The translations under genes were made by a program, and so were the position numbers. DNA of 64,000 nucleotides from Octopus sinensis (taxonomy: Eukaryota), in contig NC_043015.1 of the NCBI RefSeq assembly GCF_006345805.1, positions 47,926,001 through 47,990,000 on the forward strand, written 5' to 3'. Every line of letters begins with the position of its first letter. Positions within the stretch are counted from its first letter, which is position 1. Shown here one piece after another: positions 1 through 64,000 of this stretch. The notes under the pieces are model-generated. The model did no database searches, was not told where the DNA came from, and worked only from the letters and a program-made list of their open reading frames with translations.

Positions 1-143
1 TTAATTCAAAACTTATGAAAACAAGATATTTGTACTCAGAGCCAGAGCCAGTTTCAGCCAGGTTGGTAACGAAAGGGTTAAGGTGTCTTTCATTATTAAC
101 TAAATAAGATATCATTTTCTCAAATATTCAAAAGTTTTGTTAA

Positions 144-371
144 CCCTTCAGTATTCAGATTACTCTGTCAAATGTAATACTCATGTATTAACATTGCCTT
201 TTTTTTTTAATTAATCATGCATTATCTTTTAGCTTCAAGATTTTTGACGATGTAATTGCATACTTTTAGAATGACATTGTAAAGTAGGTATGAAAGGCTT
301 GATCTGACCAGTTTGAACATGAAGCATGTAGAATATTTGGGCTGGATATGGTCAGCTTAAACACAAAAGGG
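144..371. mobile_element. piggyBac-type MITE (related copies at 20648-20868 and a fragment near 9600-9720)
   Basis: TTAA-CCCTT...AAGGG-TTAA termini. Confidence 0.7.
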
Positions 372-609
372 TTAAAGTCTTAATTTCATACAGTTATAGA
401 CTAATTGAGGACATCATTTCAGTGATATTATCTTTGTAAAATCTCAAATAAAACAATGAGGACAAGAACCCAATAGTTTGACCTGATAATGGAATTGAGA
501 ATAAAATGGTCAAATCTAAAAAAGAGAAACTTGCTAATTTTTAAGAGAATAGAAAATGGTAATTGAAAAATTCATTGTAACAAGGTCAATTTTTCTTCAT
601 TTATTGCAG

Positions 610-769
610 TTAAAGAATCAGTTCTCTTCGACTTATAAAATGCAGCCAAATAACACGTCTGATATATTTGATAATTCAAAGTGTTTGAAAGAAAGTCAAT
701 CAGTGGAAGAGTTACTGTCACCTGAAAAAAAATCATCAGAAAAATCTCTTGAAGATAATAATTTAAAGC
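610..769 (+). CDS. KAZN: Kazrin-like gene, internal coding exon (first in window), LKNQFSSTYK...EDNNLK
   Basis: ttattgcag acceptor and c|gtaagt donor; open frame; ends in phase 1, matching the next exon. Low-complexity sequence, assigned by position and phase only. Confidence 0.6.
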
Positions 770-826
770 GTAAGTATTTTTATACATACATACACATATG
801 CATGCTGATATAAACATGTATGCATA

Positions 827-829
<3 letters not shown>

Positions 830-909
<80 letters not shown>
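830..909. repeat. (CT)n microsatellite
   Basis: Direct observation. Confidence 0.95.
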
Positions 910-910
<1 letters not shown>

Positions 911-2062
911 AAGTAAGACAACAAAATATGCAAGATTCTTTTAAAGTTTAGAGTGGTATGACTAGAATGAAATCAAGAATATTCACTAAATTTGATTTGC
1001 TATAGAATTTAATGGCAGAATTAACCAATTTCCAAATTGCTGTTTTAAATTGTTTTAATACAAAAGAATTTCTATATTTATTTAGTGTATAATACAGACT
1101 TCTTTCCCAGATTTTAAAGCCTGAACATTAATGGAGAGTATTATACTTAAGATCTAAAATGTTAATCTATGTTTACCTGGCGCCAAGTGTGTGGCCATTT
1201 TAAAGATGGCATTGCAAGAAATAAGTTATATCAATTGTTCGAGTTAACTGATATGTAATCAAGAGTTTAAATCATTATAATAATGTTACATTTTTCAGTA
1301 ATATTCTTGCAAATATCAAATCAATATTGGTAAGCATGAGTGCTTCAGATTAGATTAATATCATTCATTTCCAATAGTCTTCAAAAATACTCCTGGCTAT
1401 GGGAAAATATTACCTTGCTTGAAAGTAGGTGAGAGTTGACAATAGGTAGTGTCTCTGATTGTAGACAAGCTGCCTTAATCACACTATATTTCAATTTATT
1501 AAGATTCTGATTAAATTTTTCTAGCATGAAATTAAAAAAGAAAATGCCAATTCCTGAATATTTAAGTGTCTAAAATGTCTAAAACTTCAAATTTGCTTTT
1601 TGTTGCATTTAGAATTTGGGAACTTTTTCAATGTGTTTATACAGCAATTACAATAAATCTGACTAATCATTTTGCCTTCCATACAACATAATACATAAGA
1701 AAAGTCAGTACTTATTTTACAGGGGAGATATTTATCCAGAATTCCATTTCCCATTATGAGAGGCATTACTATATAATAATATATGAATAAATATGATAAA
1801 TTTTTTGTGCAGATGGCAATCTAGATAGACATTTAGCTAAAAATTTTGTCAATGCGCAAATACTTTTAAATTATTGATAATATGTGCATAGGTTTTTATC
1901 ACCTCCACAAAACATGCCAACCCTTTCTAAAACTTGAAATGATCATTGAAAATTGAATAATCATTTTTAAATAACTTTGATGTCATTAACTTTTTCAAAG
2001 CCAATAATAGATAGATAGACAGATAGATAGATAGATAGATTGATTAATTGATTGGTTGTATA

Positions 2063-2108
<46 letters not shown>

Positions 2109-3270
2109 TACACACATATATGTATGTATGTATGTATGTATATATAAATTCGTAACAGATATTCAATTGCTGTGGCAAATGAAGCTGAACTAGAAGGTAA
2201 AACAGATCTAATTTCAATAATAAATAAACATTTTAAAACATTAAAATAATCATTTCTTTTGATTAGGTGGAAGCCTTATTATTGGAAAAGTGAGGTTTCA
2301 AAGTAGATACATTAAAATATGGAGTGTAGCATTTTACTGACCTGGAAAGCTGCACTACCCTACCAGACATTATATGGTGTATTTATAAAAATAGCATCTT
2401 CATACAGTCACCACTTGGACCAGTTAGATAAAGAACAGCTTCTTTTCTTTTGATATCTAATCAAATTTTAATTGAAATTAGAAGTTTATATGGTTGGCCA
2501 TGTCACATGATTTTTTATTATTAAATAATAAAAAGGTTGCAAGACGCAACGAAAATTTTAGAAAATAAAAATAAGAAATAAGTGGAAATTTTACTGGTGA
2601 GTGTGTTAAATAATAAGGCACTAAAAGAGAATGACTCTCCCCAAACACAACAGTATATGCTTCAACACACAAACTCATATAAAGAATCTTGCAAACCAAA
2701 TCCAAGAACGAAATATAATAATGAATGATTTTTTGAAAAAGGTTCTGCTTTATAGAACAGTTTAAACATGATATTTATTAATCTTGTCATTGTTGGAGGC
2801 ATTTTGTCTTTACCTAATCAAGGTGATAGCTTTGTCCATTTTCTATATTACTTTGAGATAAATCCCAAAGTAAAGAAGAACAAAAAGTGAGTTTATCTCA
2901 AAACCAACAAATTAACAAATCACTACTATCCAGAAGTCTATGGATTTCTTTTGCACTGAATTAACAATATTTGCTTTAGGATAACATTTCAAATAGTCTC
3001 TGAAGCTTTGAACATCTTTTGTCATTTTGTCAAACAAAGTTATTTACTCTTGCTGGAACAATGTAGAGAACAACCATTGTCTCTCTCTACTCTACAACAT
3101 AATATTTCTCAGCCATCCTGCATTTAGTAGGTCACATCAGATGTGTTAGTATACTTTCATTTAACTCTTCTACTTTCTACTTACCTATTGGTATACAGCT
3201 TTTAGTTTTCGTTCACCTCATTCTTGTAAATAATTTTCCTTGTTTCTTCCGACTTCTATTTCCCTTCCAG

Positions 3271-3465
3271 TCTCAAATAATAGTTCGTTATTGATAATGG
3301 AAAACACTACTACGCCCTTACAAGCTATGCTCAGTTCTAGCCAAGAAAATTTTGAAAACCAGCTGAAAAACAAAAGGAAAAAACCCCTGGGATCATTATC
3401 AAAGATATTTTCTAAAACCCGTAGCAGACACTCTATTGCTGTGGCAAGTGAAGCCGAACTAGAAG
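3271..3465 (+). CDS. KAZN: Kazrin-like exon (LKNKRKKPLGSLSKIFSKTRSRHSIAV)
   Basis: ttcccttccag acceptor, gaag|gtaaa donor, phase 1-1. The basic KRKK..GSLSKIF stretch resembles kazrin's KKK..GSISRVF motif upstream of the SAM domains. Confidence 0.8.
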
Positions 3466-3494
3466 GTAAACAACATTCAAATTTCCATTTTTTT

Positions 3495-3891
3495 TACTCT
3501 TTTATTTGTTTCAGTCATTTGACTGTGGCCATGCTGGAGCACTGCCTTTAGTCAAGCAAATTGACCCCAGGACTTATTCTTTGCAAGCCTAGTACTTATT
3601 CTATCGGTTCCTTTTTCCGAACCGCTAAATTACGGGGACGTAAACACACCAGCATCGGTTGTCAAGCGATGTTGGGGTGACAAACACAGGTACACAAATA
3701 CACACACACATATATATATACATATATACGACGGGCTTCTTTCAGTTTCCGTCTACCAAATCCACTCACAAGGCTTTGGTCGGCCCTAGGCTATAGTAGA
3801 AGACACTTGCCCAAGGTGCCACGCAGCGGGACTGAACCCGGAACCATGTGGTTCGTAAGCAAGCTACTTACCACACAGCCACTCCTACGCC
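3495..3891 (-). mobile_element. tRNA-derived SINE family A (other copies about 14485-14962-, 34067-34478-, 39274-39667-, 41911-42314-, 59079-59480-, 62655-63087-)
   Basis: Head with A box TGGCTGTGTGG and B box GGTTCAGTCC, internal (TA)/(TG) microsatellite, (GTAAAAGA)n tail; many near-identical copies. Confidence 0.85.
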
Positions 3892-4643
3892 TAAATTAAT
3901 AATCATTATGAACTGATTAAAATAACCATTTTTTTTATTATTATAAAGCGAACACCTCATGGTAGGAAAAGCGAGACTTCAAACTAGCTCCAATAAAATA
4001 TACAGTGTAATATCTTACCGACCTGGCATCTGCACCTCTCTAATTATTAATTATTAATTCAATATATTTTGAATTAATTATTATTTATATAATTATTAAT
4101 TTAATGTATTTTGTCACTAACTTTTTAAAAAATATATAAATGGAAGACAATTTTTTTAATGGTTCAAAAGTAGTTATGTCTATGTAAACTAAATTACAGG
4201 GTTACATTAATTAAATTTTTTTTATATAATTATCTTTATCTTTCTAAATGCTTGTAATCATCTTATGAAGAAATAAATATAGAATTTTGATTAAGGTTTT
4301 TTTATTGTTTTTTTTTTCCTAGATAACTTTCAAATATGGTTCAACAGTTTTTGTATTAGTGTATTTTCTTTGATATCTAAGACTTCGCTTTAAGAACCCA
4401 TTCATAATAAGTAAGGTACACAAATAAGTGTGGGTGACCTTGCTTATTTTGGATAAAACTTTCAGAGTCACTTCACTAATATTCTAATATTACATACAGT
4501 AAAGGTATGCCTACCCCTGTATCCCATTCATTTCCTTCCCTAAAATATATAGCTTTTTTGCCCAGCCAGAAAGAAACCAATTCTTCTTCTTCTTCTTCTC
4601 TTCTTCTTCTTCTTCTTCTACTGTCCATTTTCCATTTTTGCAT

Positions 4644-4870
4644 GGCGAGCTGGCAGAATGATTAGCATGCCGGGCAAAATGCTTAGCGGTAATTCGTCTG
4701 CCGTTACGTTCTGAGTTCAAATTCCGCCAAGGTCGACTTTGCCTTTCATCCTTTCGGGGTCGATAAATTAAGTACCTGTTACGCACTGGGGTTGATGTAA
4801 TTGACTTAATCCGTTTGTCTGTCCTTGTTTGTCCTCTCTATGTTTAGCCCCTTGTGGGCAATAAAGAAAA
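4644..4870 (+). mobile_element. SINE family B (GGCGAGCTGGCAGAA...GAGTTCAAATTCC...AATAAAGAAA); more than 15 copies in the window
   Basis: Pol III A/B-like boxes, conserved core GCCTTTCATCCTTTCGGGGTCGATAAATTAAGTACC; the copy at 11889-12118 has a 22-bp TSD ctatctatatatgatatttacc. Confidence 0.85.
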
Positions 4871-5812
4871 AGGTACTGAGAATGCATGAGACAAAGGAAG
4901 TAGTTCCAGAGAGGGTAAGCAGTAGTAGGTGGGGTAGGGAGTGAAATACATGCAGTTCCACTCTCATAGTTACGTCAGCTGAATGAGTAGTGCTATAGTC
5001 GGATGAGTTGTGAGAAGGGTGGGTGCTAGTGGGATGGGTTGCAAGGGTGAGGAAATCACCAGGGACAGATTAGATGCAGGGCTGTAGACATCATCATCAT
5101 CATCATCGTTTAACGTCCGTTTTCCATGCTAGCATGGGTTGGATGGTTCAACTGGGGTCTGGGGAGCCCGAAGGCTGCACCAGGCCAGTCAGATCTGGCA
5201 GTGTTTCTACAGCTGGATGCCCTTCCTAATGCTAACCACTCCGAGAGTGTAGTGGGTGATTTTATGTGCCACCGACACAGGTGCCAGACGAGGCTGGCGA
5301 ATGGCCACGCTTGGATGGTGTTTTTTATGTGCCACCGACACAGGTGCCAGACGAGGCTGGCAGACGGCCATGCTTGGATGGTGTTTTTTATGTGCAACCG
5401 ACACAGGTGCCAGACGAGGCTGATGAATGGCCATCTATTTATAGACATCTATTTATATTCCTAATTATTTAGCATATGAATTAATGATCGATGCCAGTAC
5501 CACCTGACTGGCCATTGTGCCAGTAGCACGTAAAAAGCACTCCATACACTCTCAGAGTGGTTGGCATCAGGAAGGGCATCCAGCTGTAGAAACTTTGCCA
5601 GATCAGGTTGGAGCCTGGTGCAGCATTCTGGTTTGCCAGCCCTCAGTCTGGAAATTTGGAAAACGCTGTTCTAGAGTAATGTTGCTCAACAGGGAGCATA
5701 GTTCGGAGATCAGGAAGTCTCTCCAGGTCAAGCCACTATTTCTCCCCGTTGTGTGGTCACAGCCCCAGTACTTTTCATTAAAGTTTTGCAGTAGCATAAA
5801 TAAACAATATCT

Positions 5813-6359
5813 CCGAATTGAACCAGCCAGGATCCCTGGTCTGGTGGTACGTAAAAAGCACTATCCAACTCGTGGCCGATGCCAGTGCCGCCTCCACTGG
5901 CTTCCGTGCTGGTGGCACGTAAAATACACCAATCCGACCGTATGACAGGCACCCATGCCAACCCCCTTTGCTTGCGAAGACATGTTGGGGCAAGCGAAAT
6001 CGAAATCGAATTGAACCAGCCAGGATCCCTGGTCTGGTGGTACGTAAAAAGCACTATCCGACTCGTGGCCGATGCCAGCGCCGCCTCGACTGGCTTCCGT
6101 GCTGGTGGCACATAAAATACACCAATCCGACCATGGCCGTTGCCAGCTTCGCCTGGCACCTGTGCAGGTGGTACGTAAAAAGCACCCACTACACTCACGG
6201 AGTGGTTGGCATTAGGAAGGGCATCCAGCTGTAGAAACATTGCCAGATAAGACTGGAGCCTGGTGCAGCCTTCTGGCTTCCCAGATCCCCGGTCAAACCG
6301 TCCAACCCATGCTAGCATGGAGAATGGACGTTAAACGATGATGATGATGATGATGATGA
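5813..6359 (+). mobile_element. SINE-like family C with internal tandem units and (GAT)n tail (others about 5090-5430-, 7217-7470-, 14066-14248-, 31896-32356+, 34740-35165-, 49700-50111+, 63424-63860-)
   Basis: Shared 3' region GGTTGGCGTTAGGAAGGGCATCCAGC...GGACGTTAAACGATGATGAT. Confidence 0.8.
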
Positions 6360-7469
6360 TAGGATAAATTTTAAACATATCACAAAAATGTTGAACAAAT
6401 TTTATTTCTAATTAAAATTATATTTTCCACTTCTTCAATTATGCCAAAATTTAAAAAAAAATTAAAATTAAATATTTGTAATATGTTACAAATGTAATAA
6501 AAAAAAATAAAGAATATATATTTACAGTTAAACTAAGTAAACCAAGACTTTAATTAGTATATGAGAGAGGTTACGAATATAAGCAACTGATAAAATTTGA
6601 AATCTCACTGCTATCTTGATACCCAGGTGTAATTACCACTAATTATATGTTTCCTCAACAAACTATATTTAAATATGATTTGCTTAAATATATGTATGGA
6701 TTTGTCATTCAGAGCTTTTTAACTATGAAATTTAATTATAAAAAAATTTTTATAAAAAAATCATTATAGTTTTGGATTTTCTGTAATAATTATTCCAAAT
6801 GAGAACTGTTGTTATTACAGATGAAAAATTGAATATGCTGTTTAATGTAAGCTTTCAAAAAATAATTTTGTGTTTTGTTGAATTTAACTGTATTTAGTCG
6901 TAAAAATTATGCAATAGCTTTCATTTAGAACCTTTTATAAAATTGTTCCAAAAATCCCATTAGTACATCAGTAGATAAAAAAATTAGAGTTGATTAATGA
7001 AACCAGTCTAAATTCACAATTATTTTATAATTTACTTGAAACACATAAGGAGTGCATTTCGATTAGAAATATGATAAGGAAAGGGTTATTAATTTTTAGA
7101 AAAACTGTAAAGTTGGCAGGAAATGAAGTATTAACTCTTTGGCACATACCTATAACATCAATGTTATTTTCAGTGGTTTTCTTCCTGTATTGGGGTGTGT
7201 AAGTTTCTGATATATATCATCATCATCATCGTTGTTTAATGTCCACTTTCCATGCTGGCATGGGTTGGACGGTTTCACTGAGGGCTGGCAAGCCAGAAGG
7301 CTGCACCAGGCTCCAATCTGATCTGGCAAGGTTTCTACAACTGGATGCCCTTCCTGATGCCACCCACTCTGAGAGTGTAGGGAGTACTTTTTACGTGCTA
7401 TTGGCATGGGAGCCAGTCAGGCAGCACTGGCAATGACCATGCTTGAATGGTGCTTTTTACGTGCCATTC

Positions 7470-8135
7470 TGAATGTTGGGTAATGATTGAAAGAATATAA
7501 TCATGAATGCAGGAACCAAAATGGATTTCCTTCGAAGGATCTCTAGAGCAACATTTTTCAAACTGTGGGTCCCAACTTTTCAGTGGGTCCCAAAATAAAT
7601 AAAATGGGTCGCAACAAAAAGAAAAAAAGGAAAAAAAGCACTTGGGTGCAAAGTGCAGAATATAAACTAGTGTTTTTTAAACTGTGGGTCCCGACCCTTA
7701 AGTGGGTTGTGAGATAAATAAGATGGGCCATGACAAAAAATTTGGAAAACGCTGCTCTAGAGTAATGTTGCTCAACAGGGTGCATAGCTCGGAGATCAGG
7801 AAGTCTCTCCAGGTCAAGCCACTATCTCTCCCCGTTGTGTGGTCACAGCCCCAGTACTTTGGACATGTGATTACATTGTAATCACTGCTAGATGGATTGT
7901 TCAAGCCAAACCAACAAACAGTAAACGTTCAAGAAGACCATGAATGAGATGGCTAGGTTAATATCCATTGTCTCAATTTGTCATGCTTGAGAATCTAGCG
8001 AAAAAGTCTAATAATAATTGCTTCTGATGTGAGCCTATGGAGGAGGTTCCTTGAGAATACTACCCCCATGACTCTCTCAAGAAAACTGAGCAGAGCGGAC
8101 GGACAGATGGATCGACAGACAGACGGACGAATGAA
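7470..8135 (+). mobile_element. RTE-clade (Rex3/Expander-like) LINE 3' fragment, interrupted by a hAT MITE
   Basis: Degenerate ECWVM.ERI...MDFLRRISRVMLLNRVHSSEIRKSLQVKPL...QYFGHV reading; (GACG/GATG)n tail. Confidence 0.7.
7549..7754. mobile_element. hAT-type MITE
   Basis: 8-bp TSD CTCTAGAG (7541-7548 and 7755-7762); imperfect TIR CAACATTTTTCAAA / TTTGGAAAACGCTG. Confidence 0.8.
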
Positions 8136-8286
8136 CAGTTGGCTTTTTGGCTGGTTTAGTTCCTGGTATTTCATCTGAATTTTTGAAATAAAGTCTCAAA
8201 TATTCAAATGAAAGACCAAATAATTTTGCAAGCAGTAATCCTGTTTCTATTTTTATTACATTTTATTTTAATTTATTTTATTTTAG

Positions 8287-8480
8287 ATTCCAGTGTATTG
8301 AATTCTCACATTAGTTTACTGAATACGGAAAACCTACAAGAAAAGTTAAACATAGCAGAAAAACTGAAAGAGACTCACATATCCCAATGGAAAGCTAATC
8401 AAGTTTTAACGTGGCTAGAAGTGGTTCTGAATATGCCAATGTATGGCAAAATGTGCTCTCATAATATCAAAAGTGGAAAG
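8287..8480 (+). CDS. KAZN: Kazrin-like exon, SAM1 N-half (WKANQVLTWLEVVLNMPMYGKMCSHNIKSGK)
   Basis: ttttag acceptor, aag|gtgagt donor, phase 1-0; matches the kazrin SAM1 signature WLEVVM.MPMY...C..NVKSGK. Confidence 0.92.
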
Positions 8481-9297
8481 GTGAGTATTTTATTTCAGGT
8501 TGTAGCTGTTTATTTTTATTTTAATATACTTGTGTGCTTAAGACATTTGCTTTGGAAACAGGCACCTTGGAGTCCCATTGGTCCCATTGTGTGGATGCTG
8601 TTGGCTGTTGTCTTATCCTGTAGCTAATGTGTTGACCAATACTTTGTGATATTGGTCATCAAACACTGAAGGATCCTATCATATCTCTACATACACAGAT
8701 GTATGTGTGTGTGTGTATGCATGATACCTTATTCCAGCCCTTGTGCCTAGAGTAGAAGAGACTATAGACACGGGCATGGCTTTGTGGCTAAGAAGCCTGC
8801 TTTGCAACCTCATGGTTTTACTTTCAGTCACACTATTTGGTACCTTGGGCAAGTGTCTTCTACTGTAGTCCAGGCTGACTAATGCTATGTATGTGAATTT
8901 GATGAGTGGAAATTATTCAGAAACCCTGTGTGTGTGTGTGTGTGTGTGTGTGTCTCCACTCCCATATATTTGATATTTGTTTGCATTCCCATAACTTAAC
9001 AGTTTGGCAAAAGGGACCAATAAAATATGTACTGTACTTAAAAAGGGAAAAAAATAGGTACTGGGAACAATTCTTTTCAACTAAACCCTTTAAGGTGGTG
9101 CCATAGCCTGCCCACAGGCCAATGAATGTAACAAATAAAAGAATAAAAAGATAAAAAGATAGAAAATATCTATTTTGAAGAATTAACTTGTCCTTATTTT
9201 AATAAGTGTTCAAGAGAAAAATTATCTGCATTTTATTTCCAGAATCTTTAATATTCTCCTCTAAAATCTCCCAACAAAATTCCTCTAATTATAACAG

Positions 9298-9410
9298 GTC
9301 TTACTTGGTCTTAACGACTCAGAACTTGCCTCAGCTCTTTCTATCACCAGTGCTATGCACAGAAGGAAACTACGGATGGCTATTGAAGCACAACGGACCC
9401 CATCTGAAGT
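9298..9410 (+). CDS. KAZN: Kazrin-like exon, SAM1 C-half (VLLGLNDSELASALSITSAMHRRKLRMAIE)
   Basis: aacag acceptor, gt|gtaag donor, phase 0-2; HRRKLR.AIE is the liprin/kazrin SAM1 motif. The ORF track shows a different frame here. Confidence 0.92.
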
Positions 9411-10425
9411 GTAAGATTTATATTTATTTCAAACGCATTTTGTCTGTATATATTACATTTCCATTTAATGTATTTTAAAAATAAGGAATTATTTAAATCA
9501 TTTTATAAACAGCCTTTTTTTTTTTTTGTATTTCTGTTTCCATTACCTTAAAACTATATAGAAGAATGTGAAACAAATGTTGAAATAACTCAAGAGTCTT
9601 TGACTCTTTAGTATTTAAAATGGCCATACCTGGCCAAAATATCATACCTATTTTATGTTCAAACCAACCAGATTTGGCCTCTTACACCTACCCTACAATG
9701 TCATTCTAAAAATATACAACCCTGGTAAGTAGCTTGCTTACGAACCACATGGTTCCAGGTTCAGTACCACTGTGTGACACCTTGGGCAAGTATCTTCTGA
9801 AATAGCCTCGGGCTGACCAAAGCCTTGTGAGTGGATTTGGTAGACGGAAACTAAAAGAAGCCCATAGTATATATTAAATTCAGCTTACATTGAAAGTCAA
9901 CAAAATTTGCCTTAGAAGCATTGAGATGTATTGAAGGATACAGATATGTATTTATCTATGTGTGTATGTCTTTGTGTTGGTGTGTTTACATCCTCATAAC
10001 TTAGCGGGTCAGCAAAAGAGACTAATAGAATAAATACCAGGCTTTAAAAGAAAATAAATACTGGAATTGATTCATTCAACTAAAATTCCTGACGGCAGTG
10101 CTCCAGCATGGCCGCAATCTAATGACTGAAACAAATAAAAGATAAAGATTAAAAAAATCATTTATGTGAATTCTATTTATGAAAGTGTTCTTCCATACAC
10201 AGCTACAGCCAAACACTAGAATCCTTCTTTCCAAATTTTATGTAAGCCACTATCATCCACCCTCATTCTGCTCTGGTAAAACTTCTTCATGCAATGAATG
10301 CACAACCTCGTATTTCTTGAGAGGAAAAGAAATACTGAAATTATAAAACCCCATAAAAATTTTCCAAAAGAAGATAAAAAAAAATCTGCTTTGAAAATTT
10401 GTATAGATTTTTTATAGAAACTACA

Positions 10426-10709
10426 GAGATGTACTTGCATAGCAAGTGATTTGATCTGAGATTGTGTGCTGGAACGAAAACAATTGCAGCGTGGAAGGTG
10501 TTTGTAAGCCATTTAAGAAACACACAAAAACCATTCGATTCACTTCAACATTTAAGTTTAATTTGTCAAAATATTTTCGTCGCTATAAGACCGCGACCTG
10601 TTCACTGACAAAAATTCGTGCTGCATGAATGAAATGTTGAAGTGAATCGAATGGCTTTTGTGTGTTTCTTAAATGGCTTACAAACACCTACCATGCTGCA
10701 ATTGTTTTA
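10426..10709. mobile_element. Asymmetric fold-back element (Penelope pLTR-like), copy 1
   Basis: About 78-bp inverted arms (10477-10553 / 10633-10709); same unit as 56243-56583. Confidence 0.65.
10562..10612 (-). ncRNA. Hammerhead-like motif with a G3:C8 covariant core
   Basis: UUUGUCA-GUGAACA-G-GUCGC(9 nt)GCGAC-GAAA-AUAU-UU-UGACAAA. Confidence 0.55.
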
Positions 10710-10827
10710 TAGAAACTTTTATTATAAAATATTTTCTTGTTTTGCTTCATTTAAAAACATGTAAAACTGTCTTATTAATTCTGCTTTAATTAATGGTAAT
10801 TATTTCCCAAAATCTTTATTTTCCCAG

Positions 10828-11062
10828 GAAATATCTCAAAGCTGTTGAAATCGACCATAATTGGGTCTCTGAAAAATGGATTCCTGACCTCGGTTTGTCT
10901 CAGTATAAAGCAACATTTGAATTACAACTAGTTGATGGCCGCATGTTAAATAATTTGACCAAAAAAGACTTAGAGAAGTATTTTGCAATTCATCGCAAAT
11001 TTCATCATGCCAGTATACTTCATGGAATCGAACTTCTGAGGTCTTTAGATTTTGACAAAGAA
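10828..11062 (+). CDS. KAZN: Kazrin-like exon, SAM2 (IDHNWVSEKWIPDLGLSQY...VDGRMLNNLTKKDLEK...FHHASILHGIELL)
   Basis: ttcccag acceptor, gaa|gtaagt donor, phase 2-0; strong kazrin SAM2 match. Confidence 0.95.
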
Positions 11063-11658
11063 GTAAGTATCTCTGTTCTTTCTCACCATCATCTTCATCA
11101 TCATCATCTTCATTATCATCATCATTGTCATTATCATCATCATTTGATACCAGTATTCTATGCTGGCATTAGTTCGATGGTTTGACAGAATCTGAAGGGC
11201 CTGAGAATCGCATTGTGTACCAGCGTCTACTTTGGCAGTGTTTCTATGACTAGATACCTTTCCTAATGCCAAGTTGACAGTTGTTGATGGCTGGAAGATT
11301 TTGGGGAGTGATTGAAGCAGCAGATGAATTTAGTGCAATAAGGAATAGAAACTTTGAGCTAGAATAACTGGAAGTCTTTCTTACTAATATCCAGATAAGA
11401 GAAACTGAGTACTAGTAATTGGAAAGTGCTATGGTTAGTTCACATTACTCCATAAAAAGCAAAGGGCCGGTCTCCTGGTTTCACTGACACATACATTCCT
11501 TCCTGGATGGGATGACGGTCCATCGTGGAATTACTCCTTTTTGCCAGCTGAGTAGACAGGAGCAATGTGAAATGAAGTATTTTGCTCAAAAACACAAATA
11601 TTGCTCAATCAGGGAAATGAAACCACAATCTTACTATCATGAATCCAACACTCTAACC

Positions 11659-12267
11659 CAGCGTTTCTCAACCGAGGTTCTCCGGAACCCTAAGATTCTG
11701 CAAAAGGTTTCTAGGGGTTCTGCAAGAAAGAGTGAGACATGCTAATTTCATGATCGTAATATTACTATACATGCACACCATATTAATTATCTAACCTATT
11801 ATGTTATCAAAAAAATATTACAACCATTAGGGATATATTTAGGGACATCTGTAATTTATGGACACCCTATCTATATATGATATTTACCTATTTCTTTATT
11901 ACCCACAAGGGGCTAAACATAGAAGGGACAAACAAGGACAGACATAGGTATTAAGTCGATTACATTGACTCCAGTGCGTAACTGGTACTTAATTGATCGA
12001 CCCCGAAAGGATGAAAGGCAAAGTCGACCTCGGCAGAATTTGAACTCACAACATAATGGCAGCCAAAATACCGCTAAGCATTTCGCCCGATGTGCTAACG
12101 CTTCTGCCAGCTCGCCGCCTATCTATATATGATATTTACCATGTGAACAATGAAGAAAAAAATATGAGAAAGATATAGTATATAATTTTTTCGTGCAGGG
12201 GTTCCTTGAGACATGTAATTTATTTTAAGGGTAAAATATGCAAGAGTAAAAAGGTTGAAGAACACTG
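11659..12267. mobile_element. hAT-type MITE nested in a SINE D remnant and containing a SINE B
   Basis: TIR CAGCGTTTCTCAACC / GGTTGAAGAACACTG; degenerate 8-bp TSD ctctaacc / ttcaaacc. Confidence 0.7.
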
Positions 12268-12591
12268 TTCAAACCACTAAGCCATGTGCCTCCAGAGAGT
12301 GGGTACTACATAATACTATTTCAAAGAAATTAAAATATAAATTGTAGCTGAGTGACTAGATGGGTTCAAGGTTACAAGACAAGAGTTTGTTGGTTTTTTT
12401 TTCCCTTTAGAAATTAATAGAATGTGTGCTCAATGTGTTTTAGGGATTGGTGATATTATCAGAGTTTGACCAAATGTTTATGGAGACTGGAAGAGAAGAT
12501 AGAAATTGTCCTGTGGACTATTTCTTGTTCTGAAAAACTATCTCAAATTATTGTAAAATTTAAATTATTTTCTCTGTTGATATTTTTGTAG

Positions 12592-12693
12592 GCTTTACAA
12601 GAAAGGCAGATCAAGTGTGAAGAAGAAAACACAGATCCCCTTGTGTGGACAAATGATCGAGTTATCAAATGGATAAAGTCAATTGACTTGAGT
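12592..12693 (+). CDS. KAZN: Kazrin-like exon, SAM2-SAM3 linker (ALQERQIKCEEENTDPLVWTNDRVIKWIKSIDLS)
   Basis: ttgtag acceptor, agt|gtaagt donor, phase 0-0; DP.VWTN.RV..W motif. Confidence 0.93.
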
Positions 12694-12999
12694 GTAAGTT
12701 GTTTGTTTTTCAGTGTTCACTTGTGGACTGTCTCTTTTCGTGTTATCTTTCTGTTCCATCAGAAGCGCATTCTTGAATGTCAACCTGTCTTTTTAAATAT
12801 TTATCTCTTTATTGCCCACAAGGGGTTAAACATAGATGGGACAAACAAGGACAGACAAAGGGATAAAGTCGATTACATTGACTCCAGTGTGTAACTGGTA
12901 CTTATTTAATTGACCTTGGTGGAATTTGAACTCAGAACGTAACGGCAGATGAAATACCGCTAAGCATCTCACCCGGCATGCTAATGATTCTTCCAACTC

Positions 13000-13520
13000 A
13001 ATGAAGTGTCTTGAATGTCAATGTGTTCCTTAAATGTCAATGGGGTTTTTTGAATGTCAAAATGTTTTCTTGAATGTCAGTGTATTTTTAGGATGTCAAA
13101 ATGTCTTCATGGATGTCAAAGTGTCTTCATGACTATTGAAATGTCTTCTTGAATATTTATTTCTTTATTGCCCACAAGGGGCTAAACATAGAGAGGACAA
13201 ACAAGGACAGACAAAGGGATTAAGTCAATTACATTGACCCCAGTGCGTAACTGGTACTTAATTTATTGACCCCAAAAGGATGAAAGACAAAGTCAACCTT
13301 GGTGGAATTTGAACTCAAAATGTAGCGGCAGACGAAATACTGCTAAGCATTTCGCCCATGTCTTCTTGAATGTCAAAGTGTCTTCTTGAATTCAAAATGT
13401 TTTCTTTGATGTCAATGTCTTTTTTGGATGTCAAAATGTCTTCTTGAATGTCAAAATGCATTCTTGAGTGTAAAAGTGTATTCTTAAATATTGAAGTGTA
13501 TTCTTGAATGCCAAAATGTA
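13000..13520. repeat. Degenerate 21-22 bp minisatellite (AATGTCTTCTTGAATGTCAA)n, interrupted by SINE B
   Basis: Repeated tcttgaatgtcaa units. Confidence 0.8.
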
Positions 13521-13889
13521 TTTCACAGAGATCCCTCTGGGGTAAAATGTATTATATCTAACCCACAGAATATGTCTGGTACTATATTTTATGACCTGCA
13601 ATATTTAATGGCCAGGTATTCTTAGTGTTTCAGGAAAAAAAAAACTTGCAGTATTTGATTATGTCCCTTTAATTTCTATGTTCAAAACTCATTGAAATCA
13701 ACTTTACTTTTTATCCTTTGGGTGGGATCCACTGAATAAATTATTATCAATATTAATTGTAGTAGTAGTAGCAGTAGCAGCAGCAGTAGTGTGGTGGTGT
13801 TGGTGGTGGTTTTAAATTTTGGTACAAAATGACTGTATCACTTGTTTGTAATAATAAAATTTGAAAAACACGTTTCTCTCTCAAAACAG

Positions 13890-14056
13890 GAATATGCTGA
13901 CAAACTGAAGGAAACTGGAGTTCATGGAGCACTAATTGTTATGGAACCATCATTTACTGCAGAGACGCTTGCAACAGCATTAGGAATCCCTCCATCTAAA
14001 TCTTATGTCCGGCGTCATCTTGTTTCAGAACTTGAAGCCCTTATAAAGCCTGCAAG
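13890..14056 (+). CDS. KAZN: Kazrin-like exon, SAM3 (EYADKLKETGVHGALIVMEPSFTAETLATALGIPPSKSYVRRHL)
   Basis: aacag acceptor, ag|gttagt donor, phase 0-2; GVHGA..LGIP..K...RRHL liprin/kazrin SAM3 motif. Confidence 0.95.
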
Positions 14057-14727
14057 GTTAGTATATCATCATCATCGTTTAACGTCCATTCTCCATGCTA
14101 GCATGGGTTGGACGGTTCGAACGGGGATCTGGGAAGCCAGAAGGCTGCACCAGGCTCCAGTCTGATCTGGCAGTGTTTCTAAAGCTGGATGCCCTTCCTA
14201 ACGCCAACCACTCCGTGAGTGTAGTGGGTGCTTTTTATGTGCCACCTGTTTACAGTTCCTGATGTTTAGGTTTCTCATGGTAAAAAAACCCATGAAAACC
14301 ACTCCTTTCTCCATACTACGTATTATCTTTATGAATACCATGTATTGCTATTCTTCCTAATTTTTTGCTCTCCATGTGGCCTGTGGTAAACCAGTGGAAA
14401 AATTTAAGGATATGTTAAGAATACTCATATCATTGAGGAAACCGCTTGGTATTTAAGACCCAGGTGAATCCTGACCGAGGAGATTCTTTTACTCTTTTAC
14501 GTGTTTCAGTCATTTGACTGTGGCCATGCTGGACCACCACCTTTAGTTGGGCAAATCGACCCCAGGACTCATTCTTTGTAAGCCTAGTACTTGTTCTATT
14601 GGTCTCTTTTGCCGAACTGCTAAGTTATGGGGACGTAAACACACCAGCATCGGTTATCAAGCAATGGTGGGGGAGACAAACACAGACACACAAACATATA
14701 TACACACATACATGTGTATATATATAT

Positions 14728-14776
<49 letters not shown>

Positions 14777-15049
14777 GTGTGTGTGTGTATGTGACACATA
14801 CACACACACAATGGGTTTCTTTCAGTTTCCATCTACCAAATCCACTCACACGGCTTTGTTTGGCCCAGAACTGTACTAGGAGACATTTGCCCTAGTTGCC
14901 ATGCAGTGGGACTGAACCTGAAACTATGAGGTTGAGAAGTACACCTCTTACCACACAGCCACACTACTTATTATAGATCACATTGTACAGATCTTAATGA
15001 CTTGGTTATTAACTTTAATCAATTAGTTAATCTATATTTTCCATTTCAG

Positions 15050-15179
15050 AGAGGAGCTAGAAATTACAGGTCTAAAAAGAAAATCCGGTGGAGGATCACT
15101 TGGTCGATCTTTTACTCGATCTTTCCGCTCTACCACAAGTATTGATGATCTCACTCCCAAACCTCGAATGAGCATTAGG
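15050..15179 (+). CDS. KAZN: Kazrin-like exon, post-SAM tail (EELEITGLKRKSGGGSLGRSFTRSFRS...RMSIR)
   Basis: tttcag acceptor, agg|gtaaga donor, phase 2-0 consistent with neighbours; open frame. Confidence 0.8.
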
Positions 15180-16228
15180 GTAAGATATTATTCTTCATTA
15201 TCAGTCATTGTAAAGCTATATTTTTATCAAGGTCATAGTAGAGGCAGTAAAAAGTATTTGTTTCTAGTCATGGTAGACTAGAAATAAGTAACATTATTTG
15301 TGCGATGGTGTTGCTTGTATACAGCCATCACATGATGCCAAGACAAGGTATATGCAAGCACACACTCCTCATCGTTGTCATCATCGTTTAACGTCCACTT
15401 TCCATGCTGGCATGGGTTGGACATTTTGACTGAGGGCTGGAAAGCTGGGAGGCTGTACCAGGCTCCAATCTGATTTGGCAAGGTTTCTACAGCTTGATGG
15501 CCTTCCTAATGCCAACCACTCCAACGGTGTAATGGGTCCTTTCTACATGCCACTGGTACGAGGGCCAGTCAGGAGGTACTGGCAATGACCATGCTCCAAT
15601 GGTGCCTTTTATGTACCACTGGCACAGGAGCCAATCAGGTGACACTGGCAAGGACCATGCTCAAATGGTGCTTTTTACATGCCACCAGCACAGGAGCTAG
15701 TCAGGCGGTACTGGCATCAGCCACAACAATGATTTCACTTGACTCAAGAGGTCTTTTCATGCACAGTTTATTGCCCAATGATTGAAATATATATATATAT
15801 AAACGTTTATATATTTGTTTTGCAAGATTCTTGATGTGAAATCGTGTGTTGCAACAGATATTGTTGTATTTAGGAATGGTCATGTTGCCAGTTTAGTCAA
15901 TCTGGCCAAAATAAGATTAAGATTAATGTAAAAAATAAATAGAGCTGAAGCAAATTAACACCAAATATATAGTGCGTGTGTTTTTATTGGCTAAACTGTC
16001 AAAATGACTGGTTACTTTTCCCTTAAGGTAAGATCAACAAAAAAATGTACTCCATCCAGTGAGTGATAAATATTGTTTAATGTACATTGTTTATAGTTTG
16101 AGCTACTAATAGTTTCATACATTGGAGATATTTTCTAGGCAGGTTTTAATAACATGCCTAGTGTCTCAAAGTTATCTTTGGGCTCTGAGCACATGTTTTA
16201 AAAAGTTCTTTTTTCCTCTTTTCTCTAG

Positions 16229-16390
16229 GGATCCCTTGGGAAAGCATTCAGTCGGAAAAGCAAACACTTTGAATCTAAGGATAACAATAGTATTGACACA
16301 CCAGTAAGCATTAAGCAAAAAATCATGGATCCAGCAGCAACACAACAAAACCAATCAAGTCCTCTTGATTTCTCATCTACAGCCGTGTGA
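16229..16390 (+). CDS. KAZN: Kazrin-like terminal coding exon (GSLGKAFSRK...DFSSTAV*)
   Basis: Long pyrimidine tract plus ctag acceptor; phase 0; stop TGA at 16388-16390; GSLG motif echoes the previous exon. Confidence 0.78.
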   Translation, partial: GSLGKAFSRKSKHFESKDNNSIDTPVSIKQKIMDPAATQQNQSSPLDFSSTAV

Positions 16391-19300
16391 TAGTGTCAAA
16401 GGCAGGCTATCAAATTCATGTGCAATTCTTTAATCCTTTCTACTTGTTACAGCAAAATTAAAACTAGTAGCTAAGTTCTAAGATAACCAACATTTTGTTA
16501 GACCCAAAGCTGTTCTTTTTTCTTTTTTTTTTTGGCCACATTTTTAGTTTGTTATATTCTTTCAACTTGAAATATTTATAACCAATATGAGAACTAATAA
16601 ATACCATGAGCTGATAGCAATATTTAACCCTCTGTCTGTCCTGTGTATCATATGCGATACACACACCAAGTTTCCCTGGCGTCCATGCATCATACATGAT
16701 ATGCATTCCCAAATTTTTTCAACCATAGAGTAACTTGGAAAGCTTTATATTACTGAGAATGTATAAAACAAGGGCCAACTAAAAGTCTGAGATCAAGCAT
16801 GGGTGTTTAGGGCAAACTTATGAAAATGCTTTTGACAGGCAAAGGGTTAACGTTTGTTATTTGGAATAATTAAAGAAGCCCATTAAATTAATACCAGAGC
16901 TAATTTTCTTGCCAATCTCATAAATCAAGCAATAATTAAGTTTTAAGCATATTTTTCCCCCGCTTTTTTTATAATCCCAAATATATTCTGAGACAAAACA
17001 CAGATTTATTTTAATCTTAGAATTTTAAACATTGCAAAATATCTTTTGCTTTTGTTGAAGATAAATTTTATTTCCATATATAAGGGTTTATTAACCATTT
17101 ATTGAAGATATCTTGTAGTAAATTCATATATCTCTCGACAAAATTTATAAAAGAACATAAAATATTCCAAGATTGTGATGAAACAGAATATAAGAGAAAC
17201 TGCAAATAAATATAGGGATAATTAAAATTTCTTGGAAAATATCACTTAAGGAATAATTATGAGAAAATTACCTTTAGAGGAAAATTCTTATTTATATATA
17301 TAAATATGTTTATATTTAAATTTTTAAACACAATTTTAAACATCAGAAAATTTCTTCATGTTTTCAAACTTATTAATGAACATTTTTAGATTACAGAAAT
17401 GCTCAAAAAATCTGCAGGTGAAAGTTGCAACAGAACAGGATACATCCATTCAGTCAGTGGTTCTTTTTAAGTCCATTTTTTCAAGCTAGCTTATGGTTTA
17501 GATGAATATATAATGGCATTTATTTGTGTGTGTGTGCATATGTGTATAAATGTATATACGTGTGTGTATGCACGTATATATATATATGTATGTATTTATG
17601 TATATGTATATACACACACACACACACACATATATACCAAGAGTACTAAATGGTAAGGTATATTTCATAGTCTTTTCTAATTGTTTTTTTTTTTTCTTTA
17701 TTACAAAGAATATAGCTAACTTTGCATTTTAGACAGGTTATTCAAAACAAGATGTTTCTAACCTATATATATTTTCTTTTTACTACAAAATTCTAATTTG
17801 GAAAAATACAATGAAGTCTGTACTTCGTTGAAGAAATCAGATTAGAACCAAAAAAAAAAATATGTCTACAGTTGTCTCCCTTACGTCCTGGAAAACGAAA
17901 ATAACGTTAATCACAGTCTAAAGTTTTTTTCCGCTTTCTATATTTATTTCTGGTTATTATTGGTCTTTTAAAGATATTAGCAATTACTCTGCCTGCTTGG
18001 CTGAAAAATGTCATCTTTCTGTATGGTAATTTAGTCATTGCTATGAGCAAGTTGTGTAGTGTTTTTTGTTTCAAGTCCATTCTTCACAATTTAGTATAAA
18101 ACAATGTTTTTCTCTTTCTGATGATCCAATCAAAGTGAAGCTAATTGCTAAGTAATTTCGTTCACATTCGTCTTCAGTGTTTTTGGCTTCTTCATGTATA
18201 ATGTACACATTATGGGTGAACACAAGCAAAATTCAATATCATTAGCAATTAGCACTTGGACTGCTTTGAAAGGATTATTGACTTGTTCACTATTTCTTTC
18301 ATCTGTTATAAGAAAGGAAATGAGAGAATAACAAAGGGATGATGTAAGTACAGAAGATCAGTTAAGCATTGAAACCTCGTGTGTAAATGAAAATGGTGAT
18401 GAAAGATGAAGCCTGTATGAGCTAAAAACTCACCTAAATTTTCGATGATATTTTTGTTTACACAGTTTTTTTCTTTGTTTTAAACATAGATAAATATATG
18501 TAGTGTGCTTCAGGGTAACTATTACTGGGGAGATAATCTCTTTTTGATTCAGTTAAATTGAGGTGGATTTTAAAAGTTTGGAATTTATATCAAAAAGTAA
18601 AAAAGAAGGTGTATACAGCGTACACATTTTTTTCTGCGTATTATAAAGTTCTTAAAGTTTCTATTTGTTGGTAGCCATGTGTAGCACCATTTCATCTTTC
18701 TCTGAACTCATCAGCATGGCTTAACTTAAGACAAAAAAATTAAACTGAATTCAACATTTCACAAGGTTAAACATATAGTTTTCTTAGAGACCTGAAGTAC
18801 CTGAAATTTAAAACCATTATTATTATTTTTATCATCATCGGCATCAGGAAGACTGGCTGAGGTGATAAATGCTGTGTTGTGTTATTTAGTTATACATTGT
18901 TACATAGTGAGTTCAAATACTACAAGGGACTTCTTGGTTGTTCATCACTCTGGGATTAATGAAATAAATACCAGTAAAATACAGGGGTAAATTTAATTCA
19001 TGACTGTGTAGCAATGTTAGAAATCTATAGTGTTAGGTAATAGATAGCAGAATCAGTGGATCACTAGACAAAATGTCATACAATAACCATTATGCGGTTC
19101 AAATCCTGTTGGAGTCAACATGATAAGTAGCAAGGAAATAGTGGGGTGGAAATCATTCTTGTTATATTCTTGAAAAAAGATACATTATCACCATTTTCAG
19201 TGTTTATATTGGTATATACATATAATTATATATCAGAATATACATTTTTTATATATCAGTATACATACATTGTGTATGTATATATATATATATATATATA

Positions 19301-20104
19301 TATCAGTACATAAATTATCATATATCAGTATATGCACTCTGTTGTTTTTCTAGTTGATTGTTTATTGGGTGAATTGCTCTCCCAACATCAAATACAATAT
19401 AAGTATTATACAATATAGATATAATAATATACAGTAGAATATAAACATAGTGTAAATATGCTATAAATATTGTACAACATAAATATGATATAGTACATTA
19501 TAAATACAATATACATTTTATACAATATAGTTATAATATTTACATACAGAATTATATAAATATAGTATAATTACAATTTACATATTATATAATAATATAA
19601 ATACAATATAAATATACAATATAAATATACTAAAATATAAATCTGATATTCTAAAATGCTGACAGTATCTTTTATCTAGTTTGAAGCTTTTACCGTTTGC
19701 TTTTTTATTGAATCATATAATCTTTAGTGAAGTTAATTGGTCAATCTTTTTGACTTTGTGGTGCATAGGAGATTGAATATTAAACGACTATTGGCACATT
19801 AGTGTTTAAATAAATACAACTTCTTGGTTAAAACCAGAACATAACAAAAATAAAGTAAACATTCATTTGCTGTGTTTTCTTAATCATACAAAATTATGAA
19901 ATTATGAAATATATGTTTTTCCAAGACACTCAAGTATTAATAAAGGGTTTTCTAAAGTCTTAAATTTATATTTTTTACAAATCCATGGTTCACCTAGGCA
20001 CACATACGCACACCCTTCTGCGGTGCACAATTTGAAAACTTCTGGGTTATGGTCAGTGCCAAAATAACTGGAATGTTTGTCATTGAGGTTGTATTGAGAC
20101 AAGC

Positions 20105-20147
<43 letters not shown>

Positions 20148-21420
20148 GCAAGATATGTTAGTATATATTACTAAAACAGAGGCATTCTTCCTAGTTGCTA
20201 CTACTAGGGACATAAAACCTTTTAAATATATATAATTTGTACAACTACTGTTTTTATGATTAAAAAAAAACATTTTTTTTTTAATATCCACTGCCATCAG
20301 TCTTCATAGAAGTCTTTGCCATTTATATGCTAACTTGGATCTAGATATTCGAGAATTATTTTACTCTGATATGAGGCTACGTAGTGTGGTTATCAAAAAT
20401 TATTACTTATTAAAATACAGTTTTGAAGAATTATTATCAGGGCTGGAATTGCATTGCCCCCTCCCACTCAAAGCTTTATTACAGGACAAGCTATCACTAA
20501 AAGCTTTAAATAATCATTCCATTTCATATTACTTTTGTGCTGTTTGAGGGATGAAGCTTTACAGTAGAATAAACATGTTTTTGGGGGGTTTTTTTAAGGA
20601 GAGAAAGAGGGGTAACCTGACTTGCCAATCTGCTCTCAGCAGTTTAACTCTTTAGCATGCAAGTTACTCTGTCGAATGTAATGCTTATTGATTCACATTG
20701 TTTTGAATTAATCATGCAGAATCGTGAAGCTTTGAAATTTTGATAAAGTGGCCATTTATTTTTAAAATGACATTGTAGGGTAGGTGTGTGAGGCTGAATC
20801 TGGCCAGTTTGAACATAAAACAAGGTAGAATATTTGGGTCTGTTGTGGCTGGTTTAAATGCTAAAGGGTTAATTTCTAGAATTTAATCATCCAATATTTT
20901 GAAATATTTTGTGTTTAAGATTTTGTCATTAGTGTTTTAAGAAAATAAATATATTTTCATGATGAAATTATATACATACACCCACACACATATATATTAA
21001 AAAAAAAGAGTAAAAATGAAATTTTCAATTATTTTTTTGGTTTATATTTTCTCAATTTTCTAAACATTGTATTTCTTAAAACAAAGTATTTTTAGTAAAT
21101 TACAAAATCTGTGTGAAATAAAACAACAAAAATAATCAATACCTAGAACTTTCCAGCAATAATCAGAAAATATGTTCTCCCAGCACCTCCCTGATTTTTA
21201 CTGTCGGGGATTTCATTTTTTTTTTAATTATACATTTTTTTGTTGTTTGTTTTTTCTTTTTTTTTTTAATTGCTGTATGTATGTGTGTATATACATATGT
21301 ATTACAGTATCACAGTATCAGCCATACTATTGGATGTTGCTGTACATCGCTGGTCAGAATGCGCTTCGCATTGTTTTAGCTTTCGAATGATGCCACCCTG
21401 CTCGTTAAACGAGCAGGCCA

Positions 21421-21760
21421 ATGTACATACCTACATGTATGTATATATGTATGTGTGTATGTATATATATATATGTATATAAGTATATATGTATGTATGT
21501 AAATATGTATGTATATATGTATGTATGTATGTATATAGGTATGTATGTATGTGTATATGTATGTGTGTATGTATATATATATGTAAGTATATATGTATGT
21601 ATGTATGTATATATATGTATATAAGTATATATGTATGTATGTAAATATGTATGTATATATGTATGTATGTATATATGTATGTATGTATGTATATATATAT
21701 ATGTAAGTATATATGTATGTATGTAAATATGTATGTATATATGTATGTATATATGTATGT
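21421..21760. repeat. (TATG/TA)n microsatellite
   Basis: Direct observation. Confidence 0.95.
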
Positions 21761-22815
21761 ATTATAGAATTATTGGGTATGGTGAAAGCTGGCATCTATT
21801 TATAACAGTTACGACTATGGTTGTCGCACTATCAGGTGAATATATAATATATATGCATGGGTGTGAGCATGAAACAGTGTGGTGTTACCTGTAAGATATC
21901 TATCAAATATTGTAGTCATATTTGTTATTATTAGTTTAATATATATTCTTGTTTTACTTCTTATACAACTCTGTTGACACCTGTGTGGTTTCATTATTGT
22001 TATTACTATTCTTAAGGCGGCGAACTGGCAGAAACGTTAGCACGCCAGGCAAAATGCTTAGCAGCATTTCGCCTGTCTTTACGTTCTGGGTTCAAATTCT
22101 GCTGAGGTCGACTTTGCCTGTCATCCTTTAGGGGACCTGCAAGAGAAGTTCTAGTTGAGCACTGGAGTTAATGTAACCGACTATTTCCCTCCCCTGAACT
22201 TGCTGGCCTTGTGCCAAAATTTGAAATCATTATTATTATTATTAAGGCAAAGAGCTGGCAGAATTGTTACCAAGCCAGGCAAAATGCTTATCAGCATTTC
22301 ATCTGTCTTTACGTTCTGAGTTCAAATTCTGCCGAGGTTGACTTAGCCTTTCATCCTTTCGGAATTGATAAAATAAGTACCAGTTGAGCACTGGGGTCGA
22401 TGTAATCGTCTTATTCCCCGACCTTCCAAAAATTGCTGGCCTTGTGCCAAAATGTGAAACCAATATTAGAGATCTCAATCTCCATTCACTGCTGAGTTAA
22501 TGACTTTATTACATCATTCACAACCATACAGACTATGTACATCTTAGCTAGCAATACTTCTTCAGTCCAACCTACAAACATCTACACTGAAAGAATGTCC
22601 TTCAAAGTCTATTAAACTCACAAAAAAAATTTACAAAAAATAAGGTTGTTGGAGGAATCTAAAAACAATAGAAAAAAAAAGTCTGACTTACATGTGAATA
22701 TGGGATATTAACCCTAATGTTTGTTGTTATATGATTTTAATTTATATTTAAAAGAAAAAAAATTGTTGTAAAAATTTCTGAATCTCTCTTCCTCTCTTTG
22801 TGTATGTGAGTATGC

Positions 22816-22858
22816 ATGTATGTATGTGTATATATATATATATGTATACATAGATATG

Positions 22859-22890
<32 letters not shown>

Positions 22891-22920
22891 CGTATACTTG
22901 TACATATATATGTATACATG

Positions 22921-22954
<34 letters not shown>

Positions 22955-22994
22955 ATATATATATATGTATACATGTATATATATATATTTATAT

Positions 22995-23031
<37 letters not shown>

Positions 23032-23079
23032 ACACATATATATATATATAAAATCTCTAAACGAGATATATATATATTT

Positions 23080-23126
<47 letters not shown>

Positions 23127-23127
23127 C

Positions 23128-23161
<34 letters not shown>

Positions 23162-23185
23162 ATGTATATATATATATGTATGTAT

Positions 23186-23219
<34 letters not shown>

Positions 23220-23270
23220 GTATATATATTTGTATGTATGTATGTATATATATATTTATATTCATGTGTA

Positions 23271-23302
<32 letters not shown>

Positions 23303-23626
23303 CATGTGTATGTATATATATATTTATATTTATGTATATATATATATTTATATTTATATATATATATATTTATATTTATATGTATATATATTTATATTTA
23401 TATATTTATATATATATATATTATTTATATATATATATGTATATATTTATGTATATATATATTTATATTTATATATTTATATATATATTTATATTTATAT
23501 TTATATATATATTATATTTATATATTTATATATATATTATATTTATATATTTATATTTATATATTATATATATATTTATATTTATATATATATTTATATA
23601 TATATTTAGATTTATACATATATATT

Positions 23627-23657
<31 letters not shown>

Positions 23658-23724
23658 ATATATGTATATATTTATGTATATATATATTTATATTAATATA
23701 TTATAAATATATTTATATTTATAT

Positions 23725-23755
<31 letters not shown>

Positions 23756-23924
23756 ATATATTTATATTTATATATTTATTTTTATATATTTATATATATA
23801 TTTATATTATATATATATATTTATATATATATTTAGATTTATATATATATATTTATATATATATTTAGATTTATATATATTTATATATATATATTTATTT
23901 ATATACATATTCATATGTATGTAT

Positions 23925-23983
<59 letters not shown>
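22816..23983. repeat. About 1.15 kb (TA)n-derived low-complexity tract
   Basis: Direct observation; source of the spurious YIYI ORFs. Confidence 0.95.
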
Positions 23984-23985
<2 letters not shown>

Positions 23986-25405
23986 TTTTACACAAATATC
24001 TTGGCAGTGACTTCAAGATGTCAGCCTGCTTAGTCTTCATCAGGTTGTCCAATGAGAGAGAGTGAGATAGAGAGAGAAAGAGAGAGAGAGAAAAAAGAGA
24101 GAGAGAGAAATGAGTTTAATTTATTAATATCTCTATCCATTGTGTGTTATGTTGAAGTTATTTCTGTGTAGTATCATGTGGTGGAATACTTGTGAAGTAG
24201 CACTACTGGAACGACATTTGCTCCAGCAAAAAAAAAAATTAATAATAATACAATGTGAAGAAACCCTCACCTTCCACACTGTATGCCAAAACAAATGGTG
24301 TGGCTAATTTTAAGGTGCAGACTATTTTTCCTCAGGAGTCCCCTTGGTCTATGTTGCATGAACTCCTTGAAGTGAGGAAGTTCTGTCTACCACCTGCATT
24401 TTCAGATATTTCTGTCTGAAGCAACTGTTTCCCTAGCGACAATAATGATTGCAAGTGCATGAAAACCATGCTTGCAGAAGTCTTTGAAACATAGCTTCTC
24501 TTGTTTTGGGGTATTTTTTTCCTATTTTCTTTTTTCTTTCTTTCTTTCTCCAGTTCTCCGGAGAGTAAATATTTTACAACACAACCATGCCATCTTCCCT
24601 TCAGGAAACAAGTTGAAGTCAATGTAAAGCTCATCTTTGTTTGATGAGTTTGTACCTGGCTGGAATATTATTCTTACTTGTTCCTCCAATAGAGAGAGTT
24701 TGGCCCTGTTCCCTAGCGATCAGGTCTTTGATGATATCTATTTTTTAACTCTGGATAGCATGGTTGCAGCCTTGCCAGTTTGTGTTGAATTTGCTCTCAG
24801 CCTAGAGATTGTTATAAATTGCAGTAAACACATAAAATCAAGAACAGTCTTCATTTCAAATAAGGAATTGATCTTAGTCAAGTGAAAATAGATTCCGCTG
24901 AGTCAAGCTGCAGCTAAAGACATTTATCTTGACTACCTTCATTAAGATTATATTCTTTGTTTAATCAAATCAGAGATATTAATATAGTCATGCGTGAATG
25001 ATCGGGTTTCTTATATTAGTTTTAATGAAATGTTAATCCAAGCCTTGCCTTTTCAGACAATACGAGATACAAGATCATGTGAGCCTTCTCCAAATTATGC
25101 CACATCATTTCTTTTTTTTTAATTTCTTTTTTTTTTTTTTATATATATATATATTGTTCATTCAAACTATCTTTTGATACATATGAGATGACCGGTATTT
25201 TTACTTTATATGTACAAAATAAATTTTTTAATGATGCTGTTTAAAGTCTGTATTATTCAATATGTATATATGGGATCAAAGTTACATTTTGTAAAACATT
25301 TCTGACAGTGTAATAAAATACTGAACTGACTATGTATGACTTTGTTTATTGTTATTTTCATCATTTACAAATATCATTTTTGTAATATCTTATTTGTGAC
25401 CTTAA

Positions 25406-25626
25406 CCCTTTCATTACTGTATTTATTTTGAGATGCTCTGTGTTTCTTTCAATTGCTTTAAATATAACAAAGAATTTAGTAAGATAACTTTGTTATCATT
25501 AAGCTAGTGTTAAGAACATAAATTGTGACTAAGGTTTGGTGGAAGATTTTAATTAAAAACTTATGAAAACAAGACATTTATACAACAGAGCCAGAGCCAG
25601 TTTCAGCTGGGTTGGTAACAAAAGGA
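25406..25626. mobile_element. piggyBac-type MITE, second family (right end also at 1-81)
   Basis: TTAA TSD and CCCTTT terminus; 25549-25630 is nearly identical to window positions 1-81. Confidence 0.7.
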
Positions 25627-25680
25627 TTAACATAAAAATATACCTCATTAATGTGGCCAACTGTTTATATTTCTTGTTAA

Positions 25681-25844
25681 GCATAGGAGTGGCTGTGTGG
25701 TAAGTAGCTTGCTTACCAACCGCATGGTTCTGGGTTCAGTCCCACTGCATGGCACCTTGGGCAAGTGTCTTCTACTATAGCCTCGGAGCGACCAAAGCCT
25801 TGTGAGTGGATTTGGTAGACGGAAACTGAAAGAAGCCCGTCGTA

Positions 25845-25883
<39 letters not shown>

Positions 25884-26092
25884 TTTTGTGTGTGTCTGTG
25901 TTTGTCCCCCCAACATCGATTGACAACCAATGGTGGTGTGTTTGCGTCCCCCGTAACTTAGCGGTTCGGCAAAAGAGATCGATAGAATAAGTACTAGGCT
26001 TACAAAGAATGAGTCCTGGGGTCGATTTGCTCGACTAAAGGCGGTGCTCCAGCATGGCCACAGTCAAAATGACTGAAACAAGTAAAAGAGTA
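25681..26092 (+). mobile_element. SINE family A, plus-strand copy (others about 39778-40222, 55397-55822, 58058-58482)
   Basis: Same consensus as 3495-3891 in the opposite orientation. Confidence 0.85.
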
Positions 26093-26372
26093 ACAAATCT
26101 GAATTTCATTATTATTCTTAGTTATTTATCTGAGTCTCACTGAAGTTGGTCTACATCTGACTTAGTTTCATACAATAATGCTGGGAACAACTTAATTTAT
26201 ACCTATTAATGTGGAAAAACACACATACATAAATGTGTGTAAAATGGGTGAGTAAAATAGTTGACAACTGATGAGCGAGTTATCTTCTTTTAGTAATTTG
26301 TTGTGTACTTGTCTCTCATGTGTTTATGTATTTTTCACTCGTTGATGATGTCCTGTACTTAATGTGTATCTT

Positions 26373-26408
<36 letters not shown>

Positions 26409-26629
26409 AGTGAGTGAGTGGACAAACAAAAGGAATCGGCATTCAACACATTTAGTAGGAGTTACATAAATTATTGCTTAAAACATTAGCCCCATGTAAC
26501 TTTTGTAAGTTTTGTAGGTCTGTCACAGGAACCTATATACATACATATATATATATATTTATATAAATATATACACACACATAGGGACCTATATATATAG
26601 ATAGATACATACACACACACACACACACA

Positions 26630-26660
<31 letters not shown>

Positions 26661-26947
26661 TGGGAACCTATATATATATATATATAGGTTCCCATGTGTA
26701 TATATACATACTAATAATATTAGGGAATATAACTCCAAACTTACAGGGAAAAATTCAATTTAGTATTAAATCAAATTTCACAATATAAATATATAATATA
26801 TATAAATTAGAGAAAAACTTCTATTATGTAATTCAAACAAAGATAGGCATAAACCAAATCATAAAGAAAAAATAAAATATATTATAAAACATATAACTAG
26901 ATCACAAAAAGTACAAAAAATGAATAAACAATATGTAATAAGTAAAA

Positions 26948-27051
26948 TGACTACGTACGTTTCGTGGCTATAACTTCAATTTGAATTACAATTAAATTTA
27001 AATTTAATTGAAAAACAATTCAGTTTAAAAGTATAGTCACTCCTCAGGTCA
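26948..27051 (-). ncRNA. Type I hammerhead ribozyme, intact core, long stem II
   Basis: Minus strand reads UGAC-CUGAGGA-GUGACUAUA...UAUAGCCAC-GAAAC-GUAC-GUA-GUCA. Confidence 0.8.
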
Positions 27052-27564
27052 ACAATAATAGATAAATAATCAAATAGAATTAAACAATATTTCTTAAAGA
27101 AATAAAATCATGATTCTTCTTATAGAAGAAACTCCGTTAACTAAATTTGAAACTTAAAAAAGCTTGAACAATGCAAAGTAAATGCAAGGCAAATCACAAG
27201 AAAACAAATATATGAATTAATGTAGACTTACTTTGTATTCAATATTTCAGGATTATGACCCCACTTTCAAGAAATTAATGTTGCCCTCCTTCTCAGTGTG
27301 TGTGTGTGTTTCTTTGTGTCTGTGTTTATCCTTCACCACTGCTTGACAACTGGTGTTGGTGTGTTTACATCCCAGTAACTTAGTGTTTCAGCAAATGAGA
27401 CCAACAGATTAAGTACTAGGCTTTCAAAAATAAGTACTGGGGTTGATTCATCTGACCAGAAAAAAAAATCAAGTCAGTGCCCCAGTATGACCTCGGTCTA
27501 ATGACTGAAACAAGTAAAAGCTACACTTATTTATCATAAACATATACCTAAGCCCTCATGTGTA

Positions 27565-29527
27565 TTGGGTCATCCCATAAATAATGTGGTTTTTTCAATT
27601 GCGTGAACTAAAAGTCAGAGAGGGATGGGATAAACAACCTGCATCAACTTCCTATGAAAGCAGGTAGTAATTTTACCTTGTACTTATTCTTAGTGCAAGG
27701 TTTAAAGAGTGCAGTTATTTTAATAGTTATTTTTTCAGAGCTATAATGGAAGTGACAAAAGAGCATATTCAGCATATTTTGCTTTATGAGTTCAATAAAG
27801 GCAACAATGCAAAGAAAAATGAGAGGAATATTAATGTAGTATAAAGGGATTGGATAATAAGTGTAAGCCAGAGTCAACGGTGGTTCCAGAAATTCCAAGC
27901 TGAAAACTACAGCCTAGAAGATGAGCCTCATTCTGGAAGATCTGTAGAGCTCAATGGGGATGTCCTGCAAACCCTGGTGGAACAAAATCTCATCGTAACT
28001 GTTGAGGAACTAGCAGAGAAGCTTGGATTTGGTCAGTCAACCATTCATCGACACCTGCATGCCATCAGAAAAGTCAGCAAATTAGGTCCAAGGATTCCTC
28101 ACAAACTTTCTGAGTCTAATTGTGCACAGAGATTGAATGTGTGCTCTTCTTTGCTGACACATCCCATGAATGAACCTATAGCGTAGAGTTGGGTGAAATT
28201 CCTCTCTCTCATTTATTATATATATATATATATGCACATTCAAATGTAACAGGGAACAGCTAGCTTTTGGCTGCTATTTGGATCCCATTGTGTCCACTAT
28301 TCTGACTGGTTGGTATTGGCACAATTTGTTTCATACTTGACTGCGCCAACTTACCACATATAACCAGTTGGAGTCTCTAAATAGGTTCACGTGGGACAAC
28401 CTGTTGACTACCCTGTTTTGGCCTACAGCTCTTTATAAAAACTCAGCTTTTCCTCATTTTGAGGTCTTTTGGTTCCAGACCTTTTAAGGTCTAGCCACTG
28501 ACCACAAGACACAGCCAGTTCCAGCGACAACACCAGACAACACCACTACAGCAGTCACGTTTACATACTAGCTGTTATACATTCTTTCATTCATGATGGA
28601 TGATAGACAACTCAATGAAGGCATTGTTATTGTTTTACGTGTTTATTTTGCTTAACCTGTTTACGAACTGTCAATATACAGTGGAGTTATACACATTGTG
28701 CGCATCCACCCTAGACGCAGTTCACACTGTTTACTAACAAATAGTGCCAATAGTGGGGATACATTCATACATACGTATACACATAGATATGAATGTGTAA
28801 CACTAACTTTGCATATTGGCACGTGAGAGAGCAAGAGACAAATTGCACTAATACCAACCAATCACTGTAGTGGACACAACAGGGCCCAAAGGTGTGGCCG
28901 AAGGCTAGCTGTTATCTACCACGTCTGTATTTATGTATATATAACAGAGAGAGAGGAATTTCCCTCAAGCGTGCGCTACAAAGGTCTTCACCCATATAAC
29001 GTGTTGTTATCTGTTTGGTGGAATATGAAAGATTTAGTCCCCTTTGAACTTTTAAACCCAAACCAAATTATAACAAAGAAGATCTATTGTAAGTAGCTTG
29101 AGTGGCTTAAGTCAGTGCTAGAAGAACAACGAGCATTTTTGGTTTCAAGACAATAATACTCAGCCACATGCTGTGAAGATGACATTCCGAAGGCTGGAGC
29201 AGTTTGAATGAGAAATGATGCACCATCTGCCATAATAGCAGGTCATTGCCCCATCTGATTATCATTTATTCCGCAGTCTTCAAAATCATTTGAACGGAAA
29301 AAATATAAATTCTGAAGATGAGGTCAGAACAGTACTGAAGGATGAGTGAATTTGGGGGCAGGGGGCCTTGCAAGTCAACCAGATAGATGGAGGAGCATTG
29401 TAGAAATTGAAGGAGAGTATATTTTAGATTAAAAAAGAACTTTAGATTAAAAAAAGAACTTTGTTTATCTTAATTTTGAAAAATAAAAGAAGTATTAAAA
29501 ATTCACATTATTTATGGAATGGCTCAA
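27565..29527 (+). mobile_element. Degraded mariner transposon with a nested 804-bp insert
   Basis: TIRs TTGGGTCATCCCATAAATAATG / CATTATTTATGGAATGGCTCAA flanked by TA; MEVTKEHIQHILLYEFNKG..., GLHP..VLLSVWW and APSDYHLFRSLQNHL remnants. Confidence 0.85.
28177..28980. mobile_element. Unclassified element with about 120-bp imperfect terminal inverted repeats
   Basis: TATAGCG..GAAATTCCTCTCTCTC...GTGTCCACTA versus TAGTGGACAC...GAGAGAGAGGAATTTC..CGCTACA. Confidence 0.65.
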
Positions 29528-29879
29528 TATATCATTCAAATCTGGTTTGATAGTGAGTCAGCATTGCCTGACAACTTTTGGCCAATTAAATTTTAGCATA
29601 AACACAGGTACCCCTGGTCAAGACCAACAAGGTGTCCTCGTATGCCATTTAGAGACTGCAATTGAAAAATACAGTCGTTGAATACTTCATAAACTCAAGT
29701 ATTTGGATCATTGATGGGGATGGTCATATTGCAACAACGACACTCATTCTCGATAACCTACTGTCTTCTGCCAGAGTTTCTTTTGGAGAAAATGATGAAA
29801 ATAACTGTCCAATAAGGAGCAAGTGGAATCTATTTTGTGGTAGATATTATACCCAGACATTAGCACTAAAAATGCAAAA

Positions 29880-30570
29880 AGAGGGCCTCACACTGCTACA
29901 AGTACAGAACCTCACAGAAGACTGGGTTGATGCCCCGTCTGTGGCCAACATTGGTGGTCTATTCTATCTGGATGAGCTTAGCATTCCATTGCACTCAGAG
30001 TGGGAGCCAACTTTTATAGGGGCCTGAAATGTTGCTGTTGTAGGACCTTTGACTCCACAGATCTTCATGGTCGTTTGGATCTTTTCCCTAAAAGAATTAC
30101 ATTTTAAATCTGCCGGTCAAAGGGAAAAGATCCAGTCATTTCACTCGTCACACTGAACTAAACCTGATCATTAAGTGGGTAAATATCCCTTCAGTTTTAG
30201 AGCCTGTGGGCTTATCCAGAAGAAATGGAAAGAAACCTGAAGGTTTCACCCTTTGTCCCTAAGTTAGAGATAGGTACCTCATCTAGGGTTCCACAGTCAG
30301 TGACTGCTGTTGGAATGGGAGGGTCACTGCTTCCATTGCCGACTGGAACAAAATCCTAAAACATTGGGACTTGTCGGTGAACCATTTCTTCCAGCCTGCA
30401 GAGTTTTAAATATTTTGAAAAGCTGGGCCGCTGTCAGCGAAGTTCTTGTCATCGTTAGTGGTTCACCTTACCAAGGTGTCAGGTAATGCCCGTGAAGGTG
30501 CTTTGCTATTCTAATACCTTAGCCACGCCATCGCCCGCAATAATACCGCGAGTGAGTTGGCTTGTTTCAA
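29880..30570 (+). mobile_element. Fossil CRE-like (RLE endonuclease) non-LTR retrotransposon 3' end
   Basis: Frameshifted reading DWVDAPSVANIG...ALRVGA....KCCC....D...LHG...RHTELNLIIK..IPSVLEPVGLSRRNGKKPEG.TL.P*...FFQP...SGNAREG.LLF*YLSHAIARNN. Confidence 0.75.
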
Positions 30571-30764
30571 TAAATTCCGTCGACTCTTATGGTGTGCGAC
30601 CGAATGATGCTCTTCGTGTTCAACTAATATTACCTTTTTTTTTATTTTTTTCGCACGTCATTAAATTTCCTTTCGTTTTACTGTGGAATATTTATGTAAT
30701 TAAGTATGCTGTGACAATGAATTCATATTGTATGTAATTAAAATAAAAAAAACGTCCCAATAAA

Positions 30765-30790
30765 CCGGAAACCGTAGTTGTTATGACAAC
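30765..30790 (+). promoter_or_regulatory. RFX X-box (GTTGTTATGACAAC, 30777-30790) with adjacent ETS-like CCGGAA, in the probable promoter of the TSNAXIP1-like gene
   Basis: Exact fit to the X-box consensus RYYNYYATRRNRAC; locally CpG-richer; about 240 bp upstream of a strong CAG|GTAAGT donor. Confidence 0.7.
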
Positions 30791-30799
30791 GTGTTACGC

Positions 30800-31027
30800 C
30801 GTTCAAACACCAACTTAATTTCTTAACACCTTTATTAGAAATATCTATAAACGATGGACATTTAATAAAATGTAAGTTCATTTGCTGCTATTTAACATAC
30901 AATATATTATTTTGGTATTTTTTTAAATGTTTTATAATGACGCTGTATGTACCGACATATTGATAAAAAAAAAAGGAATACTAACTTCTATCTATCTATC
31001 TATCTCGAGTGTACATGTGTGTCACAG
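30800..31027 (+). other. TSNAXIP1: Probable non-coding first exon of the TSNAXIP1-like gene (start approximate)
   Basis: Consensus donor CAG|GTAAGT at 31027/31028 downstream of the X-box; the next recognisable acceptor is at 38840. Confidence 0.55.
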
Positions 31028-32349
31028 GTAAGTTCGCTCTGTGATTATGGGCTGAAATTTCTATCTACCTACTGACATAGTTGTTTATTTACCGAAAATG
31101 TGCACAATTTATATAAGTAAACAGCTAAAAGAACGGTTAAAAAAAAAGAACAGAGAAAGTAAATTAGTAAAATAAAGTGACATGCACATTCGTTTAATTA
31201 TATACATCGTACCAGAAAATATGGGTATTTTTTCCCTTATAAAATTCTTGTTAAAACTCAAACCCAAAACAAGTCATTATCGCGAATTATGATGAGGTTG
31301 AGACCCTGGAATAGCAAAGCACTTTTATTAGCAACTTCCGACATTTCAGGTTAATACAATCCAAAAATTCCGTGTCAGAGGAGGTCCAGCTTCCTCTTAA
31401 AATACCAAACATTGAAAAGCGTAAATTACTTAATAATTTCACTGTCTCATTGTTCGGCTATGGATGCAGTAGCCCCACCACCACCACAGCATTAAGGGGA
31501 TTAATGAGGTGTGGCGACGCGAAAGGGTCGTTAACAGCGATGTACCATCAATGAAGGTCTCCACTCTGATTTTGTATCCTCATAACTTATAGAAAAATGG
31601 GCATAACTTCGGTATAGGTACCGGATACATTTCAAAAAAGTGTCGGTTTTTTTTTATATATATGGTGGGGTGTAGGGTTGGGGGGGGGGGAGAAAAGGGT
31701 TTCTGTTATCTTGAGAAATGTAAACACAACCACTTACGGTACCTATACCGAAGGATCGTCAAAAATGGAAATTCTTAATGAAACTTTCTACAAATTCCTT
31801 TCAGATGGTATTGTTGATTACAGTTATGTTGGAATTAAATGCAGAAAAAAAGATGGTAGGTAGACGTATCATGTATACATATACATATATATATATCCAG
31901 CCTACCCTGGCACCTGTGCCGGTGGCACGTAAAAAGCACCATCCATACGTGGTCGATGCCAGCCCCACCTTTACTGGCTTCCGTGCCGGTGGCACGTAAA
32001 AAGCATCGACTGATCGTGGCTGCTGCCAACCTACCCTGGCACCTGTGCCGGTGGCACGTAAAAAGCACCATCCATACGTGGTCGATGCCAGCCCCACCTT
32101 TACTGGCTTCCGTGCCGGTGGCACGTAAAAAGCATCGACTGATTGTGGCTGCTGCCAACCTACCCTGGCACCTGTGCCGGTGGCACGTAAAATTCACCCC
32201 TACACTCATGGAGTGGTTGGCGTTAGGAAGGGCATCCAGCCGTAGAAACACTGCCAGATCAGACTGGAGCCTGGTGCAGCCTCCTGGCTTCCCAGACCCT
32301 GGTCGAACCGACCAACCCATGCTAGCATGGAAAGCGGACATTAAACGAT

Positions 32350-32595
32350 GATGATAATATATAGTATATGCAGTGATGTACAAATGTCTGGAAAGTGAAT
32401 AATGTATGAGTCAGATACATGCTTATGTGTGTATGGAGGGGAGAAAATCAGGTGTAGTGTTGGCGAATTTCAGGAAGCATGGACGTTTTAAAGGATGCAG
32501 TGCTCCGACAACTAACAACTGATGCCGGCAGTTTGTTCCATACTTCGGCAACTCTTAGCATGAAAAAATGTTTCCGAAAGTCATGGGAGCTGTTG
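32350..32595 (-). mobile_element. CR1-like LINE 3' fragment
   Basis: SSHDFRKHFFMLRVAEVWNKLPASVV...ASFK; related to 52790-53345. Confidence 0.8.
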
Positions 32596-32791
32596 GCAAT
32601 GGTTAAAGTATATTGTTTCCTTCTTTTTTCTTCTTTTTTTGTATGTTTGTTGTTTGTTTGTTGCAGCAAATATGGAAGACAGCTTCTTGCAGAAATATTT
32701 AGGTTTCATCAATGAGTAACAGATTGACCATAACTCTCTGAAATGGGCTGAATAAAACTGTTGCTAAGGAAATAAACAAGAATATATCTTA

Positions 32792-33166
32792 CTAGCACTA
32801 TGACCTGGCAACGCCGGGTCATATTGCTAGTGCATGCATATACAGCTGTGTGCATGCGCTCATACACGCGAGTACTGTCCAAATCTCCGACCAATCACAT
32901 ACAGTTAGCTGGCATTCAATTGGCGTATCAAGTTTTCGGGCATTTTGATTGGGTTTTGGATAGAAAATTCACAAAAAAGTCACTTCTATTGATTTTTTAA
33001 TGGCTTTGCAGGGCGACTGGGGAAATATAAAGATGTGCACGACCACCCTCAGACGGTTTTGAATGACCATAGAAAGTGCAAGCCCTCTAACTGAAAAATT
33101 GTGGATTTGTATAAAGGATACACACACACAGACACACAGACATTTTGCCATTTATATAGAGAGAGA
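32792..33166 (-). mobile_element. Non-autonomous Helitron-type element
   Basis: Minus strand A|TCTCTCTCTATATAAA...(GT/GTCT)n...hairpin CTAGCAATATGACCCGGC-GTT-GCCAGGTCATAGTGCTAG|T; no TSD, A|T target. Confidence 0.8.
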
Positions 33167-34270
33167 TAACAAAGTAAAATAGAATTGTAAAGGGATTAAC
33201 TAATTTTGAGGTAACTGTAGTTTAGAAATCAAATAATTTCAAGATGCCATCGTCATCATCATCATCGTTGTCGTCATCATTGTCATCATCATCATCATCA
33301 TCATCCATCTGTTTTCTCACACTATCACAGGTTAGAGAAGTTTCCCCACACCTCACCCCACTCATTGCAGTGATTCATCTCCCCCCCCTCCTGTGGTTAT
33401 TTGTCATCTGGTATACACAACAACTGGGGAAAACCAGTTTGTTCTAATGACTGGATGTGTTTTCCTCTTCTTAACTACTTTACAACCTGGATTTATTGTG
33501 TTACCAACACCGCAGGGGCTGCCTGCAGATGGACTAAAAATAGGTCCTCTTAGTATGCGTAGACTTATTATATTGCCAACACCACAGGGATTGTCTGCTC
33601 TTTTTTATTTCTTTTAACCATTATTTGCTGTTATTGCCCTTCTAGGTATGCAGGGAAGTGAAGTGGTGCAATTGCTAGAGTATTCAATAGATTGCCTAAC
33701 AACATTCTACTCCAGCTTTGCCAAAATTTAAAACCAATATTCCCACTGCGTAGGAAAGAAGAGAATTATAGAGGTTGAGAGGCAGACACTTAAAATACAC
33801 TTGTGTAGGATTGTGTGAAGAGAGTTCAAATGCTCTGAGTTCAAATCCTACTGGAACCAACTTTACTTTTCGTCCTTTCAGGGACAATAAAATAAAGTAC
33901 CAGTTCTGTATTGAGGTTGGTCTTTCCTTATCTCACTTTTTGTATGTTTCTCTCTTTTGGGCAGAAATCGACTGGGATAAGACCTGGAGAGGGATGAGCT
34001 GCCCCATGATACACTATACACCATGATGGTGACCCTACAACTCCATTAGGAGTTGAGTAATTAACGTTACTCTTTTACTTGTTTCAGTCATGTGACTGTG
34101 GCCATGCTGGAGCACCACCTTTAGTCAAGCAAGTCGCCCCCAGGACTTATTCTTTGTAAGCCTAGTACTTATTCTATCAGTCTCTTTTGCCGAACAGCTA
34201 AGTTACGGGGACGTAAACACACCACCATCGGTTGTCAAGCGATGTTGCGGGGACAAACACGGACACACAA

Positions 34271-34309
<39 letters not shown>

Positions 34310-37300
34310 TATATATGATGGGCTTCTTTCAGTTTCCGTCTACTAAATCCACTCACAAGGCTTTGGTCAACCCGAGGCTATAGTAGAAGACACTTGCCCA
34401 GGGTGTCGCGCAGTGGGACTGAACCCGGAACCATGTGGTTCATAAGCAAGCTACTTACCACACAGCCACTCCTATGCCTACAGGCCTTTCTAGATAGGTA
34501 ACCTGCGATAGGACTTTCAGAGAACATCATCATCTTTATCATCTTCATTCAACATCCGCCTTCCATGCATGCATGGGTTGGACAGTATGACAGGAACTGG
34601 CCAGGCCAATCCTTGCCAGCAGGAAGATAGACTTGTCTCCTTTATTTTATTGTGACACTAGCACAAGAGAGATTGTCTGTAGCAGAATTAAAGAATCTCC
34701 TCTAATTTGTACCAGTTATTAATTGGGCATAACAAGGCCATCATCATCATGATCATCATCGTTTAACGTCCGCTTTCCATGCTAGCATGGGTTGGACGGT
34801 TCAACTGGGGTCTGAGAAGCCAGAAGGCTGCACCAGGCCGAGTCTGATCTGGCAATGTTTCTACAGCTGGATGCCCTTCCTAATGCTAACCACTCTGTGA
34901 GTGTAGTGGGTGCTTTTTACGTGCCACCGGCACAGGTGCCAGATGGGGCTGGCAAACAGCCACGATCGGATGGTGCTTTTTACGTGCCACCGGCACGGAG
35001 ACCAGACGAAGCAGGCAATGGCCACAGTCAGATGGTGCTTTTTACGTGCCACTGGCACGGAAGCCAATCAGAGCGGCGCTGGCTACGGCCACGTTCGGAT
35101 GGTTCTCTTACGTGCCACCGGCACTGGTATCACAGCTGCAAATTCCATTGATGTTGATAGATTACGATGAGCTTGCCAAATGCTTGTTGTGCCAGACAGA
35201 ATGTTTTGTTGCGTTTCTTCCGGCTCTTTACATTCTGAGTTCAAATTCTACCAAGGTCAACTTAGCCTTTCGTCCTTTCAGGCTTGATGAAATAAGAACC
35301 AGTTGAGCATCGGTGTCTATGTAATTCACTAGGCTCTCCCCACAAAATTTCAGACCTTGTACCCATGAGGGCTGGTTGAAAAGTTCATAGGGGTTGTATA
35401 GATTCTTTTCACTTCCAATCCTAGGCCTTAGTACTTCCTGACTTTCTCATCTTCTGTCTTTTATTATTATTACTGCTGAGGTGCATCTAGTGGTCAGGAA
35501 AGTGACTGAATGAGGTTTATTTTTCAGCTTAGTTCCCCCTTGAAGTTCACACACTTCTCCTAATGGTGTTGTAGTGCTTGGATCCCATTGGAGAAGAAGC
35601 TTTCATCAACCCTGGAAGGATCAAAGGCAACAACAACACAGTTTCAAATTTTGCCACAAGGGCAGCAATCTTGAGGAGGGGGTAGTCGATTTGATTGACC
35701 CCAATATGCAACTGGTACTTAATTTATCGAACCCGGAAGGATGAAATGTAAAAACAACCCGTGCAGAATTTGAACTCAAAATGTGAAGACAGATGAAACA
35801 CTATTAAGCATTTCACTCAGCATGCTAACAGTTCTGCCAGCTCACAGCCTTTTTAAAAGGTAAAGTCACCCCGATGGAATTAGAACTAAGAACGTAAAGT
35901 TAGGATTTTGCCTGGTGTGCTAACAATTCTGCCAGATTGCCATCAATAATAATAATAATAATAATAATAACAACAATAACAATGACAAAAGATGGCAGCA
36001 GTGGTGTTAGTTTTGGTGTTGGTGGTGTTGATGTTGATAATGATGATGATGATGATGATATATTTCAAAGAAAATTGTTGTTTTTTTTTGTTTTCTTAAA
36101 ATAGATTTGTTCAGAGAAAGAAAAGAAACAAGTTTCAAAATGACTCTTCCTTTGAAGGTAATAATTTTCATTTGAAAAATATTTTCAGTTTCCCAGACCA
36201 TTGAAAACACACACACACAAAAAAAAAATGGTAGGGTTTTTATGCTATCAGCTTCACAGATTCACAATAACCAAACAAAAAAAACAAACAAATTTCCTAA
36301 TTTTCTTTAAAAATGTTTTTTTAAAATTTCATAAGTCCATTGGTGGATGTTTTATTGCCGCCAAACATGTACTTCCTACAAAGTTTGGTATTTGCAGCTT
36401 TTAAAGCCAGAATATTGCTCTCTTTGAGATGGTCCCAAGTGCACCGTGAGCACAGTAAATACCACACTCACTTTTGAGGTTGTGTGGATTCTTTTCACTT
36501 CCAATCCTAGGCCTTAGTACTTCCTGACCTTCTCATCCTCTGTCTTTTATTATTATTACTTATTTCTTTATTGCTCACAAGGGGCTAAACACAGAGGGGA
36601 CAAACAAAGGGATTAAGTCGATTACATCGACCCCAGTGCGTAACTGATACTTAATTTATCGACCCCGAAAGGACGAAAGGCAAAGTCGACCTCGGCGGAA
36701 CTTGAACTCAGAACGTAACGACAGATGAAATATGGCTATGCATTTCACCCGGCGTGCTAACGTTTCTGCCAGCTCGCTGCCTTCTTCTGCCAGCTCGCCG
36801 CCTTATTATTATTACTGCTGAGGTGCATCTAGTGGTCAGGACAACTAGAATGTGTGAGTTTCCTCAGTTGTCCCTATGAGGAACTCCCCACTTTTAGGGA
36901 ATTTTGTTGTTTAATTATATTGTTAATTGTTTTTGTTACTTATTGTATACACGGTATTGTTCAACACCCTACTTGTCCCTAGCATTGTATCATCCCTATT
37001 TGTTTTGTAGCCAATAAAAGAAAGTATTATTATTATTATTATTATTATTTCCATGAGTAACCTTTCGAAGTGCCTCCCCCTATTGGGAGTTTTAATTGTT
37101 ACTTATATTTCGTTGTCATCCCGCTTTAGTACACGGACTTTTTGCAAACGGACAAAACCCTTTGTAACTTTCGTCCTGTGTTTTGTCCCTTTATGTTTTA
37201 ATTGATCTTTGTTAGCCCTTGTGGCTAATAAACGAACGAATTATTATTATTATTATTATTGAATGAGAGAGCAGTGCATGCCATCAAAGTGACACTGGGG

Positions 37301-37393
37301 TACAAATATACGAAGCCCAGTATACCCATCATGACTACCCGTCTGATAAGGGTACACCAGGCACATGCATCATTATTATTATTATTATTATTA

Positions 37394-37424
<31 letters not shown>

Positions 37425-37571
37425 CGATGTCACACAGTATACAATATTGTGAGGTTGTTGATTGAAGATATTGTGTCTACCAGGGGTTTGTACGGTTTGT
37501 CAAGTAACAGCAAGGACCTGAGACAGACAGTACTTTACGCAATATGCATGCAGTTCCAAGTAATGCTAACT
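37425..37571 (-). mobile_element. R4/Dong-clade non-LTR 3' fragment in (TAA)n
   Basis: LALLGTACILRKVLS C-terminal motif followed by a 3' UTR ending in a (TAA)n tract. Confidence 0.7.
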
Positions 37572-38272
37572 TATTAATATTGTTGTTGTTGTTGTTATGC
37601 ATGCCATTATAGTGACAGTGGGGTACAGATTTACAAAGCTCAATATACCTATCATAACTACCTATCTGATAGAAATACACCAGGTACATGCACCACAACC
37701 ATATGTGCATGATAAGGTGATTGCATATCAATATAAACAGTGCATGACCTTGCAGGTGGGGCTAAATTAGAATTTTTCTTCAAGCTGAGTATAAACATTG
37801 CCTTTTAATAATACTTTCTTTGTAATCTCAAGTTTTAAAACAAACATAATTTTCGTATGGTTCTTTAGGCATTCACTAGTACAACACTAAGTACAAAACC
37901 AAATATATGGCACCTTAGGCATAACACCAACATGAACTTCCAACTTGTTATCTCTTGAGGTCTCTGGGTGAGACTTGGAGCTAGCTTGTGCAAATGTAAA
38001 GCAAAAGTCAAACATAGAATAATAATAATTATAATAATCTTTTTTACTTAAGGCACAAAGTCTGAAATTTTGGGGCAGGAGGTAAGTCTATTACATTGAC
38101 CCCAGTACTTGACTGATACTTAATTTATCGACCCTCAAAAGAATGAAAGACAAAATCAAACTCAGTGGAATTTGAACTCAGAACGTAAAGACAGACGAAA
38201 TGCTGCTAAGCGTTTCGCCCAGTATGCTAATGGTTCTGCCAGCTTGCTATCTTTTTAATAATAATAATAATA

Positions 38273-38310
<38 letters not shown>

Positions 38311-38330
38311 TAATAATAATAAAAAGGGGA

Positions 38331-38607
38331 CCAGGAAACCCCAAAATGGCAGAAATTCAAAAGATAGTGCCCATGGGAACTGCTCATATCCTACGCAAAA
38401 TACTTTCTATGTAATTTCAAGTTTTAAAACAAACATAATCTTCGTTTTTTTTTTTAGACATTCACTAGTACAACACTAAATACAAAACCAAATATATGCA
38501 CACTATGCATAACAACATCACGAACTTCCAACCTGTTGTCTCTTGAGGTTTCTGGGTGAGACCTGGAGCCAACTTGTACAAATATAAAAAGCAAAAGTCA
38601 AACATAG
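38331..38607 (+). mobile_element. R4/Dong-clade non-LTR 3' fragment in (TAA)n (second copy at 37810-38017)
   Basis: PGNPKMAEIQKIVPMGTAHILRKILSM* plus 3' UTR; (TAA)n on both sides. Confidence 0.75.
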
Positions 38608-38843
38608 AATAATAATAATAATAATAATAATAACAACAACAATAATAATAGTAGTAGTAGTAATAATAATAATAATAACAACAACAGTAACAACAAAATA
38701 ATAACAAGAAAATAATGATAATAAATATGCTATTCTTGTTAATTGAGAAAGATCGTTATATTTTATAAGAATGAAAATGACTTTTCTATAATGAATTTGA
38801 AATAAAATGAATTTAAATCTTTCTAATTCTTATTTTTAAGTCG

Positions 38844-38909
38844 ATGCAATCGAAGGTACCTGACACATATTCCAAAATCAACAAACTGGAACTGCCACCT
38901 CCTAAACAA
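38844..38909 (+). CDS. TSNAXIP1: TSNAXIP1-like first coding exon (MQSKVPDTYSKINKLELPPPKQ)
   Basis: Acceptor tttttaag at 38840, ATG at 38844, caa|gtaatt donor in phase 0 matching the next exon. Confidence 0.6.
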
Positions 38910-39940
38910 GTAATTTTTGTTTTCTTTCTGCTATAATTAAATTAAAAAAAGAAAAATGGGGGCATAGCTAGGTATGGTTGCGTGGACGAGAAACTTGCTT
39001 CAGTTTCACTGTGTGGTACCTTAGCTAAGTGTCTTCTTCTGCAACTCCAGACTGACCAGAGCCTTGTAAATGAATTTAATTTACATCTTATAGAATTTTT
39101 ACCTTGTCTGCATTTTGAGGATGGTCACATTCCAGAAGGCACTAGAGTTGTGTGTGTGAGATGGTGGGGGAGATCCCTAAGCATATCATTTTTATCTTTG
39201 ATGGTGTTAATTTCTTATGATTACCTACAAAACCTAAGGTTTGCAGAAAGAAATAGAATGTTCTAAAGCTCATACTCTCTCTTTACTCTTTTACTTGTTT
39301 CAGTCATTTGACAGCGGCCATGCTGGAGCATCGCCTTTAATCGAGCAACTCGACCCCGGGACTTATTCTTTGTAAGCCCAGTACTTATTCTATTGGTCTC
39401 TTTTTCCGAACCGCTAAGTGACGGGGACATAAACACACCAGTATCAGTTGTCAAGCAATGCTAGGGGGACAAACACACACATACATATATATACATATAC
39501 ATATATACGACAGGCTTTCAGTTTCCATCTACCAAATCCACTCACAAGGCATTGGTCGGCCCGGGGCTATAGCAGAAGACACTTGCCCAAGATGCCACGC
39601 AGTGGGACTGAACCCGGAACCATATGGTTGGTTAGCAAGCTACTTACCACAAAGCCACTCCTGCGCCTTTTTATTTTTTGAGGGTATCAGTTGATTAAGG
39701 AAAATAGAAATAAGAATCTGAATAAAAGGAATTAAAGAAAAATATCGATATGATTAATTAGTAATGCAAGCATGGCTGAGTGGCTGTGTGGTAAGTAGCT
39801 TGCTTACCAACCACATGGTTCCGGGTTCAGTCCCACTGCGTGGCATCTTGGGCAAGTGTCTTCTGCTATAGCCTCGGGCTGACCAATGCCTTGTGAGTGG
39901 ATTTGGTAGACGGAAACTGAAAGAAGCCTGTCGTATATAC

Positions 39941-40006
<66 letters not shown>

Positions 40007-40753
40007 ATATGTTTGTGTGTCTGTGTTTGTCCCCCTAGCATTGCTTGACAACCGATGCTGGTGTGTTTACGTCCCCGTCACTTAGCGGTTCAGCAAAAGA
40101 GACCGATAGAATAAGTACTGGGCTTACAAAGAATAAGTCCCGGGGTCGATTTGCTCGACTAAAGGCGGTGCTCCAGCATGGCCGCAGTCAAATGACTGAA
40201 ACAAGTAAAAGAGAGAGAGAGAGTATATGATTAAGAAACCGGCTTTGCACTCATGAGGTTTCAGGTTCAGTTCCACTACACAGCAGCTCAGGCAAGTGTC
40301 TTCTACTATAGCCCTGGGTTGATCAATACACTGTTAGTGAATTTGGTTGATGGAAATTGTGTAGAAGACTATCGTGTGTGTGTGTGTATGTCTGTCTGTC
40401 TCTGTCTGCCTGCCTGTCTGTCTGTTCCCCTCGCCACGGCTTGGTAACCAGTGTTGGTTTGTTTACTTAGCAGTTCAACAAATGAGACCATTAAAATAAG
40501 TGCTAGACTGTGGCCAAGCTGGGACACCGCCTTGAAGTGTTTTAGTTGAAACAAATGAACTCCAGGGTTTATTTTTTTAAAGCCTGGTACTTATTCTGTC
40601 AATCTCTTCTGCTGAACCGCTAAGTCACGGGGACATAACCACACCAACATTGACTGTTGAGTGGTGGTGGCTGGAAGAATACAGACACAAAGACACACAC
40701 ACAGATAATACATATAACTATGTGTGTGTGTGTGTAATATCTACATGTATGTA

Positions 40754-40786
<33 letters not shown>

Positions 40787-40897
40787 GTGAAATTAAATGA
40801 TGATGATGATATGTGTGTATATTGAGTGTTATACTAATACATCAGTTTGTTTTGTATACCACCTGTCTTCGTTTTTTGTTTTTTTTTTGTAAACTCT

Positions 40898-40933
<36 letters not shown>

Positions 40934-41125
40934 CAAATGAAATAAATGTATCAAATGAAATATATGTATCATATATCATATCACCTATGCCACTAGCTGA
41001 CATATACAGGTGCTTACATTTATCAAGTATTCACCCTGAATTTATTGTACCTAACTATGATAGATCGTTAGCTCCTACATGCATTTTTTTCTCTCCTTGT
41101 TTCTCTCCTTGTTTTTTTCTGTGTA

Positions 41126-41163
41126 TCTTTCTGTCGAAGAGCGTAGGCTCGAAACGTAAAAGA
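41126..41163 (+). ncRNA. Degenerate minimal hammerhead motif (CUGUCGA core) in a Penelope-like remnant at about 40820-41262
   Basis: UCUUU-CUGUCGA-A-GAGC(GUAG)GCUC-GAAAC-GUA-AAAGA. Confidence 0.5.
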
Positions 41164-41672
41164 CTTGTTCTATTTCTATTCCTGAGCGCCATACTAATAC
41201 ATTTGTTTGTTTGTACTCCACCTGCCTTCGTCTTTTGTTTATTTTCGTAAACCTTCCCGTTATATATATATATATATAGAAAATAGTAAAAAGTGAAAAA
41301 ACTACAGAAGGCTTGTTTTAAAAGGTTAAAAAATATATATTTGAGTCATTATGTCAGAAGAATGTTATAAATTTTTTTCATACAATGACATAGTTTTTTC
41401 TGTAGTTTTTTCACTTTTTACTATTTTCTATATATTCAACCACGTGCTTTCACACACCAACTTTCTCATATATTATATATATATATATACGACAAGCTTC
41501 TTGCAGTTTCTGTCTACCAAATCCACTCACAAGGCTTTGGTCAGCCTGAGGCTATAGTAGAAAACACTCGCCCAAAGTACAAAGTACCACGCAGTGGGAC
41601 TGAATTGAGGACCATTTGGTTGGGAAGCAAACTTCTTACCACACAGCCACTGAGATATATTTCTATTTACAG

Positions 41673-41885
41673 AATACCCCAAAGAAGAAAACCTGCTTTG
41701 ACGAAAGGACTATCATTAGCAAATCTGAAAATTACAGCAATGTATCGTATAGGAGTGAATCTTGGGAAGACCCTGCCGAGAAGAAACATAAACCGAAATT
41801 ACTTCAACAGTTGGAATTCTTCTTAGAGAAAGAATTATATTTGCTTGGAGTTAGCAATCATGATGTTAACGACATTTCTCTGCAG
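41673..41885 (+). CDS. TSNAXIP1: TSNAXIP1-like exon (KPKLLQQLEFFLEKELYLLGV...SLQ)
   Basis: tttacag acceptor, cag|gtaaaa donor, phase 0-0; resembles human KPQYLEELENYLRKELLLL...RLQ. Confidence 0.85.
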
Positions 41886-42358
41886 GTAAAACTCTCGATA
41901 AATTTGTTTATACTCTCTTTTACTCTTTTACTTGTTTCAGTCATTTGACTGCGGCCATGCTGGAGCACCGCCTTCAGTCGAGCAAATCGAACCCCCGGGA
42001 ATTATTCTTTGTAAGCCCAGTACTTATTCTATCGGTCTCTTTTTGCCGAACCGCTAAGTGACGGGGACATAAACACACCAGCATCGGTTGTCAAGCAATG
42101 CTAGAGGGACAAACACAGACACACAAACATATACACACACATACATATATACGACAGGCTTCTTTCAGTTTCCGTCTACCAAATCCACTCACAAGCCATT
42201 GGTCGGCCCGGGGTTATAGCAGTAGACACTTGCCCAAGATGCCACACAGTGGGACTGAACCCGGAATCATGTGGTTGGTTAGCAAGCTACTTACCACACA
42301 GCCACTCCTGCGCCTTATCACAACTTTTATTTTATACCCAGAAACTAGAAGAAACCTA

Positions 42359-43104
42359 GGATCTTTACCTTTTTACCGACAGATTTAAAAAATAATTTTT
42401 TGTAACTAAACACTTTCAGACTTCAGACACTGGTGGAATGTATCACATAAAACATCTTTTACTCTTAGCGTTTTTGAGAAAAGCTTATATTTAGGAAGTT
42501 ATTTCACTTTAAAGTTGTCCTATTTCAGTAATTTCAACCAATCAATGATGTGTATTCAGCTGATTAAAATTACTGCCGTTGTTTGTCAACAACGACTATC
42601 GGCGGTGTATATTTTGCTTGTCACTGTTATTTATGACATCATTCGTATGTTTCTACTGGTTTTAGCTTTAAGGTTTTAGGGTTAGGATTGGGGTTTTAGG
42701 GTTAGAGCTACGGAAAAAAATAAAATATGAAGCACGAACGATTATGGTGGTGCCATGAAGTAAACATGCTTCAGATACACTCATTTATTCATACAAGCAT
42801 AACTCAGATGAAATATGTCATAAATAACAGTGACAAACGAAATATACACCTCTGGAAGTTGTTGTTGACAAACAACAGCAGTAATTTTATTCAGCTGAAT
42901 ACACATCATTGATTGGTTGAAATTACCGAAATCCGACAATTTTATCAAGAAATATCTTCCAAATTACAGAATTTTCTGAATTTTCTCAACAACACCAAGA
43001 GTAAAAGATGTTTTATGTGACATATTCTACAAGTATACGGAGTTTGAAAGTGTTTAGTTACAAAAAATTATTTTTTAAATCTGTCGTTCAAAACGTAAAG
43101 ATCT
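42359..43104. mobile_element. Long-TIR MITE with internal TTAGGG-like repeats (Merlin/MULE-like)
   Basis: 8-bp TSD GAAACCTA; termini GGATCTTT / AAAGATCT; about 270-bp inverted arms. Confidence 0.8.
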
Positions 43105-43576
43105 GAAACCTATTGTGTATGTATATATATATATATGTGTATACATGATGGGTGTCTGCTTGTTAGCCAAGCATGGCTATCAGTAACAGGTTGACTTATA
43201 ACTGATTGTTCTTATGAACGTGAGATCAACAGTGACTCATGAAGCCAGTAAGAGACTTAGAAAATTTTGCAAAGACTGCAAACTAAATCTCTGTTTTCAG
43301 TCTGACAATTAGGCCACTCAGGTGAAGGATCTTTATCGGTTTTCAAATGTTTCATGGGCCTGGGGCATCTCTTGCAAGTTTTGCCTTGTACTTCGCATCT
43401 CCAGATGGACAAACAGACAGACAGACAGAACACAGATGTATGAATGGCAGATCACTTAAATGATGTCCTCCAAGGGTCTGTAAAGCGAGATTTGGTTCAG
43501 AACCAAATATTATGAAACTCTGAGTAGCTCAGTGGATTAAGAGGTTTTTATAACTGCATTACACATACACAGTGAA

Positions 43577-43909
43577 GGCGCATGGCTCAATGGTTAGAAC
43601 ATCAAGCTTACGATCATGAGGTTGTGAGTTCAAATCCCGGATCAGGCTGTGTGTTGTGTTCTTGAGCAAGACACTTTATTTCACGTTGCTCCAATTCACT
43701 CAACTGTAGAAATGAGTTGCAATGACACAGGTGCCAAGCTGTATCGGCCCCTTTGCCTTTCCCTTGTATAACACTGGTGGCATGGAGAGGGGAGGCCGGT
43801 ATGCATGGGTGACTGCTGGTCTTCCATAAACAACCTTGCCTGGACTTGTGCCTGGGAAGGTAACTTTCTAGGTGCAATCCCATGGTCAGTCATGACCGAA
43901 GGGGGTCTC
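43577..43909 (+). mobile_element. tRNA-derived SINE family D (others 54231-54566+, 54674-55017-)
   Basis: A box TGGCTCAATGG, B box GAGTTCAAATCC, followed by a shared body ending in GAAGGGGGTCTC. Confidence 0.8.
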
Positions 43910-44254
43910 AGCACATACACACATGCATATATACACATACACACATGCATACATACACACACATGCATACATAGACACGCACATACACATACACACACAC
44001 ACATAAACTGGTACTCCATCACTTACAACAACAAGGGTTCCAGTAGATCTAATCAACAGAACAGCTTGCTTGTGAAATTAACATGCAAGTGGCTGAGCAC
44101 TCCACAGACACACGTATCCTTCACATAGTTCTCAGGGAAATTCACTGTGACAAGGCTGGACCTTTGAAATACAGGCATCACTCATTTTTATCAGCTGAGT
44201 GAACTGGAACAACATGAAATAAAGTATCTTGCCCAAGGCTGGACACAGGTAAAA

Positions 44255-44950
44255 AGCTTAGCAGTATTTCGTCTGCCGGCAAGCTGGTTAAACACGCTGG
44301 GCGAAATGCGTAGCCATATTTCGTCTCGTTACGTTCTGAGTTCAAATTCCGCCAAGGTTGACTTTGCCTTTCATCCTTTCAGGGTTGATTAAATAAGTAC
44401 CAGTTACGGACTGGGGTCGATATAATCGACTTAATCCGTGTGTCTGTCCTTGTTTGTCCCCTCTGTGTTTAGCCCCTTGTGGGTAGTAAAGAAATAGGTA
44501 TTTCGTCTGACATTACTTTCTGGGTTTATATTCCACCGAGGTCAACTTTGCCTTTCATCCTTTCGGGGTCAATAAATTAAGTACCAGTTACACACTGGGG
44601 GCGATGTAATCGACTTAATCCTTTTGTCTGTCCTTGTTTGTCCCCTCTGTGTTTAGCCCCTTGTGGGTAGTAAAGAAATAAGAAACGTTAGAACGCCGGG
44701 CGAAATGCTTAGTGGTATTTCGTCTACCATTACGTTCTGGGTTCAAATTCTGCTGAGGTCATCTTTGCCTTTCATCCTTTCAGGGTCGATAAATTAAGTA
44801 CCAGTTACGCACTAGAGTCAATGTAATCGACTTAATCCTTTTGTCTATCCTTGTTTGTTCCCTCTATGTTTAGCCCCTTGTGGGCAATAAAGAAATAAGA
44901 AACATTAGCATGCTGGGAGAAATGCTTAGTGGTATTTCGTCTGTCTTTAC
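44255..44950 (+). repeat. Head-to-tail tandem array of SINE B units (similar arrays at 48336-48715 and 49357-49650)
   Basis: Three nearly complete plus partial units of about 185-220 bp joined directly after AAAGAAATA. Confidence 0.85.
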
Positions 44951-45082
44951 AATCTTTTTTTTTTTTCAAACCATTTTTTATATATTTTAAATAAATTACT
45001 TTGAATCGTTATTGATCTCCATGTAATATTTCTCTATTTTGTATGTTATTTATCACTGTAATATCCTTTTATTTTACGATAG

Positions 45083-45217
45083 GCTCACCAAGAAGCTTTT
45101 GAATATTTAATTGATAACTTTAAGACATACAAAAGTATATTGTCTTCTATCAAAAATTCATATGAAGTAACTCTGAGTAAACTGCGGTCACAACTCCGCG
45201 AATTAGATTTAATGAAG
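45083..45217 (+). CDS. TSNAXIP1: TSNAXIP1-like exon (AHQEAFEYLIDNFKTYKSILSSIKNSYE...LMK)
   Basis: gatag acceptor, aag|gtgagt donor; matches the TSNAXIP1 N-terminal motif FEFFIEDFKTYKPLLSSIKNAYE. Confidence 0.92.
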
Positions 45218-46206
45218 GTGAGTGAAGTATTGTAAGGATTTGAAATATTGCAAAAATTTATAAAAACTTGAACAAATGCGGCTTTGTGGTAAGAAGTTTG
45301 CTTCTGAACCACATATTTCAGTCCCATTATGTGGCACCTTGTGTAAGTATCTTCTTCTATAGCACCAGGCAGACCAAAGCCTTGTGAGTGTATTTAGTAG
45401 ACAGAAACTGAAACCATCCCATTGCGCGTGTGTGTATGTAATTATCCCCACCATCATCATTATCATTTAATGTCCATTTTCCATGCTGGCATGTGTTGGA
45501 TGATTTGACTGAGGTCTGGAGAGCCAGCAACTACACCAGGCTCCAGTCTGATCTAGCAATGTTTCTACAGCTGGATGCCCTTCCTAATGCCAACCACTCT
45601 GAGAGTGTACTGGGTGCTTTTCATGTGCCACCAGCACAGGAACCAGTCAGAGGGTATAGGTATCAGCCACGTTTGGATGGTACTCTTTACATACCACCAG
45701 AACAGAAGCCAGTCAGGCAGACCTGGCATTGACCACATTCGAATGGTGTTTTTTACGTACCACCAGCATGGGAGCTAGTTAGGGGACACTGGTATCAACC
45801 ACATTTGGATGATGCATTTTATATGCCACCACAACAGGAGCCAGACAGGGGGCACTGGTCACAGTTACAATTTTGGTTTTATTTTACTCAACAGGTCTTC
45901 TCAAGCATAACATATCACCCAATGCATCAAAGGTACTCTTAAATGGGCCAGACATGCAACACTGGCAAATTCACTCACAAGGCTTTGGTCAGCCCGAGGC
46001 TACAGTAGAAGACATTTGCCCAAGGTGCCAGGCAGTGGGACTGAACCCAGAACCATGTGGTTAGGAAGCAAGCTTCTTACTACACAGCCACTCCTGCGCC
46101 TTTAATTAATAAAATGGAGAAGAAAGAAAAAATAAAAAAACAAAGAGAGGACATAGCACAAGCAATGTTATAGGAATATGACACTCAGAGAAGGAAAAGA
46201 GTAGTT

Positions 46207-46241
46207 GTTTTCTGTTTTGAGCATAGCTCTTCTTCAGAAAC
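46207..46241 (-). ncRNA. Degenerate minimal hammerhead motif (G12 to A)
   Basis: GUUU-CUGAAGA-A-GAGC(UAU)GCUC-AAAAC-AGA-AAAC. Confidence 0.4.
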
Positions 46242-46385
46242 AGGAAAAATGGGAAAGTCTAATGGGAAGGAGGAAGAAGGAGGAAAAAATCGCCTATAAT
46301 CCATGTGTGGTTGTATAACTTCTTTTATGTATATGTAGCTGTGAAAAACGCAATTAAGTTTTATTTGTTTTATTTGGCTCTTCAG

Positions 46386-46455
46386 CAAATGGTTGTTACT
46401 ACTGCTGAAAAATATGAAAAGAAGATCATGGATGTTTATGAGGACAAAAAACAAG
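46386..46455 (+). CDS. TSNAXIP1: TSNAXIP1-like exon (QMVVTTAEKYEKKIMDVYEDKKQ)
   Basis: ttcag acceptor, aag|gtaagg donor, phase 0-1; coiled-coil character. Confidence 0.8.
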
Positions 46456-46834
46456 GTAAGGTAAATTTTTTGTAAGTGAAATATCATATAGGAAATATTA
46501 TATTATATTATATTTGATGATATTATATCAGTGAAGGCCATATCTAATAATTTGAATATTTTTGAAAAAAGTATATTCAGATGTCTACCAAATCCATTCC
46601 CAGTGCTTTGATAGGCATCGGTCTGTTACATAAGAACTGAACATGAAACCACATGGTTTGGAAGCAAACTTCTTAACCACAGCTACACATGTGTGGCCGT
46701 ATGGTAAGAAGCTTGCTTCCCAACCACATGGTTCCAGGTTCAGTCTCCATATCTTACTCAATATTTCACATTTTCTCAGCTTCCATTGTTTTCTTAGCTA
46801 TTCGTCTGTCTACCTTATTATTCACTCCTAGATA

Positions 46835-48109
46835 TTAGGTTGTTAAGAAAGTTCTTGCAGTTTTTAACCTTTAAATTCAGATGCACATATCTCGACTCAA
46901 ACAAAACTTTATTAAGCGAAATAAACTCCATCAGGATCAACACACATTTGCCAATGGGAAACAAGTTTATTTATGCCAGTAGCATAAAAATCCTGCATTC
47001 TGGTGGTGATGAAGTCGATGAAGGCATGTTTGGCATCATCTTGGTTTTTGAAGCATTTCTCACACAGGAAGTTGTTGAGATGCTTGAAAAAGTGGTAGAC
47101 AAGAGGTCTGGTGAGTATGGTGGATGAGGCAGAGTTTCGTAGCCCAATTCGTTCAACTTCTGCAGGGTCAGTTGTGTGACGTGTGGCTGAGCATTGTTGT
47201 GGAGAATTGATCCTTTTCCATTGACCAATGCTGGCTGTTGTTGGAGTTTCTTATGCATTTCATCCATTTGCTGACAGTACTTCTCTGCTGTAATGGTTTC
47301 ACCTGGATCCAAAAAGCTGTGATGGATGAGACCGGCTTCAGACCACCAAACAGTCACCATGACCTTCTTTTGGTGCAACTTTGGCTTCGGGAAGTGCCAT
47401 GGAGCTTTGTTGGTGTCCAACCACTGAGCTGAGCATTGCTGGTTGCTGTAAAGAATCCACTTTTCATCGCAAGTCACAATCTGGTTGAGAAATGGGTCAT
47501 TCTTGTTGCGTAAAAGAAGGGAAGACGACACTTCTAAACGGCGTTTTTTTTTGGTTGTCATTCAATTCGTGCAGCACCCATTTCTCAAGTATTTTTGTTT
47601 TTCCAATCTCTTTCAATTGGTTGGAAATTGTCGTATACGTTACGTCTTATTCAGAAGCAAGCTCTCGAACAGTTGTGCATGGATTGGCTTCGACTAAGGC
47701 TTTTAGTTGGTTGTTGTCAACATCCGATGGCCGAGCACTATGCTTATCATCTTCAAGCCTCTCTTCACCGCTACAAAATTTCTTGAACCACCATTGTGCT
47801 GTACGTTCATTAGTGGTTCCTGGGCCAAATGCATCGATGATATTGCGAGCTGTTTCAGCAGCTTTTCAGCCTAGCTTGAACTGGAATAAGAAAATTGTGC
47901 GAATTTGCTTTTTGTCCATGTCGTATTCAATGTTCCGGAAAAAATAGCCTAATTATTCAAAAAGAAAAAAAGAGTAACACATTAGACAGAGTGAAAAACA
48001 AGCTTTAAAATTATATATAAAGTCAAAGTAATTTAATGAAAATTAATTTGAAAATACATAATTTAAAACCAAAATTTAAAATTCCACAAGAACCTTCTTG
48101 ACAACCTAA
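46835..48109 (-). mobile_element. Near full-length mariner (cecropia/Hsmar1-like) with pseudogenised transposase
   Basis: TA-flanked TIRs TTAGGTTGT..AGAA.GTTCTTG; MDKKQIRTIFLFQFKLG..., IVTCDEKW, KKVMVTVWW and HPPYSPDL motifs with stops and a deletion. Confidence 0.92.
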
Positions 48110-48926
48110 TACATTTATCCATGATGGCACATGGCCTAATGGCTAGGTTGTACTCCTGACCATAAATAAGTGGTTTCAATTCCCAGACCTTACAATGCAT
48201 TGTGTTCTTGAGCAAGGCACTTCATTTCACATTGGTCCAGTCCACTCAGCTGTAAATGAGTAACCCTCAGTTGACTGGTGGCCCATTCAGGGGGAATGTT
48301 GTGATCTTAGTCATTTATATGCCATGCAATCAAGACGGCGAGCTGGCAGAAACGTTAGCATGCCGGGCAAGATGCGTAGCTGTATTTCATCTGTCGCTAC
48401 GTTCTGAGTTCAAATTCCGCCGAGGTCGACTTTGCCTTTCATCCTTTCAGGGTCGATATAATTGACTTAATCCCTTTGTCTGTCCTTGTTTGTCCCCTCT
48501 GTGTTTAGCCCCTTGTGGGTAGTAAAGAAATAGGTATTTCATCTGTCATTACGTTCTGAGTTCAAATTCCGCCAAAGTTGACTTTGCCTTTCATCCTTTC
48601 GGGGTCAATAAATTAAGTACCAGTTATGCACTGGTGTCGATCTAATCGACTTAATCCCTTTGTCTGTCCTTGTTTGTCCCCTCTGTGTTTAGCCCCTTGT
48701 GGGTAGTAAAGAAATATATATGCCATGCAATCCAGGTAACTGGCCCTATGAGTACTACAACATGAGACAGCAATGTCTAGGGAACTTACTTTTGGCTCTT
48801 TTAAAAAAAATTTTTTTTCACATTTATCCATCCATCTCTCTCTCTGTCTGTTTGTCCACCTGTCTGATCTATTTCTGTCAATCAATTTTTTTTTTCTTTT
48901 CTTTTTTATGTTTTTGGTTTTTGAAG

Positions 48927-49215
48927 AACTTGTTTTGATGGAAGAACAGCACATCAGGCTGCAGAAAAACGTGCAAAGTTTGTTGGAGCATAAACGGGAT
49001 ATCGAATATATACTAGGTAGATTGAAGGAGGAAGTAGACGACATTCATGAGAAATATGATCAGCAACGTAGTCGTCATAAGATGCTGGTCACCGAAATAA
49101 ACCATCTTCTTGCCCAGCAGCAATTCACAATGAAACAAATAATGAAACGCCGATCGTCAGACGGTGCACCACCAGAAGTTCAAGAAGATCCCGTCGCTCT
49201 TAAGAATGCAGTCAA
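48927..49215 (+). CDS. TSNAXIP1: TSNAXIP1-like coiled-coil exon (ELVLMEEQH...EVQEDPVALKNAVK)
   Basis: Poly-T tract plus gaag acceptor, aa|gtgcgt donor, phase 1-2; EDPV.L..A.K motif. Confidence 0.85.
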
Positions 49216-50495
49216 GTGCGTTTTTGCTTATCACTTCCATCACTACCATTTACCACTGCCCCCACCCCTACCACCACCACATAGCTGCATCATAGCTGTT
49301 ACTGTTCATTAGTCATCTATCGTTATCATTATCATACATATCAAAAAGGGTGGGGTGCTGGCAGAATCGTTAGCATGTTGGGCAAAATGCTTAGTGGTAT
49401 TTCGTCTGCCGCTATGTTCTGAGTTCAAATTCCGCCGAAGTCAACTTTGCCTTTCATCCTTTCGGGGTTGATAAATTAAGTACCAGTTACGCACTGGTGT
49501 CAATCTAATCGACTTAATCCCTTTGTCTGTCCTTGTTTGTCCCCTCTATGTTTAGCCCCTTGTGGGCAATAAAGAAATAGGTATTTCATCTGCCGCTATG
49601 TTCTGAATTCAAATTCCACCAAGGTCGACTCTGGGGTCGATATAATCAACTTAACCCCCACCCCTAAGCTGCCCTTAGATTTGAAATCATTATCATACGT
49701 ATGACCGTACAACAGGCACCCATGCCAACACCCTTGCTTGCGAAGACATGTTGGGGCAAGCGAAATCGAAATCGAATTGAACCAGCCAGGATCCCTGGTC
49801 TGGTGGTACGTAAAAAGCACCATCCGACTCGTGGCCGATGCCAGCACCGCCTCGTCTGGCTTCCGTGCCGGTGGCACATAAAATACACCAATCCGACCGT
49901 GGCCGTTGCCAGCCTCGCCTGGCACCTGTGCAGGTGGCAAGTAAAAAGCACCCACTACACTCACGGAGTGGTTGGCGTTAGGAAGGGCATCCAGCTGTAG
50001 AAACACTGCCAGATAAGACTGGAGCCTGGTGCAGCCTTCTGGCTTCCCAGATCCCCGGTCGAACCGTCCAACCCATGCTAGCATGGAGAACGGACGTTAA
50101 ACGATGATGATTAATCTCTATTAATCGTGTAGGTGCAGGAGTGGCTGTGTGGTAAGTAGCTTGATTGCCAACAACATGGTTCTGGGTTCAGTCCCACTGC
50201 GTGGCACCTTGGGCAAGTGTCTTCTACTATAGCCTCGGGCCAAGGTTCAATGAAATAAGTACCAGTTGAGCACCGGGGTCAATGTAATCAGGTAGCCCCC
50301 ACCCCACCTCACAGCCACACCCCTGCAAGAAAAAATTTTAGGCCTTGTGCCTGTGAGCACAAAGAATATTAATTAGCGCTGTTTATTTTTAAGGTTTGTT
50401 AATAAAGATGTTATCGTTTGCTGAAATTAAATGCTTAATAACATCGAATAGAATTTGAAGAGAGAGAGAACTCTTTCCACTCATTTTTATTGCAG

Positions 50496-50607
50496 AGAGG
50501 CAAAGTTAAAAGAAAGAACTGCAAGCAAAATGTATTCTCAAATGAATGCAAATTATTGTGATGTTTTACCAAGAAAAGATTATGATTCTTTCAAAAAGAA
50601 ATACGAC
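50496..50607 (+). CDS. TSNAXIP1: TSNAXIP1-like exon (MNANYCDVLPRKDYD)
   Basis: ttgcag acceptor, gac|gtaagc donor, phase 2-0; matches MKANFGDVVPRRDFE. Confidence 0.88.
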
Positions 50608-50632
50608 GTAAGCCATTTTCTTTGTCTCATAT

Positions 50633-50855
50633 GAGGGGGTGTGCTGAAAAGTTCCTGGTTTTGGGGTAAAAGAAAATACAGGAAGATCCGTTAATTATGG
50701 TTATATTCAATGAATTCACCTCTCAGATTCATACACTTTATTGCAGTGATCTTTCAGTTTTTCTAAGCTCTGTAAAGGAAGCCAGAAGTGTGGGCCTCCC
50801 AACCTGGCCATTTGTGATACCCCTTTAAAGCCAGGAACTTTTAAGCACCCCACTC
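50633..50855. mobile_element. Mariner-derived MITE (second copy at 51342-51558)
   Basis: TIR GAGGGGGTG(TG)CTGAAAAGTTCCTGG / CCAGGAACTTTTAAGCACCCCACTC with TA flanks. Confidence 0.7.
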
Positions 50856-50917
<62 letters not shown>

Positions 50918-50955
50918 TAAATGAAAGAATGGAGTTGAACGACGAATTAACAAAA

Positions 50956-51054
50956 TTCCTTTATTTTCGACATATGTTTCGAAGGCTGCATATTCCTAAT
51001 TTCGAAGGAATAAGGGGTGCATTATGCCGCCTTCTCATCAGGAAAAACAAGGAA
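50956..51054 (-). ncRNA. Type I hammerhead ribozyme, intact core
   Basis: Minus strand reads UUCCUUGUUUUUC-CUGAUGA-GAAGGC...GCCUUC-GAAAC-AUAU-GUC-GAAAAUAAAGGAA; stems I and II and a palindromic stem III are all present. Confidence 0.85.
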
Positions 51055-51689
51055 CTTATGTCAGCATCAAGATGCACAAAAACTTTTAGATGACTGCCCA
51101 CACGGAGCCCATAGTGATATATTTATATATATATATATAATTATTAATTTAACATATAAATTACCTATAAGATTTTATTTCATGCTGACTACCTGATATA
51201 ATCATTAACGTGATTTTATCCTTCAATTCTATTAAGAAGAATATATATATATATATATGGCGGTTCCCCAGTATGGCCACAGATCGTGAGCTGAAACTAG
51301 ATGAAAATGAAAAAAAATATATATATATGCACATAGATACATGAGGGAGTGCTGAGAAGTTTCTGGCTTTGGGTTAAAAACAATACAGGAGAATCAGTCA
51401 GTTATGATTTTATTCAACGTATCCCTCTCTCATATACACACACTTATTGCAGTGGTCCTTAAGATTTTCTAAGCCCTGTAAAAGAACTTGGATGATTGGG
51501 CCTCCAACCAAGCCCTTTGCAATATCCTTTAAGCCAGGGTCTTTTCAGCACCCCCTCATACAATTAGCTTTATAACTTTGGTCTATAAAATCTAGAGATA
51601 TCAGAACTATGAGTACATCAGATAAATCACCTACCCCTCTTCTCCATCCACAATTCCTAGAGGTTCACGGTGGGTAGAGTTCACAGATG

Positions 51690-52155
51690 TCTCCTCCAGA
51701 GTCCAGAAGTTGGCTACCCACCTGGTTCTTGGCCCCAAGCATTTGTCTTACGAAGAAAGGCTGAAGACGCTCGACCTTTATTCTCTAGAAAAACGCCGCC
51801 GCCGTGGTGATCTCATTCTTGCTCACAACATCATAAGCGGAAAGTGTAACCTCTCAAAAGAGCTGTTCTTCACTCCTGCTCCAGAGCGTCGGCTGTGGGG
51901 TCACTCCAAAAAGCTCTATCTGTGACGATTTCATCTCAATCAAAGGAGAGGGGCTTTCTCCGTCCGGGTTGCGGATCTGTGGAATAAGCTGCCAGACGAG
52001 ATAAGGAAGATGCCGATGACCGCTCGGTTCAAAGTCTCTCTTGACCAGAAATGGCCTGAACTCTTTGCATGAACACCACCCTGTACACAACTCCATGTCC
52101 CCCTACATGGCCTTGCTTTTTGCTTTTTGAGCCAAAAAATTAACTCAACTTAACT
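51690..52155 (+). mobile_element. CR1-like LINE 3' fragment
   Basis: LSYEERLKTLDLYSLEKRRRRGDLI...GHSKKL...FSVRV..LWNKLP; short (TAAC)-type tail. Confidence 0.85.
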
Positions 52156-52339
52156 TATCAGAAGCAATCATTATTATTCTTTCTGGTTGAATTTCCAAGC
52201 ATAACCAACTGAGACTATGGATATAATCCAACCATCTACTTCTTGGTATACCCTTAGTGCTCCAGCCAGTTGGCTCAGCTTGAAGAATCTGTCTTGTAAT
52301 TCTTTCCTGTGACATTCTACTCACATGTCCATAGTACCA

Positions 52340-52632
52340 ACAATATCTGGTGAATGTGGAAGGTGGGGTAACACATCCCAGCCGAGCTGCAGCAATTTTT
52401 GTCTGGTTCCCAAAGCATCATGTGTCAAAAATGAACTTCCTTATCTTCTGTTTTAAAGGGTTACAGAATTAACACAGGTTATAGGAACATAAACCTTCTT
52501 CCACGAAAAGATGGCTTAAACTGTTCTCTAAATAGAGGTGTAGTCAAATGCTATTTTATGGATTCAACCATGTTCTAAAATAAGTTGAAAGGTAAGCTGC
52601 TATAAATCGGCACAAACTTTCCGGACAACCCA
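52340..52632 (-). mobile_element. Internally deleted mariner, partial copy of the 61030-61580 family
   Basis: TIR TTGGGTTGTCCGGAAAGTTTGTGCCGATT and the same deletion junction (HMML|WE..RQKLLQ). Confidence 0.75.
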
Positions 52633-52789
52633 ATACTAGCACAATCAGCCACAGGTACTACTCTCATAACTAGTACTCGTTTGACGGTGTATTTATTTCA
52701 GTAATTATAATAGAGGGTATCTATGAGGTGTCATTTATAATTCTCATCTTGAGTCATACAGTTTGAAGTTAGACCTATTTTTGATTAAG

Positions 52790-52792
52790 GCC

Positions 52793-52836
<44 letters not shown>

Positions 52837-53345
52837 TGTGTACAGTGCTCAGGTGAACTACAACTCATCTAAAGTGTATATATAATCAGGTGTAGTTTCG
52901 GCGGATTTCGGAAAGCATGAGGGCCTTAAAGGATGCAGTGTCATGGCAGTCAACAACTGACGCAGGCAGTTTATTCCATGCTTCAGTAACTCTGAGCATG
53001 AAAAAATGTTTCCGAAAGTCATGGGAGCTGTGTTGTTTTCTGACTTTGTAGGTATGTCCACGTGTGTTAGACACATGGAGATCAAAAAGGTGTTCAGTAT
53101 TGTTGTTGGTGAGGTGGTTGATAACTTTGTGGGTGTTTACCAAGTCCGTCGCCAGACGCCGGAGCTTCAGTGAATCCATGCCCAGGGAAACAAGGCGCTC
53201 AGAATATGGTAGGTGTCTGATGGAAGGTATGCGTTTGGTTGCACATTTCTGGACAGATTCCAGGAGGTCAATGTTCTGAGCAAGATAGGGGTTCCAAACT
53301 GATGATGTGAATTCCAAGTGTGGTCGTACCATAGCTGTATACAGT
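52790..53345 (-). mobile_element. CR1-like LINE 3' fragment
   Basis: VRPHLEFTSSVWNPY...LESVQKCATK...YSERL..L...SLKLRR...TRGH.YK...FF.LRV..AWNKLP; (TTA)n tail. Confidence 0.9.
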
Positions 53346-53568
53346 TTTAAATGTAGATAAACAGACCCTAGCTAAAGGCCTTTAATGCATCTAACTTTTA
53401 TTTTTCTTCAAAAAAGTAAATAAATAAAAGAAATTAAATTTGGTAATTATTGCAGATGAAGATTTCAAGTATTTCTCCAATAAATTAGTAGAAATTATAT
53501 AAAATTCATTGATAGGTTATAGACTTTTGATCAAAGCATTAAAATGTTTTTGTTTTTTGTTTATTCAG

Positions 53569-53630
53569 GAAGAAATGACGACCTATGAAGATTTACTGAA
53601 CACTTACAAACTATTTGGATCTGAACATGG
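53569..53630 (+). CDS. TSNAXIP1: TSNAXIP1-like exon (EEMTTYEDLLNTYKLFGSEH)
   Basis: attcag acceptor, gg|gtaaat donor, phase 0-2. Confidence 0.78.
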
Positions 53631-53925
53631 GTAAATCTGATCCTATTATCCCAACCTTTTGCTATTTTTATTCGATATTTTATTCCAGTTTAAGGTGGTG
53701 AGCTGGCAGAACCATTAGCAAACAGGACGAAATACTTGACAATATTTCCTCTGAATTTACGTTTTGGGTTCAAATTTCGCTAAGGTTTAATTTCTCGTTC
53801 TTTCTTTTGGAGTTGATAAAAGAAGAACCAATGAATAATAATAGGAATAACAACACCAATAACAATTACGAAAAGATGAAGGGAAGGAGGGGGAAGAAGA
53901 AGAAGAAAAGGTGTTTGTGTGTATG

Positions 53926-53964
<39 letters not shown>

Positions 53965-54192
53965 CTTTACTACCCACAAGGGGCTAAACATAGAGAGGAC
54001 AAACAAGGACAGACAAACGGATTAAGTCGGTTACATCGATCCCAGTGCGAAACTGGTACTTTATTTATCGACCCCGAAAGGATGAAAGGCAAAGTTGACG
54101 TTGGCGGAATTTGAACTCAGAACGTAACTACAGATGAAATACCGCTAAGCATTTCGCCCGGCGTGCTAACGTTTCTGCCAGCTCACCGCCTT

Positions 54193-54228
<36 letters not shown>

Positions 54229-54602
54229 AAGGCATATGGCTCAGTGGTTAGAGCATCGAGCTTACAATCGTGAGGTTGTGAGATCGATTCCTGAACCGGG
54301 CTGCATGTTGTGTCTCTTGAGCAAGACACTTTATTTTACGTTGCTTCAGTTCACTCAGCTGTTGAAATGAGTTGCGACGTCACTGGTGCCAAGCTGTATC
54401 AGCCCCTTTGCCTTTCCCTTGGATAACATCGGTGGCATGGAGAGGGGAGGCCGGTATGCATGGGCAATTGCTGGTCTTCCATAAACAATTTTGCCCGGAC
54501 TTGTGGCTCAGAGGGGAACTTTGTAGGTGCAATCCCATGGTCATTCACGACTGAAGGAGGTCCCCGATATATATATATTAACATATATATATATATATTT
54601 AC

Positions 54603-54643
<41 letters not shown>

Positions 54644-55018
54644 CATACACACACACATATATATTTATATATCTGAGACCCCCTTCGGTCACGACACAGA
54701 CCGTGGGATGGTATCTAGAAAGCTACCCTCCCAGGCACAAGTCCGGGCAAGGTTGTTTATGGAAGACCAGCAGTCACCCATGCATATCGGCCTCCACTCT
54801 CCACACCACCAGTGTTATCCAAAGGAAAGGCAATGGCTGATACAGCTTGGCAACTGTGACATTGCAACTCATTTTTTCTACAGCTGAGTGAAGTGGAGCA
54901 ACGTGAGCTTTAGGTGTTTTCGCTGAATAAACACTCACAACGCCTGGTCTGGGAATCGAAACCGTGATCCTACAACCGCGAGTCTGCTGCCCTAACCACT
55001 GGGTCATTGCGCCTCCAC

Positions 55019-55051
<33 letters not shown>

Positions 55052-55218
55052 ATGCAATTATAAAGAGAAATCAAGTCAGTTTGTGTTCAGTGATTTCTAG
55101 AATTGATTAAGATTCTAAAATCAAGAATAAATTGTTTTCTTTGATATTTAATTAAAATACATTCTATTTCTATGCTGTATCAAAAGTTTCTCAATGCTTT
55201 CTGTTTCCTTTAAAATAG

Positions 55219-55308
55219 AATTTTATTAAAGATGAACCAAAATCTAACAGAGGAAAGAAACCATTATTACCAACAGCAGCAGAAACTACAGTCAATATCA
55301 GGAGCAAT
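55219..55308 (+). CDS. TSNAXIP1: TSNAXIP1-like exon (ILLKMNQNLTEERNHYYQQQQKLQ)
   Basis: aatag acceptor, at|gtatgt donor, phase 2-2; aligns to ILMQLHMSTLKERDQFFSELQ. Confidence 0.8.
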
Positions 55309-55561
55309 GTATGTATTACATTTTCTCACAAAACGATGCATTTACTAGGAATTACTTATGTAGGACTTAAGTTTCTTATAAGAAAATTATATCATAGGTG
55401 TAGGAGTGGCTGTGTGGTAAGTAGCTTGCTTATGAACCACATTGTTCCGGGTTCAGTCCCAATGCATGGCACCTTGGGCAAGTGTCTTCTACTATAGCCT
55501 CGGGCCGACCAAAGCCTTGTGAGTAGATTTGGTAGACGGAAACTGAAAGAAGCCCATCGTA

Positions 55562-55608
<47 letters not shown>

Positions 55609-56242
55609 GTTAATATGTTTTTTGTGTCTGTGTTTGTCCCCACCAACATCGCTTGACAACATATGCTGGTGTGTTTACATCCCCATAACTTAGCAGCTTG
55701 GCAAAAGAGACCAATAGAATAAGTACTAGGCTTACAAAGAATAAGTCCTGGGGTCGATTTTCTCGACTAAAGTCGGTGCTCCAGCATGGCCACAGTCAAA
55801 TGACTGAAACGAGTAAAAGAGTATCATACATTCACATCACAGTATGAATTCTGATCCTGAACAACACTCAAATGGTCTCTTGCTATTGAAAAATTTGATA
55901 AAAACAAAACAAAGTCCTCTTTGGCATTGGTAAGTCTGTTAACGATGTTTTGGTATGGATAACTTGCATGGCAAATATCTTCTGCTCTAGCCTCTGGCTG
56001 ACTAAAGTCTTATGAGATTTGATTGACAGAAAGTGAAAGAAACTTGCGTGTGTGTTGGTAGGTAGGTAGGTAGGTATGAATGTTCTTGTCTGTTTATAAA
56101 TATTAAAATTTTTCTGAAGAAGGAGCTGGTTCCTAACAAATATACAAAGCTCCCTTGTTGGAATGCAGATAACGAAATCAATGTCACATTTTAAACCTGT
56201 GAAAAAATCTTGCATAGTTTTAACCAAAACCTAAAACTTTAT

Positions 56243-56583
56243 AACAATTGCAGCGTGGAAGGTGTTTATAAGCCATTTAAGAAAAACACAAAAACCGTTA
56301 GATTCACTTCAACATTTAAATTTAATTTGCCAAAATATTTTCTTCGCTTTGAGACCGCGACCTGTTCACTGACAAAATTTCGTGCTGCATCTCAATTTTG
56401 TCAGTGAACAGGTCGCAGTCTCAAAGCGAAGAAAATATTTTGACAAATTAAATTTAAATGTTGCAGTGAATCTAACGATTTTTGTGTGTTTCTTAAATGG
56501 CTTTTAAACATCTTCCACGCTGCAATTGTTTTCGTTCCAGCACACGATCTCAGATCAGGTCGCTTGCTATGCAAGTACATCTC
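56243..56583. mobile_element. Asymmetric fold-back element (Penelope pLTR-like), copy 2
   Basis: About 137-bp near-perfect inverted arms (56243-56379 / 56394-56530) plus a one-sided 53-bp extension. Confidence 0.7.
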
Positions 56584-56727
56584 CATAATAAAACTTAATA
56601 TTTCATGATAAAATGAACAATGGGTAAATATATACATACCTCACTTGGTAGTCATAGTTGTTATATATACCTAAAATAATTTTTCTTTTTAAGAAAAACT
56701 AACACTAGTTTATATCTCGTTGTTTAG

Positions 56728-56893
56728 ACAACATTGGAAGAAATGTGTTGGCTATATCACTGGCGAAGATGTCAGCTGGCAAGAAATATCCTCTGAGGCA
56801 GCCTCCCGGGAACTTTTACAAGTTTTGATACAAACTATCAGTGCAAAGGAAGCTGCTCATCTTGAAATGGATATAACTTCATTTACTGGAAAG
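56728..56893 (+). CDS. TSNAXIP1: TSNAXIP1-like exon (QHWKKCVGYITGEDVSWQEIS...FTGK)
   Basis: gtttag acceptor, aag|gtttct donor, phase 2-0; W.KC...W pattern as in PDWTKCKDVVAGGPERW. Confidence 0.85.
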
Positions 56894-58227
56894 GTTTCTA
56901 TTATCTTCGTTTATTACAGTCTTTTAATATCATTTGTTTTCACTCTTTTATTTGTTTCTGTGCCCATGCTGGGGCACTGTCTTGATGGGTCTTAGATGAA
57001 CAAATTGACCCCAGTTCTTATTACTCTTTTACTCTTTTACTTGTTTCAGTCATTTGACTGCGGCCATGCTGGAACAAGCTTAGTATTTATTCTGTCGGTC
57101 TCTTTTTGCGAACGACTAAGTTACAATGACCTAAACAAATCAAGCGATGGTGGGGAACAAACACGAACACAAAGACACACACACACACACACACAGTTAC
57201 ATACCATATGTATGGTATAAATGGCATTAGTACATGCCAGAGTCAGAACAAAGAGTATGATTTATTGTTGGGTAGTTGCAAGGTTGTCATTCTTGCTGTT
57301 TAGATATAGATGCAGCCTTGGATCTTGACCCAGCAAACTTTTAAACAAGAATATTCTGACCAAACATAACTATTTACTTGTTAAAATCTTTGTCTATATG
57401 ATTCCAACCTTGTTTTCTTCTTTTCCGTTCATATTCCTATTCAGCCATCTTCTCTGCCTACTTTTCCTGGAAGGGTCATTGGGGTAAAATCCTCAGAAAA
57501 CCTCCTCCATAGGCTCCAATCGGAAGCAGTCATCATTAGACATCCTGGCTGGATTCCCAAACGTGACCTACTGGAACTATGGAGGTTATCCAACCATTTC
57601 ATTCTTGGTCTACACCTACCCCATTCTAGGTTTCTTGTCAGTTAGCTTGGCTTGAAGAATCCATCATGTGATATTACCCTGCAATATTCTAAGCACATTT
57701 TCACAATGCCTGGCGCTGCGGAGAAGTAGCTGCTGAAAATGGCAATCAAAATTTGAAAAAAAATCCTGTTCTTATCAATTCATTATTTTATTTCATTATT
57801 CTTTTAGTCTTTTACTTGTTTCGGTCATTTGACTACAACCATGCTGGAGCACCACCTTAAAGGGTTTTAGCTGAAGAAATGGACCCCAGGACTTATTCTT
57901 TATAAGCCTAGTACTTATTCTATCGGTCTCTTTTGCCGAACCAATAAGTTACAGGGACCTAAACACACCAGCATCGGTTATGAAGCAATGGTTGGGGTAC
58001 AAACATAGACAAAAAGACACACACATAAATATATACATATATATATATATATATATGACGCAGGAGTGGCTGTGTGGTAAGTAGCTTGCTTACCAACCAC
58101 ATGGTTCCGGGTTCAGTCCCACTGTGTGGCACCTTGGGCAAATGTCTTCTACTATAGCCTCGGGTCGACCAAAGCCTTGTGAGTGGATTTGGTAGACGGA
58201 AACTGAAAGAAGCCCGTCGTATATATG

Positions 58228-58261
<34 letters not shown>

Positions 58262-58666
58262 CGTGTATGTTTGTGTGTCTGTGTTTGTCCCCCTAGCATT
58301 GCTTGACAACCGATGCTGGTTTGTTTATGTCCCCATCACTTAGCGGTTCGGCAAAAGAGACCGATAGAATAAGTACTGGGCTTACAAAGAATAAGTCCCG
58401 GGGTCGAGTTGCTCGACTAAAGGCGGTGCTCCAGCATGGCCGCAGTCAAATGACTGAAACAAGTAAAAGAGTAAAAGAGAGAGTATGTCGGGCTTCTTTC
58501 TGAGTTCAGTGGGACTGAACTCAGAACCATGTGGTTGGGAAGCAAGCTTCTTACCACACAGCCACACCTGTGCCATTATTGTAAAAAAAATTTTTTAAGT
58601 TTACTGAAATTTAGACTGTAATAAAGTTTCTTTGAAGTAGTTTTAAGTTTCCACATTCTCTTATAG

Positions 58667-58789
58667 GGTCTTTCTCCAGATGTTCCAAAACTCTTGAGAT
58701 ATGAAGGGAAAGTCAATAACCGACGGATGACTCCGCGAGATTGTGTCTACTTCATTAAAGATATTTGGTCTAACCGAGTGTATGAAGAA
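58667..58789 (+). CDS. TSNAXIP1: TSNAXIP1-like exon (GLSPDVPKLLRYEGKVNNRRMTPRDCVYFIKDIW)
   Basis: ttatag acceptor, gaa|gtgagt donor, phase 0-0; matches G.G..IP.FLRFDG.V.N......D....KDAW. Confidence 0.9.
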
Positions 58790-58873
58790 GTGAGTATGTT
58801 GACCTTTGAAACAAAACTGAACATAGCATTACTTTGAAGATGGCAATCAATAAGATTTAAACCATTAATATTA

Positions 58874-60500
58874 TTAGGTTGTTCCAAAAATAATGACTGT
58901 TCTAAGTGTTGTGTTTTGAAATGCAATTTTATCATAGTATTTTAATTATATTTGAGGTGAATTTTGACATACTTAATAATTTATATATGCTCTTTAATAA
59001 TTTTCTACTTATTTCAGACAGAAAACATTTTTGAAGCATAGGCGCCCTTAATTATGAACATGACAAAAAAGGACCTTCTCTTTACTCTTTTACTCTTTTA
59101 CTTGTTTCAGTCATTTGACTGCGGCCATGCTGGAGCACCGCCTTTAATCGAGCAACTCGACCCCAGGACTTATTCTTTTTTTTGTAAGCCCAGTACTTAT
59201 TCTATCGGTCTCTTTTGCCGAACCGCTAAGTAACGAGGACATAAGCACACCAGCATCGGTTGTCAAGCAATGCTAGGGTGGACAAACACAGACACACAAA
59301 CACATATACATATACATATATACGACAGGCTTCTTTCAGTTTCCGTCTACCAAATCCACTCACAAGGCTTTGGTCGGCCTGAGGCTATAGTAGAAGACAC
59401 TTGCCCAAGGTGCCACGCAGTGGGACTGAACCCGGAACCATGTGGTTGGTAAACAAGCTACTTACCACACAGCCACTCCTTCGCTCACTTTTCTTGCATG
59501 AGTTCAAGCTGGGGCACAATACCTCCCAAACTCCTGCCAATATCAACAGGGGAAGAGGGGTCCACAATGATCACACAGTACAAAGGTGGTTTCAGAAATT
59601 CTGTAGTGGTGATAAGAGCCTTGAAGATGAAGAAGGTAGAGGACAGTCATGCAGTCTTGAAAGAAATTGTTGAACCAAACCCCACATCAAAATGTCAGAG
59701 AAATGTCTCAGGCACTTGGTGTCAGTACTGCAATGGTCTCACGCAATCTGCAGAAGATTGGTAAGGTGAAAAAGCTTGATAAATGAGTACTGCATGAGCT
59801 GAACGAAAATCCAAAAGTTTGGTGTTTTGAAGTGTGCTCTTTCTGCGAAACACCAATGATCCTTTTCATGACCAAATAGTTGCTTTTGACGAAAAGCGGA
59901 TCCTTTATGGTAACCGTAACTGATCGGGTCAATGGCTTGATCGTGATGTGTCCCCAAAACATTTCCCAAAGCTAAAGTTGCATCAGTAAAAGATTATGGT
60001 GACTGTCTGGTGGTTTGCAATTGGCTTTGTCCAATTTTGGAAGCCAATCAGAGCATTACAGCAGAGGTTTACTGCAATCAACTCACTGAAGTGCATATTC
60101 ACTCGCAAAAAATGAGATCTGCATTGGTGAATTGGCGTGGCCCGATTCTGTTCCATGATAATGTAAAGCCACATGCTGCAGGAATGACGCTGCAGAAACT
60201 CAGACTTGGGATAAGAGACTTTACTACATCCACCATATTCTCCTGATCTTTCACCACTGACTGCCATTTTTTAAAGCATTTAAACACGTTTTTAAGTGAT
60301 AAAACTTTCAGGTCCAAACCAGAGGTGGAATCAGCTTTCAAAGATTTCTTAGCATCAAAGCCAATAAGTTTTTTATCAACAAGGCATAAATAATCTTGTT
60401 GATAGATGGCAGAGATGCATAATCAAAATATTTCTGTTGTTATATTTTCCAGCATAAAAGTATGTTTCTGAAATCGGCCATTATTTTCAGAACAACCTAT
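58874..60500 (+). mobile_element. Degraded mariner (cecropia-like) interrupted by SINE A
   Basis: TIRs TTAGGTTGTTC..AAAATAATG / CATTATTTTCAGAACAACCTA; FLHEFKLGHN, FDEKRILY, KIMVTVWW, FHDNVKPH and HPPYSPDL remnants. Confidence 0.88.
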
Positions 60501-61029
60501 TCCTTTTAGATATAGATGCATACATTTATATATTTAACGCATTCATATGTGCTCAGACATAGAAAGGCCTTCACTACTGATACTGTCTTGGGAAAGAAAT
60601 TCCCCTTATAGACAATTTGTGCAAAAAAACAAAGACACCACTTGGCCATAAACAACATTGTCAGACTGTAGAACATGTTCCTGCATTGTTATGTTTCATC
60701 AGCTACAGACACAGAATCAGTCATTCACAGCTCACTAAGAACTACCATTCTTATATTTACACAGCAAATAACAAATTTTCTGATGTGAAAAGCCTTGTCA
60801 TGCTGGAATGAATTAATAAGAGGCACACTAATCAATAATGATTAGAATAAAACAATGTACATTTATCTCTAATATGGCTGTGTCCTATGTATGTGTCTGG
60901 TGGTGAGCATCCAATTTGGGAGTTATGGAGTTATGGGGAGCATAGAGTGACCCTTAATTACCATTACTCCCAGGTCCATTCTGTCATAGAATGGTTGTGC
61001 CTGTCAGGTTTCTGTCAATGGGTTAAATA

Positions 61030-61580
61030 TTGGGTTGTCCAGAAAGTTTGTGCCGATTTATAGCAGCTTACCTTTCGAGTTATTTTAGAACATGGTTGAG
61101 TCCATAAAATAGGATTTGACTACACCTCCATTTAGAGAACAGTTTAAGCTATCTTTTCGTGGAAGAAGATTTATGTTCCTATAACCTGTGTTAATTCTGT
61201 AACACTTTAAAATGGAAGATAAGAAAATTCATTTTCGGCACATGATGCTTTGGGAATCAGACAAAAATTGCTGCAGATCAGCTGGGATGTGTTACCCCAC
61301 CCTCTATATTCACCAGATATTGCACCTTCGGATTTCCACTTATTCAGGTCTCTGCAGAATAGTCTTAATGGTAAAAATTTCAATTCCTTGGATGATGTAA
61401 AAAGATACCTTGATGAATTCTTTGCCATGAAACCCAGCTCAATTCTGGGAAGAGGGTATTTTCAAGTTAAAGGACAGATGGAGACACATTGTGCAACAAA
61501 ATGGTTCATATATGGTTGATTCAAAATGTAATGGCAAGTATTTCCTTCAAAAATAGGCACAAACTTTCCAGACAACCTAA
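61030..61580 (+). mobile_element. Internally deleted non-autonomous mariner
   Basis: TA-flanked TIRs; MEDKKIHFRHMML fused to RQKLLQISWDVLPHPLYSPDIAPSDFHLFRSLQNSL. Confidence 0.88.
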
Positions 61581-62010
61581 TAGATTTCTGCAAGGGCAGA
61601 TTGAGTTCCTTAGCTGCAGTGAAAGCAATCAATCTAGGAGAAAGAAAACTCCAAAATTAATATCCTCTTCTAGTATGCCCTAAGCCAGCATAGAAGAGTA
61701 TGGCACATGAAACTAACATAAAGTATATCCAGTAACATAGATTGATATTTTGGAGGTAACCACCTCATGGTGGTATACATCCTGCTGCAGGTGGAAATAG
61801 TGGGAAATGGTGGTGTTTGTGTGCTCTCAAACATTGAAAGACTTTCACTGCAGTTATCATCTCAGAAGTTTTCTCACACTTTGTCTATTAGAAACACATC
61901 ATTACTTTATATGCTTCCAATCAATTGATTACTTTGGTAAGCATTTACATTGAACAATGAAATTTTGCTCAGTTTTGACATTAAAGTTAACCTAGGAAAA
62001 GGTAGAAATA

Positions 62011-62409
62011 GGATCTTTTCGGTTTGAACGGCAGTTTTTTCTAGCAGTGTCATATGAAATTGTCACCCATAATTATGACACTAGTATCGATCTATTGCAT
62101 TTCAATCTGTTTTAGGGTTAGGGATATATTTTTTCTTCACAAATGTAAATAAACCCAATCTGTTTCTTAAACGAGGGACATATTCATACGGCACAGAATG
62201 TTTTCACCTCAAAAAGATGTCATTGATTGGTTGAAATTGCAGAAATTGAAGAAAAAAAAACAACAAATATCTTACAAACTATAGAATTTTTTCAATAAAG
62301 CCAAGAGAAAAAGATGTTTTATAAACACATTCTACCAGTATACGAAGTTTGAAAGTGTTTAGTTACCTAGAAATTATGTTAAAAACTGCCATTCAAACCG
62401 AAAAGATCC
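62011..62409. mobile_element. Related MITE with shorter TIRs
   Basis: 8-bp TSD TAGAAATA; TIR GGATCTTTTCGGTTTGAA; internal TTTAGGGTTAGGG. Confidence 0.8.
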
Positions 62410-62464
62410 TAGAAATATTATGGATTCAAATCCAAGTAAATTCTTTTTTTGTGAGTTTTTATAG

Positions 62465-62623
62465 GAGAGCAACCTCATGGAGTTTCTTGAGGCTTACATG
62501 ATGAAGCAATTCCCAGATGAGACTTTGAGGACTGAATGGTCTTATACGTTCTACTTCACACTAAAACAATTGTCGCCAATTAACAACTACGTCAAGCTTT
62601 TCTGGAAAATACTTAACGAAGAG
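62465..62623 (+). CDS. TSNAXIP1: TSNAXIP1-like exon (ESNLMEFLEAYMMKQFPDETLRTEWSYTF...LFWKILNEE); gene continues beyond the window
   Basis: ttatag acceptor, gag|gtatag donor, phase 0-0; EW.Y..F and F..IL motifs. Confidence 0.85.
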
Positions 62624-64000
62624 GTATAGCAATTTGTTATTTACAAACCATCTTTTATCTTTTGCTTGCTTCAGTCACTGGACTGTGCCCATGCTGGGGC
62701 ACCACATTGAAGGGTTTAGTTGAACAAGTTCCCTATTTATTTATCTTTTTAGAGCCTGGTACCCATTTCATTTGGTTTCTGTTGCTAAACTGCTAAGTTA
62801 CAGGGACGTAAACAAACCAACACCGGTTGTCAAGTGATGGTGGAGAACAAACATATTGAAGACACAAAGACATACACATAGATATATGCATACATAAATA
62901 TATATGTGTGTATTTATATAGAACAGACTTCTTTTAGTTTCCTCTTACCAAATCCACTCACAAGGTATTGGTCAGCCCAGGGCTATAGTAGAAGGTGCTT
63001 GCCCAGGGTTCCACACAGTGGGACTGAACTCAAGACCACATGGTTGGGAAGCAAACTTCTCAACCATACAGCTACACCTGTGCCTATGCACAGGTTGTTT
63101 TAATTCTTTTATTCTTTTACTTGTTTCAGTCATTTGCCTACAGCCATACTGGAGCTCCGTCTTGAAGGGTTTTAGCTCAACAAATCAACCCCAGGACTTA
63201 TTTTTAAAGCCTAGTACTTATTGTATCAGTCTCTTTTGCTAAACCACTAAGTTACAAGGCGTAAACACAACACCAGTTGTCAAGCGGTGATGGCAGGGAC
63301 AAACACAGACACAGAGACATGCACACATAGATATAGACATATATATACAAAATAGTTAGTGAGAACGAAAAAGGCAATTCACAATTCAACATCCTTCTAA
63401 CTTGGGGCCAAAGGCAGCAAATTCATCATCATCATTATCATCATCGTTTAGCGTCCGCTTTCCATGCTAGCATGGGTTGGACGGTTCAACTGGGGTCTGG
63501 GAAGCCAGAAGGCTGCACCAGGCCCAGTCTGATCTGGCAATGTTTCTACGGCTGGATGCCCTTCCTAACGCCAACCACTGCGTGAGTATAGTGGGTGCTT
63601 TTTACATGCCACCGGCACAGGTGCCAGACGAGGCTGGCAAACGGCCATGATCGGATGGTGCTTTTTACATGCCACTGGCATGAGGCCAGTCAGGGCAGCG
63701 CTGGCAACGGCCACGTTCGGATGGTTCTCTTACGTACCACCGGCACTGGTATCACAGCTGCAATTTCCATTGATGTTGATTGATTTCAATTTTGATTTGG
63801 ATTTGGGATTTGAGATTTTCACTTGCCTCAACAGGTCTTCACAAGTAGAGTTTTGTGTCCCAAGAAGGAAAGACATAGAGAGAGGGAAGAGAGCAGTTAA
63901 TAAATTTAACTTCCATTCGTGTTGAATAATCAATGTTTAGATAAAACATCAACAATTTGCCTTGATACAAAACAACTGTAAAAGTGGGCAAGGTGAATAA

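What the first reader, a model, noticed from the sequence alone, without database searches (positions are those of the whole stretch)
10562..10612. Hammerhead-like family with a compensatory G3:C8 core (GUGAACA instead of CUGANGA)
Seen: a 7-bp stem I (UUUGUCA/UGACAAA) encloses GUGAACA, one extra G, a 5-bp stem II (GUCGC/GCGAC), GAAA, a palindromic AAUAUU stem III and a UUU triplet. The same motif occurs twice more at about 56326-56377 (-) and 56397-56447 (+). Known: C3 and G8 form a tertiary Watson-Crick pair in the active hammerhead, and swapping both can rescue activity. Inference: both positions are changed in exactly the way that preserves this pair, pointing to a natural variant ribozyme invisible to CUGANGA pattern searches. 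This is the best candidate for something undescribed in the window. Caveat: the UUU triplet and A-U-only stem III are weak.
Basis: partly seen in the sequence, partly recalled or inferred. Interest (0 to 1): 0.8.

Follow-up and report, generated by a model that had tools for sequence, protein, structure and literature searches.

The report
Swapped-core hammerhead in Penelope retrotransposon
This is a small hammerhead-shaped RNA motif with two paired core letters swapped, carried in more than 5,800 copies by a Penelope-type jumping gene; related jumping genes keep the same pair in other forms, so it is likely a natural, probably slow self-cutting variant, although cutting has not been tested.

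Summary
The motif is real but lies on the minus strand. It is the minimal type I hammerhead in the 5' leader/pseudo-LTR of a Penelope-like retrotransposon: a pLTR-ORF-pLTR unit of 4,361 bases (L288) and an open 1,042-aa RT + GIY-YIG frame (L201) carry it. The exact G3:C8 core occurs 5,840 times in the genome. It is kept in an older subfamily that differs at about 21% of downstream positions. Related families keep the same fold with U3:A8, U3·G8 or C3:G8, and two distant relatives have C3:G8. So the swap is derived and compensatory. The extra nucleotide, A-U palindrome and U17 site are normal for these ribozymes. Against a needed catalytic role: inserted copies come from uncut RNA (0 of 77 start at the cut site), about 150 copies carry G3·G8, and the two other window copies have a broken G10.1-C11.1 pair. 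Cleavage is untested. I found no natural G3:C8 hammerhead in the papers I could search; several key papers were not held. This scan noted G3:C8 motifs before on other DNA (protist elements, a phage; unchecked). Verdict: new variant of a known kind.

The parts
10562..10612 (-). Minimal type I hammerhead motif with G3:C8 core (G3 10605, C8 10600, extra G 10598, stem II 10597-10593/10583-10579, palindromic stem III 10575-10570, U17 10569)
10423..10626 (-). Short retrocopy of the 5' leader of the Penelope-like element: leader, hammerhead, first ~30 codons of the ORF, ending at the distal 3' end
10426..10512 (-). Start of the element's ORF (ATG at 10512; 86% identical to residues 1-29 of the ORF in L288)
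10632..10704 (+). Inverted partial arm of the same insertion, without the hammerhead, ending at the proximal 3' end
10410..10422 (.). Left copy of a 13-base A+T-rich target-site duplication
   Evidence: read from sequence
10705..10717 (.). Right copy of the 13-base target-site duplication
   Evidence: read from sequence
56240..56393 (-). Inverted arm of the second insertion; begins with the extra G before AGATG; ends at the proximal 3' end
56326..56376 (-). G3:C8 hammerhead copy with C11.1>A (56343) and a U·G in stem I
56394..56588 (+). Direct arm of the second insertion, ending at the distal 3' end; flanked with the inverted arm by an 8-base duplication (56232-56239, 56589-56596)
56397..56447 (+). 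G3:C8 hammerhead copy with C11.1>A (56430)

Best explanation
The motif is the hammerhead RNA in the 5' leader of a Penelope-like retrotransposon family, with a natural G3:C8 core that likely still allows slow self-cleavage after U17 when two copies pair through their palindromes, possibly helped by the element's protein. Shown: the motif sits about 20 bases after the fixed 5' end of the short copies and 92 bases before the ORF's ATG (counted from G3), and recurs 4,361 bases later in a pLTR-ORF-pLTR unit; the ORF encodes RT, a CX3CxxC linker and a GIY-YIG endonuclease; short copies have two 3' ends about 55 bases apart inside the ORF start, inversions and target-site duplications. Inferred: transcription starts at the A of AGATG (TATA-like box at -30; an untemplated G, probably from the cap, precedes it in 22 of 31 copies); the element's RT starts at the two internal sites and copies uncut, capped RNA back to its 5' end, which gives the thousands of ~200-base copies, including those in the window. 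Inferred: the ancestral pair was C3:G8; the lineage reached G3:C8 through a tolerated mismatch and then kept it. Predicted: cleavage needs a dimer (two hammerheads of one read-through transcript, or two RNAs); it would cut off the capped first ~60 bases and could release unit-length RNA or limit expression, but is not needed for insertion.
For: Autonomous element: G3:C8 motif downstream of the endonuclease on the same strand in 20 of 30 loci picked only by endonuclease DNA, a mutated form in 1 more; open 1,042-aa frame with RT, CX3CxxC, GIY/YIG and HxxxxH motifs, profile match 99.1% to a protein with Pfam RVT_1 + GIY-YIG; two motifs 4,361 bases apart around the ORF in L288. Copy number: 5,840 exact core matches, control 0. 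Old subfamily: among 30 loci picked by downstream sequence only, 14 hold the core in register, 12 with G3 and 9 with C8 (4 T, 1 A, my count); its column majority differs from the young family at about 16 of 76 downstream columns but at 0 of 14 core positions, with the palindrome shortened to AAUU (part of that set was picked by the 5' core). Sister families: U3:A8 in a family whose ORF is ~50% identical; U3·G8 (23 T and 16 G of 30 loci picked by downstream sequence); C3:G8 (3 distinct intact motifs). Metagenome relatives at 44% and 29% identity have C3:G8 with the same extra G and a palindrome (2 of 9 loci). Pair count on 9 hand-picked copies: 3:8 paired in 9 of 9, four pair types. Literature: C3G/G8C partly restores cleavage of a Penelope hammerhead, which needs the element's protein (PMC11167929); min-hammerheads cleave weakly as dimers (PMC4209133).
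Against: No cleavage data. 0 of 77 copies picked by a downstream anchor start at the predicted cut site; 48 start within 5 bases of the fixed 5' end. About 150 copies have G3·G8 (42 of the first 100 listed of 364, my count), 3-4 times the 0.72% transversion baseline, on several subfamily backgrounds (19 of 20 fetched loci parsed), which suggests templates with a broken pair can move. Both arms at 56.3 kb share C11.1>A. The stem III duplex is very weak (-0.2 kcal/mol). The published consensus has A, C or U at the extra position, not G (1 G among the Fig. S3 rows read). In the Anolis element, catalytic mutants did not affect insertion and no reads ended at the cut site. The 9-row alignment is small, related and hand-picked, so its shuffle control is not a probability. 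DNA homology of the U3·G8 family outside the hammerhead is weak (best 6 bits).
Confidence: 0.68

Rival explanations
1. The motif is a hammerhead descendant that no longer cuts; its fold is kept as a structural or protein-binding module of the element's RNA leader.
For: All sampled copies come from uncut RNA; G3·G8 and C11.1>A templates were apparently copied; hammerhead mutants did not affect insertion in vitro in PMC11167929; the motif combines several features expected to slow cleavage (swapped pair, weak stem III).
Against: The 3:8 pair is kept in four forms across related families, and this tertiary pair matters for the active conformation (PMC8495972 passage; otherwise recalled). G5, A6, G12-A14 and the palindromic stem III are also kept.
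Confidence: 0.22
2. The two changes were fixed by drift in one successful source element; the pairing is a coincidence and nothing maintains it.
For: Among copies the core mutates as fast as other positions (24/690 vs 298/8295); copies are not independent evidence; single-mismatch templates seem mobile.
Against: G3:C8 is shared by an old subfamily and the young ones despite ~21% change elsewhere (chance of 0 changes in 14 positions about 4%); every family examined pairs at 3:8.
Confidence: 0.07
3. The core letters are set by an overlapping signal (reading frame, promoter or splice donor) and not by RNA structure.
For: An upstream ATG lies at +3 of the leader, and A9-G-G10.1-U reads like a weak splice donor; the D. 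virilis pLTR has an intron next to its hammerhead.
Against: The main ORF starts downstream, directly after a TAA; the upstream frame differs between subfamilies (stem I flank and loop II differ in length); the donor-like word is absent in L549 and L554; such signals do not predict 3:8 covariation.
Confidence: 0.03

Closest known systems
Minimal type I hammerheads of metazoan Penelope-like elements (Cervera and de la Pena 2014, PMC4209133; read: main text parts 1-2 of 4, supplement file 2 parts 1-2 of 3)
   Same: Type I topology in the pLTR, extra nucleotide between 9 and 10.1, G10.1-C11.1, palindromic stem III, frequent U17, mostly solo or inverted copies, natural U3-A8 variant.
   Different: Core is G3:C8; none of the Fig. 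S3 rows read has it (they are C3-G8, two U3-A8-type rows and one U3·G8 row). Extra nucleotide is G, against a consensus of A/C/U.
Poseidon element PAc of Anolis carolinensis (Frangieh et al. 2024, PMC11167929; read parts 1-2 of 4)
   Same: Hammerhead at the pLTR-ORF junction, two RT start sites inside the ORF start that define the tail, A+T-rich targets, uncut RNA as template; engineered C3G/G8C partly rescues cleavage.
   Different: PAc has the canonical core and its ORF starts inside the hammerhead; here G3:C8 is the natural state, the ATG is downstream, and the protein has the CX2-5CxxC linker that Penelope/Poseidon lack.
Neptune/Nematis clades of C-terminal-endonuclease PLEs (Craig et al. 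2021, PMC8557442; passages)
   Same: RT then CX2-5CxxC linker then GIY-YIG with CCHH-type residues; inverted and tandem insertions with a tail; (TA)n-rich targets.
   Different: Clade not resolved here (no labelled references available); tail about 55 bases, against 30-40 described.
Natural U3-A8 hammerheads (Perreault et al. 2011, PMC3088659; section 8 read)
   Same: Natural covariation of the 3:8 pair.
   Different: Double transition to U-A there; double transversion to G-C here.

Membership tests
Hammerhead ribozyme, type I minimal (PLE) | Three-way junction with stems I and II | tested here: met
   Minimum-energy fold, pair probabilities; pair counts
Hammerhead ribozyme, type I minimal (PLE) | U4 G5 A6 A9, G12 A13 A14, A15.1-U16.1, H17 | tested here: met
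Hammerhead ribozyme, type I minimal (PLE) | Literal C3 and G8 of the CUGANGA consensus | tested here: not met
   G3 and C8 in 5,840 exact matches; no Rfam hammerhead match
Hammerhead ribozyme, type I minimal (PLE) | Base pair between positions 3 and 8 | tested here: met
   G:C here; U:A, U·G, C:G in related families
Hammerhead ribozyme, type I minimal (PLE) | Extra nucleotide after A9 and G10.1-C11.1 | tested here: met
   Met at 10562-10612 (extra G); C11.1 lost in the two copies at 56.3 kb
Hammerhead ribozyme, type I minimal (PLE) | Palindromic stem III allowing a dimer | tested here: met
   AAUAUU in young, AAUU in old subfamily; duplex weak, and the computed dimer minimum does not use it
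Hammerhead ribozyme, type I minimal (PLE) | Self-cleavage after N17 | not testable with these tools
   Only assembled contigs were available
Penelope-like element, C-terminal endonuclease | One ORF with RT followed by GIY-YIG endonuclease | tested here: met
   Pfam alone gave no hit on P0001
Penelope-like element, C-terminal endonuclease | Pseudo-LTR repeats flanking the ORF and holding a hammerhead | tested here: met
   L288, motifs at 2065 and 6426
Penelope-like element, C-terminal endonuclease | Inverted insertions, optional tail, A+T-rich targets with duplications | tested here: met
   duplications of 7+ bases in only 6 of 50 copies by a strict script whose set included inverted and full-length copies
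Neptune/Nematis clade | CX2-5CxxC linker before the endonuclease | tested here: met
   residues 913-920 of P0001
Neptune/Nematis clade | Placement in an RT tree with labelled references | not tested
   No labelled reference proteins were obtained
Non-LTR retrozyme | Head-to-tail tandem units each holding a hammerhead (circular RNA origin) | tested here: not met
   Copies are dispersed monomers or inverted pairs with fixed ends; a few local arrays on C30 only

The most novel reading that the evidence does not exclude
A natural G3:C8 hammerhead is the fixed, working ribozyme of a recently active animal retrotransposon, and one element clade has cycled through all of C:G, U·G, U:A and G:C at the 3:8 pair, tuning a deliberately slow, dimer- or protein-dependent switch that removes the capped leader of its own RNA.
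Probability: 0.35. Interest if true: 0.7.

Novelty: new variant of a known kind. Interest (0 to 1): 0.5.

Why it matters
Searches for hammerheads use CUGANGA (sometimes UUGANAA), so families like this are missed; reports that some Penelope-like clades 'lack' hammerheads used such descriptors (PMC8557442 methods passage) and could be rechecked with a free 3:8 pair. The clade offers a natural series of 3:8 pairs in one scaffold, with a young element and an open protein frame, so the open question of what these weak ribozymes do for Penelope elements can be tested directly. It does not define a new ribozyme class.

Tried and rejected
Rfam scan: no hammerhead model matched. Pfam on P0001: no family at E<=0.01; identity rests on motifs, homologues and the profile comparison. 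PDB sequence search: two weak reverse-transcriptase matches only. Sequencing runs: no RNA holder listed; only contigs could be laid, so ends, strand and level are unknown. Contigs of runs labelled organisms A, C and D show the G3:C8 core in loose-end consensus lines, but the difference table was cut (48 rows hidden), so I do not use it as a test of invariance. A 4-kb tandem on C1 was a local duplication, not a full element. The C24 pair was also a duplication. Splicing as the cause of the fixed 5' end: the upstream sequence looks like a branch point and acceptor, but short copies keep the AG and gain a G with no shared exon upstream, so a start site fits better; not settled. Per-copy conservation as a test of function: rejected, since copies decay neutrally. 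Of 20 more diverged endonuclease loci, 9 (L379-L383, L385, L386, L390 and, apart from an inverted arm, L398) gave no G3:C8 motif; L379 and L380 gave the U3:A8 motif. Of 9 metagenome loci, 6 gave no motif near the ORF ends and 1 (L551) an irregular one. Literature: searches returned no natural G3:C8 hammerhead. Not held, so not read: Lunse 2017, Przybilski and Hammann 2007, Nelson and Uhlenbeck 2008, Hammann 2012, Martick and Scott 2006; Jimenez 2011 was not read; supplement file 1 of PMC4209133 and the supplements of PMC8557442 and PMC3088659 were not seen. Any of these may list such a variant.

Full report
Observation. It folds into stems I and II on its own and within the whole leader. A strict descriptor finds it and one canonical hammerhead in the window and nothing in 60 resampled windows. 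Rfam does not detect it. The two copies at 56.3 kb are real but both have C11.1>A.

Local context. Each site is a composite insertion of a ~200-base repeat and an inverted partial arm, flanked by a target-site duplication of 13 bases (10410-10422, 10705-10717) or 8 bases. The first lies in an intron of a plus-strand gene whose exons encode SAM domains, about 125 bases before the next exon, with the hammerhead antisense to that gene. Nothing suggests a host function.

The family. The window lies in G000, a 2.7-Gb genome; the closest named protein homologue is from Octopus vulgaris (63% over the RT region), so the host is probably a cephalopod (inference). Exact counts: 5,840 for an 18-base core word, 4,764 for a downstream 23-mer, 1,078 for a 35-mer; reversed controls 0. 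At 3.6% divergence per site the true number is probably above 10,000 arms (inference). In 77 distinct copies picked by the downstream anchor, 48 begin within 5 bases of one fixed point, none begins at the predicted cut site, about 29 end ~35 bases into the ORF and about 46 end ~90 bases into it. Two 3' ends inside the ORF start are the tail signature explained by internal RT initiation in the Anolis element (PMC11167929). Upstream of the fixed start, full-length copies have a TATA-like box at -30; 22 of 31 copies without the upstream pLTR carry a G before AGATG where the template has C or T. I read this as copying of a capped, uncut transcript.

The autonomous element. L160 joins an endonuclease-coding fragment to the motif. 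Of 30 loci picked by endonuclease DNA, 20 have the G3:C8 motif downstream on the same strand and 1 a mutated form. L201 has an open 1,042-aa frame with the DKG, RT3-5, CX3CxxC, GIY/YIG and HxxxxH motifs; an alignment of 30 of the 94 proteins in hand matches a Pfam RVT_1 + GIY-YIG protein at 99.1%. L288 is a pLTR-ORF-pLTR unit of 4,361 bases; its ATG lies 92 bases after G3 and directly after a TAA, and that copy has a frameshift near residue 605. By the linker the element belongs with Neptune or Nematis (PMC8557442 passages); no tree was built.

Is the swap compensatory? Among copies the core changes as fast as other positions (24/690 vs 298/8295), as expected for dead insertions, so only source lineages are informative. 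Two young subfamilies differ in loop II and by about 15% in the endonuclease protein and both have G3:C8. An old subfamily is clearly homologous downstream (up to 48 bits, shuffles none), differs at about 16 of 76 downstream columns, has C at the free position 7, a sixth pair in stem II and the palindrome AAUU, and keeps G3:C8 and all 14 core positions; in an unbiased set 12 of 14 readable cores have G3 and 9 have C8. A family whose ORF is ~50% identical has U3:A8 with the same extra G, stem II and AAUU, and a different, compensated stem I. Another has U3·G8, though its homology outside the hammerhead is weak; another has C3:G8. Two metagenome relatives have C3:G8, an extra G and a palindrome, one of them about 45 bases before a repeat of its ORF start. 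On 9 hand-picked natural copies the 3:8 pair is formed in 9 of 9 with four pair types, and sliding the partners destroys the signal; this is a small related sample, not a significance test. The simplest reading is an ancestral C3:G8 and a derived, maintained G3:C8.

Evidence against a needed catalytic role. Single changes exist: 364 at position 8, 286 at position 3 (with 7 and 8 free), 171 at position 7. G at position 8 is 3-4 times over the baseline and lies on several backgrounds, three copies sharing a further stem II change; some source RNAs with a broken pair probably moved, or the site is a mutation hot spot. Sampled insertions come from uncut RNA. In the Anolis element the ribozyme needs the protein and is dispensable for insertion in vitro. 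Min-hammerheads cleave weakly even as dimers. G8C lowers the rate 10^5-fold and C3G restores it only in part (PMC8495972 passage).

Mechanism. Most likely a slow ribozyme that cuts after U17 when two palindromes pair, perhaps with protein help, removing the capped first ~60 bases or releasing unit-length RNA from read-through transcripts; mobility uses the uncut fraction (0.68). Rivals: non-cutting structural module (0.22), drift (0.07), overlapping signal (0.03).

Novelty. PLE hammerheads, the extra nucleotide, palindromes, U17 and natural U3-A8 are published (PMC4209133; PMC3088659 section 8). Engineered G3:C8 is published. I found no natural G3:C8 in eight library searches or in the Fig. 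S3 rows of PMC4209133, but five key papers were not held and some supplements were not seen. Other papers opened: PMC3884650, PMC6765202, PMC6155905 (passages), bioRxiv 10.64898/2026.07.22.740005 (part 1 of 5). Earlier notes of this scan describe G3:C8 motifs in protist elements and a phage; I did not check them. What this case adds is thousands of copies, the autonomous element, and a series of related families with different 3:8 pairs. Verdict: new variant of a known kind, interest 0.5.

Noticed in passing
window ~50915-51115 (-), core C3 at 51041: A second, unrelated short repeat with a canonical CUGAUGA hammerhead, long stem II and palindromic ACAUAUGU stem III, between (TA)n runs; very young (98-100% identity, 2,226 candidates), often in inverted pairs. 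Probably another PLE family.
   Followed up: partly
L379, L380, L399-L428: A young family (2,406 candidates) with a U3:A8 core and a 3-bp stem I, downstream of a PLE ORF about 50% identical to P0001.
   Followed up: yes
L289-L318, L489-L518: An old family with a U3·G8 core and a stem III that would dimerise through tandem G·A pairs; no ORF linked yet.
   Followed up: partly
L429-L448; G000 genome-wide: Excess of C8>G copies (about 150, 3-4 times baseline) across subfamilies; cause unexplained.
   Followed up: partly
L551:2490-2545: Metagenome relative with a hammerhead-like motif that has U3:A8 and C in place of A9; single copy.
   Followed up: no
L226-L232 (C30 and unplaced contigs): Local tandem arrays of ~170- and ~400-base leader pieces, several with altered cores.
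   Followed up: no
window 8288-8481, 10829-11062, 13890-14058 (+): Exons of a host gene with SAM domains (Pfam SAM_1/SAM_2 on two of them); resembles the kazrin/liprin type (recalled, not tested).
   Followed up: partly
window 46971-47561 (-), 27845-28186 (+): Mariner-like transposase remnants (recognised by eye, not tested).
   Followed up: no
window 48752-49312 (+): Probable coiled-coil exon of another host gene; no Pfam match.
   Followed up: no

Follow-up and report, generated by a model that had tools for sequence, protein, structure and literature searches.

Can a hammerhead ribozyme carry a second stem of 77 nt, what kind of element brings such a motif into an octopus genome, and what does the long arm mean for it? 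These questions are raised by minus-strand positions 27051-26948 of a 64,000-nucleotide stretch of Octopus sinensis contig NC_043015.1 (the window, by which we mean this whole stretch), where an initial annotation had proposed a hammerhead with an unusually long, AU-rich stem II. The reading that we favour, and consider probable, is that of a Hydra-clade Penelope-like element (PLE) hammerhead in a lone 5'-truncated copy, whose 77-nt stem II is a tolerated outgrowth that need only fold back.

A type I hammerhead with a 77-nt second arm

Read on the minus strand, the type I motif runs from the stem I strand UGAC through CUGAGGA, the 77-nt insert, GAAA, C-GUAC-G and U-A to GUCA (Table 1), and each of these elements lies where the initial annotation had put it. 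CUGANGA, GAAA and NUH surround a three-way junction with stem I open. The predicted cut between 26952 and 26951 had been placed correctly by the hammerhead consensus, and the stem III octamer is self-complementary, as claimed, with a 4-nt loop III. Three details had to be revised. The four-pair stem I is present in the window copy, but its outermost pair, U27051-A26948, is private to that copy (A in 1 of 88 family copies), so that stem I of the family measures 3 bp. The paired base of stem II and its palindromic cap are likewise both present, but the base holds an A-C mismatch at its fourth position, and the palindrome of the cap is perfect only where position 27009 is A (20/88), the G found in 63/88 giving a G-U pair.

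Table 1. Features of the window discussed in the text.
Feature	Position	Strand	Basis or remark
Kazrin-like gene, nine coding exons	601-16387	+	residues 308-795 of P0004
(TA)n/(AC)n microsatellite tract at the insertion's 3' end	26534..26707	.	sequence
5'-truncated Hydra-clade Penelope-like copy (3' UTR end, pLTR with hammerhead, tail)	26708..27160	-	homology to other copies
Optional tail, ~75 nt	26708..26783	-	shared with sister families
Type I hammerhead motif, whole	26948..27051	-	descriptor scan, fold, shuffles
Stem I 3' strand (GUCA)	26948..26951	-	sequence match
Predicted cleavage site after GUA	26952/26951, H17 = A26952	-	position inferred from hammerhead consensus
Self-complementary octamer ACGUACGU	26953..26960	-	stem III: 2 bp as monomer, 8-bp duplex as dimer (predicted)
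Catalytic box GAAA	26960..26963	-	sequence match
Stem II arm, 77 nt, predicted long interrupted hairpin	26964..27040	-	folding
22-nt palindrome capping the stem II arm	26989..27010	-	perfect in window copy; one G-U pair in most copies
Catalytic box CUGAGGA	27041..27047	-	N7 is the sole difference between subfamilies (58 G, 30 A; 88 copies)
Stem I 5' strand (UGAC)	27048..27051	-	3 bp in family, 4 bp in window copy

When the whole window was scanned with a descriptor open to long inserts, exactly two motifs came up, this one and a motif near 51 kb with a 54-nt insert, and a pattern written for the present layout matched once in the window and never in 100 shuffles. On the minus strand the 104-nt motif folds at -19.7 kcal/mol (z -2.15) and the insert alone, which is 79% A+U, at -17.5 kcal/mol (z -4.28), with the third stem II pair formed at a probability of 0.97; stem II amounts to about 30 bp with internal loops. 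For the octamer, folding predicts an 8-bp duplex (-9.8 kcal/mol) and no hairpin within the monomer. No hammerhead family appeared among the 121 Rfam matches in the window (E up to 5) or among the 2 matches of a local Rfam scan (E up to 10), as expected for a 77-nt arm, and the descriptor of PMC4209133 (helix II of 3-7 bp plus a loop of 3-10 nt, about 26 nt at most; stem III of 2 nt) would pass over it as well; the earlier warning that length-limited searches could miss the motif was well founded. The shuffles and the reversed-pattern controls given below rule out a chance origin. Positions 26948-27051 are confirmed as a hammerhead-type RNA motif, which is predicted to cut itself in pairs.

The motif lies in a lone, truncated copy

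The AT-rich insert to which the motif had been assigned, at about 26700-27230, does contain an element, but one that spans about 27160-26708 (453 bp, 20% G+C); 27161-27250 appears to be part of another repeat. A 201-base query against the 2.72-Gb genome yielded 1,535 first-look candidates, and the best among the 40 scored were 86-93% identical, while the 64-kb window holds no second copy of the family. At 29 other loci, homology to the window stopped near 26783 in 18, entered the tail in 8 and stopped earlier in 3; the window copy extends through the tail to about 26708, where it gives way to (TA)n/(AC)n. Since many other copies run on upstream of 27160, where the window copy does not, the latter is 5'-truncated. 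Eight of the 29 loci carried an inverted piece on the 5' side, and the 30 loci together included one tandem pair (L008/L009). The neighbouring microsatellites had been noted before; the window flank and many of the aligned copies (not formally counted) end in (TA)n, the usual target of Hydra elements (PMC8557442). The motif is intergenic, as proposed, about 10.5 kb past the end of the kazrin-like coding exons and on the opposite strand. With no partner copy nearby, the lone window copy is likely inert.

The tail is conserved (82-90%) between sister families with different UTRs and arms; it recurs at loci L163, L165, L168, L170, L174, L178, L190, L192 and L202. Its length is about twice the 30-40 bp described for PLE tails, and in contig sets it is covered far more deeply than the hammerhead region. 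We regard it as a candidate priming or endonuclease recognition site.

The parent carries the motifs of a Hydra-clade Penelope-like element

Beyond about 2 kb of AT-rich non-coding DNA, the upstream walk through other copies reached the end of an ORF with CLLC and CRH and, farther upstream, a CTCRDKxNC linker and then an RT with MGAPDS and YRDD. The endonuclease lay upstream of the hammerhead in the same orientation in 13 of 17 stretches of 9.9 kb, chosen for long homology, together with the RT in 7, which bears out the earlier proposal of a Penelope pLTR remnant: the same 3' end stands downstream of GIY-YIG. Locus L098 carries hammerhead and tail sequence on both sides of its ORF, that is, direct pLTRs (pLTR-ORF-pLTR).

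Hydra elements are marked by an RT, DKT, a CxCX5C linker plus, at the C terminus, a GIY-YIG with CxxC and CxH (PMC8557442). In translated copies of the window family the linker reads CTCRDKxNC, the C-terminal CxxC reads CLLC or CYLC and the CxH reads CRH; DKT (the Hydra change from DKG) stood some 590-640 bases before the RT4 motif at all three loci scanned, and KWK occupies the place of the N-terminal RWK in L098 (read by eye from the DNA), where 6 of 6 related proteins have RWR or RWK. By these motifs, RT and GIY-YIG form a single ORF in other copies of the family; this ORF is absent from the window copy, and all parent ORFs translated are broken. Pfam gave no RT or GIY-YIG match on the parent's fragments, and for this reason the assignment of both domains rests on motifs and tblastn. 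A word-based protein search found one relative only, and the closest protein relatives include two named as Argonauta. The assembled motifs support a putative Hydra-clade, C-terminal-endonuclease PLE as the parent.

Other placements were considered and rejected. Naiad elements have an N-terminal endonuclease and no canonical hammerhead, whereas the endonuclease here is C-terminal and the hammerhead complete; Neptune and Nematis do not fit a linker of CxCX5C rather than CX2-5CxxC, nor CxxC/CxH in place of a CCHH finger; and a non-LTR retrozyme would be a short non-coding tandem unit, whereas the copies are variably 5'-truncated ends of a coding element.

At four loci (L061, L098, L100, L106) the 3' UTR of about 1.8-3 kb holds an internal duplication of about 250 bp, its halves about 400 bp apart, and poly-Asn is encoded in the ORF linker by (AAT)n runs. 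At L100:5460-7220 (+), a copy of the window family stands head to head with a more distant Hydra-type element, about 30-38% identical.

Self-cleavage is predicted for paired transcripts

We infer that cleavage would occur in transcripts with two pLTRs, because the octamer forms a predicted 8-bp duplex and no monomer hairpin, and because published PLE hammerheads depend on dimers or on protein. Metazoan PLE hammerheads with a palindromic stem III are inactive as monomers and weakly active as dimers (PMC4209133, PMC6765202), and that of the anole Poseidon PLE cleaved only with the element's protein (PMC11167929). In the transcript of a full or tandem element, pairing of the two pLTR hammerheads through ACGUACGU would create a stable stem III, a step in which the element's own protein probably assists, and the cut after GUA would shorten the precursor RNA. 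At a (TA)n site, reverse transcription would begin from the tail end (26708); for the window copy it would have stopped after about 450 nt. In the anole PLE, insertion in vitro did not require cleavage, and RNA-seq ends were not seen at the cut site (PMC11167929), so that the cut's biological role is putative.

The core is kept while the arm varies

For the family as a whole, 88 copies were aligned, a few of them near-duplicates; up to 30 came from a pattern that fixes the core (35 matches, 0 in controls). The core is intact in 71 of the 88 and accompanied by a perfect octamer in 48. Arm length varies, as the initial annotation had suggested checking: 77 nt in 47 copies, 75-78 nt in 73, 81 nt in 6 and 54 nt in 2. 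The arm is nonetheless folded (z below -1.65) in 83 of the 88, with every subfamily represented.

Subfamilies differ in core and junction at N7, at pair 10.1/11.1 and at a compensatory stem I pair. The latter (27050/26949) is G-C in 56 copies, A-U in 23 and mismatched in 9, and the stem II base 10.1/11.1 is G-C in 32, G-U in 40, U-U in 12 and otherwise in 4, U-U being a tolerated variant at this place (PMC3088659). The covarying positions of the 88 copies represent a few subfamily events, not dozens. Within the arm, two-sided changes occur at 4 of 19 predicted pairs (8 sequences from the window family and a sister family). Substitution rates rise from the core (2.0%) through the proximal arm (3.0%) and the distal arm (3.8%) to the flanks (4.8-5.7%), but the pattern-picked copies bias these values, and we set them aside as evidence.

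This pattern bears on the suggestion that long-armed hammerheads are vestiges, which no longer cleave, ride along in the 3' UTR and owe their hairpin to AT-rich slippage. Stem I is very short, the loop lies about 30 bp from the core so that no recognisable loop-loop contact would be possible, metazoan PLE hammerheads are poor cleavers in vitro (PMC4209133), and the one PLE tested inserted without needing cleavage (PMC11167929). A vestige, however, would not be expected to show a compensatory stem I change with N7 alone free to vary, a proximal arm in which sister families exchange G-C for A-U, or octamers that change across unrelated families and yet are fully palindromic in 18 of 31 motifs (see below). 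We consider a vestige quite unlikely.

It is very improbable, in our estimate, that a small intron or an editing switch lies concealed in the arm, such that RNA processing restores a normal short stem II. In the window copy the arm does start with GU, with an AG close to its 3' end; it is a long imperfect duplex with an A-C mismatch; and introns are known to persist in PLEs, the D. virilis hammerhead being bordered by one (PMC4209133). The GU, however, is found in 71 of 88 copies only and is missing from a whole subfamily; splicing there would take out nearly all of stem II; and the arm shows no sense-strand A>G excess (29/2258 A>G against 45/2858 T>C). Neither an intron in the arm nor an ADAR footprint is thus supported by GU conservation or A>G counts. 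Of four contig sets compared with the window, the two that we guess to derive from RNA listed no contig skipping part of stem II, and the predicted cut site is spanned by some contigs; contigs show neither RNA ends, strand nor expression, and these therefore say nothing on cleavage.

Long arms are common in the octopus genome

Arm lengths were surveyed genome-wide with a pattern that fixed the core, a G and a C as the third stem II positions, a 4-nt loop III and G after the cut, pairing not being required; it misses families such as the 51-kb one. The census gave 4,877 motifs with arms of 8-31 nt (control 7), 1,815 with 32-62 nt (17), 1,944 with 63-92 nt (8 with the reversed pattern) and 278 with 93-122 nt (14), or 8,914 motifs against 46 in controls, of which 4,037 (45%) have arms of 32-122 nt. 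The description of the long stem II as atypical therefore holds against published minimal hammerheads, but not in this genome, where 45% of matches reach at least 32 nt. With this one strict pattern, 4,037 of 8,914 motifs exceed the arm limit of the PMC4209133 descriptor, and counts of cephalopod ribozymes, like statements that a PLE lacks a hammerhead, thus depend on the length limit.

The matches listed include many unrelated families with different palindromic octamers. A mixed-family sample of 31, made of the window motif and the first 30 loci of the 63-92 nt bin, had arm z values below -1.65 in 20, the other 11 not being significantly structured; the third stem II pair closed at a probability above 0.5 in 25, the octamer was perfect in 18, and stem I reached at least 3 bp in 18 (it is 2 bp in one sister family). 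Among the matches listed, 12-13 nt arms dominate the 8-31 nt class and forms of 36-42 nt recur many times in the 32-62 nt bin. One sister family has arms of both 68-69 and 42-44 nt with near-identical 3' flanks (L165, 68 nt; L203, 44 nt). In the short forms of the sister family, the apical helix that lies between two copies of a short repeated word is missing, a pattern suggestive of slippage; such words within the arm would be where it gains and loses length.

Among the matches listed, the commonest short-armed families combine 12-13 nt arms with U-A or U-U at the stem II base and an imperfect octamer, ACGAUUGU / ACAAUUGU; inverted pairs with a spacing of about 100 bp are frequent.

Of the readings of the arm, tolerance has the best support, because families with 12-nt and with 120-nt arms have both spread; on this reading stem II could grow because only its closure matters. 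Against the favoured reading as a whole stand a stem I of only 3 bp, a cleavage that is itself a prediction, the small number of covariation events, the 11 of 31 long arms that lack significant structure, the dispensable cut of the anole PLE and the broken ORFs. Long folded arms in many unrelated families of this genome, absent from the non-octopus relatives examined, are also not explained by pure tolerance alone. The arm might instead be a selected module, either a second dimerisation surface formed through the palindromic cap or a binding site for the RT-endonuclease that aids folding. Folding predicts a gain of 11.6 kcal/mol when two copies swap arms, with a cap duplex of -19.2 kcal/mol; many families unrelated in sequence have long folded arms, whether AU-rich or GC-rich; and the protein dependence of the anole hammerhead (PMC11167929) would fit a binding site. 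Arm-swap dimerisation, however, is possible for any hairpin, several long-armed families have no palindromic cap (L173, L175, L190), 12-13 nt arms dominate the largest class among the matches listed, and one family has spread with both 42-44 and 68-69 nt arms. Selection for such a module is in our judgement unlikely, and the same doubt attaches to the broader idea that octopus PLEs repeatedly turned stem II into a functional module of 30-120 nt for RNA pairing or protein binding; if that were true, the long-armed class would make up nearly half of this genome's thousands of pattern-matched motifs while being invisible to standard searches. Arms of 12 to about 120 nt on the same core provide a natural series for relating stem II length to dimer cleavage.

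Relation to known hammerheads

Hammerheads in PLEs, including the Hydra clade and octopus, are already known, and the element itself is ordinary; the predicted stem II of the window motif is about three times longer than in described relatives. Published Hydra hammerheads have arms of at most about 26 nt (PMC8557442 File S2, counted by eye), the core search of that study having allowed 7-17 nt. For a non-octopus set, a single protein query retrieved 12 metagenome loci encoding Hydra-type proteins, 8 of which held 9 motifs with arms of 10-25 nt, four of them directly downstream of the ORF; the remaining four loci showed no hammerhead motif, three of these with little downstream DNA. A literature search, with most subscription papers outside it, found no description of such long arms in octopus.

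The Hydra clade of PMC8557442, which includes Hydra-1_Obim from an octopus, shares with the window family the order RT then GIY-YIG, DKT, CxCX5C, CxxC, CxH, (TA)n targets, a type I hammerhead close to the 3' end whose stem III is short and near-palindromic, a stem II base of U-U or G-C, inverted 5' pieces and an optional tail. The window family differs from it in the arm (77 nt against at most about 26), the 3' UTR of about 2-3 kb in an element of over 5 kb (against under 3 kb), the tail (about 75 nt against 30-40) and KWK in place of RWK, and the hammerhead sequence listed for Hydra-1_Obim is not that of the window family. The minimal metazoan PLE hammerheads of PMC4209133 are likewise type I, located in pLTRs, mostly found as solo truncated copies and equipped with a palindromic stem III that implies dimer cleavage; their helix II, though called larger than usual, has 7-8 bp, whereas here helix II reaches about 30 bp, interrupted by internal loops, and loop III has 4 nt.

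A precedent for long arms exists in spike-moss PLE-X1, where two motifs marked non-canonical have about 50 nt between the catalytic boxes (by eye; PMC8557442 File S2), but these are two isolated cases, shorter than 77-122 nt, in an endonuclease-free, 28S rDNA-targeted plant element. The type I hammerheads of amphibian non-LTR retrozymes, axolotl HHR_Amex1 for example, resemble the window motif in their weak helix III with a palindromic tetraloop and in cleaving as dimers, as predicted here; they differ in having helices of canonical size and loop-loop contacts and in lying in short tandem non-coding repeats, whereas the window's hammerhead belongs to a dispersed protein-coding PLE (PMC7229834). 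The 'HHR_half_core' entries of Naiad were also considered as missed long-armed type I motifs, an idea that found no support: in the passages inspected by eye from the 3' ends of the two cephalopod Naiad consensus sequences so marked, GAAAC precedes CUGAUGA instead of following it.

The 51-kb family and other features of the window

The second hammerhead of the window (50964-51046, minus strand) has a 54-nt arm and the octamer ACAUAUGU. Its family yielded 2,199 candidates, 94-100% identical among those scored, many at 98-99% and often in inverted pairs, and it is younger than the window family. The initial annotation had called the two motifs unrelated in sequence, which holds at the nucleotide level, where we found no similarity between the two families, but not for their parents: that of the 51-kb family encodes a C-terminal endonuclease of the same type (L153, L158, L159), 29-32% identical to that of the window family, which makes the two families cousins.

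The kazrin-like gene encodes SAM domains and is 100% identical over 77 residues to an Octopus vulgaris kazrin-like protein. A 186-residue open frame at 48752-49312 (+), with a coiled-coil-like stretch and no confident Pfam match, is probably an exon of another gene. Two further segments, 46971-47561 (-) and 27750-28170 (+), we take to be mariner-like transposase fragments.
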